Positions 1 to 64,000 of a stretch of DNA of 64,000 nt are shown piece after piece (positions within the stretch are counted from its first letter, which is position 1; every line of letters starts with the position of its first letter). The stretch is from an uncultured Planctomycetales bacterium (GTDB lineage Bacteria > Omnitrophota > Gorgyraeia > Zapsychrales > JAHFFX01). The DNA is taken from the NCBI GenBank assembly GCA_964464475.1, contig CAYXGG010000008.1, positions 27,294 to 91,293 on the forward strand. Direction: 5' to 3'. The position numbers and the translations under genes were made by a program. The notes beneath the pieces were generated by a model. It did not search any database. It was not told where the DNA came from and worked only from the letters and a program-made list of their open reading frames with translations.

Positions 1-909
1 TTTGTGGTTACTAAAGCCGTAGATATTTTGGATGTACATCGGTGTTCTTTGATGCTTTTGGATAAAGATCGTAATGAATTAAGCATCAAGGCGGCGGTTG
101 GCATCAACGAGGATATTATCCAACAGACACGGGTTAAACTCGGAGAACAGGTTTCCGGCGTTGTGGCGATGTATGGTGAGCCGATGATGATTAGCGATAT
201 GGATGTCGAGAGTCCGCTGCCGCGCAAGAATCGTCCCAGTTATCAGGGGCGGTCTTTTATGAGCGTGCCTATAAAGCTTGAGAAGAAGGTCATCGGGGTC
301 GTTAACGTAACCCATAAAGGAAAAAATAAATCTGAAGTTTTTAATCAAACTGACTTGCGCGTGCTTTCGGCCATCATTCGTCAGACGGCCGTGGCTATTG
401 AAAACGCGGAGTTGTACCGTGAGCTACGCTACCTGTCCATCACGGATCCCTTGACCGGTTTGTTTAATCATCGGCATTTCACAAAAAGTCTAGAACAGGA
501 AATCAAAAGAGTCCGTCGTTACCCGGCACCTTTGTGTTTGCTGATGATAGATGTTGATCATTTTAAAACCTACAACGATACGCTGGGTCATTTGGTCGGA
601 GACCGTATTCTTAAGGAAGTCAGTCAGGTCATCCGTAAAAATTTACGCGAAATTGATGTGGCTTGCCGTTACGGAGGTGATGAGTTCGCGGTCATTTTGG
701 TCGAGACGCGGGTGCATAAAGCGGAAATCGTAGCCAAGAAATTTTTAAAAGCGGTTGAGCAACTACAATTGGAGAAGCCTATTACTTTAAGTATTGGCCT
801 GGCCGCGTTCTCGGAAGGAATGGACCGTCATGATCTCATCCTTAAGGCGGATCGGGCTCTTTATGAATCGAAAAAAGCCGGTCGAAATCGATTTAGCGTC
901 TACGCTTAA
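1..909 (+). CDS. GAF-domain diguanylate cyclase (GGDEF), 5' end possibly truncated by window edge
   Basis: ORF 4..909; C-terminal GGDEF domain with intact RYGGDEF active-site motif and DxLT turn motif; N-terminal GAF-like sensor region. Confidence 0.8.
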   Translation, partial: FVVTKAVDILDVHRCSLMLLDKDRNELSIKAAVGINEDIIQQTRVKLGEQVSGVVAMYGEPMMISDMDVESPLPRKNRPSYQGRSFMSVPIKLEKKVIGVVNVTHKGKNKSEVFNQTDLRVLSAIIRQTAVAIENAELYRELRYLSITDPLTGLFNHRHFTKSLEQEIKRVRRYPAPLCLLMIDVDHFKTYNDTLGHLVGDRILKEVSQVIRKNLREIDVACRYGGDEFAVILVETRVHKAEIVAKKFLKAVEQLQLEKPITLSIGLAAFSEGMDRHDLILKADRALYESKKAGRNRFSVYA

Positions 910-1022
910 CTGAGCCAGCGTTTCCTCTCTCCGTAGTACTGCGTATAGGCAAAATAATTCACGTTTTTTAAACTAACAGAGATCAGGTGACGTCACTGAT
1001 TTCTTGTGTGTCGGAGGGAATC

Positions 1023-2681
1023 ATGAAAATAAGTTTCTTTGGATCAAGAAAGAATCAGCATTCTGCCGTTGACGAAGACCTTCGCCGGATTGGCATCGGT
1101 GATTGGGTGGCGTTGTATTACAATCTCTCGTTTGAATATTTGTTTCAGCATGAAACCGATCCCGCGCTGCAAGGTTATGAGCGGGGTGTCGTGACGGAAT
1201 TTGGCGCGGTGGCCGTAGACACGGGTAAATTCACCGGTCGTTCCCCCAAAGATAAATATATTGTGGAAGAAGTTAGCTCTCAGGATCACGTATGGTGGAC
1301 TAATAACCGGCCGGACGGGTCGGATAATAAACCCATTAGTCAGGCGACTTGGGACCATCTTAAGGCCATTTCCGTAAAACAACTGACGGGCAAAAAGCTT
1401 TATGTGATAGATGGCTTTTGCGGCACAAATCCTGCTACTCGCATTTCAGTACGTTTGGTCACTGAAGTCGCGTGGATGGCGCATTTTTTTAAAAACATGT
1501 TTATCCGTCCGGAAGGGGAAGAACTAAAAAATTTCCGTCCGGATTGGACGATCCTTAACGCTTGTAAGACCTCTTGCCCGGATTATGCGAAATATGGATT
1601 GCGTTCCGAAGTTTATGTGGCTTTTCATTTGGCGGAGCGCATGACCTGCATTGGCGGCACTTGGTACGGGGGAGAAATCAAAAAGGGTATTTTTTCGATC
1701 ATGAATTATTTTCTACCCTTAAAAGGAATTGGATCCTTTCATTGTTCAGCCAATAAAGGGGCTAAAGGCGATGTCGCGTTATTCTTTGGTTTGTCCGGAA
1801 CCGGTAAGACGTCATTATCCACCGATCCGAAGCGTCAGCTGATCGGAGATGATGAACACGGTTGGGACGCGGAGGGGGTTTTTAATTTTGAAGGGGGTTG
1901 CTACGCCAAGTGTATCAACCTTTCTAGAGAGAAAGAGCCCGGTATCTATGATGCCATTAAGGTCAACGCATTGCTGGAAAATGTGGTGGTTGATGATATT
2001 GGCAAAGTTGATTTTTCATCAGGGAAAAAGACTGAGAACACGCGGGTTTCATATCCGATTTTCCATATCGACAACATTGTCAAACCCGTTTCAAAAGGTG
2101 GCCATGCCCAAAACATTATTTTTCTTACCTGTGACGCTTTTGGTGTGTTGCCTCCTGTTGCTAAATTAACCCGCGAACAGGCGATGTATCATTTTTTAAG
2201 CGGGTATACCGCCAAAGTGGCTGGGACAGAATTGGGCGTTACGGAGCCCAAGGCTACTTTTTCTGCCTGTTTTGGGAAAGCTTTCTTGATGGTGCATCCT
2301 ACCAAATACGCGGAAATCCTTGGCCAGAAAATGGATGAGCATGGCGCCCAAGTGTATTTGATTAACACCGGGTGGGTGGGAGGCTCTTACGGTGTGGGGA
2401 AACGCATTCCGATTAAAGATAATCGAGTTTGTATTGATGCGATTCTGGATGGTTCGCTAGATCGCGGCGAGTTTGAGATTATGCCGGTATTCAATTTGCG
2501 TATTCCCAAATACGTTTTGGGCGCGCAAAGCGCTTTAAATCCTCGAGATTCTTGGGCGGACAAAGCGGCTTATGACGCGACGTTGCGTAAATTGGCGGCG
2601 ATGTTTGTGGACAATTTTCAGATATTCACCGATACTCCGAAGGGGAAAGCACTTCTTACGGCTGGTCCACAACTCACGTAG
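1023..2681 (+). CDS. pckA: phosphoenolpyruvate carboxykinase (ATP)
   Basis: Strong resemblance to ATP-type PEPCK (…[31 protein letters not shown]…, kinase-1a [13 protein letters not shown]). ATG at 1023 preceded by GGAGGG; the ORF track starts at an upstream GTG (987). Confidence 0.9.
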
Positions 2682-2707
2682 AGGATAACCTTGTATTCAG
2701 ATGCTTC

Positions 2708-2756
2708 CGCCCCCGGGTCAGTTCTGGTTCGGGGGCGTTTGTTTTTCTGTTTTGGA
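2708..2756 (+). terminator. rho-independent terminator downstream of pckA
   Basis: CGCCCCCG…(14-nt loop)…CGGGGGCG stem followed by TTTGTTTTTCTGTTTT. Confidence 0.6.
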
Positions 2757-2778
2757 AGTTTTCCGGAAATTTTTTTTG

Positions 2779-2787
2779 TGCTACAAT
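2779..2787 (+). promoter_or_regulatory. extended -10 element (TGnTACAAT) upstream of the dsbA-like operon
   Basis: tgtgcTACAAT about 40 nt upstream of the 2828 start; a GGGGAG SD follows. Confidence 0.3.
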
Positions 2788-2827
2788 ACGTTCCACATCA
2801 TCAACATAGAGACGGGGAGATACCATA

Positions 2828-3463
2828 ATGGCCAACGCATCAAAAAAGAATTTCACCATCTGTTTTGTTGTTTTCTGTGTGGTTCTTATTGTCGCCATCA
2901 ATTATTTTAAACAGCAGCTGGCCCCCAAGGTTCTGGTCAGCAATCAAGAGCGTTCTAAGGGTTCGGCGGCAGCTCCCGTAAAAATTACGGAATACATGGA
3001 TTTTCAGTGTCCTGCGTGCGCGCGGGGCGCCATTATGATCCGTCAATTTATGGCCGCTTATCCAGATAAGTTATTCGTAGAAATGAAACATTTTCCTTTG
3101 GAACAAATTCATCCTCACGCCGTACGCAGTTCCCGTTATGCTGAGTGCTCCGCTCGCCAGGGAAAATTCTGGCCCATGCATGATGTTTTAGTGGATAAGC
3201 AAAATGATTGGAAAGGGATGGTCAATGCCGATGTCTACTTCCAGCAGGTCGCCAAAGATATTAAACTGGATTTCTGGAAATTAGAATCCTGTTTGACCGA
3301 TGACAGTATAAAAAATTTTATTATGGCGGAGAAAACCGAAGGAGAAGCCCGTGGGGTCCAGTCCACGCCCACGTATTTCATTAACAATGAGATGGTGGTG
3401 GGAACGAAGTCTTTGGAAGAGAAGTTAACCAAATTGATTGGAGCCTTGCCATCCAAACCTTAA
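2828..3463 (+). CDS. DsbA-family thioredoxin-fold oxidoreductase, N-terminal membrane anchor
   Basis: CPAC active-site motif in a thioredoxin-like context (…EYMDFQCPACARG…); N-terminal hydrophobic segment FTICFVVFCVVLIVAI. Confidence 0.8.
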   Translation: MANASKKNFTICFVVFCVVLIVAINYFKQQLAPKVLVSNQERSKGSAAAPVKITEYMDFQCPACARGAIMIRQFMAAYPDKLFVEMKHFPLEQIHPHAVRSSRYAECSARQGKFWPMHDVLVDKQNDWKGMVNADVYFQQVAKDIKLDFWKLESCLTDDSIKNFIMAEKTEGEARGVQSTPTYFINNEMVVGTKSLEEKLTKLIGALPSKP

Positions 3464-3474
3464 TCGTCTTTCGT

Positions 3475-3903
3475 TTGTTAATTGGGTTGCTTTTTGTGGT
3501 CTCAGGGGGAGAGAAGGTCCTGAGTCCGTATCAAAACTTTTTGTATGTTGTCCAGAATTATGAAATGCTGCCAACTCTGGGGGAAGAACTGGTGGCGCGC
3601 CTATTCCCTTGGATCGAATTATTTTTAGGCCTTTTTCTATTGTTGGGTTTATGGCTTCCTTGGGCCTTACGCGGAACCGCGCTCATGCTCCTAACCTTTT
3701 TGGTCGTGGTGGGCCAAGCGATGTTAAGGCAATTACCTATCGGAGAATGCGGGTGTTTTGGTAAGTTGATTTCTTTACCGCTGCATGTGGTTTTTATTAA
3801 CGACAGTGTTATGTTGATCTTGATCGGGCTGATGTTGTGGCGGCCGCAGGCTGTGGCGAAATGTAGTCTCGATCATTATTTTTCCAGAACAGTAAAATCG
3901 TGA
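3475..3903 (+). CDS. DoxX-family integral membrane protein
   Basis: About 140 aa with four predicted TM helices typical of the DoxX/DoxD family; TTG/GTG start uncertain; 11-nt gap to the upstream gene. Confidence 0.65.
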   Translation: MLIGLLFVVSGGEKVLSPYQNFLYVVQNYEMLPTLGEELVARLFPWIELFLGLFLLLGLWLPWALRGTALMLLTFLVVVGQAMLRQLPIGECGCFGKLISLPLHVVFINDSVMLILIGLMLWRPQAVAKCSLDHYFSRTVKS

Positions 3904-5384
3904 TGAGATTTCTGGTTGGGGCTGGGTTATTTATTATGGGATTAACTTCTTTCGCTTTTGGTCAAACGCCCATCAAAGAGCCCAACGTTGCCGGCCAGTT
4001 CTATCCGGATAACGCGAAAGAATTAGCCTCCGAGATTGAGACCCATTTTGCGCTTTCCTCTCAGAAAGAATTGCAATCACCCGTAGAAGTCATGATCGCT
4101 CCTCACGCCGGTTACTTTTTCTCAGGCGGGGTCGCGGCGTATAGTTTTAAAGCGATTGCCCACAAGGCCTACAAGACGATCGTTGTTATTGCCCCGAGTC
4201 ATTTTTTTCCTTTTGAAGGAATCTCCGTTTGGCCGCAGGGTGGGTTTAAAACGCCGTTAGGGATCGTGTCGGTGGATGAAGAATTCGCCAGCCAACTATT
4301 AAAAGCCAGCCCGAAGTTTCAAAACATCCCAAAAGTTTTTGACCGGGAGCACGCCTTAGAAGTCGAACTGCCTTTTTTGCAACAGACTTTTAAGGATTTC
4401 AAAATTGTTCCGATTTTGATGGGTCAACCCAATGTTGAGGTCTGCCAGAATTTGGCGCGAGCGCTCGATCAGATTATCGGAAAGCGCGATGATGTTTTGA
4501 TTGTGGTCTCTACCGATTTGTCGCACTATCACCCCGATGAGGTGGCTCGCCAGATGGATCAGCGTACTTTAGAGGCGATCGCAGCCCTTAAATCCGATGA
4601 TTTTTGGCAGGAAAATTTAACCGGAACTATGGAAATGTGCGGGTTTACGGGTGTCATGACCGCGTTGCTGTACGCGCAATTAAGGCATTTAAAACCGGAA
4701 GTGCTTAAATATGCCAATTCTTCGGAGGCGTCGGGAGATAAGAATCGGGTTGTTGGTTACAGCGCCGTTGCTTTTTCTCGCGATGCAACGTCTGGCGCGG
4801 TTGACAAAGATTCGGATCTTGACGCGGCCTTAGCCAGCCATCAGAAAAAACGTTTATTGCAGATTGCTCGGGAGACTGTGCAGACTTTTGTGACGACGGG
4901 CAAAGTTCCGAATGTGACGGAAGATGACGCGCGTCTAAAAACCAGGGAAGGCGCTTTTGTGACTTTGCGTAAACATGGCGAACTACGGGGTTGCATTGGA
5001 CACATTATCGGTCGACAGCCGTTGTATCAAACGGTCCGCGATATGGCCGTCGCCGCGGCTTCACAGGATTCGCGTTTTGATTCGGTATCGGTGGCGGAAT
5101 TATCAGACCTAGAAGTGGAAGTTTCCGTCTTGTCCGTACCTCAGGTCATCACCAATCCGAATGAAATCGAGCTAGGTAAACATGGGGTGATTGTCAGTCA
5201 GGGGCCTTTTCGCTCCGGCCTATTTTTGCCGCAGGTCGCGACCGAAACCGGTTGGGATAAAGAAACATTTCTTTCCGTTCTTTGTACTCAGAAAGCGGGG
5301 CTACCCGCGCAAGCCTGGAAAGATCCCAAGACCCGCTTGGAGATTTTTACAGCCGATGTGTTTTCTGAGAAAGACGTTCCCTAG
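3903..5384 (+). CDS. fusion of MEMO1-like (AmmeMemoRadiSam system protein B) and AMMECR1 domains, with predicted N-terminal signal peptide
   Basis: Memo signatures AGQFYP, IAPHAGYFFSG, STDLSHYHP; C-terminal AMMECR1 signature ELRGCIGH; N-terminal MMRFLVGAGLFIMGLTSFAFG-QT looks like a Sec signal; start codon overlaps the DoxX stop (TGATG). Confidence 0.85.
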   Translation: MRFLVGAGLFIMGLTSFAFGQTPIKEPNVAGQFYPDNAKELASEIETHFALSSQKELQSPVEVMIAPHAGYFFSGGVAAYSFKAIAHKAYKTIVVIAPSHFFPFEGISVWPQGGFKTPLGIVSVDEEFASQLLKASPKFQNIPKVFDREHALEVELPFLQQTFKDFKIVPILMGQPNVEVCQNLARALDQIIGKRDDVLIVVSTDLSHYHPDEVARQMDQRTLEAIAALKSDDFWQENLTGTMEMCGFTGVMTALLYAQLRHLKPEVLKYANSSEASGDKNRVVGYSAVAFSRDATSGAVDKDSDLDAALASHQKKRLLQIARETVQTFVTTGKVPNVTEDDARLKTREGAFVTLRKHGELRGCIGHIIGRQPLYQTVRDMAVAAASQDSRFDSVSVAELSDLEVEVSVLSVPQVITNPNEIELGKHGVIVSQGPFRSGLFLPQVATETGWDKETFLSVLCTQKAGLPAQAWKDPKTRLEIFTADVFSEKDVP

Positions 5385-5392
5385 CGACGCCT

Positions 5393-5872
5393 ATGAGTGA
5401 ATCCGCCCGCCCGGTATCCCGCATACACAAACTTCGCAACTTCGGTATTTCTCTTTTTGTCATTCTTTGGACGCTTTACTTTCACTATCACTCCGTTCGG
5501 CATTTTTATCTTGAGCCATGGTTGCAGCGGTCTTTGCCGGCGCCAAAATGGCTGTTCCCGCCGGCCGGCTGGATTATGTTTTATAACGTGAATTATTCGT
5601 ATGGATTCGCTGAAGTTTACGGGATAAAAGAGAAACGTTTGGAGAAAATTGATCCGCATTTAATCCTTAGAACGAGAGCGGTCGGCTATGACAATATTAA
5701 ACGCAATGTGTTGACCATGGTGTTGACGCCAAGTCTCAAGGAGCCGTTTTGCGGTTTTCTGAAAAAACGCCTTCCGCATTATGAAGGCTATTGGGTCACA
5801 TACGTGCAGTATTCCGATTTAAAGAATCATCCCCAGCAGGCGTATCGGCAGCTGGTTTACGAGTGTCGCTAA
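5393..5872 (+). CDS. hypothetical single-pass membrane protein
   Basis: ATG 8 nt after the previous stop; one N-terminal TM helix; no recognisable domain; stop overlaps the next start (TAATG). Confidence 0.5.
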   Translation: MSESARPVSRIHKLRNFGISLFVILWTLYFHYHSVRHFYLEPWLQRSLPAPKWLFPPAGWIMFYNVNYSYGFAEVYGIKEKRLEKIDPHLILRTRAVGYDNIKRNVLTMVLTPSLKEPFCGFLKKRLPHYEGYWVTYVQYSDLKNHPQQAYRQLVYECR

Positions 5873-7167
5873 TGAAGAAACTGTGGAATCGATTATTTTT
5901 GGAGGAACGCCCGTCGCTAGGGTTGGCATTTTTTCGCATCGCCGCCGCGCTGACTGTCGGGTTGCACGTGATTCCATCCTTCTTTCATCTGGGCGATAAT
6001 TATTTTGCCGGAGCCCTGAAGGAGATAAACCCTAATTTTTTTCCGGTGGGGGCGATACGCTGGGTTCAGTCTAGTCCCGATATCGTGGTGGGAGGGATGG
6101 TCGTCGTTTTTCTGGTTGCTTGGTTTTGTTTTTTGATTGGTTTTCTGACCCAAGCCAGTTGTATCGTGCTGCAATTGGCCAGCTATTATTTCTACGCGTT
6201 AAATTCTTTTCATATCGGGACGCTGTCCTGGGACATTCTGCTGGTGACCATGTTTTTGTTGTGTTTAACTCCTTACCCGGGGGATTATTTCTCGATTGAT
6301 GCGTTGCGTGGTGCTGACCCTAATGCTTATCGCCGGATGCGGCCGATTTTTATTCAGCGGCTGTTGCAAATGCAAATCGCGTCCACTTTTTTTTATACCG
6401 CGCTTTATAAAGTGACCGCGCAGGGTAATTGGTTGACCGGAAACCCGATCCACGCGCTGATGAATTATCCTCCTGAGGGGGTGACGAAATGGTTTCTTTT
6501 GAAGGAATACTTAGCCGTACATCCGGATCTTTGCTACGGGATTGGATTATTGATTGTCGTGATTGAACTGTTGATGCCGGTATTGCTGTTTTGGCCGAGG
6601 ACAAGACAGAGCGCGATAATACTTGGTTTTTTGTTCCATGTCGGTTTGGTTTGGACACTGGATGTGCCGACCATTTTCTTTTTTTTGTTCCCGGCCCAGT
6701 TGCTGCTTTTTATTAATTCTAAAGATATCGTCAATTGGATTGAAATCCAACGTCAAGAGAATGCCCGCTTACGTCTCTGGCATTTGTTGTATGACGGCCA
6801 GTGCCATTTTTGCCGCAATAGCGTGCGCCTGTTAAAAACGATGGATATGTTCAACGTCGCGGAGTTGATTAATCTTCACGATGTACCTGATTTCTCTGCA
6901 GATTTTCCCGGGTTGACTCGCGAGGCCGCCTTAAGTCAGATGCATCTGGTTGATGGGCAAGGGAGGGTATTTGCCGGCTTCGCGGCGTTACGCAGACTGT
7001 CTTGGCGGATCCCCATGCTAACGATGCTGATGCCGTTGTTATATTTCCCTGGTACGGGAATTGTCGGGCCCTGGGTGTATGGTTGGGTTGCAAAAAACCG
7101 ATATGTGTTTCACGCTAATTCTGTTTGCGAAAACAACGCTTGTTTCCGTCGTTCCATAAAAAAGTAA
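5872..7167 (+). CDS. HTTM (vitamin-K-dependent gamma-carboxylase-like) multi-pass membrane domain fused to a C-terminal DCC/DUF393 thiol-disulfide oxidoreductase domain
   Basis: N-terminal HTTM signature (…SLGLAFFRIAAALTVG… plus multiple TM helices); C-terminal DUF393 signature LLYDGQCHFCRNSVRLL…AKNRYVF; ATG at 5872 (MKKLWNRLF) in TAATG overlap. Confidence 0.85.
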   Translation: MKKLWNRLFLEERPSLGLAFFRIAAALTVGLHVIPSFFHLGDNYFAGALKEINPNFFPVGAIRWVQSSPDIVVGGMVVVFLVAWFCFLIGFLTQASCIVLQLASYYFYALNSFHIGTLSWDILLVTMFLLCLTPYPGDYFSIDALRGADPNAYRRMRPIFIQRLLQMQIASTFFYTALYKVTAQGNWLTGNPIHALMNYPPEGVTKWFLLKEYLAVHPDLCYGIGLLIVVIELLMPVLLFWPRTRQSAIILGFLFHVGLVWTLDVPTIFFFLFPAQLLLFINSKDIVNWIEIQRQENARLRLWHLLYDGQCHFCRNSVRLLKTMDMFNVAELINLHDVPDFSADFPGLTREAALSQMHLVDGQGRVFAGFAALRRLSWRIPMLTMLMPLLYFPGTGIVGPWVYGWVAKNRYVFHANSVCENNACFRRSIKK

Positions 7168-7230
7168 AGATTCGTTTTGGTTCATCCCCACTTCGTAGTA
7201 CGATACATTGAATTTAAACTTAAGGAATTT

Positions 7231-8574
7231 ATGCGGAAAAAAATAATATTTCTTTTTGTATTTTTGAACACGCTAGCTTTGCTTTCAATGGGTGGCGCTA
7301 AGGCGTATGTTTCGGATAATTTGATTGCTTCTAACAACGGCCAAAGCAAAGAGTTAACTCAAAAAGTGGCGCTGATGTATGAAGAAGCCAATCAGTATTT
7401 TATGGCCAATCAGCAAGAAGAGGCGCTGCGACTTTTTAAGAAAATAGAAAAACTCCTTCCCGATTATAAATCCACGCGAAATTACATAACTTTCTTAACG
7501 GCAAAGAAAACGGAGAACGTTCGTCTGGCCGAGGCGCGAGCGATTGTGTCTCCCCCCAAGGAGCGCGTTAGTGTCGCGCAGGCAGAAAATTTGGCCGAGT
7601 CTGTTCGTCGAGAAAAACAACAATCCTTGAGCGCTCTGCCATCGGCTGACGTAGAGGTAACGTCTCCAGAGCCAGCTCCGGTGACGACGATGTTTCCTTC
7701 AAATTCGTCCGCTGACGCTGGTCACCCAAATTCAGATTCGGCCATGAACGCTACCTATGTCCAGGCAAGTTCGCGAAAAAATGAATTGGTTCAGGAAAGC
7801 GCTGAATTGCAAAAGGATTTTTACCGAGGCATCGCTAATCTGTATGAGCGCGGAGAAAAATATTTCAATGAAGGAAGATTAGGGCAGGCGCGACTCATTT
7901 TTGATCAGATTAATGAACTGGCTCCCGGTTTTAAACAAACGAATTCTTATTTGGAAAAGCTGGCTAACGCAAGTTGGGATGATGATTTAGATTTGCCGGC
8001 GGCCGTATCTTGGACCGATACTGTCGGCGCTCAGCCATCCGGAAAGAAAGTTTCGCGTTTTGATTTGGAGAGTCTTTATGCTTATGCTGTTCATTTGTAT
8101 CAAAGTGAACGATTGGTGGATGCTAAGCAGAAATTTATCGAGGTCGCTGAGATTGATAAGGATTATAAGTTGACCCAACGCTATTTAGGATTGTTAGGTG
8201 CTCGCTCTCCTGATAGTGTGCCGGAGGTAACTGAAATGCCAGAAACACCTGCGGATCTTTCGGGAGATCCGCGCGCCCAAAAGCGGGCTCTGAAGGCTCG
8301 ACAACGTGAGGAAAAATTGGCGCAACAGCAGAAGATGCGCGATGAGAAGAAAGCGCGTAAGGAAGCTCTGAAGGCGTTAAATCAGGAAGAGATGAAGAAA
8401 GAGTTGGATGATCTGTATGTCGAGGCGATCCAGCTTTTTGGAGAGCGAAAATTTGATGAGTCAGAAAAACGATTTAATCAAGTGCTCTTAATCAAGCCGG
8501 GATACAAGAATTGTCATCATTATTTGAAAATGATTGTGGGAGAAAGGGCGTTGACGCGTCCCTCTCAGGACTAA
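7231..8574 (+). CDS. secreted repeat protein (TPR-like; four copies of an approximately 34-aa motif ending P-x-YK-x-T-x-x-YL)
   Basis: Signal peptide MRKKIIFLFVFLNTLALLSMGGAKA; internal repeats …LPDYKSTRNYITFL / …APGFKQTNSYLEKL / …DKDYKLTQRYLGLL / …KPGYKNCHHYLKMI; Lys/Arg/Glu-rich coiled segment. Confidence 0.6.
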   Translation: MRKKIIFLFVFLNTLALLSMGGAKAYVSDNLIASNNGQSKELTQKVALMYEEANQYFMANQQEEALRLFKKIEKLLPDYKSTRNYITFLTAKKTENVRLAEARAIVSPPKERVSVAQAENLAESVRREKQQSLSALPSADVEVTSPEPAPVTTMFPSNSSADAGHPNSDSAMNATYVQASSRKNELVQESAELQKDFYRGIANLYERGEKYFNEGRLGQARLIFDQINELAPGFKQTNSYLEKLANASWDDDLDLPAAVSWTDTVGAQPSGKKVSRFDLESLYAYAVHLYQSERLVDAKQKFIEVAEIDKDYKLTQRYLGLLGARSPDSVPEVTEMPETPADLSGDPRAQKRALKARQREEKLAQQQKMRDEKKARKEALKALNQEEMKKELDDLYVEAIQLFGERKFDESEKRFNQVLLIKPGYKNCHHYLKMIVGERALTRPSQD

Positions 8575-8586
8575 GGGAGGATTAAG

Positions 8587-8925
8587 ATGAAAAAGATACT
8601 GCTTGCCATTTTTTTGTTGTTGCTGTTGGGTTCGCCGCTGGCCATAGCTCAGCCGCCATCTGATATTGAACTGAGTTTCAATCAGGAGTCAAAAGTTCTT
8701 TCGATAAAAGTCCTGCATGTTTCGCAACGTAACCGAGATCATTATATTCGTCGGATTTGGGTGTATTTGAACGATCAAGAAGTCGTTAAGGACGGTTTTG
8801 CCGCTCAGGAACCTTGGGGAATCGCACACGATGTCAAAGTGGAAGCGAAGTCAGGTGATGTGATTCGCGTGGTGGCCAAGTGTTCCAAAGCCGGCGAGAC
8901 GACACAGACTTTGCAAATTCCGTAA
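8587..8925 (+). CDS. small secreted protein with degenerate superoxide-reductase (desulfoferrodoxin Fe-binding)-like domain
   Basis: Signal peptide; [19 protein letters not shown] resembles the SOR HPM…EEHYIEWIEL block and a Cys sits at the SOR-equivalent position, but the N-terminal His and the C-x2-H His ligand are absent. Confidence 0.45.
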
Positions 8926-9011
8926 GGGTTTGTAAATTTCTTTTTTTGAATTTTTTGTTTTTGGCATTATTAATCTTTTTTCCCTCGTCGCTTGACGCTC
9001 ATCAAGATTTT

Positions 9012-11135
9012 ATGACCCAGCCAGCCTTGAATCGCCTTTCGCAAGAAAAAAGTCCTTATCTTTTGCAGCACGCGGAGAACCCCGTTGATTGGTATCCTTG
9101 GGGACCGGAAGCTTTCGCCAAAGCTAAAAAAGAAAATAAACCGATACTGTTATCTATCGGTTATTCCACGTGTCATTGGTGCCATGTCATGGCGCATGAG
9201 TCGTTTGAGAATCCTGACATCGCGCGTTTGATGAATGAATATTTTGTTGCGATTAAAGTGGATCGCGAAGAACGACCGGACATTGATCAGGTTTATATGA
9301 CCGCGGTGACCGCTTTAAGCGGGCAAGGAGGCTGGCCGCTCACCGCTTTCTTAACACCCGACCAGAAGCCGTTTTACGGCGGAACCTATTTTCCTCCTGA
9401 ACCGAAATGGGGATCTCCGGGATTTCGTCAAGTTTTGGAATCTATTCATTCCGCCTGGGTCAATCAGCCCGAACAGGTTTCTAAATCCAGCGCGTCACTC
9501 CTTAAGTTTTTGCAAGAACAAGCCAAGCCAACTCCTGCCGCTGAACCGCTCGGGCGGGATGTCCTGACTGCCGCGTATTCAACCTTCGTCGCTAATTTTG
9601 ACGAACGTTATGGCGGATTCGGGTCGCACCCTAAGTTTCCTTCGGCGCATAATCTATCCTTTTTATTGCGTTTTAGTCAGGGATCAGCGAAATCTGAAGC
9701 GCAAGCTATGGCCGAACTAACGTTACAGGCTATGGCGAAAGGCGGTCTCTATGACCACTTAGGCGGCGGGTTTCATCGATATTCAACGGATGAAAGATGG
9801 CATGTTCCACATTTTGAGAAAATGTTATATGACCAAGCCACGCTGGTCATCGCGTATTTGGAAGCGTATCAGTTGACTGGCTTGCCAGCGTATGCTCGGG
9901 TGGCTCGAGAGGTGCTGGATTATGTCGCGCGGGATTTGCGATCGCCGGAAGGGGGCTTTTTTAGCGCGGAAGATGCGGATAGTTTGCCGGTAGAAAATGG
10001 ACACGAGAAGAAAGAGGGCGCTTTTTACATTTGGAGCGCCAAAGAGCTAGATGCTTTGCTGGGCAAAGACGCGATCGTTAATAAATATTATTTTGGCGTT
10101 GAACAAGAAGGGAACGCACTTTCAGATCCGCATGGAGAATTTATTGGTCAAAATATTCTTTTTGTCGCGCGAACCGTCGAGCAAACGGCACAATTTCTAA
10201 ATTTGGAGGTGGCGGAAGTTGAGGCGGCGCTGACTCGTTCGAAGCAACTTCTTTTCTTGCATCGCCAGCGACGTCCCCGGCCGCACCTGGATGATAAAGT
10301 ATTGACGGATTGGAATGGGTTGATGATTTCCGCGTTTGCGTTGGGCGGTCGGGTGCTGGACGAGTCTAAGTATACGGACATTGCTGAGGCGGCGGCGAAG
10401 TTTGTTTTGAGCAAATTGTTGAAGCCGGATGGGGAACTGTTGCATCGCTACCGCGATCAGGAAGCGGCGATTAGAGGCACATTGACGGATTATGCTTTTT
10501 TGACGCAGGGTTTGCTGGATTTGTATCCGGCCACCCTGAATGTGACCTACTTAACTCAGGCGATCGCCTTAACCCACCGTCAGGTGACTTTATTCTGGGA
10601 CGCTGCGGCGGGAGGTTTTTTTATGACAGCGCAGAACGCCGAGCCATTGATTATTCGGCAGAAAGAAGTGTACGACGGGGCTCTGCCATCGGGTAACTCG
10701 GTGGCCGCGCTTAATTTGTTACGGTTGTATGCGCTCACGCTGAATTCTTTTTGGCGTGATAAAGCTGATGCGACTCTTGAAGCTTTCGCGGCTCCTGTTC
10801 GGCAACATCCCGCTGGTTATGGTCAAATGTTGATGGCTTTGGATTATAAATTGGGACCATCTCGGGAAATTGTGCTTTCCGCGAAAGACATGAATCCGGA
10901 AGTAAGAACATGGTGGCATTTTTTAATGACGGGATTCTTTCCGCGTACGGAATTTCTTTTTTATGATCTTTCGGCTCAAGGATCCGCTTCGTTAGTTTCG
11001 CTAGCGCCTTTTGTTAAGGATCAACCTCCCTTAGAAGGGCGTCCCACGGTTTACGTCTGTGAAAACCACGTTTGTCAATTACCGGTTCAGGGTTTAGAGA
11101 AGTTACGTCAGGTATTGATGAGCCCTCAACCGTAA
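9012..11135 (+). CDS. DUF255 thioredoxin-domain protein (YyaL/SPATA20-like; thioredoxin domain plus N-acylglucosamine-2-epimerase-like alpha/alpha barrel)
   Basis: Signature …[22 protein letters not shown]…; first ATG at 9012 (MTQPALNRL). The ORF extends upstream to 8880 and encodes a signal-peptide-like stretch, so the true start is uncertain. Confidence 0.8.
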
Positions 11136-11257
11136 AGAGAGCCAAAGCCTTCCCGAAAGTTAAATTTGTGCTTTTGGGGGATTTCAGTTATTATTGAACC
11201 GGAAATTTCAAATCAACTTTTTAAAGCTGACTCCATTGATAAGGAATCAAATAGGAT

Positions 11258-12106
11258 ATGGAAAAACTCCTCGGTGGTATTCTCATCGCTGTCATTGTTC
11301 TCGGTTTTGGCACGGCTTTCTTGAATGACCCTGAATTTGCTAAACAATTTTCATTGCGGAACATTTTGACGTCAATCGGAATTTTTCGGGCTGATTCGGA
11401 TCGTCAGGAACTAGTCAGTAGATCTCGAACCGATGTCACCCAGTTTATGGAGCGCTACAAAGATATCGTGGCCCAGCAGCAAACCATGATGGAAACCCTC
11501 AAGGATCGTAATGATCAAATATTAGAAGATTTACAAAGTCGCCTGGAGCAGAGCCGCCAGCAGCAAGCCCAGACTTCTGACGCGACACAAAACCTCGCCC
11601 GCCGCTGGGAAGATACCGTTGCTCACACTAAAGCCATGAATGATCAGTTGCTACAAAATATGAAAGACCAAATGGTTTCTAATATGTTGGCACGCGAGGG
11701 GCGGGTTGATCCGCAGGAATTAATGCAGCGACAGAATCAAGTCCTGGCGGATACTCAGCAACGGATGAGTCAGTTAATGGATAATATGCGCGATAAAATG
11801 GAACAGGTGGAAGAGACCCGCCAGTTGATCAAAAATTCGGAAGCCATGTGGCAACGTCAACGAGAAGTAATTCAGGAAATCAACAACCGCAACGAGCAGT
11901 TAATGCAGGACATTCAGTATAAAATGGCTGAGCAGCGTCAGCGCAATGAGGACGCTATGGCCGCAGTGCGTGAGAAACAAGAGCAGACCACTCAGCGAAA
12001 TCAGGACCAGATGGAGCGCCTTCAGCGGGACCGAGAGCGGTCCGAAGACATGCAGCGCCGGCTTCGTGACCAGATTGAGGCCCAGCGGGCACGCGCTGGC
12101 TATTAG
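11258..12106 (+). CDS. membrane-anchored Gln/Arg-rich coiled-coil protein
   Basis: N-terminal TM helix, then a long heptad-like Q/R/E/M-rich region; no catalytic motifs. Confidence 0.5.
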   Translation: MEKLLGGILIAVIVLGFGTAFLNDPEFAKQFSLRNILTSIGIFRADSDRQELVSRSRTDVTQFMERYKDIVAQQQTMMETLKDRNDQILEDLQSRLEQSRQQQAQTSDATQNLARRWEDTVAHTKAMNDQLLQNMKDQMVSNMLAREGRVDPQELMQRQNQVLADTQQRMSQLMDNMRDKMEQVEETRQLIKNSEAMWQRQREVIQEINNRNEQLMQDIQYKMAEQRQRNEDAMAAVREKQEQTTQRNQDQMERLQRDRERSEDMQRRLRDQIEAQRARAGY

Positions 12107-12233
12107 GTTTTACCCACCCCGACGATTATTCCTGCTTGCGGTCAACGTAGCTTGACCAAACAACCCTTGAATTCTCATTGAAAAAAGTTATCATAAACGC
12201 GTTAACTTTATAATTCCATAAAGGAGCGGTCTT

Positions 12234-14126
12234 ATGAAAGCGTTAAAGATCATTTTTCTGGTGGTGATAGTCATCATTGTTTTGGGAGGAGTAGGTGCAT
12301 GGCTTTTTGTTAAGAATTTTGATTTGAACAAGTATAAGCCGCAGATTGTAGAGCAGGCGAGCAAGGCCTTCGGACGTCCTGTCCAGATCGGCGATTTAAA
12401 GTTAAATCTATCCGCCGCGCAAGGTGTTGCTTTAGGGGTCAGTGGGTTTAGCGTTGAAGACTTACCTGCCTTTCAGCAAGGCAAATTGCTGCAAGTGGAA
12501 TCAGTACAGGTCGGCGTGGATGTACAGCATTGGCTACAGACCAAAGAGGTTCGCGTCACAAAAATTCTGATTCATAAACCGGTGTTGAATTTAGTAAAGA
12601 ATGAACAGGGGCAATTAAACCTCGAGTCGTTGGGGAAATCTGAAAAGGCACCTGCGGGGGATGTCAGTGGTGTTTCGGCTCCATCTACCACTAGTCCTAG
12701 CGCCGCATCAGTATCTCAGCCTATTCCTAAATTTGTGGTCAATCAGATTGCCATTACTGAGGGAAGCATTGCCATCTTAGATCGCAGTCCTGGGGGCGTC
12801 AGCTTGCAGGTCCAGCCGTATCAATTAACCGTCAACAATTTTACCCTGGGTCAGCCGTTTCAGGTGGATCTGAAGGCCGCGGTCCTGAGTGGTTCTCCCA
12901 ATATTCAGGTTACCGGGTGGGTCACACTTGACGAGGCTAAACAGGCCGCGACACTTAAAGACATTCATTTTTCAACTGATCTCGCGTTATTTAAACTATC
13001 GGAAGTCGAGAAGTTGTTATTGAGTTTCGGGACTGGAGCCTCACTCCCTAAAGAATGGGCCGGGCAACTCTCGGTTTCTATTCCTGGGGCGGTGGTGGGC
13101 GCTAAGGGGCTCGAAGGCTTTAGCGCAAACGGTACATTGACCAATGGTAAAGTGGCCTTAAAGGAGTTGGCTGTTCCGATTGAAAATGTGGCGGCGGAGT
13201 TTTCTGCGACGACCGAAACAGTTGATTTAAAAAATCTTACTCTCTCGATAGCAGGTGGCCAGGTCAAATCGCAAGCCATTGTTAGGGATTTTCTAACTGA
13301 TCCTAAATTTGATTTAGAGAAAAAGATTACGGATGTTTCCATCGGTGATCTGATTGATCAGTCCGCTCAGCCAGCTAAATTTTCCGGGAAATTATCTGGT
13401 CAGTTTAAAGGAACCGGTCAGGGGAAAACGCCAGATGCCTTGCAGACTTCTTTGGTCGGTAACGGCGCTTGGAGTGTGGCCGAAGGGAAATTGATGAATT
13501 TGAATGTGCTAAAAACCGTATTGAGTAAGATTTCGATGATTCCTGGTTTAGTGGAAAAAGTGGAGCAAAATTTACCGGAAAAATATAAGGAAGTTTTGAA
13601 TCGACAAGACACGTTGTTGTCTAAAATTGAAGTTGAGTCGAGCGTTCAGTCCGGTAGGATTAATCTTAGTAAAGCGCAGATTATGGGCGAAGGCTTCGCT
13701 TTGGCGGCTGAAGGGAGTGTTGGCTTTGACCAAACGGTGGCGTTAAATGCGGCGATGTTTATTCCCGAGGATTTAGCCGCCGCTATGATCGCGGCCGTTC
13801 CGGAGTTGGACTACGTTAAGGAAGAATCGGGGCGTATCCGTATCCCGGTTGAGATTAGTGGGAAAGCAAATGCTTTAGTGATTGCTCCGGATTTGGATTA
13901 TTTAGGTAAGCGATTGATTGTCAACAAGGGACGGGAAGAATTAAATAAGGTGCTGAATAAAGTTTTGGGTGGGGAGGAAGAATCCGCCCCCCAAGGATCA
14001 GTCCCTGGGGACGCACGCCCGGCGGGGGCTGAGGGTAATGCTCCCACGGATGCTTCTGCTCCAGCGGATGACCAGCCTCTGGAAAAGAAATTATTAAATA
14101 ACGTGTTAGATTCCATATTTAAATAA
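12234..14126 (+). CDS. AsmA-family outer-membrane assembly protein
   Basis: N-terminal TM anchor followed by a long beta-rich periplasmic region typical of AsmA/TamB-like proteins; SD AAAGGAG. Confidence 0.65.
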   Translation: MKALKIIFLVVIVIIVLGGVGAWLFVKNFDLNKYKPQIVEQASKAFGRPVQIGDLKLNLSAAQGVALGVSGFSVEDLPAFQQGKLLQVESVQVGVDVQHWLQTKEVRVTKILIHKPVLNLVKNEQGQLNLESLGKSEKAPAGDVSGVSAPSTTSPSAASVSQPIPKFVVNQIAITEGSIAILDRSPGGVSLQVQPYQLTVNNFTLGQPFQVDLKAAVLSGSPNIQVTGWVTLDEAKQAATLKDIHFSTDLALFKLSEVEKLLLSFGTGASLPKEWAGQLSVSIPGAVVGAKGLEGFSANGTLTNGKVALKELAVPIENVAAEFSATTETVDLKNLTLSIAGGQVKSQAIVRDFLTDPKFDLEKKITDVSIGDLIDQSAQPAKFSGKLSGQFKGTGQGKTPDALQTSLVGNGAWSVAEGKLMNLNVLKTVLSKISMIPGLVEKVEQNLPEKYKEVLNRQDTLLSKIEVESSVQSGRINLSKAQIMGEGFALAAEGSVGFDQTVALNAAMFIPEDLAAAMIAAVPELDYVKEESGRIRIPVEISGKANALVIAPDLDYLGKRLIVNKGREELNKVLNKVLGGEEESAPQGSVPGDARPAGAEGNAPTDASAPADDQPLEKKLLNNVLDSIFK

Positions 14127-14137
14127 ATGGCTGGGGT

Positions 14138-14638
14138 ATGGAAATAAGGTTTAAGGGTAAGTCATTTAAATTACTTCGTACAGAGCGATTGTTGCCTAAC
14201 GGTCAGCGAGTCCAGGTGGACATGATTGATCATCCCGGAGCGGTCGTGATTGTTCCTGTGCTGGCCAAAGATAAATTGGTATTATTGCGTCAGTATCGAG
14301 TGACGATGGGGCAATTTCTCTATGAACTGCCCGCCGGGACGTTAAAGCCGGGTGAGGCGCCCCAGCTTTGTGCCCGTCGAGAGTTAACGGAAGAAACTAA
14401 TTTTAGGGCGCGTGGAATAAAGAAATTGGGGTGCATTATCCCTGTCCCCGGGTATTCTAACGAAATCATCCATGTTTTCTTGGCTACCGGGTTGACTCCC
14501 GCCTTAGGACATCCGGATGCGGATGAAATTCTAGAGCCGTTGATCCTGAACCGTTCTCAGATTAGGAAATTATTCAAAACCAACCAGATTTGCGATGCTA
14601 AGTCCATTTGTGGTTTGGTGATGGGAGGATGGATATAA
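14138..14638 (+). CDS. NUDIX hydrolase (ADP-ribose pyrophosphatase-like)
   Basis: Nudix box …GTLKPGEAPQLCARRELTEETNF… (GX5EX7REUXEEXGU pattern). Confidence 0.8.
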   Translation: MEIRFKGKSFKLLRTERLLPNGQRVQVDMIDHPGAVVIVPVLAKDKLVLLRQYRVTMGQFLYELPAGTLKPGEAPQLCARRELTEETNFRARGIKKLGCIIPVPGYSNEIIHVFLATGLTPALGHPDADEILEPLILNRSQIRKLFKTNQICDAKSICGLVMGGWI

Positions 14639-14640
14639 AG

Positions 14641-15438
14641 ATGGCCGCGAAAACTGCTTATCCACGGACCCGCAATATTTATGATCCGCACAGTGCTAGT
14701 CCGTATCGCCTGAGCCGGTCTCGGTTGGAGAATTTTGTGAATTGCCCACGGTGTTTTTATTTAGACCGGAGGCTGGGCATAGAGCCGCCCTCTATTCCGG
14801 CCTATACGCTGAATTCGGCTGTCGATGAATTGCTGAAAAACGAGTTTGATATTTACCGAGTTCGGCAAGAAATTCATCCTCTCATGAAGCAGTATGGTTT
14901 AGATTTGGTCCCGCTTCGACATCCCATGATTAATGAATGGCGGGAGGTTTTTAGAGGCATTAGTTTTCATCATCAGCCGACGAATATTGTGCTTTTCGGT
15001 GCAGTCGATGATCTGTGGGTCAATCCTGGGGGAGAATTTTTTGTAGTGGATTATAAATCAACTTGCTCCGAAGGTCCGATTTCGTTAGATAGCGAATATC
15101 GACAAGCTTATAAGCGGCAGATGGAGATTTATCAATGGCTTTTTATCCAAAATGGCTTTTCCGTGTCGGCTACCGGATATTTTGTCTATTGCAACGCGAC
15201 GAAACGCCGTCCGGATTTTGGTGGCAAATTGATTTTTGACCAGGTTATTCTCCCGTATAAGGGGGACAGTCGGTGGGTGTCTGGGGTGCTGGAAAAAGCC
15301 TGGGAATGTTTGCAGTCACCAAAACTCCCTCCGCCAACTGCAGGATGTGAGGCCTGCGGGTATCTAAAGGCCGCTCACCTCGCTTCTGGTGATGAACCGG
15401 TTAAGCCCGAAATGCCATTACAACCAGAGCTTTTTTAA
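14641..15438 (+). CDS. PD-(D/E)XK nuclease, Cas4-like, with Cys cluster (possible Fe-S)
   Basis: Core motifs …GAVDDLWV…EFFVVDYKS… (D…D-x-K); Cys arrangement CPRC near the N-terminus and C-x13-C-x2-C at the C-terminus as in Cas4/AddB-type nucleases; start could be ATG 14629 or 14641; overlaps or abuts the NUDIX gene. Confidence 0.6.
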   Translation: MAAKTAYPRTRNIYDPHSASPYRLSRSRLENFVNCPRCFYLDRRLGIEPPSIPAYTLNSAVDELLKNEFDIYRVRQEIHPLMKQYGLDLVPLRHPMINEWREVFRGISFHHQPTNIVLFGAVDDLWVNPGGEFFVVDYKSTCSEGPISLDSEYRQAYKRQMEIYQWLFIQNGFSVSATGYFVYCNATKRRPDFGGKLIFDQVILPYKGDSRWVSGVLEKAWECLQSPKLPPPTAGCEACGYLKAAHLASGDEPVKPEMPLQPELF

Positions 15439-15573
15439 TTTCTTAAGAAAATTTGCTTGCGTTCCCCAATTTCGTTCGATATACTACACACCTCAAAGAT
15501 GTTGGAAACTTTAGATTGTGAACACTTTTTGTTTGAGTCATAATCATCTTTAATCAATTTTAAGGAGAAAACT

Positions 15574-16416
15574 ATGGGAATAATTTCCGATGCTTTAAGT
15601 AAGCAGTCTGACAGTCCGGAATCACAACCCAAAAGTTCAACGGGCGCGCAGTCTTTCAAAACTCCTCCGTCCACTACGGACAAAAAAAGCGTGGCTTCAA
15701 CTCAGGTAGCTAATGTCGCGGGGATTATTCTATTCGTCATGATGATTGGCTTGACTGTTTATGCTTTGCGGGAACAAAGAGACATTTATGAAAGTCTATC
15801 CCGTTCGAATAAGTTGATGCAGCAGTCAACAGCTGAGCAAGCTGGTTTGTACCAGAATTATGTTTCCCTTTATCAGAAGAAAGAGTCGGAATTAGATCGT
15901 ATTTCGCGAGAACTTGCGGTAGCGCAGCAGTCATTAAACCAAACTCAGTCACTGGTCGCGGATTTGCGGAATACCAACCAGTCTCTGGAATCGCAAATGG
16001 TCGCTTTGAAAGAAGCTGCCGCTGCTTCTGCGGCTAGCCTGAATGCCCAGGCGGGAGAGATTTCGGATAAAATTAAGACGAGCTTAGACGCTAATGAAGT
16101 TAAAGCCTTGCAAGACATCAAGGCGGCTTCGGACGGCCAAGCAATGATTGATAGTTTTAAAGAAAAAATTAAATTCGTGAAACAGAAAATTTCTGAAATT
16201 CGACGCCAAGAAAAATTGATTACCAAAGAGAACCAAAAGCAGTTGGATTTGGTCGCTTTGGAAAATGGCAATCAAGGCTTTTTGGCCAAAGATGGTCAAT
16301 GGAAAACTGCGGTAGATGGCTCAGCGATTGCCCAGGGGGTAACCCCGGTTTCGGCCGAAGTGCAAACGGCTACGGGTAACAAAGTGGATATTAACGTTCG
16401 CTTTATTGAAAAATAG
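15574..16416 (+). CDS. hypothetical membrane-anchored coiled-coil protein
   Basis: S/T/P-rich N-terminus, one TM helix, coiled-coil remainder; SD AAGGAG. Confidence 0.5.
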   Translation: MGIISDALSKQSDSPESQPKSSTGAQSFKTPPSTTDKKSVASTQVANVAGIILFVMMIGLTVYALREQRDIYESLSRSNKLMQQSTAEQAGLYQNYVSLYQKKESELDRISRELAVAQQSLNQTQSLVADLRNTNQSLESQMVALKEAAAASAASLNAQAGEISDKIKTSLDANEVKALQDIKAASDGQAMIDSFKEKIKFVKQKISEIRRQEKLITKENQKQLDLVALENGNQGFLAKDGQWKTAVDGSAIAQGVTPVSAEVQTATGNKVDINVRFIEK

Positions 16417-16425
16417 ACCACGCTG

Positions 16426-17202
16426 ATGGCTAGAGCGGGGACATTTAAAGTCCATGAGTTGGAAACAGCTCATGGACTTTTTGTTTTTGAATTACATTTG
16501 TCTAGGCGGCGACGGTCTTTGTGTATTCAGCTTAGTCGGCAACCGGAAGAAATGGGCGGACTTAAAATGCGGGTTTTGGCACCAGAAGTGATGCCTTGGG
16601 AAAAAGTTCAGGCCTTTGTTCTCCGTAAACAGCGTTGGATCAAGGATAAATCAGAGTTTCTTATGCGGCAGCCTGTTCCTATTCAGCGAGCCATTAAAGA
16701 AGGAGAGACTTTTTGGTGGCGTGGCCAGAAAATCCCGTTACGCATTTTGCCTTTAGATTCAGGTCGAGCCAAAATTTCGCAGCAGGAAAACGAATTTGTG
16801 TTAGAGGTTCCTTTAGATTGGACTGACCGAAAGATCGAAAGAACGGGGAAGAAGTTATTGCTAGAGTGGTATCGTAAAGAGGCCACCCAGTTCTTGCCGC
16901 GTCGCTTGCAGGCTTTAGCCCAAACTGTGAAGCTTTTCCCAGATCGCGTATCCGTACGTACTCAGAAAACCATGTGGGGATGCTGTCATACACGCAAAAA
17001 AGCCATTTTTCTTAATTGGCAGCTCATCTTGGCTCCGGACGCGGTGATAGATTATGTTATCTTGCATGAATTGTGTCATTTAAAGGTAGCGAATCATTCT
17101 CATCAATTTTGGCGCATGGTGGAATCGTTATACCCTGATTATCGGATTTTTCAGATTTGGTTGAAGAATCACCAGGCTGATTTACTAACATTTCTTTCCT
17201 AA
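16426..17202 (+). CDS. YgjP-like zinc metallohydrolase (DUF45/M48-like, HExxH)
   Basis: …MWGCCHTRKKAIFLNWQLILAPDAVIDYVILHELCHLKVANHSHQFW… matches the DUF45 signature. Confidence 0.8.
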   Translation: MARAGTFKVHELETAHGLFVFELHLSRRRRSLCIQLSRQPEEMGGLKMRVLAPEVMPWEKVQAFVLRKQRWIKDKSEFLMRQPVPIQRAIKEGETFWWRGQKIPLRILPLDSGRAKISQQENEFVLEVPLDWTDRKIERTGKKLLLEWYRKEATQFLPRRLQALAQTVKLFPDRVSVRTQKTMWGCCHTRKKAIFLNWQLILAPDAVIDYVILHELCHLKVANHSHQFWRMVESLYPDYRIFQIWLKNHQADLLTFLS

Positions 17203-17231
17203 GTAGAATGAGTGATTGATGCTTGTTGCGT

Positions 17232-17453
17232 ATGATTATTAACGTAAAAGTAATTCCAGGCGCCAAGAAAAATGAGGTTGTTTCGGATGGGGAAGGGTTA
17301 AAGGTGCGTTTGTCCGCTCGTCCGGTGGACGGTAAAGCGAATGCTGCGCTGGTGGCGCTCTTAGCCGAGCATTTTGGGGTCAAAAAACGACAGATTGAAA
17401 TTATAAAGGGTTTGCAATCACGTCGGAAAACAATTAATATAATGGACATTTAG
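17232..17453 (+). CDS. DUF167 (YggU-like) protein
   Basis: MIINVKVIPGAKKNEV…RPVDGKANAALVALLAEHFGV…. Confidence 0.7.
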   Translation: MIINVKVIPGAKKNEVVSDGEGLKVRLSARPVDGKANAALVALLAEHFGVKKRQIEIIKGLQSRRKTINIMDI

Positions 17454-17475
17454 ATGTACAAAATATTCTAAAAAT

Positions 17476-17883
17476 ATGGATAGTTTAAAACCTGAAGATC
17501 AAAAGCTGCTAATGAGCCTGTACCGGCGTGGTGTCATCATGCGTTGGGTGGCGATCGTTTTACTACTGGTGGCGCTTTTGATGGCCGCGGTGATTCTTAT
17601 CAATCCAACGATGATTTTACCGGCAATTCTGGGAGATTCGAATCAGAAGCGTGGCCTCGTGGAGAATTATTTGCACAACGTTCAAACGCATACGGATCTC
17701 GAAAGAGATCTGTTGGAATCTAATTTGTTATGCAGTCAATTTACCTGGGACTCGGTGGTGTTGTTTCACGTTCGGATTGTCAGTATTTTTGCTGCCTATT
17801 TATTGGGAGTGGGTGTCTTGAGTGTTTATTTTTCAAGTATTTTGATGAAAATTGGCGATATCGTAAGAAAAATTAAGCAATAA
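17476..17883 (+). CDS. hypothetical membrane protein
   Basis: Two to three TM segments; no known motif. Confidence 0.45.
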   Translation: MDSLKPEDQKLLMSLYRRGVIMRWVAIVLLLVALLMAAVILINPTMILPAILGDSNQKRGLVENYLHNVQTHTDLERDLLESNLLCSQFTWDSVVLFHVRIVSIFAAYLLGVGVLSVYFSSILMKIGDIVRKIKQ

Positions 17884-17899
17884 TCGAGTGGAGGTCGCG

Positions 17900-18349
17900 A
17901 TGCTGGATGAACAAATTATGGCCGATTACAAGCAAGCCATGAAGGACAAGGATGCGGTGAAATCATCAACGTTGAGCTTTTTGCGTTCGCAATTAAAATA
18001 CGCCTTGATTGAGAAACGCGTTGAGAAACTGGAAGATGCCGATATCGTAACGGTTATTAAAAAGCAGGTTAAGCAGCGGCAGGATTCCATTGAACAGTTT
18101 GAAAAAGGTGGCCGGGCGGATCTGGCGGAAAAAGAAAAAATTGAATTGGGAATTTTAAGAAGCTATCTGCCGGTTGAGATGTCTGTCGAGCAGATCCGTT
18201 CTATCATTGCTCAGGGAGTCGCCGAAGCAAAAGCTTCGTCAGTTAAAGATATGGGCAATGTGATGAAGGTGGTTCTTCCTAAATTGGCGGGTAAGGCCGA
18301 TAGCAAAACGGTCAGTGATCTGGTCAAAGAGAAGCTTTCTTCGCTGTAA
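17900..18349 (+). CDS. GatB/YqeY domain protein
   Basis: MLDEQIMADYKQAMKDKD…LSFLRSQLKY… typical of YqeY; GGAGG SD precedes ATG 17900. Confidence 0.8.
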   Translation: MLDEQIMADYKQAMKDKDAVKSSTLSFLRSQLKYALIEKRVEKLEDADIVTVIKKQVKQRQDSIEQFEKGGRADLAEKEKIELGILRSYLPVEMSVEQIRSIIAQGVAEAKASSVKDMGNVMKVVLPKLAGKADSKTVSDLVKEKLSSL

Positions 18350-18368
18350 TTAGCTTGCAATAATTTTC

Positions 18369-19151
18369 ATGGTTATGAAAAAACGCAGTTTTGTGATTGT
18401 GGCCGGGGGAATAGGCCTGGCCTTGGTGGTTTTTGGGGTTTGGGTGTCCCAGCAGTACGTGGTTCCGATCCTGATGTATCACCACGTGGCGGTGGCGGAC
18501 CCTAAAGAAGCAAACTGGGTGACGCCGGAGAATTTTGCCAGGCAGATGGCCTATTTAAAAGAGCATGGCTATAACGTCATCGCGTTGGCTGATCTAATCG
18601 AAAGGATGCGAGCCGGAAAAGATTTTCCCCGTAATACCGTTGTCATTACCTTTGATGACGGGTATGACAATAATTATTATCACGCTTTTCCTGTTCTTAA
18701 ACGTTTTGGTTTCCCGGCGACGATTTTTATGGTCGCAGATTTTGTCGACCAACCAGGATTTCTCACGCTTGCGCAAATGCAGGAAATGCAGACCCAGGGC
18801 ATTACTTTTGGCAGTCATTCCCGCCGTCACGCCTATTTGCCTGATGTCTCCCCCGAAGTCTTACGAGATGAAGTCGTTAACAGTAAAAAAATATTGGAAG
18901 AACTACTCAATCGTCCTATCGATTTGATGGGCTATCCGTCCGGTGGCTATAATGCGGAAGTTCAGCAAGTTGTTCGGGAAGCCGGCTATCGCGGGGCTTG
19001 CACTACCAACCGCGGGTTTTCTCGACAGAATGAAGATCTGTACGCGTTGAAGCGCGTGCGTTTTGTTAATCGCAGCACAGATTGGCCTATTAATTGGATG
19101 CAATTATCAGGCTATTATAATTTGTTTCGTTCTCCGAAGAATCCAGATTAA
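18369..19151 (+). CDS. polysaccharide deacetylase (NodB/CE4 family), membrane-anchored
   Basis: TFDDGY and HSRRH motifs; N-terminal TM helix. Confidence 0.8.
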   Translation: MVMKKRSFVIVAGGIGLALVVFGVWVSQQYVVPILMYHHVAVADPKEANWVTPENFARQMAYLKEHGYNVIALADLIERMRAGKDFPRNTVVITFDDGYDNNYYHAFPVLKRFGFPATIFMVADFVDQPGFLTLAQMQEMQTQGITFGSHSRRHAYLPDVSPEVLRDEVVNSKKILEELLNRPIDLMGYPSGGYNAEVQQVVREAGYRGACTTNRGFSRQNEDLYALKRVRFVNRSTDWPINWMQLSGYYNLFRSPKNPD

Positions 19152-19175
19152 CCTCTAACCAGCATAAGGAATGCT

Positions 19176-22100
19176 ATGTCGACCCAAGAATCACTTTATC
19201 AGTTAAATCACGACGGATCGTTTGTGATTCGTCAGTATAACCGCGCCAAACCTTTTAGTAATTTTTTTCCCGGTATCGCCGGTGTCTGGGGAACGCCTAT
19301 GTGGGTGTTTTACACGAATCGCGGTCAGGCCATCTCCAGTTTTGGGATAGAAAGCAAGGACAAGGCCATCTGTGAATTTCAACCGGCCAATAAAGCTTTT
19401 CGTCAAACCAGCTTGCATGGCTTTCGAACTTTTTTGAAAATCAGTTCCGCTGGAAAAGCGATCACGCTGGAACCCTTCCAGGATCAGGAGTTAGCCCTAT
19501 CTTCTAAAAAGAAACAGCAGCTAACCATCAATTCTCATGACTTGACACTAAGTGAACACAATTTGCAGGCGGGGATCCAAGTTGACGTGAATTATTTTAC
19601 GTTGCCGGAAGAACCCACTGCAGCGTTAGTTCGGCGGCTCACGATTAAGAATATTTCTCGAAAAGCACAAACCTTGGAAATAGTAGATGGATTACCCATG
19701 ATGGTTTGTTTTGGGATCAACGAGTGGGCGTTGAAGAACATGTCGCGTACCGTGGAGGCCTGGATTGTTGTCGATAATTTGCCAAAGAAAGCTCCTTATT
19801 ATCATCTTAAGGTGGACATCGCTGATAAACCTATTGTGGAGCCGATTACGGAAGGGAATTTTTACTTTGCTTTTGTATCTGGAAGCCGTGAGGGAAAATT
19901 GTTGGATCCCATTATTGAAGCGTCCAAGGTTTTCGGTGCTTGTCAGGATTATCAAATCCCTCAGGCTTTCTGGGCGGCGAACACCTATTCGGTTCCCAAA
20001 ATTCAATTCGCCTCAAATAGGACGCCGTGCGCGTTTAGTTTTCATAAAACGACCTTAAAACCCGGGCAGAAGGTTGAGATTATTTCTTTGGCTGGCTACG
20101 CGGCTAGTATTCAGGATTTAAATTCTTTTGTCGAGAAAGCTACGCGTCGAGGTTATGTCGAGCAAAAAGCTCAACGGAATCAGGAAATCATTCAGGAAAT
20201 TAAGAATTTTACTTTGACTAAAAGCGCGTCATCGGCTTTTGACGCCTACGCCGGTCAAACGTTTCTGGACAATGTCTTACGCGGTGGCCTTCCCGTGTCG
20301 TTAGCGGTGGGAGATTCTAAAGTGGCTTTTAATGTGTATAGCCGTAAACATGGGGATCCGGAAAGGGATTATAATTATTTTCTGCTTTCGCCAACTAACT
20401 TTTCTCAAGGTAACGGTAATTACCGCGACGTTAATCAGAACCGGCGCAGCGATGTCTGGTTCAATCAAGATGTTAAAGACGCGCACATCATTAATTTTTT
20501 AAGTCTGAGCCAAGCGGACGGATATAATCCTCTGGTCGTCAAAGGATTGTCTTTCTCCGTCGTGGATAAGGCCAAGGTAATATCGTTACTGTCGGGGCAC
20601 CTCAAAAAAGATGAAGAGCAGGAAAGAGTTTTGAAGTTCCTGGATAATCCTTTCCAGCCCGGTGAACTACTGCGCTTCATCACGCAAAACAAAATTGGGC
20701 TCAAAAAATCTTTGTCGCAGTTTTTGGGTGATATCTTGACTGTTTGTCAGAAAAATGAGGCGGCTGATCATGGAGAAGGGTTTTGGGTGGATCACTGGCA
20801 GTATAATTTGGACATGATTGAAAGTTATTTGGCCGTTTATCCGGAATCTTTGAAGGATTTGTTATTAGGAAAGAAGTCATTCACGTTTTTTCATAATGCG
20901 CATTATGTTTTATCTCGTGATGAACGGTATGTCCTGACTCCCGAGGGCGTGCGTCAATATCATTCGGTCAAAGACGCTCGTAAGGAAATTAAAACAGTTC
21001 ATAAAGATAATCGTTTGAGAGTCAAACATGGCGAGGGGCATATTTATCATACCCATTTGCTGGCGAAATTGTTGGTTTTGGTCGCGAGCAAAGCCGCGAC
21101 CCTAGATCCGGATGGAATCGGAATTGAAATGGAAGCGGACAAGCCGAGTTGGTATGACGCGCTTAACGGCTTACCGGGCTTGTTGGGCTCTTCGATTTGC
21201 GAAACCTTTGAATTAAAGCGACTGGCGAAATTTCTATTAAATGCGTTTGAGGCGGTGCAACTTAATGACCAGGACCCCGTGGAAATTTTTGTAGAGCTCG
21301 CTGTTTTTGTTCGTGGTTTACTCGAAGCGTTACGGCATCGCACGGACGCTTTAATCTATTGGGACCGCTCGAATGAAATAAAGGAGCAATACCGGGAAAA
21401 AGTCCGTTTGGGATTAGATGGCCATGAAGAGGAGATTTCTATCGGCGACATCAAAGAATTCTTACGGTTGCTGATTGATCGAATTGACGAAGGGATTGCG
21501 AAGGCTAAGGGCAAAAATGGTCTTTTTGCCACGTACTTTGCTTATGACGTGATTGAACATGAACCGCTGGAAAAAAAGCAAGCCGATGGTCGTCCTTTTA
21601 TCTGGCCGCTAAAATTTAAACGGCATGATTTGACGCACTTTTTGGAAGGATTTGTGCACGGGTTGAAAGTGGAAGATGATCCGACTCAGGCCCGTCAGCT
21701 CTATAACGCGGTGCGGCAAAGCGCGTTATTTGATAAAAAACTTAAGATGTATAAGGTGAATGCTGATTTGCGAAAGGAATCACAGAATATTGGTCGCTGC
21801 CATGTCTTTCCCGCGGGATGGCTAGAAAATGAGTCGGTGTGGTTGCACATGGCATATAAATATTTATTGGAAATCTTTCGAGCTGGGTTGTATGCCGAAT
21901 TTTTTGCGGATTTCAAAACGTCGCTGGTGCCGTTTTTGAATCCGAATGTTTATGGCCGTAGCATTTTGGAGAATTCTTCGTTTATTGTGAGTAGCGCCCA
22001 CGAAGATCCGTCTTTGCATGGTCAAGGATTTGTCGCGCGGTTAAGCGGCAGTACCGCGGAGTTTCTGCAATTGTGGTTATTGATGAACGTGGGGACCAAT

Positions 22101-22460
22101 CCATTTCGGATGGGTCAGGATGGTCAGTTAACGTTTGCGTTTCGTCCTGTTCTCCCCGGCTGGATGTTTACGCAAGAGCGCGGCGAAATCAGTGTTTGTC
22201 CTGGGACAAAAACTAAAGAAAAGATTGTTATTCCTGCCAATTCCTACGCGTTTAATTTATTTGGGGAAACGTTGGTGGTTTATCATAATCCGAGACGTGT
22301 CGATACTTTTGGAGAGAAAGCTGTTGTCATCGAACGTTTAGAATTGACGTACGCGGGTAAGTCAAAGACGGTCACTGTCAAAGGCGAGATTCTGGGGGGA
22401 GATCTGGCTCGGGATTTGCGCGACCGGAAACTCGCGCGGGTTGACGCGTATTTTCGCTAA
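19176..22460 (+). CDS. large (1094 aa) cytoplasmic protein, possibly (alpha/alpha)6-barrel glycoside hydrolase/phosphorylase-like
   Basis: Clean long ORF without signal peptide; weak resemblance of …PSWYDALNGL… to the GH94 'DWNDxLN' catalytic-region motif; size matches 1,2-beta-oligoglucan-phosphorylase-type proteins. The functional call is tentative. Confidence 0.45.
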   Translation: MSTQESLYQLNHDGSFVIRQYNRAKPFSNFFPGIAGVWGTPMWVFYTNRGQAISSFGIESKDKAICEFQPANKAFRQTSLHGFRTFLKISSAGKAITLEPFQDQELALSSKKKQQLTINSHDLTLSEHNLQAGIQVDVNYFTLPEEPTAALVRRLTIKNISRKAQTLEIVDGLPMMVCFGINEWALKNMSRTVEAWIVVDNLPKKAPYYHLKVDIADKPIVEPITEGNFYFAFVSGSREGKLLDPIIEASKVFGACQDYQIPQAFWAANTYSVPKIQFASNRTPCAFSFHKTTLKPGQKVEIISLAGYAASIQDLNSFVEKATRRGYVEQKAQRNQEIIQEIKNFTLTKSASSAFDAYAGQTFLDNVLRGGLPVSLAVGDSKVAFNVYSRKHGDPERDYNYFLLSPTNFSQGNGNYRDVNQNRRSDVWFNQDVKDAHIINFLSLSQADGYNPLVVKGLSFSVVDKAKVISLLSGHLKKDEEQERVLKFLDNPFQPGELLRFITQNKIGLKKSLSQFLGDILTVCQKNEAADHGEGFWVDHWQYNLDMIESYLAVYPESLKDLLLGKKSFTFFHNAHYVLSRDERYVLTPEGVRQYHSVKDARKEIKTVHKDNRLRVKHGEGHIYHTHLLAKLLVLVASKAATLDPDGIGIEMEADKPSWYDALNGLPGLLGSSICETFELKRLAKFLLNAFEAVQLNDQDPVEIFVELAVFVRGLLEALRHRTDALIYWDRSNEIKEQYREKVRLGLDGHEEEISIGDIKEFLRLLIDRIDEGIAKAKGKNGLFATYFAYDVIEHEPLEKKQADGRPFIWPLKFKRHDLTHFLEGFVHGLKVEDDPTQARQLYNAVRQSALFDKKLKMYKVNADLRKESQNIGRCHVFPAGWLENESVWLHMAYKYLLEIFRAGLYAEFFADFKTSLVPFLNPNVYGRSILENSSFIVSSAHEDPSLHGQGFVARLSGSTAEFLQLWLLMNVGTNPFRMGQDGQLTFAFRPVLPGWMFTQERGEISVCPGTKTKEKIVIPANSYAFNLFGETLVVYHNPRRVDTFGEKAVVIERLELTYAGKSKTVTVKGEILGGDLARDLRDRKLARVDAYFR

Positions 22461-22533
22461 GCGCTGCGCTCGTGCGGCTTTGTTTTTTGAGTTAGAAAAA
22501 ATGGCAATAACGGTTGAACCAAAGGAGGACGCG

Positions 22534-22782
22534 ATGAATAAAAATTACCTTTATGGTTTTTTGACGGCAACGGTATTATTTTTGTCTTTAGGGAATATGT
22601 TTTTATATAAAGCGGAAGCGCAGTCGCGGGGATTTGGCGGGGTGGTTCCTTTTGTTACGCCGAGTGGATGGGTGGGGCTTTTTAATCAGAATGACGGAAT
22701 GATGTATTTTTATGATGACCGCTTGCAGAATTGCATCAAGACGGTAAAAGTGAACACTTTGGGTGGGGCTTTACAGGAATAA
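22534..22782 (+). CDS. small secreted hypothetical protein
   Basis: AAGGAGG SD 7 nt upstream of ATG 22534; signal-peptide-like N-terminus; lies directly upstream of moxR. Confidence 0.4.
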   Translation: MNKNYLYGFLTATVLFLSLGNMFLYKAEAQSRGFGGVVPFVTPSGWVGLFNQNDGMMYFYDDRLQNCIKTVKVNTLGGALQE

Positions 22783-22793
22783 AGGGAGGGCTT

Positions 22794-23786
22794 ATGGAAG
22801 TTAACGTGGCGGCTTTAAATGAAAAGATCAAGCAGGAAAGTAGTTTTGTGCACGCTCTTTATTCGGAAACAGAAAAAGTGATTGTGGGGCAGCGTTATTT
22901 ACTGGAGCGACTGCTGGTGGGACTTTTGGCCAATGGGCACGTTTTGATTGAGGGGGTTCCGGGGTTGGCTAAAACTACCGCAGTTAAGACGCTTTCTAGC
23001 GCGATCCAGACGCGTTTTCAGCGCGTTCAGTTTACGCCGGACATGTTACCGGCGGATTTGACAGGGACGCTGATTTATGATCAAAAGGCCGGTGATTTTA
23101 AAATTAAAAAAGGACCGATTTTTGCCAATCTAATCCTGGCGGATGAAATCAACCGTGCTCCCGCCAAAGTCCAAAGCGCGCTCTTGGAAGCTATGCAGGA
23201 AAGGCAAGTGACCATCGGTGAAGAAACACTGAAACTTGATGATCCTTTTTTGGTTTTGGCCACTCAGAATCCCATTGAACAGGAAGGGACTTATCCGCTT
23301 CCCGAAGCCCAGGTTGATCGGTTTATGCTGAAAGTCAAGATCACGTATCCGACTAAGGAAGAGGAATTAAAAATTCTTAAACGCATGTCGTTCACGGAGC
23401 AAAAACTGGCCCCGCAGAAAATTATTTCTCCTAAAGACATTCTTAATGCTCGGCATCTCGTTGATGAAATTTACATGGACGAGAAGATTGAACGATATAT
23501 TGTTGATTTGGTCGAAGCGACGCGGCATCCGGCAGATTATCGCTTGGCTGAGCTTAAAGGGTTGATTCAGTATGGCGCTTCTCCTCGGGCGACCATTTTC
23601 TTGGCTTTGGCCGCCAAAGCTTACGCTTTCTTGCAAGGGCGTGGCTACGTAACGCCCCAGGATGTTAAATCCATCGGATTAGACGTTCTGCGTCACCGCG
23701 TGATCGTCAGTTATGAAGCGGAAGCTGAAGAAAAGAATTCGGAAGATATTATTAAAAGAATTTTTGACGAAATTGCCGTTCCGTAA
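22794..23786 (+). CDS. moxR: MoxR-family AAA+ ATPase
   Basis: Walker A GVPGLAKT, Walker B LILADEINRA, MoxR-type C-terminus; AGGGAGGG SD before ATG 22794. Confidence 0.9.
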   Translation: MEVNVAALNEKIKQESSFVHALYSETEKVIVGQRYLLERLLVGLLANGHVLIEGVPGLAKTTAVKTLSSAIQTRFQRVQFTPDMLPADLTGTLIYDQKAGDFKIKKGPIFANLILADEINRAPAKVQSALLEAMQERQVTIGEETLKLDDPFLVLATQNPIEQEGTYPLPEAQVDRFMLKVKITYPTKEEELKILKRMSFTEQKLAPQKIISPKDILNARHLVDEIYMDEKIERYIVDLVEATRHPADYRLAELKGLIQYGASPRATIFLALAAKAYAFLQGRGYVTPQDVKSIGLDVLRHRVIVSYEAEAEEKNSEDIIKRIFDEIAVP

Positions 23787-23929
23787 CTTTCGGGTTTAGA
23801 GAAAAGGGTATAGGGTAAAGTTGGGAAGTCCTAAGCCTTTCTTGATTCTGAGGTTTTGAAGGATGAAGAACTGTTTGTCGAAGACCCTAATCCCTATTTA
23901 GCAGACCCGCCCATTGTTTTCATACCGCT

Positions 23930-24841
23930 ATGTTACCTAAAGAACTTTATAGTCAAGTCCGGCGTATTGAGATCGCGACGTCTCGTCTGGTGACGGATGT
24001 TTTCGCGGGCGAGTATCACAGCGTGTTTAAAGGCCGGGGCATGGAATTTGATGAGGTCCGAGAATATGCGATTGGCGATGATATCCGCATGATTGATTGG
24101 AACGTCACCGCCCGGACCGGCGTTGTTCACGTCAAGAAATTTGTGGAAGAGCGTGAATTGACGGTCATGATTCTGGTCGATGTCTCCGCGTCCGCCTCGT
24201 TTGGTTCCGTTAAAGAAGTAAAAAGCCGCTTGGCCGCCGAGATAGCGGCGGTCCTCGCTTTCGCAGCTATCCGGAATAATGATAAAGTCGGTTTGATTAT
24301 GTTTTCCGATCATATTGAGTTGTTTATACCCGCGCGGAAAGGACTGAAGCACGTGTTGCGGATTGTTCGCGAAGTTCTTTTCTTTCAGCCGAAAGGTCTT
24401 GGGACGAATTTGGTGGAGGCTTTGGAATTCTTAAGCAAGGTAGCAACGCGGCGTTCTGTCGCGTTTGTGATTTCGGATTTCTTTATGACGCGTCCGATCG
24501 CCAAATCGAACGACCCGTCGGAAGCGTTACGCAAGGCGCTTAAGATTGCTAATAAGAAACACGATGTCATTGCGGTGACACTTAATGATCCCCGGGAACA
24601 TGAATTACCGGATTGTGGGATTTTACGTTTGCGGGATGCGGAAACCGGTCGAGAGAAAATATTAGACGCGGGAGATCGCAACGTTCGAAATAGTTTTGCT
24701 CGAGAGGCGCGCGCCCGGACAGAAGGACGTAAGCGACTTTTTCAGGCGGTGGACGTGGACCAAATTGAGGTTTGGACGCAGGAACCGTTTGTGGACGCGA
24801 TCGTGAGGTTTTTTATGCGACGTCAAAGAAAATGGAATTAA
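23930..24841 (+). CDS. DUF58 (vWA-like) protein, MoxR partner
   Basis: …EYAIGDDIRMIDWNVTARTG…HVKKF… DUF58 signature; conserved position after moxR. Confidence 0.85.
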   Translation: MLPKELYSQVRRIEIATSRLVTDVFAGEYHSVFKGRGMEFDEVREYAIGDDIRMIDWNVTARTGVVHVKKFVEERELTVMILVDVSASASFGSVKEVKSRLAAEIAAVLAFAAIRNNDKVGLIMFSDHIELFIPARKGLKHVLRIVREVLFFQPKGLGTNLVEALEFLSKVATRRSVAFVISDFFMTRPIAKSNDPSEALRKALKIANKKHDVIAVTLNDPREHELPDCGILRLRDAETGREKILDAGDRNVRNSFAREARARTEGRKRLFQAVDVDQIEVWTQEPFVDAIVRFFMRRQRKWN

Positions 24842-24852
24842 TAGGTAAAAAG

Positions 24853-25404
24853 ATGAGAATTGGTATTTTGCTTTTAGTGCTTTGGGGCGGGCTCGGTTTC
24901 TTTCCAGCTTCGGCTGAATCCTTGCGGGATGTTAAACCTCCGGTGGAAGTGCCGGGTAGTCCGTGGCCAGCCGTGGTGGGGGGAATGGTTGTTCTCTTGC
25001 TGGGAGTTTGGTGGTGGGTTGAGGGGCGCCGCCGGTGGGGAACCCGGAGAGCGGCGCCCCCGTCTTCTCGTACGCCGTCAGAGATCGCGTTGGAGAGTTT
25101 GCAAACCTTACAACAGAACCGCGATCGAGGACTCACTCCCAAGGGTTATTACGAGGAGCTTTCTACCATTGTGCGAACTTATTTAGAAGCGCGCTTTCAG
25201 CTGCGTGCGCCGGAAATGACCACGGATGAATTCCTTAGGTCATTAAACCAAACAGAGGTTTTAACCGCCGGCCAAAAAGAGTTTCTTAAAGATTTTCTAA
25301 ACGCGTGCGATTTGGTTAAGTTTGCGAAATTCAGTCCCCCACCGCAGGAAGCGGAATCCGCCTGGAACAAAGCCCGACAATTAGTGATGGAGACCTCGGG
25401 TTAA
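24853..25404 (+). CDS. Bat-operon small membrane protein (DUF4381-like)
   Basis: N-terminal signal/TM plus a second TM; positioned between DUF58 and batA as in other Bat loci; ATG 24853 with AGGTAAAAAG upstream. Confidence 0.55.
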   Translation: MRIGILLLVLWGGLGFFPASAESLRDVKPPVEVPGSPWPAVVGGMVVLLLGVWWWVEGRRRWGTRRAAPPSSRTPSEIALESLQTLQQNRDRGLTPKGYYEELSTIVRTYLEARFQLRAPEMTTDEFLRSLNQTEVLTAGQKEFLKDFLNACDLVKFAKFSPPPQEAESAWNKARQLVMETSG

Positions 25405-25427
25405 GGGGCAAGGGAGCCTAAAAGTTC

Positions 25428-26426
25428 ATGCTGGAATTTAAAACACCTTTTTTATTGCTGCTGCTGCCGGTGTTGTTTTTTTTATGGTGGTGGCGTTATC
25501 GTCGGGATGAGAGGACGGCTTTTCGTTATTCCAATACCGATATCCTAAACGCTGTTCCGGAAGGCTGGCGAGTGCGACTGCTGCCGCTGTTGAATGTTTT
25601 TCGGTGGGTGGTATTAGTACTCATGATTATTGCATTGGCTGGGCCTCGTCAAGTATTGGAAGAGACCGAGCATAAAAGCGAAGGCATTGATATTGTTTTG
25701 TCGCTAGATATCTCGGGCAGTATGGCTGCCGAAGATTTTAAATTGGGTGGACGCCGGTCCAATCGTTTAGAAATTATTAAGAAAGTGGTCGCGGAATTTA
25801 TTGAGGGCCGAAAAAGCGATCGCATTGGCCTCATCGCTTTTGGAGCACGTGCCTACACGGTTAGTCCGATGACCACAGATTATCGTTGGCTTAAGGAAAA
25901 TTTGGAGCGCGTGCAACTTGGACTGGTGGAAGATGGGACTGCCATTGGTTCGGGGCTGGCTTCGGCCCTGGGTCGCCTGAATGATTCTAAGGCTAAAAGT
26001 AAAGTGGTGATTCTTTTGACGGATGGGATGAATAACGCCGGGAAGATTGAGCCGCTCGAGGCCGCCACAACCGCCAAACAGCTGGGGGTCAAAGTCTATA
26101 CCATTGGGGCCGGTTCCAAAGAGCCCGTTCCTTTCCCGATGCGGGATTTATTTGGTCGGACTTTTTATCAGGAAGTTATGCTGGAGATTGATGAAACAAC
26201 GCTCTCGCAGATTGCCGCGGTCACGGGTGGAAAATATTTTCGAGCGACCGATACCGAATCGTTACGCCATATATACCAGCAGATCGATGCGATGGAGAAA
26301 ACCGTTTTGGAACAGTCCGGTTACAAAGAATATCAAGAGTTGTTTGCTTGGTTTCTGTTAGCCGCTTTGGGGCTCTTGCTGATGGAAATATTGTTACGGA
26401 ACTCGGTGTTTTTACAGGTACCTTAA
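25428..26426 (+). CDS. batA: BatA-like vWA-domain membrane protein
   Basis: N-terminal TM helices; vWA MIDAS DxSxS (DISGSM); C-terminal TM. Confidence 0.85.
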   Translation: MLEFKTPFLLLLLPVLFFLWWWRYRRDERTAFRYSNTDILNAVPEGWRVRLLPLLNVFRWVVLVLMIIALAGPRQVLEETEHKSEGIDIVLSLDISGSMAAEDFKLGGRRSNRLEIIKKVVAEFIEGRKSDRIGLIAFGARAYTVSPMTTDYRWLKENLERVQLGLVEDGTAIGSGLASALGRLNDSKAKSKVVILLTDGMNNAGKIEPLEAATTAKQLGVKVYTIGAGSKEPVPFPMRDLFGRTFYQEVMLEIDETTLSQIAAVTGGKYFRATDTESLRHIYQQIDAMEKTVLEQSGYKEYQELFAWFLLAALGLLLMEILLRNSVFLQVP

Positions 26427-26434
26427 GATCATTT

Positions 26435-27463
26435 ATGCGTTTCGCGCAACCAGACATTTTGTGGTTCTTGTGGGCTGTGGGAGGGCTTGTGGCTTTTTGG
26501 ATTTGGGCCGCGGGTTTTCGTCGTGAAAGGATTTCACGCTTTGTCGCGGCTGAACTATTAGATAAGGTGACCTCGGGTGTAAGTCAAGCGCGATGGACGC
26601 TGCGAGCGGTCCTTTTAACTGGGGTGGTAATCTTTTCCATTGTGGCGTTGGCGAGACCCCAATGGGGATTCAAATGGCAGGAGGTTAAGCGCCAGGGAGT
26701 GGACATTTTAGTCGCGATAGATACTTCAAAAAGTATGCTGACTCAGGATATTAAGCCTAGTCGGCTCGAGCGCTCTAAGTTGGCGGTCAAAGATTTGTTA
26801 AAAAAACTTAAAGGGGACCGCATCGGTTTGTTGGCTTTTTCAGGATCAGCTTTTATGGTGTGCCCTTTAACCGTGGATGCTAATGGTTTTTTGATGGCGT
26901 TGAATGATTTGAACATCAATACGATTCCCCGCGGCGGAACCGAGATTGCCGAGGCCATCCGTTACGCGTTAAGGATGTACAAGGATGTTCCGGGTAAATA
27001 CAAAGCGTTGATTATCATGACGGATGGAGAAAATCAATCCGGTGACCCGCTTGCCGCTGCCCAAGAGGCCAAAGCTTTGGGCGTTAAAATTTATTGCATT
27101 GGCGTGGGAACCAAAGAGGGGGAACTCATTCAGATAGCTGGAAGCGATGAGAAAAGCGCGGGGTACTTGAAAGACGCCAATGGTAACTATGTCCGATCCC
27201 GACTGAATGAAATGTTGCTTTCGCAAATCGCTCAGACCACGGGAGGGATCTATGTCCGGGCGGCGGGAGCGCAATTCGGCTTGGAGCAAATTTATGATCA
27301 GGAATTAAGCAAAATGGAAAAACGCGAGATTGAGAGCAAAATGGAAAAACGCTATCAGGAACGTTACCAATATCCGTTGGGGGTTGCATTTTTGTTGATT
27401 TTGGTTGAGACTTTTGGTTTGAATCGAAAAAGAAGAATGTTGGTTCGTGTGACTCCTGATTAG
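26435..27463 (+). CDS. batB: BatB-like vWA-domain membrane protein
   Basis: TM helices plus vWA (DTSKSM); ATG 26435 lies 9 nt after the batA stop; contains the SKMEKR tandem repeat. Confidence 0.85.
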   Translation: MRFAQPDILWFLWAVGGLVAFWIWAAGFRRERISRFVAAELLDKVTSGVSQARWTLRAVLLTGVVIFSIVALARPQWGFKWQEVKRQGVDILVAIDTSKSMLTQDIKPSRLERSKLAVKDLLKKLKGDRIGLLAFSGSAFMVCPLTVDANGFLMALNDLNINTIPRGGTEIAEAIRYALRMYKDVPGKYKALIIMTDGENQSGDPLAAAQEAKALGVKIYCIGVGTKEGELIQIAGSDEKSAGYLKDANGNYVRSRLNEMLLSQIAQTTGGIYVRAAGAQFGLEQIYDQELSKMEKREIESKMEKRYQERYQYPLGVAFLLILVETFGLNRKRRMLVRVTPD

Positions 27464-27480
27464 CATGCTAGAGAGATAGA

Positions 27481-28470
27481 ATGTTGACCAAAAGAATAAT
27501 GAGCTTAATGTTTTCTTTATTCATGTTTTCTGTTCCAGTAACTACGGAAGCAGCGCCTGAGTTCATTGATAAATTGTTTTTCCAGCTCACTCGTGAGGTT
27601 AAGAAAGCTAATCAATTCTATCAGCAAGGTAAGTATGAAGATGCTTCAACCTTGCTTTCAAAATCATTGAAAAATGCACCTGGTTCTGATGTCCTTCAAT
27701 ATAATTTAGGAACTGCGTTGTATAAAAAGAATGATTTTGAAGGCGCTGTCCATCATTTACGGCAATCATTGTTAGGCGAAACGGCGGATTTGAAATTTAA
27801 AAGTCATTTTAATTTAGGAAACGCCTTGTATCAGAAAGGTGTTGCTCAGGAGGAAAGTAATCTTGACGCGGCTATCAATGATTTGGAGCAGTCGGTAGAT
27901 TCTTACGCCGAAGCAATCAAAATTGATTCCAGAGATGCTGACGCGTTGGCTAATCAACAATGGATTAAATCCGAATTAGATCGGTTAAAAAATAAAAAGC
28001 AGCAACAACAGCAAGATAAGCAAAAGAGTCAATCGAGTAGTCAACAAAAAGACCAGGATAAAAATAGTCAGCAACAAAAAAAGCAAAAGCAGGATTCAAA
28101 ATCATCGCAGAATCAATCTCAGCCGTCCTCAGATCAATCGCAAGAAAACCGTTCGGGAGAGAAGAAAGAAAATAGAGATGACCAGTCCTCGCCGGCTAGA
28201 GATGCTCAGTCGTCGACTAATAATGATCAGCAAAAGAGTGACAAGGAACAATCTGGTCAGCCCAGTGAGTCGTTTGAATCCACGAAACAAGAAGGCAATA
28301 AAGCGCAGAATTCTTCTGTCGATGATTCAATTCAGGCATCCAAAGATATCTCGGATAAAAAAGAAGCTCTGATGCGTTTAAATGATTATATCGACAATGA
28401 GGAACCCAAGCAGATGCTTAATTTAAATCCGCAGCGAGGCAAAGAGCGATCTGTGGAGAAGGATTGGTGA
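27481..28470 (+). CDS. batC: BatC-like TPR protein with long Gln/Lys/Ser/Asp-rich low-complexity tail
   Basis: Signal peptide, TPR repeats, then a tail of about 150 aa rich in Q/K/S/D. Confidence 0.7.
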   Translation: MLTKRIMSLMFSLFMFSVPVTTEAAPEFIDKLFFQLTREVKKANQFYQQGKYEDASTLLSKSLKNAPGSDVLQYNLGTALYKKNDFEGAVHHLRQSLLGETADLKFKSHFNLGNALYQKGVAQEESNLDAAINDLEQSVDSYAEAIKIDSRDADALANQQWIKSELDRLKNKKQQQQQDKQKSQSSSQQKDQDKNSQQQKKQKQDSKSSQNQSQPSSDQSQENRSGEKKENRDDQSSPARDAQSSTNNDQQKSDKEQSGQPSESFESTKQEGNKAQNSSVDDSIQASKDISDKKEALMRLNDYIDNEEPKQMLNLNPQRGKERSVEKDW

Positions 28471-28474
28471 GGCC

Positions 28475-30352
28475 ATGAGAAAAATGGTGAATGCAAAGAA
28501 AATAATGAATGGGTTTTGGATCATGTTGTTGCTGGGGAACGTCCTGGTATCTCGTTTGGCTTGGGCTGATGAGGCCCGGTTTGAGGCGACGGTGGAGACG
28601 AGCAAATTCGCGCTAGGTCAAACGACTCAGTTGGTGTTGACCATGACCGGGGGGCAGTTTGCTGAGGCGCCGGAATTACCCGCTGTCGACGGGTTGGATA
28701 TCAGATATTTAGGACCTTCCACCAAGGTTTCTATTGTCAATGGCAACATGTCTTCGATGACGTCGCATATTTATTTGGTGTTGGCGCGTCAGACCGGTAA
28801 ATTTACGATTCCGGCGGTAACGGTGTCTGTGGGAGGCAAAACCGTAACGTCCCAGCCGATTGAGCTGGAGGTCGTTGACTCAGGCGCTGCTGTTGGATCG
28901 GGAGGCGCGGGCGCATCGGCCAATACGGCTGTAGGAGGCAATAGCAGTGCTTCGCTGGAAGATAAAATATTTTTGACACTGGCGTTACCTAAAGAGGAAG
29001 TTTTTTTGAATGAAAAAGTTCCCGTCACCATTAAGATTTTTGTGAATCGAATCGCGGTGCAAGATATTCAGTTTCCCAAATTCGAACTGAATGGGTTTTT
29101 GATAGACGACACGTATGAACATAAGCAGTACCAGCAAGTCGTGGGAGGCGTTGCTTATCAGGTAGTGGAATTTAATACCAATATCTATCCGGCGCGAACG
29201 GGAGAGCTGGCCATTGGTCCCGCGACCGTGACGGCTACCGCGCTATTTGAGAATTCGCGTGGTTCCAATGATCGTTGGAACAGTCCTTTCGGTGATGATT
29301 TCTTGAATGGTTTTTTTAATACGTATGAACGTCGTCAGCTGACGGTCAAATCCGCTGCCGCCAAACTAAATGTGTTGCCCTGGCCCGAGGAGGGGAAGCC
29401 TGTGGATTTCTCTGGCGCGGTTGGTCAATTTGGGTTTGAAGCGAGTGCTGCTCCCAATGCCATCAAATTGGGAGATCCCGTGACGTTAAAGATGAAGGTC
29501 TCGGGATCTGGGAATTTGAAGAACGTGACTTTACCGGCTATTTCTGACTCCGCGCAATATAAAACTTATGAACCGCAAATAAAACTGGAAGGTAATGTCA
29601 AAAGTGGTGAACAAATTGTGATCCCGCAGATGGAAGGCATTAAAGAAATTCCTGCGGTTAGTTTTGCTTATTTTGACCCCCAAGAAAAGAAATATAAGAA
29701 GCTTTCTCAGGGGCCTTTTAGTGTTGCGATTGCTAAACCGAAACCCGGAGAGGATTTTAGGATTATTCAGTTTGATCCATCACAAAAGTCCTTTCCCAGT
29801 GCTACGGCTCCGGCAACGGTGCAGGAAACATTGGGTCGCGATATTATTTTTATCAAAGACTATCCGGGAATATGGATCCACCGCGAGCGGTCCGTCTTCA
29901 ATAATGGATGGTATTGGCTGCTTTGGGGCTTCACTTTGGGAGGATGGGGGAGCGCGTGGTTATGGTATCGGCAAACACATCGCCTGAAAACTGATCCCGT
30001 TTTTGCCCGAAAGTTGCGGGCGCCGCGAAAGGCTCGAGAAGGATTGGCCAAAGCTAAAGTCAGTTTAGAACGTCAAGATAGTCCAGCGTTTCATGATGAA
30101 TTGATGCGAACTTTACAAGAATATTTTGGCGATAAATGTCATCAGCCTGCCGCCAGTGTTTCACTGAGCCTGATTCAATCTCAGACGGCAGCCCGGGGAG
30201 TGAAGCCCCAGGTTTTAGAAGGTTTGCCGGCGGTATTCACGGATTGTGACTTAGCCCGATTTGCGTTGACGCCGGTTCCCGTGGAGAGAATGCGGGCTAG
30301 CTTGCAAACAGTGGAACAATTAATTGACGTGACGGAAAAGGTGTGGCGATGA
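28475..30352 (+). CDS. batD: BatD-like oxygen-tolerance protein
   Basis: Signal peptide, large beta-rich ectodomain, C-terminal TM (WYWLLWGFTLGGWGSAWLWY); position in operon. Confidence 0.8.
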   Translation: MRKMVNAKKIMNGFWIMLLLGNVLVSRLAWADEARFEATVETSKFALGQTTQLVLTMTGGQFAEAPELPAVDGLDIRYLGPSTKVSIVNGNMSSMTSHIYLVLARQTGKFTIPAVTVSVGGKTVTSQPIELEVVDSGAAVGSGGAGASANTAVGGNSSASLEDKIFLTLALPKEEVFLNEKVPVTIKIFVNRIAVQDIQFPKFELNGFLIDDTYEHKQYQQVVGGVAYQVVEFNTNIYPARTGELAIGPATVTATALFENSRGSNDRWNSPFGDDFLNGFFNTYERRQLTVKSAAAKLNVLPWPEEGKPVDFSGAVGQFGFEASAAPNAIKLGDPVTLKMKVSGSGNLKNVTLPAISDSAQYKTYEPQIKLEGNVKSGEQIVIPQMEGIKEIPAVSFAYFDPQEKKYKKLSQGPFSVAIAKPKPGEDFRIIQFDPSQKSFPSATAPATVQETLGRDIIFIKDYPGIWIHRERSVFNNGWYWLLWGFTLGGWGSAWLWYRQTHRLKTDPVFARKLRAPRKAREGLAKAKVSLERQDSPAFHDELMRTLQEYFGDKCHQPAASVSLSLIQSQTAARGVKPQVLEGLPAVFTDCDLARFALTPVPVERMRASLQTVEQLIDVTEKVWR

Positions 30353-31098
30353 AAAAGATATTTTTAATGATGGGCATTTGGCTTCTGTTGGTGGGTGGAG
30401 CTTGGGCTCAGAATGACCAGGTCTTGTCGTGGTTTGTGGAAGGCAATAATGCTTATAAAAGTGCGGATTACGCGGGCGCTATTGTCGCTTTTGAGAAAAT
30501 TACGGCATCGGGGGTGGTGAGCGGCGCGGTGTACTACAATTTGGGCAATAGTTATTACAAAAAAGGAGAATTGGGTAAGGCGTTGTTGAATTACGAACGG
30601 GCTCGACGTCTTATGCCGCGTGATAGCGACCTGGAAGCCAATTGGGAATATGCTAACTCCCTCGTTAAAAAATCCACTGAGGACATTAAACATGGATTTT
30701 GGGCGCGGGCGATGAACCATTATCTGTTGTCTTTTTCCCTGGGAGAGTGGGCTTGCGGGGTATGGATAAATATTTTTGTTTTAGCAGTGGTGCATTTGCT
30801 GTCTTTATGGTTGAATTGGAACAAGGTTTTAAGCCGCTGGTTGGTTGCCACGCTTTTGCTTTTGGCGGTGGTGCACGGAGGTTTGCTGTGGGTTAAATTG
30901 AATAGCGAAGGCCGCTTCGCGGTGGTGCTTAAGGAAGAAGCGGCTCGCTTTGAACCCCGCGCTGAAGCGACCAAACACTTTGATCTTTATGAAGGGGCCA
31001 AGGTTGAAGTCATCCGAGCTGAGGGGAGTTGGGTCAAGATTAGACGGTTAGATAAAAATTTAGGTTGGGTTCCGAAAGCAACTGTAGAACGTATTTGA
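30349..31098 (+). CDS. batE: BatE-like TPR plus SH3b protein
   Basis: Signal peptide, TPR, TM helices, C-terminal SH3_3-like (…GAKVEVIRAEGSWVKIRRLDKNLGWVPKATV…); overlaps the batD stop. Confidence 0.75.
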   Translation: MKKIFLMMGIWLLLVGGAWAQNDQVLSWFVEGNNAYKSADYAGAIVAFEKITASGVVSGAVYYNLGNSYYKKGELGKALLNYERARRLMPRDSDLEANWEYANSLVKKSTEDIKHGFWARAMNHYLLSFSLGEWACGVWINIFVLAVVHLLSLWLNWNKVLSRWLVATLLLLAVVHGGLLWVKLNSEGRFAVVLKEEAARFEPRAEATKHFDLYEGAKVEVIRAEGSWVKIRRLDKNLGWVPKATVERI

Positions 31099-31223
31099 CA
31101 CAAAAGATTCATTTTTAATGTATTTTTTTAGTTTGATCGAAAGAATGCGCAACCGAAGGTAGAGCAAAATTTTTAAAGGCGGCTTAAATTTAAAGAAAAC
31201 GGTCATAACGGAAAGGAACTTTG

Positions 31224-32087
31224 ATGAAAAAATTGATGAAGGGAATAATTTGGGGAATGATGCTATCAGGGATATTCGCGATCTCAGCGATGGCCGCTCA
31301 AGTCTCTCAGGAGGAGTTCAGCGTTTCTATCGGTTCCCGACATGTTTATGCAACCGACGTGCACGCGACGGATAAGGAGCTTTCTGTTTCGGAAACAAAG
31401 TTTAGCGCTACGGAGGAGTTTAAAGTCGGTCGGGTGCCGTTAAGTTTGTATTTGAATAACCAGCACATTGGGATCAATGAAGATATTCCTTTAGGGTTGC
31501 CGACTCAGTTGGTCGCGACGACCGTTGGCTTGGGGGTTAAGGTTCCGATGCCGTTTACCGAATCAGATTTGTATTATTTGGGTATTGATGTTCTGCCTTC
31601 TATGTATCGAGATGATTGGGATTGGCAGTCGGGATCGTTTCGGATTCCTTTTAGAGTCTATGGTATTTATCGAAAGTCAGAGTCTTTGATTTGGGTGGCG
31701 GGCGCGTATGTGCGGCCGGAATTTGAAGATGCTGTGTTGCCTATTATTGGTTTGAGGTGGGTTCCTAATGACAAGTGGGAAGTGAATATGTTGTCGGATG
31801 AGCCGAACGTGACATATAAATTGAATGACCAGTGGTCGGCGTTGGCGGAAATGGGTTTTCAAAACGGCGAATATGAAGTCACGCGTGGCCGGGAAGAGAA
31901 CGTGATTCTACAGTATAAATCCACGTCGTTTGGCGGAGGATTAAAGTATGCTCTGACGGAAAATTGGGGCGCTAAGCTTTCTGTGGGGGCGGTCACGGGA
32001 CGCCAAATCAGATACCGAGATAATTTAGGAAAAGTGGTGCCGGACGCGGGACTTTACACGGAGTTTAAGTTAAACGGGAAGTTTTAG
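31224..32087 (+). CDS. outer-membrane beta-barrel protein (hypothetical)
   Basis: Signal peptide, alternating amphipathic beta-strand pattern, C-terminal Phe (…LNGKF) typical of BAM substrates. Confidence 0.55.
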   Translation: MKKLMKGIIWGMMLSGIFAISAMAAQVSQEEFSVSIGSRHVYATDVHATDKELSVSETKFSATEEFKVGRVPLSLYLNNQHIGINEDIPLGLPTQLVATTVGLGVKVPMPFTESDLYYLGIDVLPSMYRDDWDWQSGSFRIPFRVYGIYRKSESLIWVAGAYVRPEFEDAVLPIIGLRWVPNDKWEVNMLSDEPNVTYKLNDQWSALAEMGFQNGEYEVTRGREENVILQYKSTSFGGGLKYALTENWGAKLSVGAVTGRQIRYRDNLGKVVPDAGLYTEFKLNGKF

Positions 32088-32109
32088 AGGTCTGAGATGG
32101 TGAGAAGGA

Positions 32110-32160
32110 GGGCGGCTGTGGGCGTTTAACGCTCGCAGCCGCCCTTATAATTTTTTCTTT
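32110..32160 (+). terminator. rho-independent terminator
   Basis: GGGCGGCTG…CAGCCGCCC 9-bp stem followed by TTATAATTTTTTCTTTATTTTT. Confidence 0.65.
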
Positions 32161-32292
32161 ATTTTTAATATTTTCTAAGCTAGAATGGGCGCTCATTTGA
32201 ATATTTTTTAGTTAAGCATCACACAACGCCATTCACCGTAAGAATTAGAGCCGGAATCACCCGGTTGACAAGAAAAGAAAGGGAGTCATCAC

Positions 32293-33345
32293 ATGGCAAC
32301 CAACATCGCCAAAATGCTGGGCAGTGAGGCAAAAACGCTGCTGGATCACCAATGTAAAACTATCTCCAAAGAAGATTTGACGCTTCCCACGGGAGATTTT
32401 GTGGATCAGATATTCCTGCATTCCGATCGTAATAATAACGTGTTAAAGAATTTAAACTGGATGTATCATCACGGCCGTTTAGGCGGTACGGGATATTTGT
32501 CCATTTTGCCTGTTGATCAAGGTATCGAACATTCCGCTGCCGCATCTTTTGCGCCGAACCCCATGTATTTTGATCCGGAAAATATTATTAAGCTGGCTAT
32601 TGAAGGCGGCTGTAACGCCGTGGCCTCAACTCTCGGGGTTCTGGGGCTTTATTCACGAAAATACGCTCACAAAATTCCCTTTGTAGTCAAAATTAATCAC
32701 AATCAACTTTTTGTGTTGCCAGAAGTTCATGATCAGCGCTTGTTCGCTTCTGTAAAACAATGTTATGACATGGGTGCCGCCGGCGTTGGCGCCACGATTT
32801 ATTTTGGTTCGCCGGAATCCAATCGCCAGATTGAAGAAATTTCCGCTGCCTTTGCGGAAGCGCACCGGTTGGGTTTGTTTACGATCCTCTGGTGTTATAC
32901 CCGTAACCCCGCGTTTAAACAGGGCGGAACAGATTATCATGTCTCCGCGGATCTGACGGGCCAAGCGAATCACCTGGGCGTCACAATTGAAGCTGACATT
33001 ATCAAACAGAAACTCCCTGAAAATAACGGTGGCTATAATGCGGTTAAGATTGGTAAAACGCATAAATTGGTTTACGAAAAATTGAGTTCAGATCATCCCA
33101 TTGATCTGTGCCGTTATCAGGTTGCCAATTGTTACATGGGAAAGATTGGCTTGATCAATTCCGGTGGTCCCTCGGGGGAAAACGACATCCAACAGGCCGT
33201 TAAAACCGCGGTTATTAATAAGCGCGCGGGCGGTATGGGGCTGATCTCCGGACGTAAGGCTTTTCAAAAGCCGTTTAAGACAGGTGTAGAAATCTTAAAC
33301 GCCATACAGGATGTTTATTTGGATAAAGCAGTCACGATAGCTTAA
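32293..33345 (+). CDS. fbaB: class I fructose-bisphosphate aldolase (FbaB/DhnA type)
   Basis: Near-colinear similarity to E. coli FbaB over all 350 aa as recalled from memory (…[17 protein letters not shown]…VKLNHN…[13 protein letters not shown]…INSGG…[17 protein letters not shown]…VYLD…ITIA). Confidence 0.9.
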
Positions 33346-33360
33346 GCATGCGGTATTGAT

Positions 33361-33403
33361 AATTTGAGAAGATGTGCTGATTGTTGGGCTATCTTCTCAA
33401 ATT
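33361..33403 (+). terminator. perfect 13-bp inverted repeat hairpin after fbaB (terminator or operator)
   Basis: AATTTGAGAAGAT-(17 nt)-ATCTTCTCAAATT; only a weak T-tract follows. Confidence 0.35.
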
Positions 33404-33451
33404 ATTTCTCAGTCTTCAAGGTATTCAACTTGGTATGTCAACGGTGTCCAT

Positions 33452-34648
33452 ATGATAACTGCAGAACAAGAATTATCTCCGAAGGTTCAACAGCCTAAAT
33501 TTGCTTCAATAGAGCATCCCAAAAAGATGGGGCGCGATCGAATTTACCTCGAGCCGCTGACTTGGTTGCGTGGCATTGCCGCTTTCTTTGTCATTGTTTC
33601 GCACTGTTTGAGGGCCACCGAAGTTAAGTATTTTCCCTCTGATTCTCCGGGGGCTTTGTTGGTATTACGATGGTTGGATTTAGGTAATTTTGGCGTTGTG
33701 CTATTTTTTGCTTTGAGTGGCTTAACGCTTTTTTTGAGTAATTCATTTGTGGGCACTCAGAAGAGTGTCATTGGTTTTTATGTGAAACGTTTTTTTAGAA
33801 TTTGGCCAGCTTTTGTCGTTTCTTTATTCATTTACTTAATTTTTAATGAGTTCTTCTGTCGCCACTACACTGGCGCCATCAATGGTTATCTTATCGAGAA
33901 TCATTTGCGTCCCTATAACCTTACCGATGTACTGACTTATTTGGCGCTAACTTTTAATTTTACCGGCCCTGAAGAGTTATTTAACTTTGCTTATTGGTCA
34001 CTACCGGTAGAGTTCCAATATTATTTAATTTTTCCTTTAGCGGTATTACTCATGAAAAGATTTGGGGGAAAGGCTATTTTCCTGATGGGGGCTGTTTTAT
34101 TCCTTATTGGGACAAAACGTTGGTTGCCTTTTGATAACTTTAAAGTTTTCTTGCTGGCATACTCATTTTTGGGCGGCATTTATCTCGGCACATTGGATTT
34201 TGCCAAGCTTCCCAAAATTTCGTACCGATTGGCGTTATGGATTTTGGCCGCCATTGTGGTCGCTGTCTCAGTGATTGCTAATAAGTACGTAACACTCCCG
34301 AAAGTACCGTTTTTTCATAAGGAGTGGAACTATTACATTCCCGCGGCGTTGCTTTCCATTTACGTAATTCTCTGTGCAGATTTTACGCAGTTGCCGAATC
34401 AACTAAAGAGGTTTTTGCAAAGATGTGGAGAAATGTCGTTTAGTGCTTATTTATTCCATCAAATATTCGTAGCGATGAGTGTTTTGTTTATTGTCAAATA
34501 TCACGTGACCGGATTGGATAAGCTATTACTAACGTTCCCTTTTACCATCTTAGCGACTTATTATTTTTCTCAGTTATCTTACCGTTTTATTGAGAAACCA
34601 TTTGTTAATTTATCCCGCCAGCTAGTCACAAGATTTCAATTAACGTAA
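33452..34648 (+). CDS. acyltransferase family 3 membrane protein
   Basis: …RIYLEPLTWLRGIAAFFVIVSHC… typical N-terminal Acyl_transf_3 motif; about 10 TM helices; ORF extends upstream to 33374 but ATG 33452 or the downstream MGRDR start fits better. Confidence 0.7.
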   Translation: MITAEQELSPKVQQPKFASIEHPKKMGRDRIYLEPLTWLRGIAAFFVIVSHCLRATEVKYFPSDSPGALLVLRWLDLGNFGVVLFFALSGLTLFLSNSFVGTQKSVIGFYVKRFFRIWPAFVVSLFIYLIFNEFFCRHYTGAINGYLIENHLRPYNLTDVLTYLALTFNFTGPEELFNFAYWSLPVEFQYYLIFPLAVLLMKRFGGKAIFLMGAVLFLIGTKRWLPFDNFKVFLLAYSFLGGIYLGTLDFAKLPKISYRLALWILAAIVVAVSVIANKYVTLPKVPFFHKEWNYYIPAALLSIYVILCADFTQLPNQLKRFLQRCGEMSFSAYLFHQIFVAMSVLFIVKYHVTGLDKLLLTFPFTILATYYFSQLSYRFIEKPFVNLSRQLVTRFQLT

Positions 34649-34677
34649 GAAAATTCAGATCTTTCATTCCTCTAGGG

Positions 34678-36438
34678 TCACTGCTTTAATTGCGACCTTA
34701 GTTGATCCCAATAACTTTTGTGAATTTTAAAACCCCGCGCTTGGGCTAATAAAGCTTCTTGATAGGCAAGATCAAATTGTCTTAAATAAGAATAGATCAA
34801 GGAGCTATAGAAAAAGGCCGTTGCGTTGGCTGGGTTTAGCGTTGTTACTCTTTTGAGATCAACAAGAGCGCTTTGCGGTTGGTTTAAGTCAGCATAAGCC
34901 TTTGCCCGGTTGAAATAGGCGGTTTCCATGCCGGGGTTTAAAGCAATGGCTTTTGTTAAATCAGATAACGCTTCAGACGCTCGCTTCGCTTTAAGGAGCG
35001 CGTACCCTCGATTGTTATAAAATTGGGGTTCGACTGGGTCTAGAGCGATCGCCTGGTTAAAGTTTTGCAATGCTTCGTCATGCTGGCCCGATTCGCTTAA
35101 GAAGATCGCTTTTTTAGAATACGCGAGTGCGACAGTAGGGTATTTATTAATAACATCCGACCATAATCTCAAATTGTCCTGCCAAAGATCGGCGCGAAAA
35201 TACGTTGTAATGACCAAGAAAATAATAATAGCCACCGCGTCAGCCGACAGAATCAGGAGCGTAAATTCGTTATTCAGGCGTTTAATAAAATGAATGGCCC
35301 AGGTTACCAAGCCAAAAAATAAGCCTACGTGGGGAAGATAGGCATAACGATCGTTGATAAAGAATCCATAACTCATATTCGCGAGAGGAAGCAATAGGGT
35401 CAGGATAAAAAAAGACAGAGAAAACCAGTAGAGGCGTGAGTGGCGGCATAGGCGACTTCCCAGGTAGAGCACAAGCGCGACTAAGACGGGCGCCCAAGTC
35501 ACCATCCAGGGCCAATCTCCGGATGAGGTTTTTTCTGGAAATGGATACACTAAAGAGAGTTTGGTGGGAATCCAGGTCCGGATGAACATCGACAATAGTC
35601 CATAGCTGGCTAGACAGAATTTCTCAACGAGGGTATATGAATCGTAGAATTTTTGATTCAGAATAGGTTCCAGTAAACGTAAATTAAATGCGAGAAACCC
35701 TGCCGCCAAAAATAGAAAGGGGATTTTTTCGATCATCGTTTTGAGAGTGAATTTTCGGTGGAAATAGAAATCAATTAAGCACAGAAGGAAGGGAAAAATG
35801 ATCGCTTGCGGTTTGGCGAGGCAGGCGGCCACAAACCACACGATAGTTAGCTGTATGTAATAATTTCGTCGATTCGTTTTTAGAAGGGCGGACGAATACG
35901 TCCATAACCCTGCCAGACTAAATAGGGTTGATAAAACGTCCTTGCGTTCGGTGATCCAAACGACCGACTCCACGCGTAGCGGATGAATCCCAAAAAGCAG
36001 GGCGGTTAATAACGCCGCGGGCCAGTTTCCTCTGCCCCAATAATAAGTTAGGCAAAATACTAGGCCGACGCAGGTTAGGTGTAGTAATAAATTATTTAAG
36101 TGGAAAATGAAGGGATTGAGGCCGAATAATTGTTTCTCAATGGCAAAACTAAAGAAAGTTAGCGGTTGATAGTAAGATGGGTTCTGGGTTGGGAGAAAAA
36201 TATCGGTCCAGTTGTCCCAGTTGAATTCGAGTACTGCTGGATTGGCCGTAAGGCTTAAATCATCGTCCCAGTTAATAAATCCAGCTCGCAGTCCCGGCGA
36301 AAAAATTAAAAAAACAAGGGCCAGAATTAAAGCCAAATAGACACGAACTCTTCGCGGTAGTGGCCCCGGTGGGCTTTGTGGTTCACGAGACATGGATTCT
36401 CGAGGTGGTTCTTGCGCGCTTTGAATAGGTGCTGTCAT
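34678..36438 (-). CDS. TMTC-like GT-C membrane glycosyltransferase domain (DUF1736-type) fused to C-terminal TPR repeats
   Basis: N-terminal multi-TM region with …GFINWDDD… motif; C-terminal TPR repeats of about 200 aa. Confidence 0.65.
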   Translation of the reverse strand: MTAPIQSAQEPPRESMSREPQSPPGPLPRRVRVYLALILALVFLIFSPGLRAGFINWDDDLSLTANPAVLEFNWDNWTDIFLPTQNPSYYQPLTFFSFAIEKQLFGLNPFIFHLNNLLLHLTCVGLVFCLTYYWGRGNWPAALLTALLFGIHPLRVESVVWITERKDVLSTLFSLAGLWTYSSALLKTNRRNYYIQLTIVWFVAACLAKPQAIIFPFLLCLIDFYFHRKFTLKTMIEKIPFLFLAAGFLAFNLRLLEPILNQKFYDSYTLVEKFCLASYGLLSMFIRTWIPTKLSLVYPFPEKTSSGDWPWMVTWAPVLVALVLYLGSRLCRHSRLYWFSLSFFILTLLLPLANMSYGFFINDRYAYLPHVGLFFGLVTWAIHFIKRLNNEFTLLILSADAVAIIIFLVITTYFRADLWQDNLRLWSDVINKYPTVALAYSKKAIFLSESGQHDEALQNFNQAIALDPVEPQFYNNRGYALLKAKRASEALSDLTKAIALNPGMETAYFNRAKAYADLNQPQSALVDLKRVTTLNPANATAFFYSSLIYSYLRQFDLAYQEALLAQARGFKIHKSYWDQLRSQLKQ

Positions 36439-36475
36439 AAAGTGATTATGTGTCCAAAATTAAAGAATATATCTT

Positions 36476-37624
36476 TTATGCGCCAACGACTTTGAGGATT
36501 TCTTGCGCAGCGCGGCGGCTGGCTCCGGGCTCGCCCATGGAGTCGCGAATGGCCTGTAATTCTTTTTTTATTTCCGCAATGCGTAGCTCATCGGTAAAAA
36601 TGGCGCGGAGTTCTTGCGCGATTTTTTCCGGGTGGGCGTTGCCTTGGATACATTCCGGCACGATTTGTTTGCCGGCCAAAACATTGGCCATGCCAATATG
36701 AGGGATACTGATGAGGAGTCGTGCGATGAGGTACGTGAGGGGAGAAGTTTTGTAGACGACTACCATCGGCTTTAAGAGCATGGCGGCTTCAAAAGTAGCT
36801 GTTCCCGATGAGATGATACAGAGGTGACAGGCGTTAAGCGCGTTGTAGCCGTCGGGAGGCACCACCTTGATCGGTAAAGAGGTATAGGGTCTAAAATATT
36901 TTTCCATTAACAGCATATCAATCGATGGAGCGCGGATGACTATAAATTGTACGCCGCCCATTTCCTTGCACAGCAGTTTGGCGGCTTCTAGCATGACGGG
37001 CAAATGCCGCTCTATTTCTTTTTCTCGGGATCCGGGCAGGATGCCAATCGTTAGTTTATCGGTTGAAAGGCCATGAAATTTTAAAACCTCGTCAGGTTTC
37101 TTGGTGATCGTCAGCGAATCTAGAAAGGGATGCCCCACAAACGCGACATCAACAATACGACGCGCGTAAAAATCTTTTTCAAAAGGAAAAATCACGATCA
37201 TGCGATCGACGTACTTTTTGATTAATTTGACGCGTTGTTCTTTCCATGCCCAGATTTGGGGGCTAATATAATAAATAACTTTGATGTTTAATTTTTTTAG
37301 TGCTTTGGCCAAGCGTAGATTGAAACCTGGATAGTCAATCAGGATGACAGCCGTAGGCCGGACTTTTTTGGCGCGTTGAATAAACAGCTTGAAAATTTTT
37401 CTAAAATAACCGTAATGCTTGAGGACTTCGACAAATCCCACAACCGCCTTTTGGGTTAAATCTTCCATGATATCCACACCGGCTTGCGCCATATTGGGGC
37501 CGCCAATACCGGCAAAAGACGCTTGGGGATGTAGTTTTCTTAGTTCGGTGACGAGGTGAGCCCCATGTTGATCTCCGGAGGTCTCCCCGGCAACGATTAG
37601 GAAGCTAAGAGGGGATTTTTCCAT
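36476..37624 (-). CDS. lpxB: lipid-A-disaccharide synthase
   Basis: …LSFLIVAGETSGDQHGAHLV… and overall LpxB architecture. Confidence 0.9.
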   Translation of the reverse strand: MEKSPLSFLIVAGETSGDQHGAHLVTELRKLHPQASFAGIGGPNMAQAGVDIMEDLTQKAVVGFVEVLKHYGYFRKIFKLFIQRAKKVRPTAVILIDYPGFNLRLAKALKKLNIKVIYYISPQIWAWKEQRVKLIKKYVDRMIVIFPFEKDFYARRIVDVAFVGHPFLDSLTITKKPDEVLKFHGLSTDKLTIGILPGSREKEIERHLPVMLEAAKLLCKEMGGVQFIVIRAPSIDMLLMEKYFRPYTSLPIKVVPPDGYNALNACHLCIISSGTATFEAAMLLKPMVVVYKTSPLTYLIARLLISIPHIGMANVLAGKQIVPECIQGNAHPEKIAQELRAIFTDELRIAEIKKELQAIRDSMGEPGASRRAAQEILKVVGA

Positions 37625-38535
37625 AGTTTTTCTTCAATTTCTTGGGCTAGCTTAAGCGCGTCGCGCCCTTCTTCGCCCGCAACTAAAGGTCGTTTGTGGT
37701 CGCGAACACACAGGGCGAATGATTCAAGTTCTTTTTTGAGGGGTTCTTCTTTCTCGATCGGGAGCGGGGCTTTGGAAATTTCGGAACCATTTTTGCGATA
37801 AATGAAGGCTTCCTGTTTAACGTAATCCAAGGAAATATAGGTGTCGTTGAGAAAGATGCGGATTTTACGCATGACTTCATCCGACACCCGGCTGGCGGTA
37901 AGGTTACAGACGCATCCATTCTCAAAGGTGATGCGGGCATTGGCGATATCTTCCAGCGGTGTCAAAACTTTAACCCCGACGGCGCTGACCTCTTTGATGG
38001 GCGACTTGACGAGGCCAAGCACGATATCAATATCGTGGATCATTAGGTCCATCACCACCCCAATGTCCAGGGATCGGTTGGGGAAATGGTTTAAGCGGTG
38101 ACATTCAATAAAAAGGGGGTTCTGGGCAATGTCCTGGATGGCGGTAAAGGCGGAATTGAATCGTTCTACGTGTCCCACCTGAAGAATCAATTTATTTTTA
38201 GCGGCAAGGGTGATGAGTTCTTCTGCTTCCTTAACTTTTAGCGTGATCGGCTTCTCAATAAAAGTATGCGTGTTTCGTTCCAGAAAGAATTTGGCGATTT
38301 CGAAATGGCTGGTGGTGGGGGTGCAGATATTGACGGCGTCTACTAAACCGAATAATTTTTTGTAATCGTTAAAGTAGGGAACGTGATAGTGTTCGCAGAA
38401 TTTCTGGGTGCGTTCTGCGAGGCTATCACAGATGCCCACCACATGAACTAGGTCAGCGAGTTGTTCTTTATAAACTTTTAAATGTCGGCTGCCGAGGTGA
38501 CCAATGCCGATGATCGCGGTATTAAGTTTGCGCAT
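37597..38535 (-). CDS. Gfo/Idh/MocA-family NAD(P)-dependent oxidoreductase
   Basis: Rossmann motif IIGIGHLGSRH, …EKP… motif; 3' end overlaps lpxB, a common lpxB partner. Confidence 0.8.
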   Translation of the reverse strand: MRKLNTAIIGIGHLGSRHLKVYKEQLADLVHVVGICDSLAERTQKFCEHYHVPYFNDYKKLFGLVDAVNICTPTTSHFEIAKFFLERNTHTFIEKPITLKVKEAEELITLAAKNKLILQVGHVERFNSAFTAIQDIAQNPLFIECHRLNHFPNRSLDIGVVMDLMIHDIDIVLGLVKSPIKEVSAVGVKVLTPLEDIANARITFENGCVCNLTASRVSDEVMRKIRIFLNDTYISLDYVKQEAFIYRKNGSEISKAPLPIEKEEPLKKELESFALCVRDHKRPLVAGEEGRDALKLAQEIEEKLWKNPLLAS

Positions 38536-38615
38536 AGGTAAGATTTGTTTTCCGGTAACCGTATGTCCCAGAAGGGTTTTGTTAATTAATAATTGCGTGC
38601 ACTATAACAAATGCC

Positions 38616-38644
38616 TCGACAAAAGTCAACCGCTGTGCTAACAT
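38616..38644 (+). promoter_or_regulatory. putative sigma70-type promoter for msbA (TCGACA-17-TAACAT), possibly leaderless
   Basis: Hexamers with 17-nt spacing end about 9 nt before the msbA ATG; no SD present. Confidence 0.3.
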
Positions 38645-38653
38645 CCAGCCTCT

Positions 38654-40447
38654 ATGAAAGACTATTTAAAGCTGTTATCGTTCTTGCGCGGCCATTTTCG
38701 CGTATTGGGCGTGGCGTCGCTGTTAATGCTTGTTTCCACGCTTTTTGATGGTATTCAGTTATCGTTGTTGGTTCCTTTAACGGACAAAATTCTTTCCAAG
38801 AATCAAATCATTTTGCCGGGCTACTCACCGGATTTCCTTAAAGATATTATCGCCAAAATCAATGCCACGGATTCTTTGACGCTGTTGCAGCAAATGCCGG
38901 TGTTTGTGATGGTGCTCTTGCTTTTGAAGGGGTTTTTTGCGTTTTGGTATGGCTACTTCATGAATGATTTGTCGCAGCGTGTGATGCGCGATATTCGTTT
39001 TCGACTCTATGAGAAAATTCAGCACCTGTCTTTAGATTATTTCAGTAAGAAAAGAACGGGGGAATTGATTTCAAGAATCACTAACGATGTTCAGACGGTT
39101 GAAAATGCGATATCGTATGGCGTTACGGACCTCATTCGGCAAACCTTCACGATCATTATGTTTATCAGCGTGGCTTTTGCGATTTACTTTAAGGTAGCGT
39201 TGGTTATTTTTTTGTTGTTTCCGTTGGTGGCGTTACCCATGGGGCAGATCGGACGCCGGTTGCGTAAAATTTCTAAAAGTTCGCAGGAAAAGATGGCGGA
39301 CATTAATTCTCTGCTGGTGGAAACTATTTCCGGAGTCAAAGTGGTCAAAGCTTTTTGTAATGAGAATTATGAAATCCAACGCTTTCATTCTCGAAATCAA
39401 GATTTTTATAAACTTAAAATGAAAGCGATTCGCCGGATGCTTTTGGTGACTCCCTTAACGGAAATTCTGGGCGCTATTTTTGGCGTCGGTATTCTTTGGT
39501 GGCTTGGTCGAGAAGTCATCTCTGGTCAGGTTTCTTTTGGTGTTTTCGCTCTATTTTTTGGTTCCATCATGTCGATTATCAGCCCCTTGAAAAAATTAGG
39601 CAATGTGCATGTCATTACGCAGCAGGCTTTGGCTGCCAACGAGCGGATTTATGAAGTTTTGGAGGCGAAGGTGACCGTTATGGAGAAGCCTCAAGCTCCC
39701 AGCTTGCCCATGATCAGGGAGGGGATTGAATTGGAGCATATTCATTTTTCGTACGATGAGGAATCTGGGGAAGTTTTGCGGAACATCAGTTTAAAAATAA
39801 AAGTAGGGGAGCTGGTGGCTATTGTTGGCCCGACAGGGACGGGGAAATCCACTTTGGCAAATTTAATTCCACGTTTTTATGACCCGCTGCGCGGTGTTGT
39901 AAAGTGGGATGGCATCGATATTCGTGATGTTTCTTTGAAATCTTTGCGCGGCCACATTGGGATCGTGGCCCAGGAGACGGTACTTTTTAATGATACCGTT
40001 CTTGCCAATATCGCTTATGGGCAGCGGGATGCTTCGCGCGATGAAGTAGAAGCCGCTGCTCGTAAAGCGTTTGCGCATCATTTTATTGAGAAGTTACCGA
40101 ATGGCTATGAAACGATTATCGGAGATAGAGGTTTTAGGCTTTCGGGTGGGGAGAAGCAGCGACTTTCCATTGCTCGCGCGATTCTAAAGAATCCACCGAT
40201 TTTGATTTTGGATGAGGCTACCTCGCAATTAGATTCCGAGTCAGAGAAATTTGTGCAAGAGGCACTGGATGAGTTGATGAAAGGGCGCACTGTTATTTGT
40301 ATTGCGCATCGATTGTCGACCATCAAGAAGGCGGATAAAATAATAGTTCTTGATCATGGGGCCGTGGTGGGAGTCGGACCGCACGAAGAAATATTGAAGA
40401 CGTGCCCGCTGTATCGACGTCTTTATGAGACCCAATTTCAGGCGTAA
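38654..40447 (+). CDS. msbA: lipid A export ABC transporter, fused permease/ATPase
   Basis: Six-TM domain plus NBD with Walker A GPTGTGKST, signature LSGGEKQR, Walker B ILILDEATS; adjacent to lpxB. Confidence 0.85.
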   Translation: MKDYLKLLSFLRGHFRVLGVASLLMLVSTLFDGIQLSLLVPLTDKILSKNQIILPGYSPDFLKDIIAKINATDSLTLLQQMPVFVMVLLLLKGFFAFWYGYFMNDLSQRVMRDIRFRLYEKIQHLSLDYFSKKRTGELISRITNDVQTVENAISYGVTDLIRQTFTIIMFISVAFAIYFKVALVIFLLFPLVALPMGQIGRRLRKISKSSQEKMADINSLLVETISGVKVVKAFCNENYEIQRFHSRNQDFYKLKMKAIRRMLLVTPLTEILGAIFGVGILWWLGREVISGQVSFGVFALFFGSIMSIISPLKKLGNVHVITQQALAANERIYEVLEAKVTVMEKPQAPSLPMIREGIELEHIHFSYDEESGEVLRNISLKIKVGELVAIVGPTGTGKSTLANLIPRFYDPLRGVVKWDGIDIRDVSLKSLRGHIGIVAQETVLFNDTVLANIAYGQRDASRDEVEAAARKAFAHHFIEKLPNGYETIIGDRGFRLSGGEKQRLSIARAILKNPPILILDEATSQLDSESEKFVQEALDELMKGRTVICIAHRLSTIKKADKIIVLDHGAVVGVGPHEEILKTCPLYRRLYETQFQA

Positions 40448-40530
40448 ATCGATTTGTGACATGCGTGCTTTGGGGGGTATTTAGAATTTAGAAAGTTTTG
40501 TTTAGTGAGGTTTGAGCGTAAAATATTTTC

Positions 40531-40559
40531 TTGCAATAAAAAAACTTATTGGATATACT
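40531..40559 (+). promoter_or_regulatory. near-consensus sigma70 promoter (TTGCAA-17-TATACT) upstream of rpsB
   Basis: Hexamers at 40531-40536 and 40554-40559 with 17-nt spacing; gives a leader of about 150 nt before rpsB. Confidence 0.5.
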
Positions 40560-40716
40560 AGGGCCTCAATTTGCAACCCGTCACGAAGGTTGTAGCTCAC
40601 GTAGATATATTCATAACCAGAAGTATTCGGGAAAGTTGCGTCTCGTTCTTTAACTACTATTAGAGAAAGGATGGGCGAATGGATGTTTAACCACAAGGGT
40701 TCACCACGGAGGTAAA

Positions 40717-41583
40717 ATGGCGGAAGAATTAATCAAGAAACTGTTGGAAGCGGGTGTTCATTTTGGACACCAAACGAAGCGTTGGAATCCTAAAATGAAG
40801 AAATTCATTTTTGGTGAACGCAGCGGTATTTATATTATTGATCTTGAAAAAACAACCGAGTACTTAAGTAAGGCTCGTGATTTTATTTATGAGATCGCTT
40901 CCAAAGGCGGTAACATTTTATTCGTGGGGACCAAGAAGCAAGCCCAGGACGTGATGCATGAAGCCGCCTCCCAGTGCGGCATGTTTTATGTCAAAAATCG
41001 CTGGATGGGAGGGTTGTTGACCAACTTTACGACGGTTAGAAAATCCATTGAACGTATGAAGGCTATCGAGCGCATGGCCGAAAACGGTATTTTTGACAAG
41101 CTCACCAAAAAAGAAGTTGCTCGTTTAACTAAAGAAAAAGAAAAACTTTTGCGAGATTTAGATGGTATTCGCGCGATGGGTGGTCTTCCCCAGGCGATTT
41201 TCCTGATTGATTCCAAGAAGGAAGAAATCGCGGTTCGGGAAGCTAACCGTTTGCGCATTCCTATCGTCGCGTTGATTGATACCAATTGTGATCCGGATTT
41301 AATTGATTATCCGATTCCGGGAAATGATGACGCAGTCAAATCTATCCGACTCGTATCTTCTTTGGTCGCGGAAAGTATTATGGAAGGTCGTAAACAATAC
41401 ATGACCAGTGAAATGGTCAAAGCCAAGATTGCGGAAGCTCAGAAACAGGAACAGGCGGTCGCAGCGAGCGTGGCCGCAGGCGAGACAGTGGTTGAGGTTG
41501 AAGTTTACGAGGATACAGTGACTGCGGTCGAGGATCGCCGTCGTACCGTCAAAACTAAAGTCGGTAAAGACAGCAAAGATTAA
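40717..41583 (+). CDS. rpsB: 30S ribosomal protein S2
   Basis: …[19 protein letters not shown]… hallmark; GGAGG SD. Confidence 0.95.
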
Positions 41584-41614
41584 TCGCAAAATTTAAGATT
41601 GTGGAGAAATTAAC

Positions 41615-42145
41615 ATGAAAGCTACGATGGATGAAATCCGTGAGCTGCGCGAGCAAACCTCCTGCGGCGTGATTGATTGTAAAAAGGCGTTAGAGGAAGC
41701 TAAAGGTGATTTTTCTAAAGCCAAAGAGATTTTATTAAAACGCGGTTTGGAAATGGCTGCTAAGAAAGCAGGGCGCGTTGCTAAGGAAGGGCGCGTGGAA
41801 GGGTACATCCATTTGGGAAACAAAATTGGCGTTATTTTGGAAGTTAATTGTGAGACTGACTTTGTGGCCCGCAGCGAAGATTTTTGCGCTTTCACCAAAG
41901 ACGTCGCGATGCATATTGCGGCGATGTCTCCCAAATATATCAAGAAAGACGATATCCCCGCTGAGGTTCTCGCGACGGCTATTGATCAAAAGGATTTTGT
42001 TAAACAGACTTGTTTAATGGACCAGGCCTACGTTAAAGATCCCAAAATCACCATCCAGGATTACCTTAATTCGCTTATCGCCAAGATCGGTGAAAATATT
42101 TTCGTCGGTCGATTTGTTCGATTTAAGGTAGGCGAAAGTGAATAA
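41615..42145 (+). CDS. tsf: elongation factor Ts (short, 176-aa form)
   Basis: …[35 protein letters not shown]… UBA-like N-terminus of EF-Ts; conserved rpsB-tsf order. Confidence 0.9.
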
Positions 42146-42857
42146 AAAACCCGTTTACCAAAGGATTCTTCTTAAGCTTAGTGGCGAAGCCTTGCAAGGC
42201 AGGCAGAGCCATGGCATTGAAGCTGAGATGTGTGCTTCTATTGCCGCTCAAATCAAGGAAGTCCTGGACCTGGGGGTCAAAGTTGCTTTGGTGGTGGGCG
42301 CGGGGAACATCTTTCGTGGCCAAGTTGAATCGAAACGATTTGGGTTGGATCGTGCCGTAGCTGATTATATGGGCATGCTCGCTACGGTTTTGAATGGATT
42401 GGCTTTGCAAAACGCTTTAGAAAAAATCGGTGTTCCGACAAGGGTCATGACGGCCATTGAAATGCATCAAGTGGCCGAACCTTATATCCGGCGACGGGCG
42501 TTACGACATTTGGAAAAAGGTCGAGTTATTATTTTTGTAGCCGGCACCGGTAATCCTTACTTTACGACTGATACCGCAGCCGCTTTGCGGGCTATGGAAA
42601 TTGACGCTAACGTAATTATGAAAGCTACAAAAGTCGACGGTGTTTATACCAGCGACCCCAAGAAAGATAAAAACGCGAGGAAGTTTGCTAAACTCAAATT
42701 TATTGATGTATTAAAAAAGAATTTGAAGGTCATGGACGCCACCGCCATCAGCATGTGCATGGATAACAACGTGCCTATCGTTGTTTTTGATTTAACCAAA
42801 GTGGGCAATATTAAAAAAGCGGTTTTGGGCGAGCCGATAGGGACCGTGGTCCACTAA
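42138..42857 (+). CDS. pyrH: UMP kinase
   Basis: …[11 protein letters not shown]…[10 protein letters not shown]…; GTG start overlapping the tsf stop. Confidence 0.9.
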
Positions 42858-42874
42858 TACGGGGGGATAAGGCG

Positions 42875-43438
42875 ATGATTAAAGAAGTCATTTCACAAAC
42901 AGAAGCGAAGATGAAGAAAGCGCTGGAATCAGTTTCCCGGGAATTCTTAGAAGTTCGAACCGGTAGAGCGCACACCGGTTTGATTGAAGGCATTCATGTG
43001 GATTATTATGGGACACCGACGATGCTTAAGTCGATGGCGGCGATTTCTGTCCCGGATGCTAAAACAATTGTAATTACGCCCTGGGATCTGACGGCTATCC
43101 CTGAAATCGAAAAAGCATTATCAAATTCTAAAATTGGCGGAACACCGATGAATGATGGGAAAGTCATCCGAATTTCTATCCCACCATTGTCTAAAGAGCG
43201 CCGACAGGAATTGACTAAAGTTGTTAAAGATATGGCGGAAAATGGCCGGGTATCGTTGCGAACTATTAGACGCGACAGTAATGACCGTATCAAGAAATTG
43301 CAAACTGAAAGTAAAGTGTCCGAAGATGAGAGTTTTAAAGGTCAGGATGCGATTCAAAAGATGACCGATAAGTTTATTAAGGAAGTTGATTTGATTCTGG
43401 AAAGTAAGAACAAAGAATTACTTGATTTTAAGATTTAG
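42875..43438 (+). CDS. frr: ribosome recycling factor
   Basis: Typical RRF length and sequence; conserved pyrH-frr order. Confidence 0.9.
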   Translation: MIKEVISQTEAKMKKALESVSREFLEVRTGRAHTGLIEGIHVDYYGTPTMLKSMAAISVPDAKTIVITPWDLTAIPEIEKALSNSKIGGTPMNDGKVIRISIPPLSKERRQELTKVVKDMAENGRVSLRTIRRDSNDRIKKLQTESKVSEDESFKGQDAIQKMTDKFIKEVDLILESKNKELLDFKI

Positions 43439-43455
43439 TTCATTGAAAGATTCTT

Positions 43456-43528
43456 GACCCACTAGCTCATCTGGCAGAGCACTGCCCTTTTAAGGCAGTT
43501 GTGCCGCGTTCGAGTCGCGGGTGGGTCA
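43456..43528 (+). tRNA. tRNA-Lys (anticodon TTT)
   Basis: Cloverleaf: acceptor GACCCAC/GTGGGTC, anticodon stem CTGCC/GGCAG with loop CTTTTAA, T-loop TTCGAGT; no encoded CCA. Confidence 0.85.
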
Positions 43529-43651
43529 CTAATTTAATTTTTGAGGGACGAAGGACGTTGGCGAGGGATGAAGTAATGATGAATGGCTCGTTATCGTACC
43601 CCGTTTATGCGAGTGTCAAAAGAGAGGTCGTTCCTCGTCCTTAAATAACAA

Positions 43652-43733
43652 GGGCGAGTGGCGGAATTGGTATACGCGCATGCCTTAGGAGCATGTGGGG
43701 TAACCCTTGGAGGTTCAAGTCCTCTCTCGCCCA
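43652..43733 (+). tRNA. tRNA-Leu (anticodon TAG), class II with long variable arm
   Basis: Acceptor GGGCGAG/CTCGCCC, anticodon stem CATGC/GCATG with loop CTTAGGA, variable arm GGGGTAACCC, T-loop TTCAAGT. Confidence 0.8.
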
Positions 43734-43798
43734 TAAATGATCGTTGTTTTATTCGCGTTTTAGTTGTAGAAAATTTTTATAATTTTCAAAGAAATTCT

Positions 43799-43873
43799 GC
43801 GGCGGTAATTCAGTGGTAGAATGCCTCCTTGCCAAGGAGGATGTCATGGGTTCGAGCCCCATCCGCCGCTCCA
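43799..43873 (+). tRNA. tRNA-Gly (anticodon GCC), CCA encoded
   Basis: Acceptor GCGGCGG/CCGCCGC, anticodon stem CCTCC/GGAGG with loop TTGCCAA, T-loop TTCGAGC, 3' CCA. Confidence 0.85.
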
Positions 43874-43906
43874 CCTATTCGTCTACACTAATTTTAAGGA
43901 GACTTC

Positions 43907-44377
43907 ATGAAAATTAGCGAGTTTCTGCATTCCAAGGCGATCTCCGCAGACCTGAAGGGCTCAACTAAGCAAGAAATTATCGAAGAAATGGTCAAGCAGC
44001 TTATTGCGGCGGGCGCTGTTGATAAGAAACACAAAAATAAATTGATGGAGATTCTTTTTGCTCGAGAAGCGTTAGGGTCGACGGCCATTGGTCAAGGCAT
44101 TGCTATCCCGCACGGCAAATGTGAGTATGTCACGAAGTTGGTGGCAAGTCTAGGTATCAGTAAAAAGGGTGTGGATTTTGATTCTCTCGATGGGGAACCC
44201 GCCTATATCTTTTTTCTTCTCGTCGCTCCCATTGATTCGGCCGGTCCTCATCTTAAGGCCCTGGCGCGGATATCGCGTTTGCTAAAAGATAAATTCTTTC
44301 GAGATCATCTTAAGAACGTCAAAGACGAAAAAACAATTCTCCACCTGATCTCCCAGGAAGACGAACGGATCCCCTAA
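43907..44377 (+). CDS. ptsN: PTS EIIA(Ntr)-type (fructose-family IIA) protein
   Basis: …IGQGIAIPHGK… active-site His context; about 155 aa; lies upstream of yvcK-ptsH-ptsI. Confidence 0.8.
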   Translation: MKISEFLHSKAISADLKGSTKQEIIEEMVKQLIAAGAVDKKHKNKLMEILFAREALGSTAIGQGIAIPHGKCEYVTKLVASLGISKKGVDFDSLDGEPAYIFFLLVAPIDSAGPHLKALARISRLLKDKFFRDHLKNVKDEKTILHLISQEDERIP

Positions 44378-44388
44378 AACCCGTCATC

Positions 44389-45630
44389 ATGCCACAAACA
44401 CTGCTTAAGTGGTTATATCCCGGCATTAAAATTAAACGTTGGTTATTCACTTCTCTTTTGGGAGTCGTGGTAGTCGCGTTTGGTGCCACGTTGGTAACCG
44501 CGCCATACCCACTGGTGAATGTGTTAGCCTATGTCATCATTGTAGTTGGTGTAATTTTTATTGTCTTGGGTATGTCTAAAATGCTTGTTTCCGTTCTGAC
44601 TCTTTTTCTACCAGATGGAGAAAAAGAGCTGGTGAATATCCTTTATCAGCGGCGTTTCTTGGAGCGGGGACCGAAGATAGTGACGATCGGCGGGGGGCAT
44701 GGTCTCTCGCAGCTATTATCAGGTTTAAAGGAATATTCTTCTAATATTACGGCCATTGTCACGGTGGCCGACAGCGGTGGTTCGTCTGGGCGTTTACGCG
44801 AAGAATTTAATATTGTGGCTCCGGGAGACATCCGTAATTGCTTGGTGGCTTTGGCGGACGCGCCTGCGTTAATGGGTGAGCTCTTTCAATTTCGTTTTTC
44901 TAAGGAGTCACAACTCCAGGGCCATAATTTTGGTAACCTATTTCTGACGGCCATGTATCAAGTGACGGGTGGCGATTTTGAAAAAGCAGTGGAAGAGTGC
45001 AGCAAAGTTTTGGCTATTCGAGGAAAAGTTGTTCCTTCGACAGTGAGTTATGTTCACCTGATCGCGGAATATGAAGACGGAAAACGTACCCAAGGCGAGG
45101 ATAAGATTCCTCGGCCGAATGTGAAAATTCAACACTTAACAATGACGCCTGCTGATGCGAAACCAACTAAGGATGCCTTAGAGGCCATTCGCCAGGCGGA
45201 CATTATTATTTTGGGTCCGGGAAGCTTGTATACGAGTGTTATCCCCAATTTAATTATTCAGGGCATGGCGGAAGCGATTGCGACGTGTAATGCTTATAAA
45301 ATATACGTTTGTAACGTCATGACTCAGCCTGGAGAAACGGATGGCTACTCGGTTTGTGATCATTTACGCGCTATTATTGATCACGCTCAAACAAAAGTTG
45401 TCGACGCTTGCCTAGCTAACGATGCTCAGATTCCGGTCGATGCTTTAGGGCGTTATGAACATGAACATTCATTTCCGGTAAAGTTGGATACCGATCGAGT
45501 CAAAGAACTTGGCGTTAAAATGATTGCGACCGATTTGTTGGGTGTTAGTAATTACGTAAGGCATGATCCGGAAAAGTTGACTAAGGCTTTAATCAAATTG
45601 ATCGAAACTCATCGCGTGATTAAGCGTTAA
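44389..45630 (+). CDS. YvcK/CofD-like gluconeogenesis factor (UPF0052) with N-terminal TM extension
   Basis: …IVTIGGGHGLS…VADSGGSSGRLR… signature; two N-terminal TM helices. Confidence 0.85.
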   Translation: MPQTLLKWLYPGIKIKRWLFTSLLGVVVVAFGATLVTAPYPLVNVLAYVIIVVGVIFIVLGMSKMLVSVLTLFLPDGEKELVNILYQRRFLERGPKIVTIGGGHGLSQLLSGLKEYSSNITAIVTVADSGGSSGRLREEFNIVAPGDIRNCLVALADAPALMGELFQFRFSKESQLQGHNFGNLFLTAMYQVTGGDFEKAVEECSKVLAIRGKVVPSTVSYVHLIAEYEDGKRTQGEDKIPRPNVKIQHLTMTPADAKPTKDALEAIRQADIIILGPGSLYTSVIPNLIIQGMAEAIATCNAYKIYVCNVMTQPGETDGYSVCDHLRAIIDHAQTKVVDACLANDAQIPVDALGRYEHEHSFPVKLDTDRVKELGVKMIATDLLGVSNYVRHDPEKLTKALIKLIETHRVIKR

Positions 45631-45646
45631 GTCAGGGATAAGTATT

Positions 45647-45910
45647 ATGCCTAAATTAGAAAAAGAAGTCGTAATCATGAATCCACAAGGGCTGCACGCG
45701 CGTCCTGCGGCGGGGTTGGTTCAGATCGCGGCTAAGTATGATTCAAAGGTGACGGTGAAAAAAGGTAGTGAGTCCGTCAACGGTAAGTCGATCATGGGAA
45801 TTTTGATGCTCGGAGCCCAGCATCAAAATAAAATTACGTTAATCGTTGAGGGGCCGGACGCAGAAGCCGCGCTTAAGGATCTGGAAGCGTATTTAAGTCA
45901 ACATGAATGA
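45647..45910 (+). CDS. ptsH: phosphocarrier protein HPr
   Basis: …[11 protein letters not shown]… (His15 context) and the Ser46 region …GKSIMGI…. Confidence 0.9.
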
Positions 45911-47666
45911 AATCGTCATCAAAGGAATTCCCGCCGCTCCCGGCATTGCCTGTGGATCAGCTTTTATCCTCGATAAACAGGATTTTATCGTGCCGGCCCG
46001 CGCGATCATTGATCAGGAAATTCCGATTGAAATAGCCCGTTTTGAAGAGGCCCTGATTAAAACCCGCGGTGAAATTCTGGATTTGCAGAAGAAAATCAGC
46101 GCGGAAATGGACGGCCAGAATGCCAAAATTTTTGACGCGCATCTTCTGGTCTTGGAAGATCGCATGTTGATTGAAGATGTCGTCAAACATATTAAGAAAG
46201 AGAAGCTTTCCGCCGAGTATATTTTCTCTATGACTCTTAAGAAATATGTTAAGGCCATGGGAAAAATTGAAGACGAATATTTACGTGAGCGTGCGGGAGA
46301 CTTTAATGATATTGGTCGACGGGTTTTAAAGAACCTGATGGATGAAAATAAGCTACATGAATTTGAGAATCTGACAGAAAAAATTATTATTGTGGCGCAT
46401 GACCTGTCTCCCTCGGATACGATCACGATGTATCACAAAAACATTCTGGCTTTTGTGACGGATATTGGTGGTCGGACATCGCACACGGCTATTATGGCTA
46501 AGTCTCTGGGCGTTCCTGCCGTGGTGGGGTTGAAAGATGCTACGTTAAAAATTACCAACCAAGATGTCCTGATCGTGGATGGCCGCATGGGGCTTGTTAT
46601 TGTGAACCCTTTAGCCCAGACTCAGGAAATTTATCAGAAGGAACAAAATCGTATTTTTGCTTTGAAGGACCGTTTTGCCGATAGTAAGGACCTTCCCGCG
46701 CAAACCTTAGATGGGAAAAAAGTCGAGATTTTGGCGAATCTTGAACTCCCCGAAGAAATCCCGCTTATTGTGAAATCCGGCGCGAGTGGCATCGGGTTGT
46801 ATCGTACGGAATTCATGTTTATGAACCGTCTGGATTTGCCCACCGAGGAAGAACAGTTTGTCATGTATCGTCAGGTGGCTCAAGCTATGTCCGGCAATCC
46901 GGTGACGATTCGAACCTTGGATTTGGGGGGAGACAAATTTATTTCTAGTGTTCAAATTCCGCGAGATATGTCTCCATTTTTGGGTTGGCGGGCCATTCGT
47001 TTTTGTTTAGCCAGACCAGATATATTTAAGACTCAATTACGTGCTATTTTGCGAGCGTCCGTTCACGGGAAATTGAAGTTAATGTATCCGATGATTTCCG
47101 GCCCCGGAGAATTAAGAGAGGCGAACCGTATTTTGAATGAAGTCAAGGCGAGTCTACGGGCGGAAAATATTCCTTTCGATGAAAGCATGCCGGTTGGCGT
47201 CATGGTGGAGGTGCCCTCCGCGGTCATCACGGCAGATATGTTGGCCAAAGAAGCCAAATTTTTTAGCATCGGCACCAATGATTTGATCCAATACACGTTA
47301 GCGGTTGATCGGGTCAATGAACAGACAGCGCATTTGTACGAGCCCGGTCATCCGGCAGTTTTAAGGTCAATCAAAATGGCGATTGAGGCCGGTCATAAAG
47401 AAAACATCCATGTTGGGTTGTGTGGTGAAATGTCATCAGAGCCGGCGCTGGCCTTGTTGTTATTAGGGTTGGGTCTTGATGAATTCAGCATGTCGCCGAT
47501 GAGTGTTCTACAGATTAAGAACTTAATTAGGAGTGTTCGGTATGAGGACGCTCAACAGCTGGCGCTGAGGGCTATGAGTTTATCAACCGGGCAAGAAGTA
47601 GAAGAGATCGCCGTGGCTAAGGTGAAAGAGTTGGCGCCACAGATTTTTTCTTCAGGGGAGAAATAA
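45903..47666 (+). CDS. ptsI: phosphoenolpyruvate-protein phosphotransferase (Enzyme I)
   Basis: …[11 protein letters not shown]… phospho-His region; C-terminal PEP-utilising domain with …GLCGEM…. Confidence 0.9.
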
Positions 47667-47668
47667 AT

Positions 47669-48460
47669 ATGAGTTTTGGTAATTTTTTAAAAAATTTCTT
47701 GGGTTCATCTGGTCAACGGAGAGTCAAAGTCTTAGTGCTGGCGGGAGGTTATGGGACGCGTCTTCAGCAGATCGCTAAAGATGTGCCCAAGCCGTTGTTG
47801 CCTATTCGTAATCGCCCTTTGATTGATTATATTTTAGATAAAATTCAGGGATTGTCCGGCCTGCAAGAAGTGTTAGTCGTGACCAACAATAAGTTTGCTC
47901 AGGTTTTTGAGAAATGGGCGACGGCTAAGGGTTTCTCTGTACCGATTAAAGTGATTAATGACGGAACGAATACTCCCGAGGAGCGTTTAGGATCTATGGG
48001 AGATATTAATTTTGTGATTGAGCGTGAATCTCTTAATGCTGACGTATTGGTGATTGGCGGAGACAATTTGTTTGATTATGCTTTGACTGAATTCTTGATT
48101 TTCGCTCAGCGTCAACAAGAGAACACCACGATTGGTCTTTATGACGTTGGTGAAAAAACTAAGGCTAAGATTTATGGCGTGGTAACCTTGGATGCACAAG
48201 GGAAGCTGACCTCTTTTGAAGAGAAACCAGCCGAGCCCAAATCGAGTTTGATCGGTATGTGCTTGTATTATTATCCGCAAAAATCTTTAGGTCTGGTTGG
48301 GCAGTATTTGCGAGAGACTCAAAAGTCGGATACCGCGGGGGATTATATACGGTGGCTTTATCAAAAACAGCCAGTTTATGGTTTTAAATTTTCCGGCAAA
48401 TGGTATGATATCGGCAGTGTTGAATCGTATTATGATGCGGAAAAGAATTTTAAAGGGTAA
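47669..48460 (+). CDS. sugar-phosphate nucleotidyltransferase
   Basis: N-terminal LAGGYGTRLQ…KPLLPI motif of the NTP_transferase family. Confidence 0.75.
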   Translation: MSFGNFLKNFLGSSGQRRVKVLVLAGGYGTRLQQIAKDVPKPLLPIRNRPLIDYILDKIQGLSGLQEVLVVTNNKFAQVFEKWATAKGFSVPIKVINDGTNTPEERLGSMGDINFVIERESLNADVLVIGGDNLFDYALTEFLIFAQRQQENTTIGLYDVGEKTKAKIYGVVTLDAQGKLTSFEEKPAEPKSSLIGMCLYYYPQKSLGLVGQYLRETQKSDTAGDYIRWLYQKQPVYGFKFSGKWYDIGSVESYYDAEKNFKG

Positions 48461-48487
48461 CACTAACATAGAAAGGAAGGCCGCGCA

Positions 48488-50900
<2,413 letters not shown>

Positions 50901-51139
50901 GCGTCAATAGTGAACAACATCTGATTGTCAAATAAGTCTTGAAAAAATTTGTGCCGGGTCGAACCTTGTTGCTCATTCGGTTGCGAAATTAAAACTTGTT
51001 CGTCAATTGGAGCTTGTCCTTGTTTTTAGTCTCAGGCTAGCAGTGTGGTTAGTTGGAACTCACTGATAGCCTGATTCTGTTTATTGCTTTTTTTCTGAAA
51101 GTCGCATCTGAAGCAAAGCTCTATAAAGGAGGAATGCTG

Positions 51140-52831
51140 ATGAGAAATTCAAGATTATGGGTGTGTTTCGCGTGGTTATTGCTTTGTTTGGTCCGTAGTG
51201 GCTGGGCTGAAACAATAACGCCGGATTCAAAAATTGTTCAGATTGCGGTCTATCCGGATTCGGTGATGGTGACACGTCAAACGGAGGTTAAGCTAACGCC
51301 GGGGGAGCACGCTATCAAATTTGAGGACATAGTGACGCCTTTTGAACAAAATTCTTTGTCAGTTAAAGGCGAAGGGACTGCTCAGGTTAAACTGTTTGGG
51401 GCTCAGATTAAGCAGGAATACCTTATAGAATCAGCCAATGAACGGCTCAAGGATTTGCAAAATAGAATTGAAGGCCTGGATGATGAATTGATGGCCAAAA
51501 ATGCGGAAAGTCAGGTTCTCGAGCAGAAGAAGCAATTTTTAGAATCGGTGAAGTTGTTTTCCGCTGAACAACTACCTAAGGATCTAGTGACCAAAATGCC
51601 GACGACTGCTGAATTGGAAGGGACGTTGGAATTCGTTACAACGCAGTTTGCTGCAATTGAGCAGTCTCGAGAGGAAATTCGGTTAGCCATTCGTGATTTG
51701 CAACGTAAGCGAGAGGCTTTGGTTCGAGAAATGAATGATGTCCGCGGTCCGCAGAATCGTCAGAAGCAATCGGTTTGGGTGGATTTGAATTGTGTTCAAG
51801 AAGGATCGCTAACCGTACAGATTTCCTATCTCGTGAGAGGGGTTTCCTGGTATCCGCAGTACGACGCTCGCGCTTCCTTAACTCAAGATGATTTGGAGCT
51901 CACCACTTTTGGTGTGGTGACACAGAATTCAGGTGAAGACTGGAACGATGTGGAAATGCTTTTGTCTACGGCTCAGCCTTCTATTGGAGGACGAATGCCG
52001 CAGGTAATCCCCTGGATATTGCGCGCTTATCAACCGCCGCCACCCATGGCGAGGCAACGCGGGATGCTGAAAGCAGCCGTAGATGATATTGGAGATCAAT
52101 ATTCCCCTGGAGTGATGTCTGCTTTGGCAGGAGCTCCCATGATGGAAGCTGCTCAAAAGGTGACTGCGGAACCAGCCTATTCGCAAGTACAGTCAAAAGG
52201 AATATCGGTTAACTATAAATTACCTCGAAAGGCAACGATCAAATCAGATGGTTCAGAACACAAATTTCCGGTGGCCAGTTTAAGACTAGTCGCGAATTAT
52301 GAGTACTCAGCGTATCCTCGCTTAAGTCCTTTTGTTTATCTGGGAAGTAAAATCAAAAATACTTCCGAAGCTCAGCTTTTAGCCGGTCAGGTCAATATTT
52401 TCTTGGAAGGCGATTTTGTGGGAAATTCCAGCTTGGATCATATCGGGCCGGGGGAAGAGTTTCCTTTATTCTTGGGGGCTGATGACAATGTAAAGGCTAA
52501 GAAGGAAGAAATTCAGCGGCAAGTGGATGAGACCATGCTCGGGGGGTTGCCTTCTCCTAATCGCAAGACAACGCTTAAATATAAGTTGACGGTAGAAAAT
52601 TATAAATCGAAGACCGTCAAATTGAATCTGTTTGACGCGGTTCCCATCGCGGAAGATGATCGTATTAAAGTTAAACTTTCCGAGGTTTCTGTCACTCCCA
52701 CGACCAAGGATTGGGAGAATCGTAAAGGTGTTTGGAAATGGGAACTGACGTTAGCCCCGGCGCAGAAACAGGAAATTCATTACACGGTTATCATCGAGCA
52801 TCCTAAAGATTTGCAGATTGAAGGATTATGA
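51140..52831 (+). CDS. secreted DUF4139/DUF4140 (MuiA-like) protein
   Basis: AAGGAGG SD; signal peptide; N-terminal beta region, central coiled coil, C-terminal DUF4139-like region. Confidence 0.6.
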   Translation: MRNSRLWVCFAWLLLCLVRSGWAETITPDSKIVQIAVYPDSVMVTRQTEVKLTPGEHAIKFEDIVTPFEQNSLSVKGEGTAQVKLFGAQIKQEYLIESANERLKDLQNRIEGLDDELMAKNAESQVLEQKKQFLESVKLFSAEQLPKDLVTKMPTTAELEGTLEFVTTQFAAIEQSREEIRLAIRDLQRKREALVREMNDVRGPQNRQKQSVWVDLNCVQEGSLTVQISYLVRGVSWYPQYDARASLTQDDLELTTFGVVTQNSGEDWNDVEMLLSTAQPSIGGRMPQVIPWILRAYQPPPPMARQRGMLKAAVDDIGDQYSPGVMSALAGAPMMEAAQKVTAEPAYSQVQSKGISVNYKLPRKATIKSDGSEHKFPVASLRLVANYEYSAYPRLSPFVYLGSKIKNTSEAQLLAGQVNIFLEGDFVGNSSLDHIGPGEEFPLFLGADDNVKAKKEEIQRQVDETMLGGLPSPNRKTTLKYKLTVENYKSKTVKLNLFDAVPIAEDDRIKVKLSEVSVTPTTKDWENRKGVWKWELTLAPAQKQEIHYTVIIEHPKDLQIEGL

Positions 52832-52832
52832 A

Positions 52833-53798
52833 ATGAAAATTAAGCGTATCGGTTTGTTGACTTCCGGTGGGGATGGGCCAGGCATGAACGCCGCGATAAG
52901 GGCCGTGGTTCGTTTTGCTTTATCGAATGGATTGAAAGTAAGTGGGATTATGCGAGGGTATGACGGTTTGGTCAAAAATAATATCCTCGAATTAAATCAT
53001 CGGTCCGTTTCCAATATTATTAACAAAGGGGGAACCATTTTGAAAACCGCGCGTTCACCGGAATTTCGTACTCCTGCGGGGACTCGTCGCGCGGTGGAAA
53101 ATATGCGCAAACAGCATATCGATGCTTTAGTGGTGATCGGTGGGGATGGTACCTATATTGGGGCTAATCGGCTTTTCGAACAATGGCAGATCCCCACGGT
53201 TGGGATTCCCGGAACTATTGATAATGACCTTTTTGGGACAGATGAAACGATCGGTTGCGCGACGGCCATCAACACGGCCTTGGAATCGATTGATAAAATT
53301 CGAGATACCGCGCAAAGCATGGAACGTGTTTTTGTCATTGAAGTGATGGGAAACAAATCCGGATATATTGCCTTGCAGGTGGCTTTGGGGTCAGGAGCGG
53401 AGGAAGTGATCGTCCCTGAATACGATTTTAATTACCGAGCTATGTATAAGGAAATTGCCGCGGGAAATAAAAAAGGAAAAATTAGTTGGATCATTATTGT
53501 AGCGGAAGGGGCGGGAAAGGCCAACCTGGTCGCCCAAAAGATAAATGAGATTACCGGGCTTGAAACGAGATATGTTGTTTTGGGGCATGTTCAGCGGGGC
53601 GGCACTCCCGTTGCGACAGACCGGATTCTAGCGACTCGATTGGGGGCCAAGGCGGTGGATTTGCTCCTTAAGGGTGAGTATGGAAAGGCCGTGGGGGTGG
53701 TTCAAAATGATTTTAACATTATTCGATTGGCCCAAGCGCAGCATCGCGAGTATCAGAATTTTCAGGAGTCTTATGAACTGTTAAAGACTTTGACTTAA
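52833..53798 (+). CDS. pfkA: ATP-dependent 6-phosphofructokinase
   Basis: …IGLLTSGGDGPGMNAAIRAVV…, GGDGT, PGTIDND motifs. Confidence 0.9.
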   Translation: MKIKRIGLLTSGGDGPGMNAAIRAVVRFALSNGLKVSGIMRGYDGLVKNNILELNHRSVSNIINKGGTILKTARSPEFRTPAGTRRAVENMRKQHIDALVVIGGDGTYIGANRLFEQWQIPTVGIPGTIDNDLFGTDETIGCATAINTALESIDKIRDTAQSMERVFVIEVMGNKSGYIALQVALGSGAEEVIVPEYDFNYRAMYKEIAAGNKKGKISWIIIVAEGAGKANLVAQKINEITGLETRYVVLGHVQRGGTPVATDRILATRLGAKAVDLLLKGEYGKAVGVVQNDFNIIRLAQAQHREYQNFQESYELLKTLT

Positions 53799-53877
53799 GA
53801 CTGAAATACGTTAAAATAAGTTCTAATTTTTTGGGAGAAATAAGTATTATTACTATTTTTAAGGAAGGATGTTAATC

Positions 53878-54870
53878 ATGCCTAAGATTTATTATGACAA
53901 AGACGCAGATTTGAATGAGATTAAAAATAAAACGATTGCCATTATTGGCTACGGGATTCAGGGGCGAGGACAGGCGTTAAATTTACGAGACAGCGGACTG
54001 AAGGTCATCATCGGTCAGCGACCCGGTGGTCCGAATTACGATCAGGCTAAGAAAGATGGTTTTTCTCCCCTGAGCGCTGAGGAAGCGTCGCAGCAGGCTG
54101 ATGTGATTCAGATTTTAGTGCAGGATCATTTGCAGGCAGATCTTTACAAAAAATCAATTGCCCCGTATTTGAAGAAAGGGAAGACGTTGGTCTTCTCGCA
54201 TGGGTTTAATATTCATTTTAAACAGATTCTTCCTCCCAAAGATGTTGATGTCGTGATGGTGGCACCTAAAGGGCCGGGTTCGTTGGTTCGTCGGCAGTAC
54301 GAAGAAGGTAGGGGCGTTCCTTGCTTAGTGGCGATTCATCAAAATCCTTCCAAAAACGCGTTAAAAACAGCGTTAGCGTACGCCAAGGGCGTTGGCGGCA
54401 CACGTGGCGGAGTGATTGAGACGACGTTTAAAGAAGAGACAGAAACCGATCTTTTTGGTGAACAAGCGGTGCTCTGTGGTGGAACGAGTGAATTGATTAA
54501 AGCGGGTTTTGAAACGTTAGTTAAAGCGGGCTACCAGCCGGAAATTGCGTATTTTGAGTGTCTGCATGAATTAAAATTGATCGTTGATATTATTTATGAG
54601 GAAGGGTTGACGGGAATGCGTCGCCGGGTTTCAGATACGGCCGAGTATGGTGATTATTCTAGGGGGAAACGTGTGATTACACCTAAAGTCCGTCAAGAAA
54701 TGAAAAAAATATTAAAAGAGATCCAATCAGGCAAATTTGCCAAAGAATGGATTGCAGAAAATAAAAAAGGCCGTAAGAATTTCTTAAAAATGCGGCAAAC
54801 CGATGAACATCATTTGGTGGAAAATGTCGGGTTGAAGCTACGCGCTATGATGCCCTGGATGAAAAAGTAA
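53878..54870 (+). CDS. ilvC: ketol-acid reductoisomerase (class I)
   Basis: …[21 protein letters not shown]…; about 330 aa. Confidence 0.9.
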
Positions 54871-54886
54871 GCACCTCGGGTTTTGA

Positions 54887-54925
54887 GGGGCCCCGCGGAC
54901 GAATGTCCGCGGGGCCCATTTGAAA
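54887..54925 (+). terminator. GC-rich hairpin after ilvC (terminator-like)
   Basis: GGGGCCCCGCGGAC-GAAT-GTCCGCGGGGCCC followed by ATTTGAAAAT (weak U-tract). Confidence 0.45.
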
Positions 54926-55272
54926 ATAGCATAGCGAATCAATTGTTTTGTTTATGTCAATTAGGAAGGCTACTTCTCAACAAAGAAATTTGAACTCCCC
55001 GATTCCCTCCCGAATGGGCGGACGTCCTGTATTTTTGCTTTTTTCGTTCGTTGGCGGGAAAACGTTGAATTTACGTCTCTTAACTGAGAAGAGACGATCA
55101 ACCCCCACCCCAAATTTTTATTTATTGCTGGCGAATATCCCATTTCCGGGAAGAAAAGTTAATCATAACCTGTGCCCAAAGGCTTGGGAATCGATGAGCA
55201 ATTAGGTCGGATAGCGAAGTGGCAAGTTATCCGCCCTTCGCTCTTGGACCCAACTGATCGAGGAGAGAACCC

Positions 55273-56787
55273 ATGTCGGACCCAAATAAGGTTTTAATTT
55301 TTGATACCACTTTGCGCGATGGCGAGCAAGCGCCAGGCGCGAGTATGAATGAAAAAGAGAAACTCGAAATCGCTTTTGCTTTGGAAAGGTTAGGCGTTGA
55401 TATCATTGAGGCGGGATTTCCTATTGCTTCTCCCGGTGATTTCAAATCTGTTCAGAATGTCGCCAAGCATATCAAATCTTCCATTATCTGTGGCCTGGCC
55501 CGATCCATTAAGAAAGATATTGATGCGGCTGCTGACGCGATAAAAATGGCGAAGCGTGGCCGGATTCACGTATTTTTAGCGACGTCTAAAATTCACCTGC
55601 AGTATAAGTTTAAGAAATCCGAAGAAGAAATCTTGCAAATGGCGATCGACGCAGTCAAATACGCGCGTCGCAGATGCGATAACATTGAATTCTCGCCGGA
55701 AGACGCTTCCCGTTCCGAAAAATCATTTTTGTATCGTGTTTTGGAAGCCGTCATCGCGGCGGGGGCCACCACGGTTAATATTCCTGACACCGTGGGGTAT
55801 AGCGTTCCCCAAGAATACGGCAAGTTAATGCGGGATATTCTGGATAATGTTCCCAATATTCATAAAGCCGTGGTTTCCGCTCATTGTCATGATGATTTGG
55901 GCATGGCGGTCGCGAATTCATTGGCGGCGGTTAAGAATGGAGCGCGGCAAGTGGAATGCACCATCAATGGTGTTGGTGAGAGGGCAGGTAACGCGTCCAT
56001 GGAAGAAATTGTGATGCAGTTAAGGACGCGTCAGGATTTTTATGGATGCACAACGGGCATTAATACTAAAGAAATTAGCCGGGTATCGCGCATGGTCAGT
56101 AAGGCGACCGGGTTTGTGGTTCCTCCCAATAAAGCCATTGTGGGTGCTAACGCGTTCCGTCACGAATCGGGCATTCATCAGGATGGCATGTTAAAGGAGC
56201 GTTCTACTTACGAAATTATGCGCCCGGAAGACGTCGGTTTCTTAGAAACCGGGTTAGTCCTCGGTAAACATTCCGGAAGGCACGCCTTTAAAGATCGTTT
56301 GAAGAGTTTGGGTGTGCATTTGTCCGAAACGGAAGTTGATAAAGCTTTTGACCAATTTAAGATATTGGCAGACAAAAAAAAGCAGGTTTTTGATGAGGAT
56401 TTACTGGCCTTGGCTGATCAAGGAACTAAGATCGCAGCAGACACCTGGGTGCTCTCTAGCTTAAAAACAGTTAGCGGAACAACCATCAAGCCACAGGTCG
56501 ACGTGGTGTTAAAGAGAAAAGGCAAGTCGTTTAAAGCCTCTTCTTCTGGAGATGGTCCAGTTGATGCTTGCTACAAGGCTATTGATAAAATTACCAAATT
56601 GAAAGGGGAATTGTTGGATTATTCCATCCAGTCGGTCTCCCGCGGTAAGGACGCTTTAGGTGAGGTAACGGCCAAAGTCAGGATCAAGAATAAAAATTTG
56701 ATCGCTCGTGGAGCCAGCACGGATATTCTTGAAGCATCGGCCATGGCGTACCTCAATGCCGTCAATAAATTCCTGGCGTCAAACTGA
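55273..56787 (+). CDS. leuA: 2-isopropylmalate synthase
   Basis: …IFDTTLRDGEQAPGA…; HxH motif HCHDDLGMAVAN; C-terminal LeuA dimerisation domain. Confidence 0.9.
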   Translation: MSDPNKVLIFDTTLRDGEQAPGASMNEKEKLEIAFALERLGVDIIEAGFPIASPGDFKSVQNVAKHIKSSIICGLARSIKKDIDAAADAIKMAKRGRIHVFLATSKIHLQYKFKKSEEEILQMAIDAVKYARRRCDNIEFSPEDASRSEKSFLYRVLEAVIAAGATTVNIPDTVGYSVPQEYGKLMRDILDNVPNIHKAVVSAHCHDDLGMAVANSLAAVKNGARQVECTINGVGERAGNASMEEIVMQLRTRQDFYGCTTGINTKEISRVSRMVSKATGFVVPPNKAIVGANAFRHESGIHQDGMLKERSTYEIMRPEDVGFLETGLVLGKHSGRHAFKDRLKSLGVHLSETEVDKAFDQFKILADKKKQVFDEDLLALADQGTKIAADTWVLSSLKTVSGTTIKPQVDVVLKRKGKSFKASSSGDGPVDACYKAIDKITKLKGELLDYSIQSVSRGKDALGEVTAKVRIKNKNLIARGASTDILEASAMAYLNAVNKFLASN

Positions 56788-56801
56788 TGTCAGCGTAACT
56801 C

Positions 56802-57668
56802 ATGCCAAATCATTCCCCTATTTACGGTATCATCGGAAATCCAGTTAAGCATAGTCTGTCACCTTTTATGCATAACACGGCGTTTCGCGCTTTGGGGGTG
56901 AAGGCCGAATATAAGTTGTTTCCTCTGGAAGAAAACGAAATCGATGAGTTTTTTAAAAACTTGCGTCGTCCAGAGTGCGACATTTTTGGCCTTAACGTTA
57001 CTGTTCCCTATAAAGAAAAAGTCATTGAATATTTAGATTCTTTGAATCCATTCGCCCAGCGGGCCATGGCGGTTAATACCATTGTGATTTCCAAGAATCG
57101 TAGTCTGGTTGGCATTAATACCGATGGGCCCGGTTTTCTGGCGCACTTGGCGGAGCTTAAGTTCCCGACGGAAGGGAAAAGAATCGCTATTCTGGGAGCT
57201 GGCGGAACGACCAAATCTATTCTCAGTGCCATTTGTCTTTTGCCAGAACGACCGGAAAGCATTTTGATCTATAACCGGACTCAGGAAAAAGTTGAAGCGC
57301 TGCTCAGTGATTTAGGTCAGCGTGTTGATCTGAGTGAATGTCTTATTGCCGAGAGTATTGATGATCTAAACCTTGAGTTGGCGGACCTTCTTATCAACAC
57401 GACGTCAATAGGACTCAAACCGGATGATCCCGTGCTGGTTTCGGAAGATATGTTACATTCCAACTTGCTGGTTTATGATGTTGTTTATAATCCCATGAAG
57501 ACAACACTTTTGAAAATGGCGGATCGTAAAGGGGCGCGGAACGCGAATGGGCTGGGTATGCTGTATTATCAAGGGGTGTTAGCGTTCCAGCACTGGGCAG
57601 GTTGCCAACTAGACGAGAACGTCAAATTAAAAATGCGCGAGAGCCTATTGCGTCAGGAGGTTTTGTAA
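56802..57668 (+). CDS. aroE: shikimate dehydrogenase
   Basis: …YGIIGNPVKHSLSPFMHN…, GAGGTT NADP motif. Confidence 0.85.
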   Translation: MPNHSPIYGIIGNPVKHSLSPFMHNTAFRALGVKAEYKLFPLEENEIDEFFKNLRRPECDIFGLNVTVPYKEKVIEYLDSLNPFAQRAMAVNTIVISKNRSLVGINTDGPGFLAHLAELKFPTEGKRIAILGAGGTTKSILSAICLLPERPESILIYNRTQEKVEALLSDLGQRVDLSECLIAESIDDLNLELADLLINTTSIGLKPDDPVLVSEDMLHSNLLVYDVVYNPMKTTLLKMADRKGARNANGLGMLYYQGVLAFQHWAGCQLDENVKLKMRESLLRQEVL

Positions 57669-58714
57669 TGGAGTTCCTTTGGTTCTCCAGAGCGATTTTT
57701 TTTATTTTAGGGACGGTGGTGGGGAGTTTTTTGAATGTGTGTATCGTGCGCCTCCCCAAAGGTGAATCCGTTGTTGCGCCAGGTTCGCATTGTGTTTCTT
57801 GTCAAAAACCGATTGCCTGGTTTGATAATATTCCGCTTTTTAGCTATGTGGCGCTGGGCGGAAAGTGCCGATATTGCCAGGCCAAATTTTCCCCGCGTTA
57901 TTTAGGTATTGAATTTCTAACGGGGATCGCTTTTGTGGGATTCTGGGAAGCATTTGGTTGGCAGGCGGTGTTGATTCCTTATTTGTTTTTGGTTTCCGGT
58001 TTTATTATCGCTACTTTCGTTGACTTTGAGCACCGCATTATTCCGGATGAAGTTAGTTTGGGGGGATTGGTTGCAGGTATACTTTTTAGTGCGTTTATTC
58101 CCGCTTTGCACGATACGACGGATGGTGTTTTATCCGCCGGTCGCTGGATTGCGTTAATCATGGTTGGGCTGTGTTTGACCATGTATAAATTAATGTGTCT
58201 TTTTCAAAAGCCGGCAGCCGCGACTGACCCTCGGACAGGTGAAATTTCCGAAGAACCTCGGGAACAAGAGGATTTGGTTTTTTATGTCATTGTGCTGGCG
58301 GCTACGGCAGCAGTTTTTTTACTGCATTTTGCGATCACTAAATTTGGGGCGCAAGCTCCCGTGATGGCGATGCATTTACTATCCCTGGAAGCCTCCTTAA
58401 TAGGATTTTTGGTGGGGGGAGGGACTATCTTCGCCATGGGGATGCTGGGAGAAATTATATTCCGAAAAGAAGCGATGGGAGGCGGCGACGTAAAATTATT
58501 GGCCATGATCGGCGCTTTCTTAGGCTGGAAAAACGCTATCCTGACTTTCTTTATTTCTCCACTATTTGGAGCGGTTGTAGGTATTCTAATTATGCTTCGT
58601 ACTAAAGAAAAGGCTATCGCGTATGGTCCGTATATAGTTTTAGGGGCATTAATCAGTCTTTTTTTCTCCGAAATAATTATTAATTGGATTTTAAACGGTT
58701 ATGGCTTAAATTGA
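57668..58714 (+). CDS. pilD: prepilin peptidase (type IV, A24 family) with internal insertion
   Basis: Zn tetracysteine C-x2-C…C-x2-C (CVSCQK…CRYCQ); catalytic Asp contexts; start overlaps the aroE stop (TAATG). Confidence 0.85.
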   Translation: MEFLWFSRAIFFILGTVVGSFLNVCIVRLPKGESVVAPGSHCVSCQKPIAWFDNIPLFSYVALGGKCRYCQAKFSPRYLGIEFLTGIAFVGFWEAFGWQAVLIPYLFLVSGFIIATFVDFEHRIIPDEVSLGGLVAGILFSAFIPALHDTTDGVLSAGRWIALIMVGLCLTMYKLMCLFQKPAAATDPRTGEISEEPREQEDLVFYVIVLAATAAVFLLHFAITKFGAQAPVMAMHLLSLEASLIGFLVGGGTIFAMGMLGEIIFRKEAMGGGDVKLLAMIGAFLGWKNAILTFFISPLFGAVVGILIMLRTKEKAIAYGPYIVLGALISLFFSEIIINWILNGYGLN

Positions 58715-58868
58715 AGCATTAATGTCTTCTCTAATATAGTAGTTAGATAGTCAAATTTTCTCCCTTCCTGCTATCCCCAGTAGTTTAACTGATCTATTCA
58801 TTGCCTAAAGCCTGTCTTCCTAAGCTCTTTTTGAGAGGAAGAAAGGTCAATAATAATTGAAACGAGTT

Positions 58869-58898
58869 TTGACACTGTTTAGTGGGGTATGTTAAAAT
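58869..58898 (+). promoter_or_regulatory. consensus-like sigma70 promoter (TTGACA-17-TTAAAAT) for aroK; predicted leaderless transcript
   Basis: Perfect -35 TTGACA at 58869-58874; the -10 ends about 8 nt before ATG 58906. Confidence 0.45.
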
Positions 58899-58905
58899 TC
58901 ACGCC

Positions 58906-59415
58906 ATGCGTAAGAATATTGTGCTCATCGGCTTTATGGGCGCGGGTAAATCTATGGTTTCCAAGAGTTTAGCAAGAAAATTGCAGCGCGACCGCGTGTC
59001 TACCGATGAATTGATTGAACAGCAAGAGGGCCAGAAAATCAGTGATATCTTTCGCGATCGGGGCGAAGCTTATTTTCGAGAGAAGGAAGCGCAGCTGGCG
59101 GCCGTATTGTCTGCCCGTGATGGTCTCATTATTGATTGCGGAGGGGGACTTGCCGCTGACTTACGAAATTTAGATCGTTTGAAGCAAACAGGAACAGTTT
59201 TTTATTTACAGACCTCTCCCGATATTATTTTAAAAAGGGTGGGACATCAAAACCATCGGCCATTACTACAGGTGCCGGATCCTTTAGCTAAAATTAAGGA
59301 ACTATTGCTTTTGCGGGATCCGATTTATCGTCAGGCCCACCATGTGATTAACACCGATGACCATCAGGTGGAAGATACCGCGCAGGCTATTATGAGGATG
59401 TTGAATCATGACTGA
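58906..59415 (+). CDS. aroK: shikimate kinase
   Basis: …NIVLIGFMGAGKS… Walker A; about 170 aa; ORF track starts at upstream GTG 58882. Confidence 0.85.
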   Translation: MRKNIVLIGFMGAGKSMVSKSLARKLQRDRVSTDELIEQQEGQKISDIFRDRGEAYFREKEAQLAAVLSARDGLIIDCGGGLAADLRNLDRLKQTGTVFYLQTSPDIILKRVGHQNHRPLLQVPDPLAKIKELLLLRDPIYRQAHHVINTDDHQVEDTAQAIMRMLNHD

Positions 59416-60520
59416 ACTCGATGCTTTGATCGTGTTAAATGCCATTCCTTCCGCAGGCCCGGCCAAGATTAAGGAACTGTTGGCGTTGTGCGGCTCCGCG
59501 CGGGCGGTTTTGGAAACGCCGATGGCTGTCTTGCGACGAGAAATAGCGGGTTCAGAAAAATTGTGGGAGCATTGGTCAACGTTTAGGCGCGATGAATTTT
59601 TGGCGACAGAATCACGACTGATGCATCAACACCAAGTTCGAGTTTGTTCTTTCACTGATGAGGCGTTTCCACACCAACTGAAGAATATCGCGCAGTCACC
59701 CGTTCTGTTATACGTAAAAGGCCAATGGCCTGAGGCATCCCAACAATGTCTAGGGATCGTTGGTTCACGACAGGCTAGTTTATATGGCGTGGGGGTTGCC
59801 AAAAAATTGGCAATTGAACTGGTCGAGAGGGGCGTTGTCGTGGTTTCCGGATTAGCGCGGGGCATTGATGCGGCAGCTCACGCCGGTGCTTTAGAAGCCG
59901 GCGGTCAAACTATCGGGGTCGTGGGGTGCGGGCTGGCGCATCTTTATCCTTTGGAAAACGCGCGACTGTGGCGTGATATTCCTCAGGCAGGAATTATTGT
60001 TTCCGAATTTCCCATGTTGATGGAACCCTTGGCCAAAAATTTTCCCCGCCGAAATCGCATTATTAGCGGTCTTTCCTCCGGAATTATTGTCGTTGAAGCG
60101 GCTTTAAATAGTGGGGCGTTAATAACGGTTGATTATGCTCTGGAGCAGGGACGTGATGTGTACGCCGTGCCCGGGCCTTGGGGGTGTCCGCAGTCGCAAG
60201 GTGTTAATCGTCTAATCCAGCAAGGAGCCAAATTGATCATGTCTGTTGACGATGTTTGGGAGGAGATGGAAAACACTCAAAGCCAGACCGTGGCTGCCGA
60301 TGCGGTTGGTCATCGATTTTCAGAGGTGATAGAGGAAAGTCTTCTCTCTGAAAGGGACGTCTTTACCATTATTACGCACTCGCCCAAACATATCGACGCG
60401 CTCGCCGCAGAGATGAATTGTTCAACGGAAAATTTGTCTCGCCCGCTGTTAGATCTGGAATTGAAGCGTTTGGTTAAACAATTGCCGGGCAAATGGTTTG
60501 TCCGCGCATTACAAAATTAA
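59408..60520 (+). CDS. dprA: DNA-processing protein A (Smf/DprA)
   Basis: …GIVGSRQASLYG…VVSGLARGIDAAAH… Rossmann-like DprA core. Confidence 0.85.
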   Translation: MTELDALIVLNAIPSAGPAKIKELLALCGSARAVLETPMAVLRREIAGSEKLWEHWSTFRRDEFLATESRLMHQHQVRVCSFTDEAFPHQLKNIAQSPVLLYVKGQWPEASQQCLGIVGSRQASLYGVGVAKKLAIELVERGVVVVSGLARGIDAAAHAGALEAGGQTIGVVGCGLAHLYPLENARLWRDIPQAGIIVSEFPMLMEPLAKNFPRRNRIISGLSSGIIVVEAALNSGALITVDYALEQGRDVYAVPGPWGCPQSQGVNRLIQQGAKLIMSVDDVWEEMENTQSQTVAADAVGHRFSEVIEESLLSERDVFTIITHSPKHIDALAAEMNCSTENLSRPLLDLELKRLVKQLPGKWFVRALQN

Positions 60521-60534
60521 GGATAGGAAAACGC

Positions 60535-62547
60535 ATGGTCCAATCGTTAGTTATTGTTGAGTCTCCTGCCAAAGTCAAAACGATCAACAAGATTTTGGGT
60601 AGCAAATTTAAAGTAACATCTTCCATGGGGCATTTGATTGACTTGCCCAAATCTACCTTAGGCGTTAACTTGGAAGAAAATTTTTTGGCCAAAATGGTGG
60701 TCGTCCGCAGCAAACAGAAAGTCCTTACGCAACTCAAGAAGGAAGCAAAGACCAAAGATAATATTTATATTGCGACGGATCCGGATCGGGAAGGTGAAGC
60801 GATTGGCTGGAATCTGATGCAGCATCTGGGCAAAGACAAAAAATATTTTCGTGTCACGTTTAATGAAATTACCAAAGAAGCGGTTCTTAAGGCTTTTGAT
60901 AAGCCGATGGAATTTGATCATAAGAAAATTGAAGCCCAAGTCGCGCGACGCGTGTTAGATAGAATCGTCGGTTATCAGATTAGCCCGCTTCTATGGAAAA
61001 AAGTGGGATCTCGTTTAAGCGCCGGACGTGTGCAGTCGGTGGCACTAAGGTTAATTGTCGACCGAGAACGAGCCATTAAAAGTTTTGTGCCTCAGGAATA
61101 TTGGCAGATTGAAGTGGATTTAAAGAAATCCGGGCTTGATGCGGTTTTGACCGCGGCCTTGGAAAAAATTAACGGACAGAAATTGGACATCACCAATAAA
61201 AGCGATACGGACCAGGCCGTGGCGCAGATTAAACGCGAAGCTTTTGAAGTCGCGCAGATTACCAAAAGGGAGGTCAAACGGAATCCTTCCGCCCCGTTTA
61301 TTACCAGCACCTTGCAGCAAGATGCTTTTAATAAATTGGGTTATAACGCGCAGAAAACAATGATGATTGCTCAACAACTTTATGAAGGTATTGAATTAGG
61401 CGGAGATGAACCGATTGGTTTAATCACCTACATGCGTACCGATTCCGTTAACATCGCCAAGGAAGCTGTCGCACGGGTGAGAGATTATATCCAAGAACAT
61501 TTTGGCGAAAAGTATTTGCCCGCTTCCCCCAACGTTTATAAATCAAAAAAATCCGCTCAACAGGCGCACGAGGCTATTCGTCCTTCCGACGTGTCGCGTG
61601 CTCCTCAAGATGTTAAAAAGTTTCTCGATGAAGATCAATTTAGGTTATATGAACTGATTTGGCGACGTTTTGTCAGTTGCCAGATGGTTCCGGCGATTTA
61701 TCAGTTTAAAAAGTTGGAAATTTCAGCCGGACGATTTTTGTTCGGCGCTTCAGGATCAACACTGATCTTCGATGGCTTTCTTAAAATAGGGGCCGAAGAT
61801 CGCGAAGAACAAGAGAAGGCTGACCTTTCTGCGTATGCGCAGGGCGACAAATTGGAATGCCTGGAGATTCGTCCCAGCCAACATTTCACTAAACCGCCGG
61901 CACGTTTTTCAGAAGCGACGCTAGTCAAGGCCCTGGAAGAGGACGGAATCGGCCGTCCCAGTACTTACGCATCAATTATTCAAACCCTGGTATTGCGTAA
62001 TTACGTTTTGCGTGAGCGGGGCTACTTTATGGCCACCGATTTAGGGATGAAAATTTGTGATCTCTTGGTGCAATATTTTACTAAGATCATGGACATCACT
62101 TTTACCGCTTCCATGGAAGAAAACCTGGATCAAGTCGAAGAAGGAACCATGGAATACGCCAAGTTGCTGGCTGACTTTTATGAGCCGTTTAAAAAAGAGT
62201 TGGATTACGCGATGGCGAACATGGAAAAAACACAGAATTTAATCGATAAAAAATGTCCGCTGTGCGCTCGACCCTTGGCCATCAAATGGGGACGCAAAGG
62301 AAAATTTGTCAGCTGTACAGGTTTTCCGGAATGCAAACACGCCGAACCTTTCGCGACCGGAGTGATGTGTCCGGAACCCAATTGCGGGGGAGAACTCGTG
62401 GAGCGTCGTTCCAAGCGAGGAGGCATTTTTTATGGTTGCAGTCGATTTCCCGAGTGTAAACACATCGAAAATAAGCTTCCGGAAGTAGCGGCGTCTTCTC
62501 ATCCGGAGGCTTCCTCTTCAGCTACCAACGGAGAGGATGACTTGTAA
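60535..62547 (+). CDS. topA: DNA topoisomerase I with C-terminal C4 zinc ribbons
   Basis: …LVIVESPAKVKTI… Toprim; catalytic Tyr region; two C-x2-C…C-x2-C zinc fingers at the C-terminus. Confidence 0.9.
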   Translation: MVQSLVIVESPAKVKTINKILGSKFKVTSSMGHLIDLPKSTLGVNLEENFLAKMVVVRSKQKVLTQLKKEAKTKDNIYIATDPDREGEAIGWNLMQHLGKDKKYFRVTFNEITKEAVLKAFDKPMEFDHKKIEAQVARRVLDRIVGYQISPLLWKKVGSRLSAGRVQSVALRLIVDRERAIKSFVPQEYWQIEVDLKKSGLDAVLTAALEKINGQKLDITNKSDTDQAVAQIKREAFEVAQITKREVKRNPSAPFITSTLQQDAFNKLGYNAQKTMMIAQQLYEGIELGGDEPIGLITYMRTDSVNIAKEAVARVRDYIQEHFGEKYLPASPNVYKSKKSAQQAHEAIRPSDVSRAPQDVKKFLDEDQFRLYELIWRRFVSCQMVPAIYQFKKLEISAGRFLFGASGSTLIFDGFLKIGAEDREEQEKADLSAYAQGDKLECLEIRPSQHFTKPPARFSEATLVKALEEDGIGRPSTYASIIQTLVLRNYVLRERGYFMATDLGMKICDLLVQYFTKIMDITFTASMEENLDQVEEGTMEYAKLLADFYEPFKKELDYAMANMEKTQNLIDKKCPLCARPLAIKWGRKGKFVSCTGFPECKHAEPFATGVMCPEPNCGGELVERRSKRGGIFYGCSRFPECKHIENKLPEVAASSHPEASSSATNGEDDL

Positions 62548-62555
62548 AGGTCTCC

Positions 62556-63419
62556 ATGAACCGTTACCTGGATAAATTCTTATCCTATTTGGACGTTGAG
62601 AAAAATTATTCTGCACATACCTTACTCAATTATCGTTTGGATCTGATTGAATTCTTGAAATTCACCGCGGATCTACCGGTTGAACAGGTAGACTATTTAG
62701 TTTTGAGGAAGTACCTGGCGCATTTACGTAGCCTTAATCATCGTCCCCGAACGGTCGCGCGTAAACTTTCTTCGTTACGTAGTTTTTTTCGTTTTTTACA
62801 GCGGGAAAATCATATTAAGGACAATCCGGCGATCCTCTTGCAGACTCCCAAACTAGATAAGAAATTGCCGAATTTTTTAAGTGAAAAAGAAATGGTGGCC
62901 ATGATTGAAGCGCCATCCGGTGATGAAGAATCGAGTCTAAGGGACCGCGCGATTTTTGAGACGCTCTATTCAACGGGTATTCGTGTTTCCGAGTTGGTGG
63001 GACTCAATTCCGAGCATGTTGATTTTATTGGTAATATTATCAAGGTCATGGGCAAAGGAAAGAAGGAGCGACTGGTTCCGATCGGGAATCAAGCGTTGAG
63101 GGCGCTGCAGGATTATTTGGGGCGCCGTAAACGTCAGAGTTCGGCGTTATTTTTGAATCGAAATGGCGGTCGCTTGACCACGCGCAGCATTGTTAATATC
63201 ACCAAGAAATATTTGGCGCAAACTGCGATTTTGCAGAACGTGTCCCCGCATGTCTTGCGGCATTCTTTCGCGACGCATTTGTTGAATCGAGGCGCTGATT
63301 TGCGTTCCGTCCAAGAATTGCTGGGCCACGTGAATCTTTCTACGACTCAGATTTATACGCACGTGACTACCGAACGACTTAAAGAAGTTTACGACAAGGC
63401 CCATCCTCACGCCCGCTAG
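62556..63419 (+). CDS. tyrosine recombinase XerC/XerD family
   Basis: R…HxxR…Y catalytic pattern (…LRHSFATHLL…, …TQIYTHV…); conserved dprA-topA-xer neighbourhood. Confidence 0.85.
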   Translation: MNRYLDKFLSYLDVEKNYSAHTLLNYRLDLIEFLKFTADLPVEQVDYLVLRKYLAHLRSLNHRPRTVARKLSSLRSFFRFLQRENHIKDNPAILLQTPKLDKKLPNFLSEKEMVAMIEAPSGDEESSLRDRAIFETLYSTGIRVSELVGLNSEHVDFIGNIIKVMGKGKKERLVPIGNQALRALQDYLGRRKRQSSALFLNRNGGRLTTRSIVNITKKYLAQTAILQNVSPHVLRHSFATHLLNRGADLRSVQELLGHVNLSTTQIYTHVTTERLKEVYDKAHPHAR

Positions 63420-63430
63420 GAGGGAACGCT

Positions 63431-64000
63431 ATGGTTATTATTTATGATTTGATTTTTCTTGTTTACGCGATCGTGACGCTGCCGGTTCTATTGCTTAAGG
63501 GTAAGTGGCACGAGAGTTTCGCTCAACGTTTTGGCAGTTTTTCAGCGGCCTTATTGGCGCGCTTGCGTGAGAAAAGGAACCTTTGGATTCACGCGGTGAG
63601 TGTCGGTGAAGTGCAAGCCGTGGGCGGACTGATTAAGGAGTTGAAGAAAGCCTATCCACAGTATCAGCTGGTTTTGACGACCGTCACTAAAACTGGCTTT
63701 GAACTTGCGCAACAAAATTTTGCTCAGGAATGTTTGGTATTGTATGCGCCCGTAGATTTGAGTTGGTCGGTGCGCCGTTTTGTTCGTAATGTATCTCCAA
63801 CGGTTTATCTTGTGGCTGAGACCGAAATTTGGCCTAATTTATGGTTAGCGCTTGGCAAAGACAGAATTCCGATTGTCCAGGTCAACGGCCGGATTTCTGA
63901 TCAGGCCTTCGGGCGATATGAACGGATCAAATGGCTATTGGCTCCAATTATTAATAAAGCGCATTTATTTTGCATGCAAAGCGAACGTGATGTGAAACGA
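63431..64000 (+). CDS. waaA: 3-deoxy-D-manno-octulosonic acid transferase (N-terminal part; continues beyond window)
   Basis: …LWIHAVSVGEVQA… hallmark near the N-terminus; truncated by the window end. Confidence 0.8.
   Translation, partial: MVIIYDLIFLVYAIVTLPVLLLKGKWHESFAQRFGSFSAALLARLREKRNLWIHAVSVGEVQAVGGLIKELKKAYPQYQLVLTTVTKTGFELAQQNFAQECLVLYAPVDLSWSVRRFVRNVSPTVYLVAETEIWPNLWLALGKDRIPIVQVNGRISDQAFGRYERIKWLLAPIINKAHLFCMQSERDVKR

Follow-up and report, generated by a model that had tools for sequence, protein, structure and literature searches.

Gene layout of the locus

The window analyzed, a stretch of 64,000 nucleotides, contains eight consecutive open reading frames on the plus strand (g1-g8). 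The gaps between them are, in order, 11, -1/-4, 8, -1, 63 and 12 nt, followed by a last gap of -46 to +86 nt between g7 and g8, the value of which is set by the choice of start codon for g8. A strong intrinsic terminator (2708..2737, plus strand; 13-bp stem with nine GC pairs and a T run) is located 3' of a PEP carboxykinase (PEPCK) gene and is the predicted upstream edge of the transcription unit, and no terminators of comparable strength were found within g1-g8. A TGnTACAAT-like -10 element is located downstream of the terminator at about 2780-2789 (plus strand). Position 2779, where the original prediction let the region begin, is not a gene start but falls in this element. The tight same-strand packing of the eight genes is real, but not distinctive, as all ORFs over positions 4-34648 (>30 consecutive genes with short gaps) are on the plus strand.

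The first gene, g1 (2828..3463), has an RBS (GGGAG) in front of its ATG and encodes a membrane-anchored DsbA-like thioredoxin-fold protein with a CPAC motif and a cis-Pro TPT loop (Pfam Thioredoxin_4, E 2e-23; DSBA, E 4.7e-14). From its N-terminal transmembrane helix, the thioredoxin domain should be located in the periplasm. The protein encoded by g2 (3475..3903) is a four-helix membrane protein of the MauE/DoxX type, in which a CGCFG motif supplies a pair of cysteines; its previous assignment to DoxX agrees with a Pfam match (E 1.6e-6), but MauE fits better (E 7.1e-22). g3 (3903..5384; start at 3900 or 3903) encodes a secreted fusion of Memo (Pfam E 5e-65, 219.8 bits) and AMMECR1 (E 9e-55, 185.1 bits), with NCBIfam matches to TIGR04336 (287 bits) and TIGR04335 (173 bits), both over the cut-offs. 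The His/His/Asp-His/Cys motifs of Memo and the LRGCIGH motif of AMMECR1 are intact, and the signal peptide (MMRFLVGAGLFIMGLTSFAFG followed by Q) has counterparts in essentially all full-length homologues.

g4 (5393..5872) encodes a single-pass protein of 159 aa and overlaps g5 (5872..7167; 431 aa), which starts at the ATG inside a TAATG. The predicted HTTM-DCC fusion in g5 was confirmed by Pfam, with an HTTM domain of eight transmembrane helices at about nt 5923-6717 (52 bits) and a thioredoxin-fold DCC domain with a YDGxCxFC motif at about nt 6784-7107 (DCC1-like, 72.6 bits); the C-terminal tail contains a CxNNxC motif.

Downstream, g6 (7231..8574) encodes a secreted protein with a signal peptide and four TPR-like repeats of ~45 aa separated by charged linkers (TPR_2, a weak match of 29 bits). 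g7 (8587..8925) encodes a small, secreted, beta-rich protein. It has a signal peptide, and its conserved H44, H52 and C99 recall in part the iron site of superoxide reductase; the match to Desulfoferrodox, and with it the degenerate SOR-like domain suggested previously, is sub-threshold (E 0.11). g8 (8946..11135; start uncertain) encodes a DUF255/YyaL-type thioredoxin domain (Thioredox_DsbH, E 8.8e-80) with a CHWC motif and a hydrophobic N-terminus, followed by a six-hairpin domain. Candidate starts are GTG 8880, TTG 8946 and ATG 9012, of which the gene caller chose 8946, and homologues downstream of g5 occur both with and without a signal peptide. Apart from DoxX and the SOR-like domain, all domain calls of the original prediction held in the Pfam/NCBIfam searches.

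Conservation of the gene block

The neighbourhood of g5 was compared in 80 loci from 80 species-level Omnitrophota-type genomes, all from one broad lineage; the denominator of 75 given below is the number of loci with enough surrounding DNA. g4 is located immediately 5' of g5 in 75/75 informative loci and is the sole universal partner of g5, not the filler it had been taken for. g3 is found near g5 in 59 of 67 loci, and the complete block of g1+g2+g3+g4 in 50 of 67, where g2 always accompanies g1 in unchanged order. Both flanks of the block vary: PEPCK persists upstream in 21 loci, and on the downstream side FtsW, repeat protein or pilus genes are found. g7 was identified in 11/53 loci and g8 homologues downstream of g5 in 14/53, g6-g8 accompanying only about 20-25% of the loci. 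Contrary to the original proposal, the eight genes do not make up a single conserved system; the conserved unit consists of five of them, g1-g5, and g6-g8 are accessories of a sub-clade. As to recurrence elsewhere, the DsbA-like, MauE and Memo-AMMECR1 genes are found beside HTTM-DCC in related genomes as well.

Matches to the repeat HMM of g6 were observed directly 3' of g5 in 17 loci, including L013. In three cases (L013, P0036 and P0056) a g6-like protein forms an in-frame fusion with HTTM-DCC, and g6 probably associates physically with g5.

Alternatively, only g4-g5 may be a unit and the remainder neighbourhood, with a co-orientation that stems from a compact one-strand genome; g1-g2 would then be a general periplasmic disulfide system, g3 an unrelated secreted enzyme and g6-g8 unrelated envelope proteins. 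The long one-strand gene run and the origin of all loci from one broad lineage are consistent with this, and the conservation of g1-g2 could be synteny inherited inside one phylum. In several genomes the g4-g5 pair stands alone amid unrelated or opposite-strand genes, and the low frequency of g6-g8, which come with downstream AsmA-like and Nudix genes, suggests plain synteny. However, g3 is on the opposite strand in 13 loci, where it adjoins NAD kinase or CstA, and is still within about 3 kb of g4-g5. The g1-g4 block is likewise intact despite a protein identity of only 40-60%, with PEPCK kept in 21 loci and varying genes downstream, and the three g5-g6 fusions also argue against mere neighbourhood, an explanation we consider unlikely.

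The HTTM-DCC protein and its small partner

The AF2 model of g5 (pLDDT 79) was compared with the PDB by Foldseek, and matched only human GGCX, the vitamin-K-dependent carboxylase (14 entries, E 2e-6 to 3e-5, probability 1.0). An hhalign alignment of 22 g5 homologues to human GGCX, using a sequence 100% identical to the PDB chains, gave an E-value of 7.7e-5 over 248 columns, with a probability of only 62%. Within this alignment, six pairs of g5 and GGCX residues are invariant in the g5 family, namely K180=K218, W187=W223, E232=D263, F255=F286, H256=H287 and F269=F299. In GGCX, K218 is the base deprotonating the quinol, D263 and F286 bind its ring, F299 holds CO2, and N159/H160 bind Glu (PMC12647623). 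The segment containing N159/H160 (N158-S161) is absent from g5, and Glu carboxylation by g5 is therefore unlikely. The family also has an invariant DCC motif (D308/G309/C311/C314) and two invariant cysteines in the HTTM body, C131 and C221.

In Bacillus thuringiensis (DUF5819-HTTM-DUF393) and Sulfitobacter, HTTM and DCC are not fused but neighbouring genes; the order small transmembrane protein - HTTM - DCC recurs there, and the equivalents of K218 and H287 are invariant across the sequences from these two and human. The HTTM-DCC association is real and old.

A positive-inside count over the 22 homologues predicts a cytoplasmic N-terminus and eight transmembrane helices, of which TM5 carries K180 at its periplasmic end; C131 and C221 fall on opposite membrane faces. 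The DCC domain is predicted to be cytoplasmic, and the earlier statement that nearly every product is extracytoplasmic does not apply to it; for this one domain, the topology is the one that the original prediction itself had named as speaking against it.

g4 (AF2 model, pLDDT 84) has a positive N-terminus, a transmembrane helix and a small periplasmic domain of the alpha/beta type; its LFPPAGWIMF motif and two of its cysteines, C120 and C158, are invariant. No Pfam/NCBIfam family was found for g4, even at E 10, and its own family has only 48 representatives among 1.84 billion proteins. The DUF5819 model does not detect g4 at E 10 either. An hhalign comparison with full-length DUF5819 gave a weak local similarity over 41 columns (P 9.5e-4, Prob 22%), pairing the transmembrane helix and 'YLxPLFxR...LFPP' of g4 with 'YxNPLFKQNW-RLFAP'.

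Proposed function of the g4-g5 pair

Based on the sequence and model comparisons, g4 and g5 may together be a quinol epoxidase of the GGCX type, split over two chains, regenerated by a thiol domain of its own and with a non-Glu or unspecified substrate, a tentative assignment to which we give a probability of about 0.45. The functional core would be the g4-g5 pair, rebuilding the GGCX architecture from two polypeptides. g5 would give the eight-helix HTTM body with a quinol-activating site at the periplasmic face, while g4 would add an extra membrane helix and a small periplasmic cap, its juxtamembrane LFPPAGWIMF motif probably closing the quinone pocket. A membrane naphthoquinol, e.g. menaquinol, would bind at K180/E232/F255/H256, be deprotonated by K180 and be oxygenated by O2 to the epoxide. 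The cytoplasmic, membrane-dipping DCC domain, with its CxxC and C-terminal CxNNxC motifs, would then pass electrons from cytoplasmic thiols and restore the quinol. The net result would be a one-protein vitamin K cycle with DCC in the role of VKOR; that DCC is a quinone or epoxide reductase we purely infer.

Because the Glu-binding segment of GGCX is absent, the energy of epoxidation would be spent on another substrate or in a sink. It may drive work on a different substrate not encoded adjacently, which we slightly prefer in view of the strong conservation of the periplasmic cap, or the reaction may serve simply as a sink, linked to O2, for the electrons of quinols and thiols. Within the five-gene block, the secreted Memo-AMMECR1 enzyme would probably act on the same periplasmic or lipid substrate, and the DsbA-like/MauE pair would probably link the oxidation of periplasmic thiols to the same pool of quinones. 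g6-g8 would be lineage-specific accessories.

The analogy to the vitamin K cycle drawn in the original prediction is reasonable, given that GGCX is the only match of the g5 model and that the residues of the quinol site are conserved. It does not extend to eight genes as one system, and probably not to Glu carboxylation. The predicted location of DCC and the quinol head-group site on opposite membrane faces counts against a recycling role of DCC, and the lack of a conserved substrate gene beside the pair counts against the epoxidase assignment. Epoxidation moreover needs O2, which weakens the assignment, as Omnitrophota are mostly described as anaerobes. The window also contains a Bat aerotolerance operon, which shows no more than that exposure to O2 is relevant for the organism.

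An oxygen-independent thiol-quinone relay would fit a lineage that is likely anaerobic or microaerophilic. HTTM would here be a quinone-binding scaffold like DsbB/VKOR, without epoxidation or strong-base chemistry; electrons would move among the cytoplasmic CxxC of DCC, the quinone pool and the periplasmic DsbA-like/MauE pair, and the block would be a disulfide-forming or disulfide-reducing pathway. This would agree with the three thiol-redox proteins around HTTM (g1, g2 with CxC, and DCC with CxxC and CxNNxC), with the invariant cysteines of the HTTM body and g4, and with the lack of a conserved substrate gene beside g4-g5 in the 80 loci. A scaffold alone would, however, not need the invariant epoxidase-site residues of GGCX (K218, W223, D263->E, F286/H287 and F299). 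The opposite-face positions of C131 and C221, and the occurrence of the small-protein/HTTM/DCC triad in Bacillus and Sulfitobacter without a DsbA/MauE neighbour, also make the relay an unlikely alternative to the epoxidase.

Bacillus subtilis SdpB is an HTTM protein working with the small protein SdpA, and SdpAB- or linaridin-type maturation of a secreted peptide or toxin, in which HTTM and its small partner would process or modify the peptide, with g6 or g7 as cargo, was also considered. For linaridin clusters, a contribution of an HTTM-domain protein to maturation of the peptide has been assumed (PMC9927463). In B. thuringiensis, the neighbours of DUF5819-HTTM-DUF393 include small hypothetical genes and an S8 peptidase, and at the present locus g6 and g7 are secreted, g6 being sometimes fused to g5 elsewhere. 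Nevertheless, this is very improbable, as no small precursor, immunity or export genes are conserved beside g4-g5 in the 80 loci, g6 and g7 accompany the pair in only about 20% of loci, g4 matches neither SdpA nor any other family, and the pair is located among housekeeping genes.

Comparison with known systems

The HTTM domain of g5 agrees with GGCX in its predicted orientation, with a cytoplasmic N-terminus and the catalytic Lys at the outer face. In GGCX a single chain of 758 aa includes a large lumenal domain, whereas at this locus body and cap are encoded separately; the cap is much smaller, and its gene lies upstream of the body gene. GGCX furthermore has a basic loop where g5 has its fused cytoplasmic DCC domain, and a Gla-type substrate is not evident here.

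The DUF5819 + HTTM-DCC1-like complex of Melghirimyces has the same gene order and architecture, with a single-pass small protein 5' of a fusion of ~430-450 aa (bioRxiv 10.64898/2026.08.19.745780). Its AF3 model resembles whole GGCX; as proposed for g5, the predicted menaquinol site is lined by conserved Lys, Trp and Phe residues, and, as proposed for g4, a juxtamembrane Leu-Phe (Leu59/Phe60 of DUF5819) touches the vitamin K pocket (bioRxiv 10.64898/2026.08.19.745780). The DUF5819 model misses g4, which forms its own compact family with only the 41-column similarity, and the Memo-AMMECR1 and DsbA/MauE neighbours belong to the Omnitrophota version only, not being reported for the Melghirimyces pair.

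Truncated GGCX-like proteins of giant viruses, interpreted as epoxidases and not Glu carboxylases, keep K218, carry D263->E and adjoin VKOR; D263E GGCX retains 25% activity (PMC13486548). As in g5, the HTTM body has Glu for D263 and is without the carboxylation-specific part; it is paired with a thiol-driven quinone recycler, a part that DCC would play in g5. The viral recycler is a separate lumen-facing VKOR, and a sterol desaturase is fused, whereas here DCC is fused and a dedicated cap, g4, is present.

MloH, the malonomycin carboxylase, has been cited as a carboxylase of the vitamin-K type from bacteria (PMC12647623; bioRxiv 10.64898/2026.08.19.745780). As described there, it is a bacterial HTTM enzyme with a non-Glu substrate, and shows that the fold also serves purposes other than making Gla in proteins; its HTTM and cap-like regions are in one chain and it belongs to a PKS-NRPS cluster, while no biosynthetic cluster is found here. 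With MloH, the DUF5819 + HTTM-DCC pair and the viral modules, the view that bacterial HTTM proteins lack an assigned function no longer holds.

g1 and g2 have the two-part layout of MauD/MauE and DsbA/DsbB, with a CxxC protein and a cysteine pair in a membrane helix bundle, but g1 is DsbA-like and not a TlpA-like MauD, and methylamine dehydrogenase genes are absent here. g3 matches the A (AMMECR1) and B (Memo) models of the AmmeMemoRadiSam system (TIGR04335, TIGR04336 and TIGR04337), but has the two fused behind a signal peptide, and neither the 64-kb window nor the set of conserved neighbours contains a radical SAM gene.

Since accounts of the DUF5819 + HTTM-DCC pair and of viral HTTM 'vitamin K epoxidase'/VKOR modules appeared in 2026 (PMC13486548), the locus is a variant of a described kind. 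New here are the partner family g4, the link to Memo-AMMECR1 and the link to DsbA/MauE, by which several function-less protein families gain a shared, testable context.

Gene layout and domain content

Eight ORFs, here termed g1 to g8 and all located on the + strand, were delimited within 2828-11135 of the window. Reading of the junctions placed the start of g1, encoding a DsbA-like protein, at ATG 2828, preceded by the ribosome-binding site GGGAG, and the starts of g2 (a MauE/DoxX-type membrane protein), g4 (a 159-aa single-pass protein), g6 (a secreted repeat protein) and g7 (a small secreted protein) at TTG 3475, ATG 5393, ATG 7231 and ATG 8587, respectively. For the secreted Memo-AMMECR1 fusion g3, the start codon is GTG 3900 or ATG 3903 and overlaps the stop of g2; for the 431-aa HTTM-DCC fusion g5 it is ATG 5872, which overlaps the end of g4 in TAATG, and not a TTG further upstream. 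Candidate starts for g8, encoding a DUF255 thioredoxin-domain protein, are GTG 8880, TTG 8946 (the public gene call) and ATG 9012. The intergenic gaps from g1 to g7 are 11, -1/-4, 8, -1, 63, and 12 nt, and the g7-g8 gap is set by the choice of g8 start (-46 to +86 nt). A strong terminator (2708-2737) lies downstream of the PEP carboxykinase gene, and g1 is preceded by a TGnTACAAT-like element; position 2779, where the original prediction let the first gene begin, is therefore promoter DNA and not coding. The terminator scan revealed no comparable terminator inside g1-g8, and with the exception of the terminator at 2708, neither the promoter nor the terminator scan exceeded chance. The tight same-strand packing is not a special feature of these genes, since every ORF between 4 and 34648 in the window is also on the + strand. 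A 122-nt gap without a clear terminator follows g8 and leads to genes for a 282-aa protein (a Q/E/R-rich coiled coil with an N-terminal anchor and no family) and an AsmA-family protein (11258-14126). As the coiled-coil and AsmA genes are syntenic in the sub-clade carrying g6-g8, the transcript may continue past 11135 into them; a downstream Nudix gene is also syntenic there.

Elsewhere in the window, a 1094-aa ORF without a Pfam family at E 1e-4 (19176-22460, + strand) is flanked on one side by a polysaccharide deacetylase gene and on the other by a complete Bat-type "aerotolerance" operon (22731-31098) encoding a MoxR AAA ATPase, DUF58, BatA and BatB (both VWA), BatC (TPR), and BatD, followed by a TPR-SH3 protein. 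The window closes with topoisomerase I and DprA, followed by a gene for a tyrosine recombinase of the XerC/D type (62556-63419) that is probably a housekeeping Xer and not a mobile-element integrase.

HMM searches upheld the domain calls of the original prediction, except that g2 fits MauE better than DoxX and that the SOR-like call for g7 was sub-threshold. g5 matched both HTTM (PF05090; 52.0 bits, cut-off 27.7), over profile positions 9-256 of 259, and DCC1-like (PF04134, DUF393; 72.6 bits, cut-off 27.8), and D308, C311, and C314 of its D-x-x-C-x-x-C motif are invariant in 22 homologues. The DsbA-like thioredoxin models PF13462 and PF01323 (Thioredoxin_4/DSBA) gave 83.8 and 53.1 bits with g1, which has a CPAC active site and an N-terminal hydrophobic anchor, and is predicted to be extracytoplasmic. 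The g2 protein contains a CGCFG motif and scored above the cut-offs of MauE (PF07291; 78.5 bits, E 7e-22) and DoxX (PF07681; 29.1 bits, E 1.6e-6). No family model matched g4 even at E 10. In g6, a signal peptide is combined with four TPR-like repeats, while g8 matched Thioredox_DsbH (DUF255, PF03190; 266.8 bits) and contains a CHWC motif and, besides, a six-hairpin region. g7 also has a signal peptide, but its score with Desulfoferrodox (PF01880; E 0.11, 13.4 bits) was under the cut-off of 22.2, and its homologues keep only two His and one Cys of the 4 His + 1 Cys iron site of superoxide reductase; assignment of g7 as a superoxide reductase/desulfoferrodoxin domain was thus rejected. In six of 15 aligned g7 sequences, predicted cleavage between AxA and HPP would make His the N-terminal residue of the mature protein, which recalls histidine-brace copper sites; the window copy, reading AQPP, does not share this feature.

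The g3 protein matched TIGR04335 (AmmeMemoRadiSam protein A, AMMECR1; 173 bits, cut-off 99) and TIGR04336 (AmmeMemoRadiSam protein B, Memo; 287 bits, cut-off 26), and both the metal-site motifs of Memo and the LRGCIGH motif of AMMECR1 are intact. A classic signal peptide is present in essentially all full-length homologues, and no radical SAM gene (TIGR04337) was identified among the scanned window ORFs of at least 150 aa or among the conserved neighbors. The setting of g3 is therefore not that of the canonical cytoplasmic AmmeMemoRadiSam system. Memo contexts were reportedly tied to isoprenoid modification by Burroughs et al. in 2019, which would fit a quinone or lipid substrate. Literature searches on DCC/DUF393 function, disulfide roles of MauE/DoxX, and AmmeMemoRadiSam returned nothing usable.

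Conservation of the gene neighborhood

Homologues of g5 number in the hundreds at 50-63% identity, the few named ones being assigned to Candidatus Omnitrophota/Omnitrophica. Scanning one genome per species gave 80 loci, nearly all from Omnitrophota MAGs and some labelled Planctomycetales, Elusimicrobia, or Verrucomicrobia, and their six-frame translations were searched with the window proteins. g4 was located directly upstream of g5 in all loci with at least 500 nt of upstream sequence (75/75). Among the 67 loci with at least 2.5 kb upstream, g3 was found anywhere in the locus in 59, and the full g1-g2-g3-g4 block, in window order, in 50, so that the predicted co-occurrence of HTTM-DCC with DsbA-like, MauE/DoxX, and Memo-AMMECR1 genes was borne out in these genomes. 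The eight genes together do not form one conserved set. g6-like repeat proteins directly follow g5 in 17 loci, including L013 where the two are fused, and g7 and g8 were found in 11 and 14, respectively, of the 53 loci with at least 4.5 kb downstream (g8 homologues in 16/80 across all loci). Based on these counts, the genes fall into three tiers: g4-g5 as an obligate pair, g3 and mostly g1-g2 as a conserved block, and g6-g8 as accessories of a sub-clade.

The surroundings of the g4-g5 pair vary considerably. The upstream PEPCK gene is kept in only 21 loci, the genes downstream of g5 include FtsW, type II/IV pilus genes, or a repeat protein, and in several genomes g4-g5 stand alone amid unrelated or opposite-strand genes. 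In 13 of the 80 loci g3 is on the opposite strand, convergent or divergent to g4-g5 and always at most ~3 kb from g5, with genes for NAD kinase, CstA, an O-methyltransferase, and an IS200-type transposase as other neighbors. In locus L001, g3 is separated from g4-g5 by an ~8-kb insert (L001:430-7830) with Bro-N, Gp49, DUF3892, and many small ORFs, which looks like a mobile element or prophage remnant. A PtsI-KARI-LeuA-shikimate dehydrogenase-prepilin peptidase block lies directly upstream of g4-g5 in L005 (L005:1-8010), and the same block is found ~40 kb from g4-g5 in the window (45903-58714), indicating that the pair has moved freely. The Grx/aldo-keto reductase/DoxX neighborhood of L005 recurs in its own lineage only, and was rejected as a general partner set. 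The g4-g5 pairs that stand alone are what might be expected if all genes but g4-g5 were linked by neighborhood association only; in view of the ordered block in 50 loci and the closeness of inverted g3 to g5, we find this explanation unlikely.

In L013 (9980-12349) and in the g5-homologue proteins P0036 and P0056, HTTM-DCC continues in frame at its C-terminus into a g6-like repeat protein, whose signal peptide would act as an extra membrane helix. The continuous frame reflects a genuine gene fusion or the loss of a stop codon, and the three fusions give further support to the g6 link. Some homologues of g8 beside HTTM-DCC have an N-terminal signal peptide or anchor and others lack it, so that the side of the membrane on which the DUF255 protein works appears to differ between species.

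Relationship of g5 to the vitamin K-dependent carboxylase

As a search of PDB sequences with the g5 profile gave no match even at E 10, fold search and hhalign were used. The AF2 model of g5 (pLDDT 79) retrieved 14 cryo-EM entries of the animal vitamin K-dependent carboxylase GGCX from the PDB (E 2e-6 to 3e-5, probability 1.0, ~300 columns), and nothing but GGCX entries was found for the HTTM fold at E<=0.001; the DCC part gave weak glutaredoxin fold matches. The 22-sequence g5 alignment aligned by hhalign to human GGCX (E 7.7e-5; human sequence checked to be 100% identical to the PDB chains), residues 4-284 of g5 corresponding to 47-314 of GGCX. In this alignment, which is profile-based and not structure-based, K180, W187, E232, F255, H256, and F269 of g5, all invariant in the 22 homologues, correspond to K218, W223, D263, F286, H287, and F299 of GGCX. 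The positions of K180 and W187, equivalent to the catalytic Lys and the stacking Trp, were supported by both hhalign and MAFFT, and the K218 and H287 equivalents stay invariant when the Bacillus and Sulfitobacter HTTM proteins are included in the MAFFT alignment. In GGCX, K218 acts as the base that takes a proton from the quinol, D263 and F286 hold the quinol ring, with F286 as a ring sandwich, F299 holds CO2, and the substrate Glu is bound by N159/H160 and Y395 (PMC12647623). Both alignments show the GGCX N158-S161 segment, with N159/H160, to be deleted in g5 (at W120-D121-I-L), and GGCX region 374-418 (including Y395 and M401) and the lumenal propeptide-binding domain are absent from g5, the HTTM part ending at the equivalent of GGCX residue 314. 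With these parts absent, g5 was rejected as a GGCX orthologue, that is, a Glu gamma-carboxylase proper. Judged from the alignments, the quinol-activation residues of GGCX are kept in g5 and the Glu-binding segment is lost. The D263->E change, seen as E232 in g5, is shared with truncated GGCX-like proteins of giant viruses, which have been read as epoxidases, and D263E GGCX retains 25% activity (PMC13486548).

Counts of K+R and D+E per loop in the 22 homologues showed the N-terminus, loops 4 and 6, and the stretch after TM8 to be net positive, and loops 1, 5, and 7 to be neutral or negative. The predicted topology thus has a cytoplasmic N-terminus and eight helices, K180 being placed at the periplasmic end of TM5 and the DCC domain and its hydrophobic hairpin on the cytoplasmic side; the extracytoplasmic location originally proposed for the redox domains does not hold for DCC. 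At the position of DCC, GGCX has a basic cytoplasmic loop (residues 314-360), followed by its last helix and the lumenal domain, and the topology of g4 fits the role of this last helix plus cap.

The small partner of HTTM-DCC

g4 is the true obligate partner of HTTM-DCC and represents a new family without a Pfam model. It has a basic N-terminus, one long helix (10-44), a small alpha/beta domain, and two invariant Cys, and its own profile found only 48 representatives among 1.84 billion proteins. The architecture and the location upstream of HTTM are shared with DUF5819 proteins, which a preprint models together with HTTM-DCC as a GGCX-like complex, Leu59/Phe60 of DUF5819 contacting the vitamin K pocket (bioRxiv 10.64898/2026.08.19.745780). 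The DUF5819 model (PF19136) did not match g4 even at E 10, and g4 was accordingly rejected as a member; comparison of g4 with individual sequences of DUF5819 or of the Sulfitobacter partner yielded no signal. Two full-length DUF5819 proteins gave a weak local hhalign match (Prob 22%, E 9.5e-4, 41 columns), in which the TM helix and YLxPLFxRxLPKxKFLFPP are opposite YxNPLFKQNW-RLFAP and the invariant L54/F55 of g4 fall on the Leu-Phe pair of DUF5819. Comparisons of g4 with the C-terminal part of GGCX were negative or insignificant. Based on these tests, we regard g4 as analogous to DUF5819 in position and architecture, and perhaps as a highly diverged relative.

Searching plasmids at the protein level turned up two informative loci with similar triads outside Omnitrophota. 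Megaplasmids of Bacillus thuringiensis/B. cereus carry three separate genes in the order DUF5819 - HTTM - DUF393 (DCC) beside an S8 peptidase, the neighbor of HTTM in B. thuringiensis scoring 96 bits with DUF5819 and the DCC protein ending in CENNIC, like the CENNAC of g5. On an insecticidal-strain megaplasmid (NZ_CP083157.1, L087:2022-5978), the genes ahead of the triad encode the S8 serine peptidase and a hypothetical protein of 111 aa that matched no Pfam family, and the B. thuringiensis triad may represent a peptide/toxin maturation context distinct from that in Omnitrophota. In Sulfitobacter, HTTM and DCC are preceded by a 155-aa single-pass hypothetical protein which, like g4, has a TM helix and two late Cys, and contains an EWVMF motif. 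The triad of small protein, HTTM, and DCC is thus older than the phylum Omnitrophota.

Discussion

We tentatively propose, at a probability of roughly 0.45 for the mechanism as a whole, that g4 and g5 would form a split GGCX-like enzyme binding a membrane naphthoquinol. K180 and E232 would activate the naphthoquinol for reaction with O2 at the periplasmic face, and the cytoplasmic DCC domain, with its CxxC and C-terminal Cys pair, would re-reduce the oxidized quinone, taking by analogy the part that VKOR has in animals and giant viruses. Since g5 lacks the Glu-binding segment and no gene for a substrate is conserved near g4-g5, the chemistry would either act on another periplasmic or lipid substrate not linked to the locus, or serve as an O2-linked sink for quinol/thiol electrons. 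The strong conservation of the cap, the retention of the F299 equivalent, and the link to a secreted Memo-AMMECR1 lead us to slightly prefer a different substrate. For the lineage studied here, a plausible role of the DsbA-like/MauE pair is to link the oxidation of periplasmic thiols to the quinone used by g4-g5. Of this picture, the linkage of the genes, the fold, the conserved residues, and the predicted topology come from the analysis itself; which quinone is used, the use of O2, the part played by DCC, the formation of a complex, and the roles of all partners are inferred.

A thiol-quinone relay operating without oxygen would be in keeping with the CPAC site of g1 and the CxxC of DCC. The complete Bat operon suggests that the organism has to cope with oxygen, and thereby bears on any O2-dependent HTTM chemistry. 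In view of the retained K218 and F299 equivalents, an oxygen-free relay is unlikely. An SdpAB- or linaridin-type peptide-maturation machine, which the S8 peptidase beside the Bacillus triad might bring to mind, is very unlikely given that no substrate gene is conserved beside g4-g5.

The split quinol enzyme can be extended to a self-contained bacterial vitamin K cycle, where g4 and g5 would oxidize menaquinol with O2 on the outer side of the membrane, DCC and the DsbA-like/MauE pair would return thiol electrons to the quinone, and the resulting strong base or oxidant, together with the secreted Memo-AMMECR1, would carry out a novel modification of an envelope protein or isoprenoid lipid. We consider this extension rather improbable; if true, it would be the first joint biochemical context for bacterial HTTM-DCC, MauE, and Memo/AMMECR1. 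HTTM, DCC, MauE/DoxX, Memo, and AMMECR1 are widespread families, and Memo and AMMECR1 have links to human disease. To our knowledge, none of them has a settled biochemical role outside animal GGCX. The conserved gene order at this locus ties them together and turns a vague "redox operon" into specific, testable questions. If the pair serves as an O2-linked quinol/thiol sink, it would bear on disulfide formation or O2 tolerance in oxygen-sensitive, respiration-poor bacteria.

The core of the system is not categorically new, as the ideas of HTTM-DCC with a small partner and of a vitamin K epoxidase with a thiol recycler were both published in 2026. Novel aspects are the family of g4, the combination of a retained quinol site with a lost Glu site, the predicted cytoplasmic location of DCC, and the g5-g6 fusions, as well as the conserved link of HTTM-DCC to a secreted Memo-AMMECR1 and a DsbA-like/MauE pair.

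Follow-up and report, generated by a model that had tools for sequence, protein, structure and literature searches.

A predicted exported Memo-AMMECR1 fusion within a conserved thiol-redox gene cassette of an Omnitrophota subclade

Introduction

The 64-kb stretch of DNA analysed here (the window) encodes a protein in which a Memo and an AMMECR1 module are fused behind a predicted Sec signal peptide. The distinctive trait of the Omnitrophota subclade to which it belongs is a translationally coupled cassette that encodes, in this order, a DsbA-like thioredoxin, a MauE/DoxX-family membrane protein, the fusion, a small membrane protein and an HTTM protein fused to a DCC1-like domain. On balance, we favour the reading that the fusion is a periplasmic metal/thiol redox enzyme, which would be tied to a membrane thiol-quinone relay by an operon specific to this subclade.

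Memo and AMMECR1 are ancient, near-universal modules with links to human disease, MEMO1 being associated with cell migration and cancer and AMMECR1 with an X-linked syndrome, yet to our knowledge no biochemical function has been established for either. AMMECR1 ranks among the top-priority uncharacterised families in a survey of archaeal “dark matter” published in 2019 (PMC6393860). Where both modules are fused, apparently exported and tied to thiol/quinone redox proteins, as in this clade, the chemistry is narrowed to reactions that are compatible with the periplasm; the system of the window clade would also be simpler to reconstitute and may need no Fe-S/SAM enzyme. We take TIGR04335, TIGR04336 and TIGR04337 to represent protein A, protein B and the radical-SAM enzyme, respectively, of the AmmeMemoRadiSam system. 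This system was reportedly defined by comparative genomics, and the contexts of Memo and AMMECR1 are said to have been treated in 2019 by Burroughs et al. in J Biol Chem 294:10211. Passages of two further articles refer to this discussion of AmmeMemoRadiSam contexts (PMC7159879; PMC7694686).

Architecture of the fusion

The open reading frame runs on the forward strand from a GTG at 3900 or an ATG at 3903 to the stop at 5384, corresponding to 494 or 493 aa, respectively, and comprises the following parts:

3900..3962, forward strand: Sec/SPase-I signal peptide, residues 1-21 (MMRFLVGAGLFIMGLTSFAFG), with cleavage predicted before Q22 from the sequence, homologue features and pLDDT
3978..4766, forward strand: Memo (LigB-like) domain, supported by Pfam, TIGR04336, invariant columns and Foldseek
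4767..4856, forward strand: low-complexity inter-domain linker, with pLDDT down to 56-77 around residues 295-312
4857..5363, forward strand: AMMECR1 domain with an invariant C365 (LRGCIG) and a near-invariant C462 (LC..KAGL), supported by Pfam, TIGR04335, alignment and Foldseek

In the database, the gene is called from the ATG at 3903 (P0001; 493 aa, 100% identity), and its NCBI contig is 98,222 bp long. The original prediction likewise gave 3903 as the start, while the peptide it quoted (MMRFLV...) begins at the GTG at 3900, a trivial mismatch. Its statement that the Memo and AMMECR1 modules lie in one reading frame is confirmed by the profile matches: in the 493-aa form, residues 26-288 match Pfam Memo (PF01875, E 5e-65) and residues 319-487 match Pfam AMMECR1 (PF01871, E 9e-55), while the NCBIfam models reach 287.5 bits for system protein B (TIGR04336, cut-off 26), with profile positions 1-270 of 270 covered, and 173.1 bits for protein A (TIGR04335, cut-off 99). 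The fusion is thus a member of both AmmeMemoRadiSam families, with both modules far above the cut-offs and all signature residues present; what sets it apart from the system as defined is the fusion of the modules in B-A order and the Sec signal peptide.

Among 149 diverse sequences, the Memo-domain residues H69, H101, D206 and H209 do not vary and C247 is conserved to at least 90%, and 120 close sequences keep all five without exception; we take these residues to be equivalent to the metal site of MEMO1. The AlphaFold2 model of the fusion (pLDDT 94 overall) resembles human MEMO1 (3bcz; 7kq8, iron-bound; 7l5c, copper-bound) with a Foldseek TM of 0.82-0.83 at 22-23% identity, and the His/His/Asp/His/Cys residues, presumably the metal ligands, are kept. 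Unlike the window protein, human MEMO1 is cytosolic, eukaryotic and single-domain, and has neither an AMMECR1 fusion nor an export signal. The AMMECR1 module carries the sequence ELRGCIGH, and the cysteines of LRGCIG and C..KAGL are kept in its alignment with archaeal PH0010 (1vaj) and MM0484 (1zq7). Foldseek relates it to these two proteins and to ST0229 (1wsc) with TM values of 0.63-0.79 at 34-38% identity, with both cysteines kept, although the archaeal proteins are stand-alone and cytoplasmic. Since the cytoplasmic archaeal AMMECR1 proteins share the invariant AMMECR1 cysteines, and the Memo cysteine is conserved across its whole family, these three residues would be catalytic or ligand residues rather than parts of structural disulfides, and would as such need redox control in the periplasm. 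A conserved structural disulfide was considered as the reason for a DsbA partner and found to be unsupported, as C182 and C239 are variable and residue 239 of the window protein is Asn.

Predicted export of the fusion

In the numbering of the 494-aa form, the N-terminus consists of an n-region (MMR), an h-region (FLVGAGLFIMGLTSF) and a c-region (A19-F-G21) followed by Q22, with the AGQFYP motif at residues 31-36. An N-terminal extension of at least 17 aa is present in 93 of the 118 closest homologues that have the core motif. With cleavage judged by rule and conservation, a small -3/-1 site lies 0-5 residues ahead of the conserved IKEPNV core in all 93; the n-region is net-positive in 89 of them, the uncharged core has a median length of 13 residues, and the sequence of the segment is poorly conserved. 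AlphaFold2 assigns a pLDDT of 50-58 to residues 1-20. A lipobox (L-[AS]-[GA]-C) was found neither in the window protein, which has no Cys in residues 1-30, nor in any of the 93 subclade homologues, whereas lipobox-type signals are present in many relatives from other phyla. The twin-arginine motif of Tat signals is also absent from the window protein, residues 1-21 of which contain one Arg, and the loose pattern RR.[FLIVM][LIVMF] is matched by three of the 93 subclade extensions. The Sec-type signal peptide of the original prediction therefore holds up, its n-, h- and c-region features being conserved across the clade, and the fusion reads as a textbook Sec substrate with predicted cleavage by signal peptidase I.

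It is very improbable that the hydrophobic segment is instead an uncleaved membrane anchor, or that translation starts at M13, either of which would leave the catalytic domains in the cytoplasm. An internal ATG does encode M13, in about 25 of the 118 homologues the database gene call begins at a downstream start of this kind, and radical-SAM partners in sister clades have similar N-termini, which fits poorly with Fe-S and SAM chemistry in an extracytoplasmic location. Yet the positive n-region, the core of typical length and the small -3/-1 site stay conserved while the sequence drifts, and in other phyla the segment is replaced by lipoprotein-type signals with a Cys after the h-region, where canonical twin-arginine signals on the radical-SAM partners make sense only for export. 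The overlap of the fusion start with the upstream stop codon and the periplasm-facing thiol oxidoreductases encoded by neighbouring genes likewise speak for the exported form.

The operon and its conservation

The fusion gene is surrounded by the following features:

2708..2737, forward strand: terminator-like hairpin with a 13-bp stem, 9 G-C pairs and a T-rich tail, 27 nt past the PEPCK stop
2801..2829, forward strand: sigma-70-like promoter match (TCAACA, 17 nt, CATAAT) directly upstream of the DsbA-like gene, a consensus match only, such matches being no more numerous in the region than expected from shuffling
2828..3463, forward strand: DsbA-like thioredoxin, 211 aa, with an N-terminal membrane anchor and CPAC (Pfam Thioredoxin_4 2e-23, DSBA 4.7e-14)
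3475..3903, forward strand: MauE/DoxX-family membrane protein, 142 aa, with a CGC motif (Pfam MauE 7.1e-22, DoxX 1.6e-6)
5393..5872, forward strand: small membrane protein, 159 aa, a conserved cassette member with no Pfam match
5872..7167, forward strand: HTTM fused to a DCC1-like thiol-disulfide oxidoreductase with CHFC (Pfam HTTM 9.9e-14, DCC1-like 7.9e-20)
7177..8574, forward strand: TPR-containing protein with a signal-like N-terminus (Pfam TPR_2), in a gene order shared with L001 and L169
8587..8925, forward strand: small protein of no known family, 112 aa, with a signal peptide; the homologous position is occupied in L001
8880..11135, forward strand: DUF255/DsbH-type thioredoxin-domain protein with CHWC and a signal-like N-terminus (Pfam Thioredox_DsbH 8.8e-80), at the same position in L001

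The predicted hairpin, which is the strongest terminator-like site within 2500-12300 and follows the PEPCK gene (987-2681), marks the 5′ boundary of the operon. The DsbA-like protein belongs to Thioredoxin_4 (83.8 bits, cut-off 23.2 bits) and combines CPAC with an N-terminal hydrophobic anchor, and the product of 3475-3903 matches MauE (PF07291) with 78.5 bits against a cut-off of 27. The stop codon of the MauE gene overlaps the fusion start (GTGATGA at 3900-3906), an overlap also seen in L001, L003 and L004, and the HTTM+DCC1 gene, with its ATG at 5872, shares 1 nt with the stop codon before it. The TPR gene probably belongs to the same transcription unit as the cassette, and the DUF255/DsbH-type gene probably starts downstream of 8880.

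MauD and MauE serve the maturation of methylamine dehydrogenase, DsbA-DsbB/VKOR pairs are disulfide relays, and the HTTM domain is related to the vitamin-K-dependent gamma-carboxylase. The window resembles the first two systems in pairing a periplasmic thioredoxin-fold CxxC protein with a small polytopic MauE/DoxX protein beside an exported redox enzyme. It differs from MauD/MauE in that MauE membership is a Pfam match only and no mau or other amine-dehydrogenase genes were seen, so that the methylamine-dehydrogenase role of MauE does not carry over.

Conservation of the cassette was assessed in the subclade defined by at least 50% identity to the window fusion, which comprises 41 Omnitrophota loci with about 0.5 Mb of sequence. 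The DsbA-like gene is present in 28 of the 31 loci with at least 1.2 kb upstream and the MauE gene in 29 of 33; downstream, the small membrane protein, detected with an HMM built here, occurs in 25 of the 33 loci with at least 0.6 kb and the HTTM gene in 21 of the 26 with at least 2.2 kb. The cassette is kept while its outer flanks differ, with PEPCK in the window, L001 and L169 and glycoside hydrolases in L003, L004 and L085, and the 1-4-nt stop/start overlap between the MauE and fusion genes is retained despite these changes. Most or all cassette genes are absent from three members with 53% identity (L110, L111 and L112). The DsbA-like/MauE pair was also considered as a general companion of exported fusions, which was rejected, as the HMMs match the window subclade only, the one exception being a DsbA-domain protein of L027 that is unrelated. 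A neighbour-joining tree (no support values) places the subclade as sister to a PVC/Omnitrophota group in which the genes are arranged as radical SAM, fusion and DsbD_2. Since this sister group has DsbD_2 beside the fusion, a membrane thiol-redox partner appears to be a recurring neighbour of exported fusions.

Exported fusions and radical-SAM partners in other bacteria

Three separate cytoplasmic proteins had been taken as the norm for AmmeMemoRadiSam systems, and an exported pair as unusual; neither view is borne out in bacteria. A word-index search with the window protein gives 7,528 matches at E<=1e-10, 3,513 representatives of 50% clusters match it at E<=1e-30, and the best 270 listed matches are all Memo+AMMECR1 fusions. 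Sec or lipoprotein-type N-termini were recognised in at least 90 of 150 diverse representatives and in about 60 of the 80 listed GTDB loci, spanning more than 12 phyla. Judged from their sequences, fused and signal-bearing Memo-AMMECR1 proteins number in the thousands and occur in Omnitrophota, Planctomycetota, Desulfobacterota, Acidobacteriota, Bacteroidota and other phyla.

A TIGR04337 gene lies directly beside the exported fusion in most of these lineages (34 of the 80 listed GTDB loci overall), genuine TIGR04337 genes scoring 325-395 bits; the distance to a signal-bearing fusion is 0-300 nt in about 19 loci and 1-3.3 kb in about 12 others. Such loci with an exported fusion and a radical-SAM gene (type 1) include L009, L011, L012 and L086 (Omnitrophota), L007 (Planctomycetales), L024 and L040 (Acidobacteriota) and many from Bacteroidales. 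They share with the window the B-A fusion, the N-terminal export signal and the invariant residues, and among them the PVC loci have a membrane thiol-redox neighbour as well. They differ in that TIGR04337 remains adjacent, its product frequently bearing a Tat or Sec-like signal of its own, and many have a large Spermine_synth-domain membrane protein or DsbD_2, while none has the DsbA-like/MauE/HTTM set. The radical-SAM protein itself bears a Tat or Sec-like signal in 29 loci, the Tat calls being motifs read by eye, and Pfam TAT_signal gave only weak sub-threshold matches on these partners (L024 and L071). The earlier inference from export to an activity independent of the radical-SAM enzyme thus fails, since radical-SAM genes adjoin signal-bearing fusions and are often signal-bearing themselves. 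A division into signal-bearing fusions without a radical-SAM gene and signal-less fusions with one was likewise rejected by comparison of the loci.

If the Tat and Sec signals on the partners reflect real export, they would challenge the assumed confinement of radical-SAM chemistry to the cytoplasm; a full-text literature search found no phrase describing a periplasmic, exported, extracytoplasmic or secreted radical SAM. The maturases anSME, which acts on sulfatases, and QhpD, which acts on QhpC, are cytoplasmic radical-SAM enzymes of exported proteins. Comparable are 8-9 related loci (e.g. L068, L074 and L076 from Prevotella) that combine a lipoprotein fusion with a signal-less radical-SAM protein, which by analogy would fit modification before export. 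The window differs from the maturase systems in having no radical-SAM gene, and the 29 loci differ from them in the export signal on the radical-SAM protein itself.

Absence of a radical-SAM gene beside the subclade fusions

The claim that the 64-kb window lacks a radical-SAM gene was upheld. The C-x3-C-x2-C motif does not occur in stop-to-stop segments of at least 80 aa in its six frames, and an HMM built from eight verified TIGR04337 proteins found no match in it. A radical-SAM HMM matched none of the 41 subclade loci (about 0.5 Mb), so that neither the window nor these loci encode a TIGR04337 gene together with proteins A and B; the partners are instead the DsbA-like, MauE/DoxX, small membrane and HTTM+DCC1 proteins. 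This absence beside the subclade fusions and the different conserved partner set would favour the idea that the subclade, at least, may work independently of a radical-SAM enzyme.

It is a real possibility, though one we hold to be doubtful, that the fusion is an ordinary member of the three-component system whose radical-SAM partner lies at another place in the genome, perhaps along with a second fusion of type 1, and that the cassette is secondary. Apart from the adjacency of TIGR04337 in the sister clade and the listed GTDB loci, this is supported by the abundance and strong conservation of the radical-SAM protein in Omnitrophota: the best 120 matches are 71-77% identical to the query, and all named ones belong to this phylum. 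The catalytic residues of the fusion are all unchanged, and the close relatives L006, L008 and L017 have no adjacent radical-SAM gene although they keep the type 1 downstream genes, indicating that radical-SAM adjacency is not obligatory. Against this reading stands the lack of radical-SAM matches across the subclade loci. Two comparisons of little power agree: the best 120 radical-SAM matches and 17 long subclade contigs had no contig in common, and the NCBI accessions of four annotated cassette proteins and of 16 radical-SAM proteins plus cluster members formed no common block. Weak evidence of the same kind is that no GTDB genome contributes two fusion loci among the 80 listed. The contigs of P0038 and P0361 (both 5,618 bp) were considered as one shared contig and turned out to be two different ones.

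Proposed function

We know of no biochemical function for any prokaryotic Memo, AMMECR1 or TIGR04337 protein, and the substrate and chemistry proposed here for the fusion are guesses. In the favoured reading the mature fusion would act as a periplasmic, metal- and cysteine-dependent redox catalyst on a substrate located in the envelope, which might be a membrane isoprenoid or quinone-type molecule or the side chain of an exported protein. Through thiol-disulfide exchange linked to the quinones of the membrane, the DsbA-like and MauE proteins would establish or regenerate the redox state of the invariant cysteines. The place of this pair may be taken in sister clades by DsbD_2, a membrane protein, together with a radical-SAM enzyme that is exported or anchored in the membrane, and in the window clade the radical-SAM step would be dispensable or supplied from elsewhere.

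The pair could also be an incidental neighbour, that is, a general disulfide-forming system for which the fusion is at most one of many folding clients in the periplasm. The occurrence of the DsbA-like/MauE pair without a fusion in at least one genome (L167) points in this direction, as do the further thioredoxin-fold proteins (DCC1 and DUF255) in the window operon, which give it the look of a general envelope-redox island. We nevertheless regard this as rather unlikely: the MauE subfamily is small (236 matches) and most of its comparable listed members are size-matched to a fusion-bearing contig, the tightly overlapping DsbA-like/MauE/fusion arrangement survives changes of the outer flanks, and the extra cysteines, not being a conserved pair, offer no obvious structural disulfide to form.

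A bolder extension of the proposed redox role, which we put forward as speculative and probably too far-reaching, is that AmmeMemoRadiSam chemistry is extracytoplasmic in many bacteria, with the fusion exported by Sec or as a lipoprotein and the radical-SAM enzyme by Tat, and that in the window clade the latter was replaced by a quinone/thiol module of the DsbA-like, MauE/DoxX and HTTM+DCC1 proteins, which would supply the redox or radical-initiating step to an otherwise unaltered Memo-AMMECR1 catalyst. Should such a replacement have occurred, the window clade would be a natural experiment on the loss of the radical-SAM component. As a separate observation, some of the radical-SAM partners with a Tat signal contain a CxxCH haem-like insert.

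Fusion Gene and Signal Peptide

The Memo-AMMECR1 gene is read on the forward strand from a GTG at 3900 or an ATG at 3903 to the stop at 5384. The database gene call starts at ATG 3903 and the original prediction took its coordinates from there, yet the peptide it quoted (MMRFLV...) begins at the GTG (window 3900-3905). The proposed fusion of both modules in one ORF is real: Pfam places Memo at residues 26-288 (E 5e-65) and AMMECR1 C-terminal to it at residues 319-487 (E 9e-55), and the NCBIfam models TIGR04336 (AmmeMemoRadiSam system protein B) and TIGR04335 (protein A) score 287.5 bits (cut-off 26) and 173.1 bits (cut-off 99), respectively. The AlphaFold2 model, based on 149 homologues (mean pLDDT 94), has two compact domains with a disordered linker at approximately residues 295-312. 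In Foldseek comparisons human MEMO1 (3bcz, 7kq8, 7l5c; TM 0.82-0.83) is matched by the first domain, whereas the second matches AMMECR1 proteins of archaea (1vaj, 1zq7; TM 0.74-0.79), and a PDB sequence search is concordant for both. H69, H101, D206, H209, and C365 are invariant across 149 diverse homologues, in which C247 and C462 are kept in at least 90%, and among 120 close homologues hardly any of the seven varies, so that the fusion looks catalytically intact, as judged from its signature residues. Stand-alone AMMECR1 genes (L152-L166; ~180-205 aa) share 47-54% identity with the AMMECR1 domain of the window protein, indicating that some unfused forms come almost as near to it as other fusions do.

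Read from GTG 3900, the N-terminus runs MMR / FLVGAGLFIMGLTSF / A19-F-G21 | Q22-TPIKEPNVAGQFYP, with a short positive n-region, a hydrophobic core of 15 residues, and small residues at -3 and -1; inspection revealed neither a lipobox cysteine nor a twin arginine. The signal-peptide call combines this rule with conservation among the 118 closest homologues bearing the core motif. An N-extension of at least 17 residues is present in 93 of them, all 93 with a small -3/-1 site placed 0-5 residues ahead of the strongly conserved IKEPNV(A/S)G.FY core, 89 with a net-positive n-region, and none with a lipobox. Since these features are kept while the extension sequence itself is weakly conserved, they form the signature of a cleaved signal peptide, and the predicted Sec-type signal is thereby borne out. 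The alternative, that the segment is an uncleaved anchor or stems from a mis-called start, is very improbable. The remaining 25 homologues begin within that hydrophobic segment or past it and seem to be gene calls cut short. Residues 1-20 of the model have a pLDDT of 50-58, and the gene begins within the stop codon region of its upstream neighbour (overlap GTGATGA), as it does in related loci.

Distribution of Exported Fusions

An exported Memo/AMMECR1 pair had been considered unusual, a view that the wider family contradicts. With 8,000 candidates scored, the window protein has at least 7,528 matches at E<=1e-10; every one of the top 120 is a fusion of 470-520 aa, from Omnitrophota wherever an organism is named, and JGI names top matches "AmmeMemoRadiSam system protein B/protein A." A comparison with 50%-identity cluster representatives gave 3,513 matches at E<=1e-30, the best 150 of which are all fusions (38-56% identity). 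Judged crudely, at least 90 of those 150 start with K/R followed by a hydrophobic segment, and many have a cysteine positioned as in a lipoprotein signal. In a GTDB scan with one genome per species, Sec- or lipoprotein-type N-termini occur in ~60 of the 80 loci listed, which span Omnitrophota, Planctomycetota, Desulfobacterota, Nitrospirota, Acidobacteriota, Zixibacteria, KSB1, Fibrobacterota, Verrucomicrobiota, Calditrichota, Cloacimonadota, and many Bacteroidales including Prevotella.

Among bacteria, both the fusion and its export are thus ordinary, though undiscussed in the accessible literature, where "AmmeMemoRadiSam" receives passing mentions only. The accessible full texts yielded nothing on exported Memo/AMMECR1 and nothing on periplasmic radical-SAM enzymes. 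One paper refers to the Memo-AMMECR1 systems described by Burroughs et al. (2019), and a 2019 survey places AMMECR1 among the top-priority uncharacterised archaeal families (PMC6393860).

Radical-SAM Partners of Exported Fusions

Export had also been taken to suggest an activity independent of radical SAM. As a general rule this fails, since ORFs beside signal-bearing fusions in GTDB loci are genuine TIGR04337 proteins (325-395 bits; cut-off 220). An HMM built from GTDB TIGR04337 proteins detects the gene in 34 of the 80 loci listed; the distance between it and the fusion is 0-300 nt in ~19 loci and 1-3.3 kb in ~12 Bacteroidales loci. The partners themselves commonly bear signals, although a radical-SAM enzyme outside the cytoplasm would be unexpected. 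Among 120 Omnitrophota radical-SAM matches (P0271-P0390), 114 have an MK...hydrophobic...AQ-type N-terminus resembling a Sec signal or anchor. Canonical twin-arginine motifs (MISRRQLL, ISRREFLRK, LSRRNFLRN, LSRRKFISK, VSRRDMLK, LDRRSFLQ, MDRRTFIK) are found on partners from Acidobacteriota, Bacteroidota, KSB1, Fibrobacterota, and Verrucomicrobiota, Bacteroidales partners carry x-K-R-(D/E)-F-L-K, and Pfam TAT_signal gives weak matches only.

Radical-SAM ORFs with twin-arginine-type N-termini
SRRxFLK motif: L040:8476-9714, L053:8552-9832, L058:4657-5901, L138:167-1405, L032:3207-4580
SRRxFLK motif: L024:8683-9936, L023:1778-3241, L071:4322-5485, L073:8842-9942
KR(D/E)FLK motif (Bacteroidales): L029, L037-L042, L052, L063, L064, L077, L084, L127, L128

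Sorting loci by hand showed that fusion and radical-SAM protein are both signal-bearing in 29 loci and the fusion alone in 8-9, which is why independence does not follow from export.

Signals on fusion and radical-SAM protein
Fusion yes, radical SAM yes: 29 loci
Fusion yes, radical SAM no: 8-9 loci (e.g. Prevotella)
Fusion no, radical SAM no: 14 loci (few lineages)
Fusion no, radical SAM yes: 0 loci

Signal-less fusions occur on metagenome contigs (L130-L144; N-terminus MSDKHPTSDRYPAVAG...), always with a signal-less, convergent radical-SAM gene ~100 nt downstream; this lineage represents the cytoplasmic equivalent of such exported pairs. In the ORFs of L040, L053, L058, and L138 the Tat signal is followed by an insert of ~50 residues with a conserved W-I/A-S...CxxCH (CLKCH, CEDCH, CVECH, CTDCH), which has no Pfam match and whose CxxCH looks like a putative c-type haem attachment site. 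Two single ORFs (L083:8978-11383 and L118:8846-11383; 801 and 845 aa) combine radical SAM, Memo, and AMMECR1; the one in L118 is directly followed by a DsbD_2 gene.

A Thiol-Redox Cassette Without Radical SAM

The predicted lack of a radical-SAM gene in the 64-kb window holds: neither a C-x3-C-x2-C motif in six-frame stop-to-stop segments of at least 80 aa nor a match to an HMM built from eight verified TIGR04337 proteins was found there. Instead, the window belongs to a distinct, well-conserved variant with a thiol/quinone redox cassette in place of the radical-SAM neighbour.

Features around the fusion (all genes on the + strand)
2708-2737, strong terminator-like hairpin upstream of the DsbA-like gene
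2801-2829, promoter-like match upstream of the DsbA-like gene
2828-3463, +, DsbA-like thioredoxin (Pfam; CPAC motif, N-terminal anchor)
3475-3903, +, MauE/DoxX membrane protein (Pfam; CGC motif)
3900 or 3903-5384, +, Memo-AMMECR1 fusion
5393-5872, +, small membrane protein of no known family, conserved cassette member
5872-7167, +, HTTM + DCC1-like thiol-disulfide oxidoreductase (Pfam; CHFC motif), conserved cassette member
7177-8574, +, TPR protein (Pfam)
8587-8925, +, small secreted protein, 112 aa, no known family
8880-11135, +, DUF255/DsbH thioredoxin, 751 aa, signal-like N-terminus (Pfam; CHWC motif)

The first five genes are spaced by 11, -4/-1, 8, and -1 nt, and those at 5393-7167 are translationally coupled. 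The HTTM domain is related to vitamin-K-dependent carboxylase. The DUF255/DsbH gene probably starts later than 8880, because the listed ORF overlaps that of the 112-aa protein by 46 nt. A MoxR-type AAA ATPase and a DUF58/VWA protein at 22731-24841, the start of a Bat/MoxR-like operon, are unrelated to the fusion.

A metagenome scan added ~35 loci of the subclade (Omnitrophota fusions at least 50% identical to the window protein). Custom HMMs on 41 fused loci (~0.5 Mb), counted where enough flank is present, found the DsbA-like gene in 28 of 31, MauE in 29 of 33, the small membrane protein in 25 of 33, and HTTM in 21 of 26; radical SAM was found in 0 of the 41. On long contigs (L001, L003, L004, L085, L168, L169) DsbA-like, MauE, and fusion genes stay together despite different outer flanks. 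A radical-SAM gene elsewhere in the genome is a genuine, if lesser, possibility. Among the top 120 radical-SAM matches none was assignable to a cassette-bearing genome by an indirect contig/accession comparison of low power, and none of the GTDB genomes contributes two fusion loci to the 80 listed, a weak hint that each genome carries one fusion form or the other.

Proposed Role of the Cassette

From sequence and context, the window protein is a predicted exported Memo-AMMECR1 with intact signature residues, set in a conserved, predicted co-transcribed group of periplasm-facing thiol oxidoreductases and quinone-family membrane proteins. Its three invariant cysteines are also kept in cytoplasmic archaeal homologues, suggesting that they are functional rather than structural, and a periplasmic location would leave them open to oxidation. 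In the simplest reading the DsbA-like/MauE pair would exchange electrons with these cysteines, coupled to the quinone pool, and HTTM+DCC1 may act as a second quinone/thiol element. Fitting substrates, given these partners, might be a membrane isoprenoid or quinone, or an exported protein. Memo is said to have been linked, in the 2019 work of Burroughs and co-workers, to nucleotide-base and aliphatic isoprenoid modification.

That the exported fusion is served by such a membrane thiol/quinone relay is, on balance, somewhat probable. The pair could also be a housekeeping Dsb system linked incidentally to the fusion: L167:5363-6842 (GCA_029261055.1) has a same-subfamily pair with no Memo-AMMECR1 gene within 6 kb, making the pair a separable module. 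This is unlikely, as most comparable listed members of the small MauE subfamily (236 matches) match a cassette-bearing contig in size. The DsbA-like and MauE HMMs match nothing in the loci outside the subclade save one unrelated DsbA-domain protein. The L167 pair is followed by genes for an unknown protein of 132 aa and a DnaJ-domain protein of 996 aa.

Relationship to Other Fusion Forms

In a neighbour-joining tree of 67 fusion cores, which lacks support values and is indicative only, the cassette subclade is sister to a PVC/Omnitrophota group (L007, L009, L011, L086) with the order radical SAM, fusion, DsbD_2, then RsmE and MtaB. The sister group thus has DsbD_2 with radical SAM present, whereas the window subclade has DsbA-like and MauE with radical SAM absent, so that in both the exported fusion repeatedly has a membrane thiol-redox protein directly beside it. 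DsbD_2 follows the fusion in L007, L009, L011, L012, and L086. RsmE (16S rRNA methyltransferase) and MtaB (tRNA methylthiotransferase) lie downstream in L008, L009, L011, L017, and L086, and may reflect the "nucleotide base modification" context of the literature or plain synteny. Where an exported fusion is linked to radical SAM, the third neighbour is most often a polytopic membrane protein of 720-840 aa with a Spermine_synth (SAM/dcSAM-binding) domain, which recurs in 24 loci from Acidobacteriota, Bacteroidota, Nitrospirota, and Verrucomicrobiota, e.g. L039:12136-14619, L012:11396-13651 (-), L040:11465-13630, and L024:11478-13811 (-).

What the first reader, a model, noticed from the sequence alone, without database searches (positions are those of the whole stretch)
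5872..7167. HTTM domain fused to a DCC/DUF393 thiol-disulfide oxidoreductase
A single 431-aa ORF joins a multi-pass HTTM domain (homologous to vitamin-K-dependent gamma-glutamyl carboxylase) to a C-terminal DUF393 domain carrying the diagnostic YDGxCxxC motif (YDGQCHFCRNS) and the conserved C-terminal …AKNRY.F block. A disulfide-exchanging module directly attached to an HTTM core hints at a redox-coupled reaction, by analogy to the quinone/epoxide chemistry of VKGC. The function is not known for any bacterium.
Basis: partly seen in the sequence, partly recalled or inferred. Interest (0 to 1): 0.62.

Follow-up and report, generated by a model that had tools for sequence, protein, structure and literature searches.

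The report
Two-part bacterial vitamin-K-carboxylase-like membrane enzyme
The ORF is a real fusion of a vitamin-K-carboxylase-like membrane domain to a thiol-redox domain; this architecture is already common in databases, and here it always sits behind a small unannotated partner gene and usually beside an exported Memo/AMMECR1 gene, with its chemistry and substrate still unknown.

Summary
Window 5872-7167 (+) encodes one 431-aa protein with a Pfam HTTM domain (aa 18-282) and a DCC1-like/DUF393 domain (aa 305-412, YDGQCHFC, AKNRYVF). It is not a frameshift artefact: more than 100 homologues and 80 species-level MAGs, mostly Candidatus Omnitrophota, have the same fused length.

The AF2 model (pLDDT 87) matches human GGCX. 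hhalign maps K180 to the catalytic Lys218, and also W187=W223, E232=D263, F255/H256=F286/H287 and F269=F299. The Glu-binding residues N159/H160 and also N290 are not kept.

The architecture is not new. About 55 distinct 50%-identity clusters carry it, and an August 2026 preprint models HTTM-DCC plus an adjacent DUF5819 protein as a GGCX-like complex.

- An unannotated 159-aa single-TM partner gene (5393-5872, TAATG overlap) lies upstream in every locus that has upstream sequence (82/85).
- An exported Memo+AMMECR1 fusion is adjacent in 66/85 loci, in three different gene arrangements.
- Inferred topology puts the DCC CxxC in the cytoplasm, across the membrane from K180. Any redox coupling must therefore be indirect.
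- DCC is optional in related clades.

The substrate and chemistry remain inferred. This is a new variant of a known but uncharacterised kind, of moderate interest.

The parts
5872..7167 (+). HTTM-DCC fusion gene, 431 aa. The HTTM domain is nt 5923-6717 and the DCC1-like domain is nt 6784-7107.
   Evidence: ORF; Pfam; AF2 pLDDT 87.1 and pTM 0.85; the top 15 Foldseek PDB hits are all human GGCX
6409..6411 (+). Codon for K180, the equivalent of the GGCX catalytic base Lys218. W187, E232, F255, H256 and F269 are nearby.
   Evidence: hhalign of A3 against human GGCX; conservation counts; coordinates checked
6790..6813 (+). YDGQCHFC, the DxxCxxC redox motif of the DCC domain (C311, C314)
   Evidence: The CxxC is kept in 62/62 close and 24/25 diverse fusions.
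7126..7143 (+). C-terminal CENNAC, a second Cys pair (C419, C424) in a tail that is disordered in the model
   Evidence: Kept in 61/62 clade members and in 15-18 of 25 diverse fusions; pLDDT below 50
5393..5872 (+). Partner gene, 159 aa. It has a positively charged N-terminus, one TM helix, an invariant LFPPAGWIMF loop (nt 5552-5581) and a small alpha/beta domain with invariant C120 and C158. Its stop codon overlaps the ATG of the fusion gene (TAATG).
   Evidence: Sequence; 250 homologues with no Pfam annotation; immediately upstream in 82/85 loci; AF2 pLDDT 85.8
3900..5384 (+). Exported Memo + AMMECR1 fusion (AmmeMemoRadiSam system proteins B and A) with an N-terminal signal peptide
   Evidence: Pfam and NCBIfam; within 6 kb in 66/85 loci in three different arrangements; a signal-peptide-like segment in 61/63 orthologues
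3475..3903 (+). MauE/DoxX-type membrane protein with a CGC motif
   Evidence: Pfam; present in 50/85 loci, always collinear; a DoxX gene lies downstream instead in L001/L002
2828..3463 (+). Membrane-anchored DsbA-like thioredoxin (CPAC at aa 61), probably the first gene of the operon
   Evidence: Pfam; present in 49/85 loci; a 13-bp-stem terminator at 2708-2737 and a promoter-like site at 2801-2829 lie just upstream
7177..11135 (+). Downstream, tightly packed genes: a TPR protein (7177-8574), a small secreted 112-aa protein (8587-8925) and a DUF255/thioredoxin-domain protein (8880-11135). They may be co-transcribed, but their association with the pair is weaker.
   Evidence: Pfam; co-occurrence in only 10-16 of 85 loci; no strong terminator between the genes

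Best explanation
The gene encodes the large subunit of a two-subunit, GGCX-like membrane enzyme.

The 8-TM HTTM core keeps the quinol-activating site of vitamin-K-dependent carboxylase. That site consists of Lys180 as the base, Trp187 stacking on it, Glu232, Phe255/His256 under the ring, and Phe269. It faces the periplasm.

The translationally coupled upstream 159-aa protein would supply the missing ninth TM helix and a small periplasmic cap. Its invariant LFPPAGWIMF loop would close over the quinone pocket. This role corresponds to GGCX residues S398-W-D-M-M402 and to DUF5819 residues L59/F60 in the published model.

By analogy with GGCX and MloH, the complex would oxidise a membrane quinol with O2. 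This would generate a strong base that deprotonates a C-H acid in an unknown periplasmic or membrane substrate. That substrate is not a Glu of the GGCX type.

The DCC domain sits on the cytoplasmic face. It is an optional accessory that would use its CxxC dithiol, possibly fed through the C-terminal Cx4C pair by cytoplasmic Trx/Grx, to re-reduce the spent quinone or epoxide. That would be a VKOR-like recycling role, or possibly gating of the enzyme.

Shown here: domain identity, fold, residue conservation, gene coupling, and topology by inference. Inferred only: quinol/O2 chemistry, partner docking, the role of DCC, and the substrate.
For: - Identity: Pfam finds both domains above their gathering scores.
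- Fold: Foldseek places human GGCX structures in ranks 1-15 (E 5e-7 to 3e-4, TMq about 0.5 over about 300 columns).
- Active site: hhalign of the family against human GGCX gives probability 98.9% and E 2e-17, with K180=K218, W187=W223, E232=D263, F255=F286, H256=H287 and F269=F299. Across 25 diverse fusions the counts are K 25/25, W 24/25, E 22/25, H 20/25 and F269 21/25. The roles of these GGCX residues are taken from PMC12647623 and PMC13486548; the latter reports that D263E retains 25% activity.
- Partner: it lies immediately upstream in 82/85 loci, and the other three loci are cut at their 5' end. Gaps are mostly -8 to +17 nt. Distant HTTM-DCC and HTTM-only genes also have an abutting upstream single-TM ORF, and most of these carry [SG]WxMF.
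- Published precedent: an AF3 model of DUF5819 plus HTTM-DCC resembles whole GGCX, with menaquinol placed near the conserved Lys, Trp and Phe (bioRxiv 10.64898/2026.08.19.745780).
- Topology: 8 TM helices followed by a polar helix at 283-300, basic loops on the predicted inner side, and GGCX having 9 TMs with a cytoplasmic TM8-TM9 loop.
- Thiol supply: glutaredoxin or a pyridine-nucleotide disulfide oxidoreductase lies next to the pair in loci that lack the main cluster.
Against: - Nothing here is biochemical.
- I had no model coordinates and no complex prediction. Partner docking and the distance from the CxxC to the membrane were therefore not tested.
- The partner has no significant sequence or fold match to the GGCX C-terminal half, to PDB or to Pfam DUF5819. 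The profile comparison with the DUF5819-like partner family is only suggestive (P 0.009, probability 4.5%).
- The equivalents of N159/H160, W157 and N290 are not conserved, so carboxylation itself is unsupported.
- DCC lies across the membrane from K180 and is absent from many related HTTM+partner loci. It is therefore not part of the core chemistry.
- Quinone biosynthesis is patchy in Omnitrophota and many members are anaerobes (PMC10066038). An O2/naphthoquinol mechanism may not apply.
Confidence: 0.45

Rival explanations
1. The partner/HTTM-DCC pair and the exported Memo+AMMECR1 fusion work on the same target. With or without the DsbA-like and MauE/DoxX proteins, they would form one periplasmic redox pathway. 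In this reading the HTTM complex modifies the Memo/AMMECR1 protein or that protein's substrate. The thiol modules on both membrane faces would recycle the quinone, making a self-contained cycle like the vitamin K cycle.
For: - Memo+AMMECR1 lies within 6 kb in 66/85 loci. It is upstream on the same strand in 52 loci, convergent downstream in 10 and divergent upstream in 4. In the rearranged cases it is mostly the immediate neighbour.
- 61/63 orthologues carry a signal-peptide-like N-terminus, which puts them on the same side as K180.
- The DsbA-like plus MauE/DoxX pair is collinear in 49-50 of 85 loci, and a DoxX gene lies downstream in L001/L002.
- A strong terminator just before the DsbA-like gene and tight gene spacing are consistent with one operon.
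Against: - The linkage is restricted to the Omnitrophota-type clade. The distant HTTM-DCC loci L086 and L087 lack it.
- About 10 loci with at least 4 kb of flank on both sides have no Memo/AMMECR1 gene.
- Most of the collinearity could be inherited synteny among related genomes.
- No known function of Memo or AMMECR1 points to a substrate, and the literature search found none.
Confidence: 0.2
2. The HTTM core is not an oxygenase in this lineage. The protein would be a thiol-driven quinone or electron conduit, or a redox sensor. The cytoplasmic DCC dithiol would pass electrons to a bound quinone, and from there to periplasmic cysteines such as C120/C158 of the partner or the DsbA-like protein. 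This would resemble DsbD/CcdA or a reversed VKOR/DsbB.
For: - The CxxC is kept in 24/25 diverse fusions. In this clade there are also a second C-terminal Cys pair and two invariant Cys in the periplasmic part of the partner.
- The neighbourhood is rich in thiol-redox genes: DsbA-like, MauE/DoxX, DUF255 and Grx.
- Many Omnitrophota are anaerobes, which argues against O2-dependent epoxidation.
Against: - The residues that are conserved are those of the GGCX quinol-deprotonation and CO2 site: K, W, E, H and F.
- HTTM+partner pairs exist without any DCC domain, so the thiol module cannot be the core function.
- No transmembrane Cys pair is conserved across the family. C97, C104, C131 and C221 are specific to this clade.
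Confidence: 0.15
3. The pair is an SdpA/SdpB-like maturation or export system for a secreted peptide toxin.
For: - SdpB-family proteins are related to HTTM proteins. A distant HTTM-DCC protein (L087) gives a weak SdpB-family hit of 30 bits against a cut-off of 178.
- From my own knowledge, not checked here: SdpB works with a small protein, SdpA, encoded upstream of it.
Against: - The window protein and its partner give no hit to the SdpB or SdpA NCBIfam models even at E up to 10.
- No SdpC-like or other small secreted peptide gene is conserved next to the pair.
- SdpB-type proteins lack the DCC domain.
Confidence: 0.05

Closest known systems
HTTM-DCC1-like protein plus adjacent DUF5819 protein, modelled for Melghirimyces thermohalophilus A0A1G6IBF2/A0A1G6IAS5 in bioRxiv 10.64898/2026.08.19.745780 (August 2026)
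   Same: The large subunit has the same two-domain architecture: HTTM of about 240 aa followed by DCC1-like of about 110 aa, 431 against 447 aa in total. An adjacent gene encodes a small protein with an N-terminal TM helix. The Lys and Trp of the quinol site are conserved. A hydrophobic pair about 60 residues into the partner (M62/F63 here, L59/F60 there) fits the residues said to contact the quinone pocket.
   Different: Pfam DUF5819 does not recognise the partner here even at E up to 10, and it has no PDB fold match. The large subunit is only 23-29% identical to the members of other clades that I sampled. This clade adds a linkage to an exported Memo+AMMECR1 fusion and to DsbA-like/MauE genes. 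That system is itself only a structure prediction, with no biochemistry.
[quoted passage not shown]
   Same: The fold of TM1-8 matches. Equivalents of K218, W223, D263 (as Glu), F286, H287 and F299 are present. The inferred topology also matches, with the N-terminus inside and the catalytic Lys at the outer face.
   Different: This chain has no TM9, TMD-PBD linker or lumenal propeptide-binding/Arch domains. The Glu-binding residues N159/H160 and also N290 and W157 are not kept. A cytoplasmic DCC domain occupies the position of the GGCX TM8-TM9 loop. The missing parts may be supplied by a separate, much smaller protein.
MloH, the Streptomyces HTTM carboxylase of malonomycin biosynthesis (Law et al. 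2018, as cited)
   Same: It is a bacterial HTTM enzyme that acts on a non-Glu substrate. It shows that the GGCX-type base generator has been reused in bacteria.
   Different: MloH is a single chain in which the HTTM region is fused to a region corresponding to DUF5819. It lies in a biosynthetic gene cluster and has no DCC domain. No PKS/NRPS context exists here.
Giant-virus VKOR plus truncated GGCX-like epoxidase modules (PMC13486548)
   Same: A GGCX-like core keeps K218 and an acidic residue at position 263 but lacks the carboxylation-specific region. It is paired with a thiol-based quinone-recycling partner.
   Different: In the viruses the recycling partner is a genuine VKOR membrane protein and the core is fused to or next to a sterol desaturase. 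Here the candidate recycler is a soluble-type Trx-fold DCC domain on the cytoplasmic side.
Stand-alone DCC/DUF393 proteins such as B. subtilis YuxK and Arabidopsis DCC1
   Same: The full-length Pfam match (profile positions 1-109 of 113), the DxxCxxC motif and the C-terminal P...PG...G...Y.WVA.NR block are all present.
   Different: Here the domain is tethered to a membrane enzyme, and in this clade it carries an extra C-terminal Cx4C pair. The cellular function of the stand-alone proteins is also poorly defined.

Membership tests
HTTM domain family (Pfam PF05090) | Match to the family profile above the curated threshold | tested here: met
   52.2 bits against a gathering score of 27.7, covering aa 18-282 and profile positions 9-256 of 259
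HTTM domain family (Pfam PF05090) | Multi-pass fold of the GGCX transmembrane domain | tested here: met
   The AF2 model has 8 TM helices. Foldseek PDB ranks 1-15 are all GGCX, with probability 1.00.
DCC1-like / DUF393 thiol-disulfide oxidoreductase (Pfam PF04134) | Profile match above the threshold together with the DxxCxxC motif | tested here: met
   72.7 bits against a gathering score of 27.8. D308-G-Q-C311-H-F-C314 is present. The CxxC is kept in 62/62 and 24/25 sequences.
DCC1-like / DUF393 thiol-disulfide oxidoreductase (Pfam PF04134) | Thioredoxin/glutaredoxin-like fold | tested here: inconclusive
   The secondary-structure order beta-alpha-beta-alpha-beta-beta-alpha fits. The glutaredoxin matches are weak: Foldseek E about 1.3 with TMt about 0.42, and profile against PDB E 1.1.
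DCC1-like / DUF393 thiol-disulfide oxidoreductase (Pfam PF04134) | Thiol-disulfide exchange activity | not testable with these tools
   This needs a redox assay of the purified domain.
[quoted passage not shown] | Catalytic base Lys218 with its supporting residues W223 and D263 | tested here: met
   K180, W187 and E232 align to them and are conserved.
[quoted passage not shown] | Glutamate-binding residues N159, H160 and Y395 | tested here: not met
   N159/H160 align to T117/L118, and these positions vary across the family. The Y395 region is absent from this chain.
[quoted passage not shown] | TM9 plus the lumenal propeptide-binding and Arch domains in the same polypeptide | tested here: not met
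   The alignment with GGCX ends at residue 318, and the C-terminal part of this chain is a DCC domain. The partner family shows no significant similarity to GGCX residues 347-729 (my numbering from the +53 offset set) or to any PDB fold.
[quoted passage not shown] | Quinol- and O2-dependent epoxidation coupled to carboxylation | not testable with these tools
   This needs an enzyme assay.
HTTM-DCC plus DUF5819 two-protein system (2026 preprint) | HTTM followed by DCC1-like in one membrane protein | tested here: met
   The same architecture is found in about 55 of the 150 best 50%-identity cluster representatives (my count from that table).
HTTM-DCC plus DUF5819 two-protein system (2026 preprint) | An adjacent gene for a small protein with an N-terminal TM helix | tested here: met
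   The gene at 5393-5872 overlaps the start of the fusion gene and is present in 82/85 loci. AF2 gives a long N-terminal helix at residues 10-44.
HTTM-DCC plus DUF5819 two-protein system (2026 preprint) | The partner belongs to Pfam DUF5819 (PF19136) | tested here: not met
   No hit even at E up to 10. Partners of distant clades reach only sub-threshold scores of 21-23 bits against a gathering score of 27.1. The profile-profile comparison with those partners is only suggestive: P 0.009, with a collinear alignment.
HTTM-DCC plus DUF5819 two-protein system (2026 preprint) | The two proteins form a GGCX-like complex | not tested
SdpB / SdpA antimicrobial-peptide maturation system (NCBIfam TIGR04033 for SdpB) | Match to the SdpB-family and SdpA-family models | tested here: not met
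   Neither window protein gives a hit at E up to 10 or at E up to 0.01.

The most novel reading that the evidence does not exclude
In Omnitrophota the cluster 2828-7167 would encode a self-contained pathway like the vitamin K cycle. A two-subunit GGCX-like quinol oxidase/base generator (partner plus HTTM) would modify the co-encoded exported Memo+AMMECR1 protein, or that protein's substrate, in the periplasm. The quinone would be recycled by thiol modules on both membrane faces: the cytoplasmic DCC domain, and the periplasmic DsbA-like protein with MauE/DoxX. This would give a first biochemical context to both bacterial HTTM-DCC proteins and the long-unexplained AMMECR1/MEMO family.
Probability: 0.1. 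Interest if true: 0.8.

Novelty: new variant of a known kind. Interest (0 to 1): 0.5.

Why it matters
HTTM enzymes use a quinol and O2 to make an unusually strong base. Outside animal blood-clotting biology only one bacterial example, MloH, has a known substrate.

HTTM-DCC fusions are widespread in bacteria and none has a known function.

This locus adds three testable handles:
- A compulsory small partner subunit that current domain libraries do not recognise.
- A topology that puts the thiol domain on the opposite side of the membrane from the catalytic lysine, which constrains any recycling model.
- A repeated linkage to an exported Memo+AMMECR1 fusion, which could be a route into the unknown function of that family, conserved from bacteria to humans.

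If the pair were expressed and shown to turn over a quinol, it would extend vitamin-K-type chemistry to an uncultured phylum.

Tried and rejected
Searches that found nothing or were rejected:
- Sequence searches of PDB with the protein and with the family profile found no GGCX. Only the fold search and hhalign showed the relationship.
- NCBIfam gave no name for the fusion or for its partner, so SdpB/SdpA membership is rejected.
- The idea that the partner is homologous to GGCX TM9, linker and lumenal domain was tested by hhalign (probability 0.4%) and by Foldseek against PDB (no hit with E below 0.2). It is not supported beyond the short GW.MF / SWDMM motif.
- The idea that the partner belongs to DUF5819 was tested by hmmscan, by an HMM built from the family, by hhalign against single distant partners and by hhalign against a 56-sequence alignment of distant partners. 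The result is suggestive only.
- A frameshift or mis-assembly origin of the fusion is rejected on the basis.

Technical limits:
- The search for related loci with the diverse alignment A3 failed because no stretch was conserved enough.
- The profile search with distant fusions returned only 13 proteins.
- PMC12701776 is not held.
- The wider window holds unrelated housekeeping genes: GGDEF, PEPCK, AsmA-like, NUDIX and others.
- Counts of promoter-like and terminator-like sites do not exceed the shuffled controls. Only the 13-bp-stem terminator at 2708-2737 was used.
Full report
**1. Observation**

The window carries a maximal ORF at 5791..7167 on the + strand. The N-terminal consensus of homologues (MxKxWxRLFLEERPS) supports this start.

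Pfam finds two domains above their gathering scores:
- HTTM (PF05090), aa 18-282, 52.2 bits.
- DCC1-like/DUF393 (PF04134), aa 305-412, 72.7 bits, covering profile positions 1-109 of 113.

YDGQCHFC lies at nt 6790-6813 and AKNRYVF at nt 7090-7110.

It fails:
- The best 120 hits in the 5.8-billion-protein collection all cover 97-100% of the query at 52-63% identity, and most are 410-470 aa long.
- 80 loci from species-representative genomes carry the same single ORF.
- AlphaFold2 models the whole chain confidently, with pLDDT 87.1 and pTM 0.85.

The source organism is almost certainly a Candidatus Omnitrophota MAG. The related loci are nearly all labelled Omnitrophota. A minority are labelled Planctomycetales, Elusimicrobia or Verrucomicrobia.

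**2. The HTTM half**

Sequence searches of PDB found nothing. The model's 15 best Foldseek matches are all human gamma-glutamyl carboxylase (E 5e-7 to 3e-4, probability 1.0, about 300 aligned columns).

I recovered the human sequence and its numbering from PDB. I then aligned a 25-member alignment of diverse HTTM-DCC fusions to it with hhalign. The result was probability 98.9% and E 2e-17, with our residues 11-288 matching GGCX 57-318.

The mapping is:

| This protein | Human GGCX | Role in GGCX |
|---|---|---|
| K180 | K218 | catalytic base |
| W187 | W223 | stacks on the lysine |
| E232 | D263 | acidic neighbour of the lysine |
| F255 / H256 | F286 / H287 | F286 lies under the naphthoquinone ring |
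| F269 | F299 | stacks on CO2 |

The roles are taken from PMC12647623. D263E is reported to keep 25% activity (PMC13486548).

Conservation across the 25 diverse fusions is K 25/25, W 24/25, E 22/25, H 20/25 and F269 21/25. All five are 60-62 of 62 within the clade.

The residues that hold the substrate glutamate (N159, H160), and also W157 and N290, are not conserved.

The quinol-activating half of the GGCX active site is therefore retained. The Glu-specific half is not.

**3. The DCC half and where it sits**

The DxxCxxC motif is kept in 62/62 close and 24/25 diverse fusions. The secondary-structure order fits a Trx/Grx fold. The matches to glutaredoxin structures are weak.

The model has eight TM helices: 16-37, 70-89, 93-110, 117-130, 160-182, 218-240, 242-262 and 268-280. 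A polar helix at 283-300 follows, and then the DCC domain.

Basic residues cluster at the N-terminus, in loop 131-159, at W241-PRTR and after TM8. Human GGCX has nine TMs, a cytoplasmic N-terminus, K218 at the lumenal face and a basic cytoplasmic loop between TM8 and TM9 (and the sequence).

By collinearity, K180 faces the periplasm and the DCC domain is cytoplasmic. This is an inference, because I had no model coordinates. It means the CxxC cannot touch the quinol site directly.

In this clade a second Cys pair (CENNAC, aa 419-424) sits in a disordered tail. It is kept in 61/62 clade members and in 15-18 of 25 diverse fusions.

In a distant subgroup sampled from metagenomes there were 35 fused loci. 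Another 24 loci were HTTM-only, with at least 600 nt of downstream sequence and no DCC ORF. One locus had a separate DCC ORF. DCC is therefore an accessory rather than part of the core.

**4.

The ORF at 5393-5872 (159 aa) ends in TAATG, sharing one base with the start of the fusion gene. It has these features:
- a basic N-terminus followed by one long helix (residues 10-44);
- an invariant LFPPAGWIMF loop, which is low-confidence in the monomer model;
- a small alpha/beta domain with invariant C120 and C158.

It has 250 homologues. All are unnamed and none has a Pfam domain.

It lies directly upstream in 82 of 85 loci, and the other three loci are cut off at their 5' end. The gaps are mostly -8 to +17 nt.

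Distant HTTM-DCC genes (29% and 23% identity) also have an overlapping upstream single-TM ORF. So do 67 of 80 metagenome loci of another subgroup, the rest being truncated. Most of those partners carry [SG]WxMF. That motif resembles human GGCX S398-W-D-M-M402, whose M401 contacts both K218 and the quinone.

An August 2026 preprint models a DUF5819 protein together with an adjacent HTTM-DCC protein as a GGCX-like complex. In that model the partner's TM helix replaces one GGCX helix and L59/F60 touch the vitamin K pocket.

Membership of the partner here in DUF5819 is not shown:
- There is no Pfam hit at E up to 10.
- Partners of distant clades reach only 21-23 bits against a cut-off of 27.1.
- hhalign between the two partner families gives P 0.009 and probability 4.5%. 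The low-stringency alignment is collinear through the TM helix, the GW.MF motif and the C-terminal helix and strand.
- There is no significant match to the GGCX C-terminal half or to any PDB fold.

I read the partner as a fast-evolving counterpart of DUF5819. Its homology to DUF5819 is unproven.

**5. Neighbourhood**

A strong terminator (2708-2737) and a promoter-like site precede a run of tightly packed + strand genes:

| Coordinates | Gene product |
|---|---|
| 2828-3463 | DsbA-like thioredoxin |
| 3475-3903 | MauE/DoxX membrane protein |
| 3900-5384 | Memo+AMMECR1 fusion with a signal peptide |
| 5393-5872 | partner |
| 5872-7167 | HTTM-DCC |
| 7177-8574 | TPR protein |
| 8587-8925 | small secreted protein |
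| 8880-11135 | DUF255 thioredoxin-domain protein |

Across the 85 loci the Memo+AMMECR1 gene is within 6 kb in 66. It is upstream on the same strand in 52, convergent downstream in 10 and divergent upstream in 4. In the rearranged cases it is mostly the immediate neighbour. 61 of 63 orthologues have a signal-peptide-like N-terminus.

The DsbA-like/MauE pair occurs in 49-50 loci, always in the collinear arrangement. Its linkage could therefore be inherited synteny.

Loci without this cluster show instead glutaredoxin plus an aldo-keto reductase upstream and DoxX downstream (L001, L002, L031), or a pyridine-nucleotide disulfide oxidoreductase (L076).

The rest of the window that I scanned is unrelated housekeeping.

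**6. Mechanism**

My best-supported reading has confidence about 0.45 for the mechanism. I am much more confident of the identity of the domains.

- The complex is a two-subunit GGCX-like enzyme whose periplasm-facing site activates a membrane quinol with O2. This would make a strong base acting on a non-Glu substrate.
- The partner completes the pocket.
- The cytoplasmic DCC domain is an optional thiol module that recycles the quinone or epoxide, or gates the enzyme.

Shown: domains, fold, residue conservation, gene coupling and inferred topology. Inferred: the chemistry, partner docking, the DCC role and the substrate.

The main counter-evidence is as follows:
- Residues specific to carboxylation are missing.
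- The CxxC is on the opposite side of the membrane from K180.
- DCC is dispensable in related clades.
- Quinone biosynthesis and aerobic respiration are patchy in Omnitrophota (PMC10066038).

The rivals are a joint pathway with the exported Memo/AMMECR1 protein (0.2), a thiol-driven quinone or electron conduit or sensor without oxygenase chemistry (0.15), and an SdpAB-like peptide system (0.05; no model hits).

**7. Comparison with known families, and novelty**

The protein is a bona fide member of the HTTM and DCC1-like Pfam families. It is not a GGCX orthologue: the Glu-binding residues and the lumenal domains were tested and are not met. It is not SdpB.

The architecture is already common. 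The exhaustive search found 1996 cluster representatives at E up to 1e-3. By my count from that table, about 55 of the best 150 span both domains. Public sources label such proteins 'DUF393 domain-containing protein' or 'predicted DCC family thiol-disulfide oxidoreductase YuxK'. The two-protein system has been proposed in the 2026 preprint.

The finding as stated is therefore a member of a known but uncharacterised kind. The Omnitrophota-type system is a variant of it for three reasons: its partner is unrecognised by domain libraries, it is linked to an exported Memo+AMMECR1 fusion, and it carries an extra C-terminal Cys pair.

Interest is moderate (0.5). A specialist would not be surprised by the fusion itself. 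The partner, the topology constraint and the Memo/AMMECR1 linkage do make an open question experimentally approachable.

Noticed in passing
window 3900-5384 (+), and orthologues in L003-L085: The Memo+AMMECR1 fusion (AmmeMemoRadiSam system proteins B and A) carries a Sec-type signal peptide (VMRFLVGAGLFIMGLTSFAFG/Q). 61 of 63 orthologues have a similar hydrophobic N-terminus. From my own knowledge, such proteins are normally cytoplasmic and paired with a radical SAM enzyme. No radical SAM gene appeared among the window genes I scanned with Pfam (2828-11135, plus the ten ORFs). I did not search for one in the other loci.
   Followed up: partly
window 2828-3463 and 3475-3903 (+): A membrane-anchored DsbA-like thioredoxin (CPAC at aa 61) is followed directly by a MauE/DoxX membrane protein with a CGC motif. 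The pair looks like a possible DsbA/DsbB-type or VKOR-type disulfide system. It is collinear with the HTTM pair in about 50 of 85 loci.
   Followed up: partly
window 8587-8925 (+): A small secreted 112-aa protein has a weak, sub-threshold resemblance to the desulfoferrodoxin (superoxide reductase) domain (E 0.11). Its homologues occur in 15 of the 85 loci, in most cases next to a DUF255 thioredoxin-domain gene.
   Followed up: no
window 8880-11135 (+): A large DUF255/Thioredox_DsbH protein (751 aa as listed) overlaps the end of the preceding ORF by about 45 nt if the GTG at 8880 is used. The true start is probably further downstream, after which the sequence looks like a signal peptide ([16 protein letters not shown]).
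   Followed up: no
L001/L002 (4168-5524, 7337-7768) and L031 (4053-5454): An alternative conserved arrangement around the partner/HTTM-DCC pair has glutaredoxin and an aldo-keto reductase upstream. In L001/L002 a DoxX gene follows downstream, then type II secretion pseudopilin-like genes; L031 also has a pseudopilin-like gene downstream.
   Followed up: partly
window 2708-2737 (+): A 13-bp-stem, GC-rich hairpin followed by a T-run lies just after the PEPCK gene (987-2681). It is the only convincing intrinsic-terminator-like site in 2500-11500 and marks the likely start of the redox operon.
   Followed up: no
window 19176-22460 (+), 11258-12106 (+) and 15574-16416 (+): Three sizeable ORFs (1094, 282 and 280 aa) have no Pfam match at E up to 1e-4.
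   Followed up: no
L091-L170 (metagenome loci of a distant HTTM subgroup): Many HTTM proteins that are 35-45% identical to the fusions of that subgroup lack the DCC domain entirely but keep the abutting upstream partner ORF with an SWDMF-type motif. Pfam DUF5819 recognises only a few of these partners, and only below threshold. The Pfam model therefore seems to cover just part of a much larger partner superfamily.
   Followed up: partly
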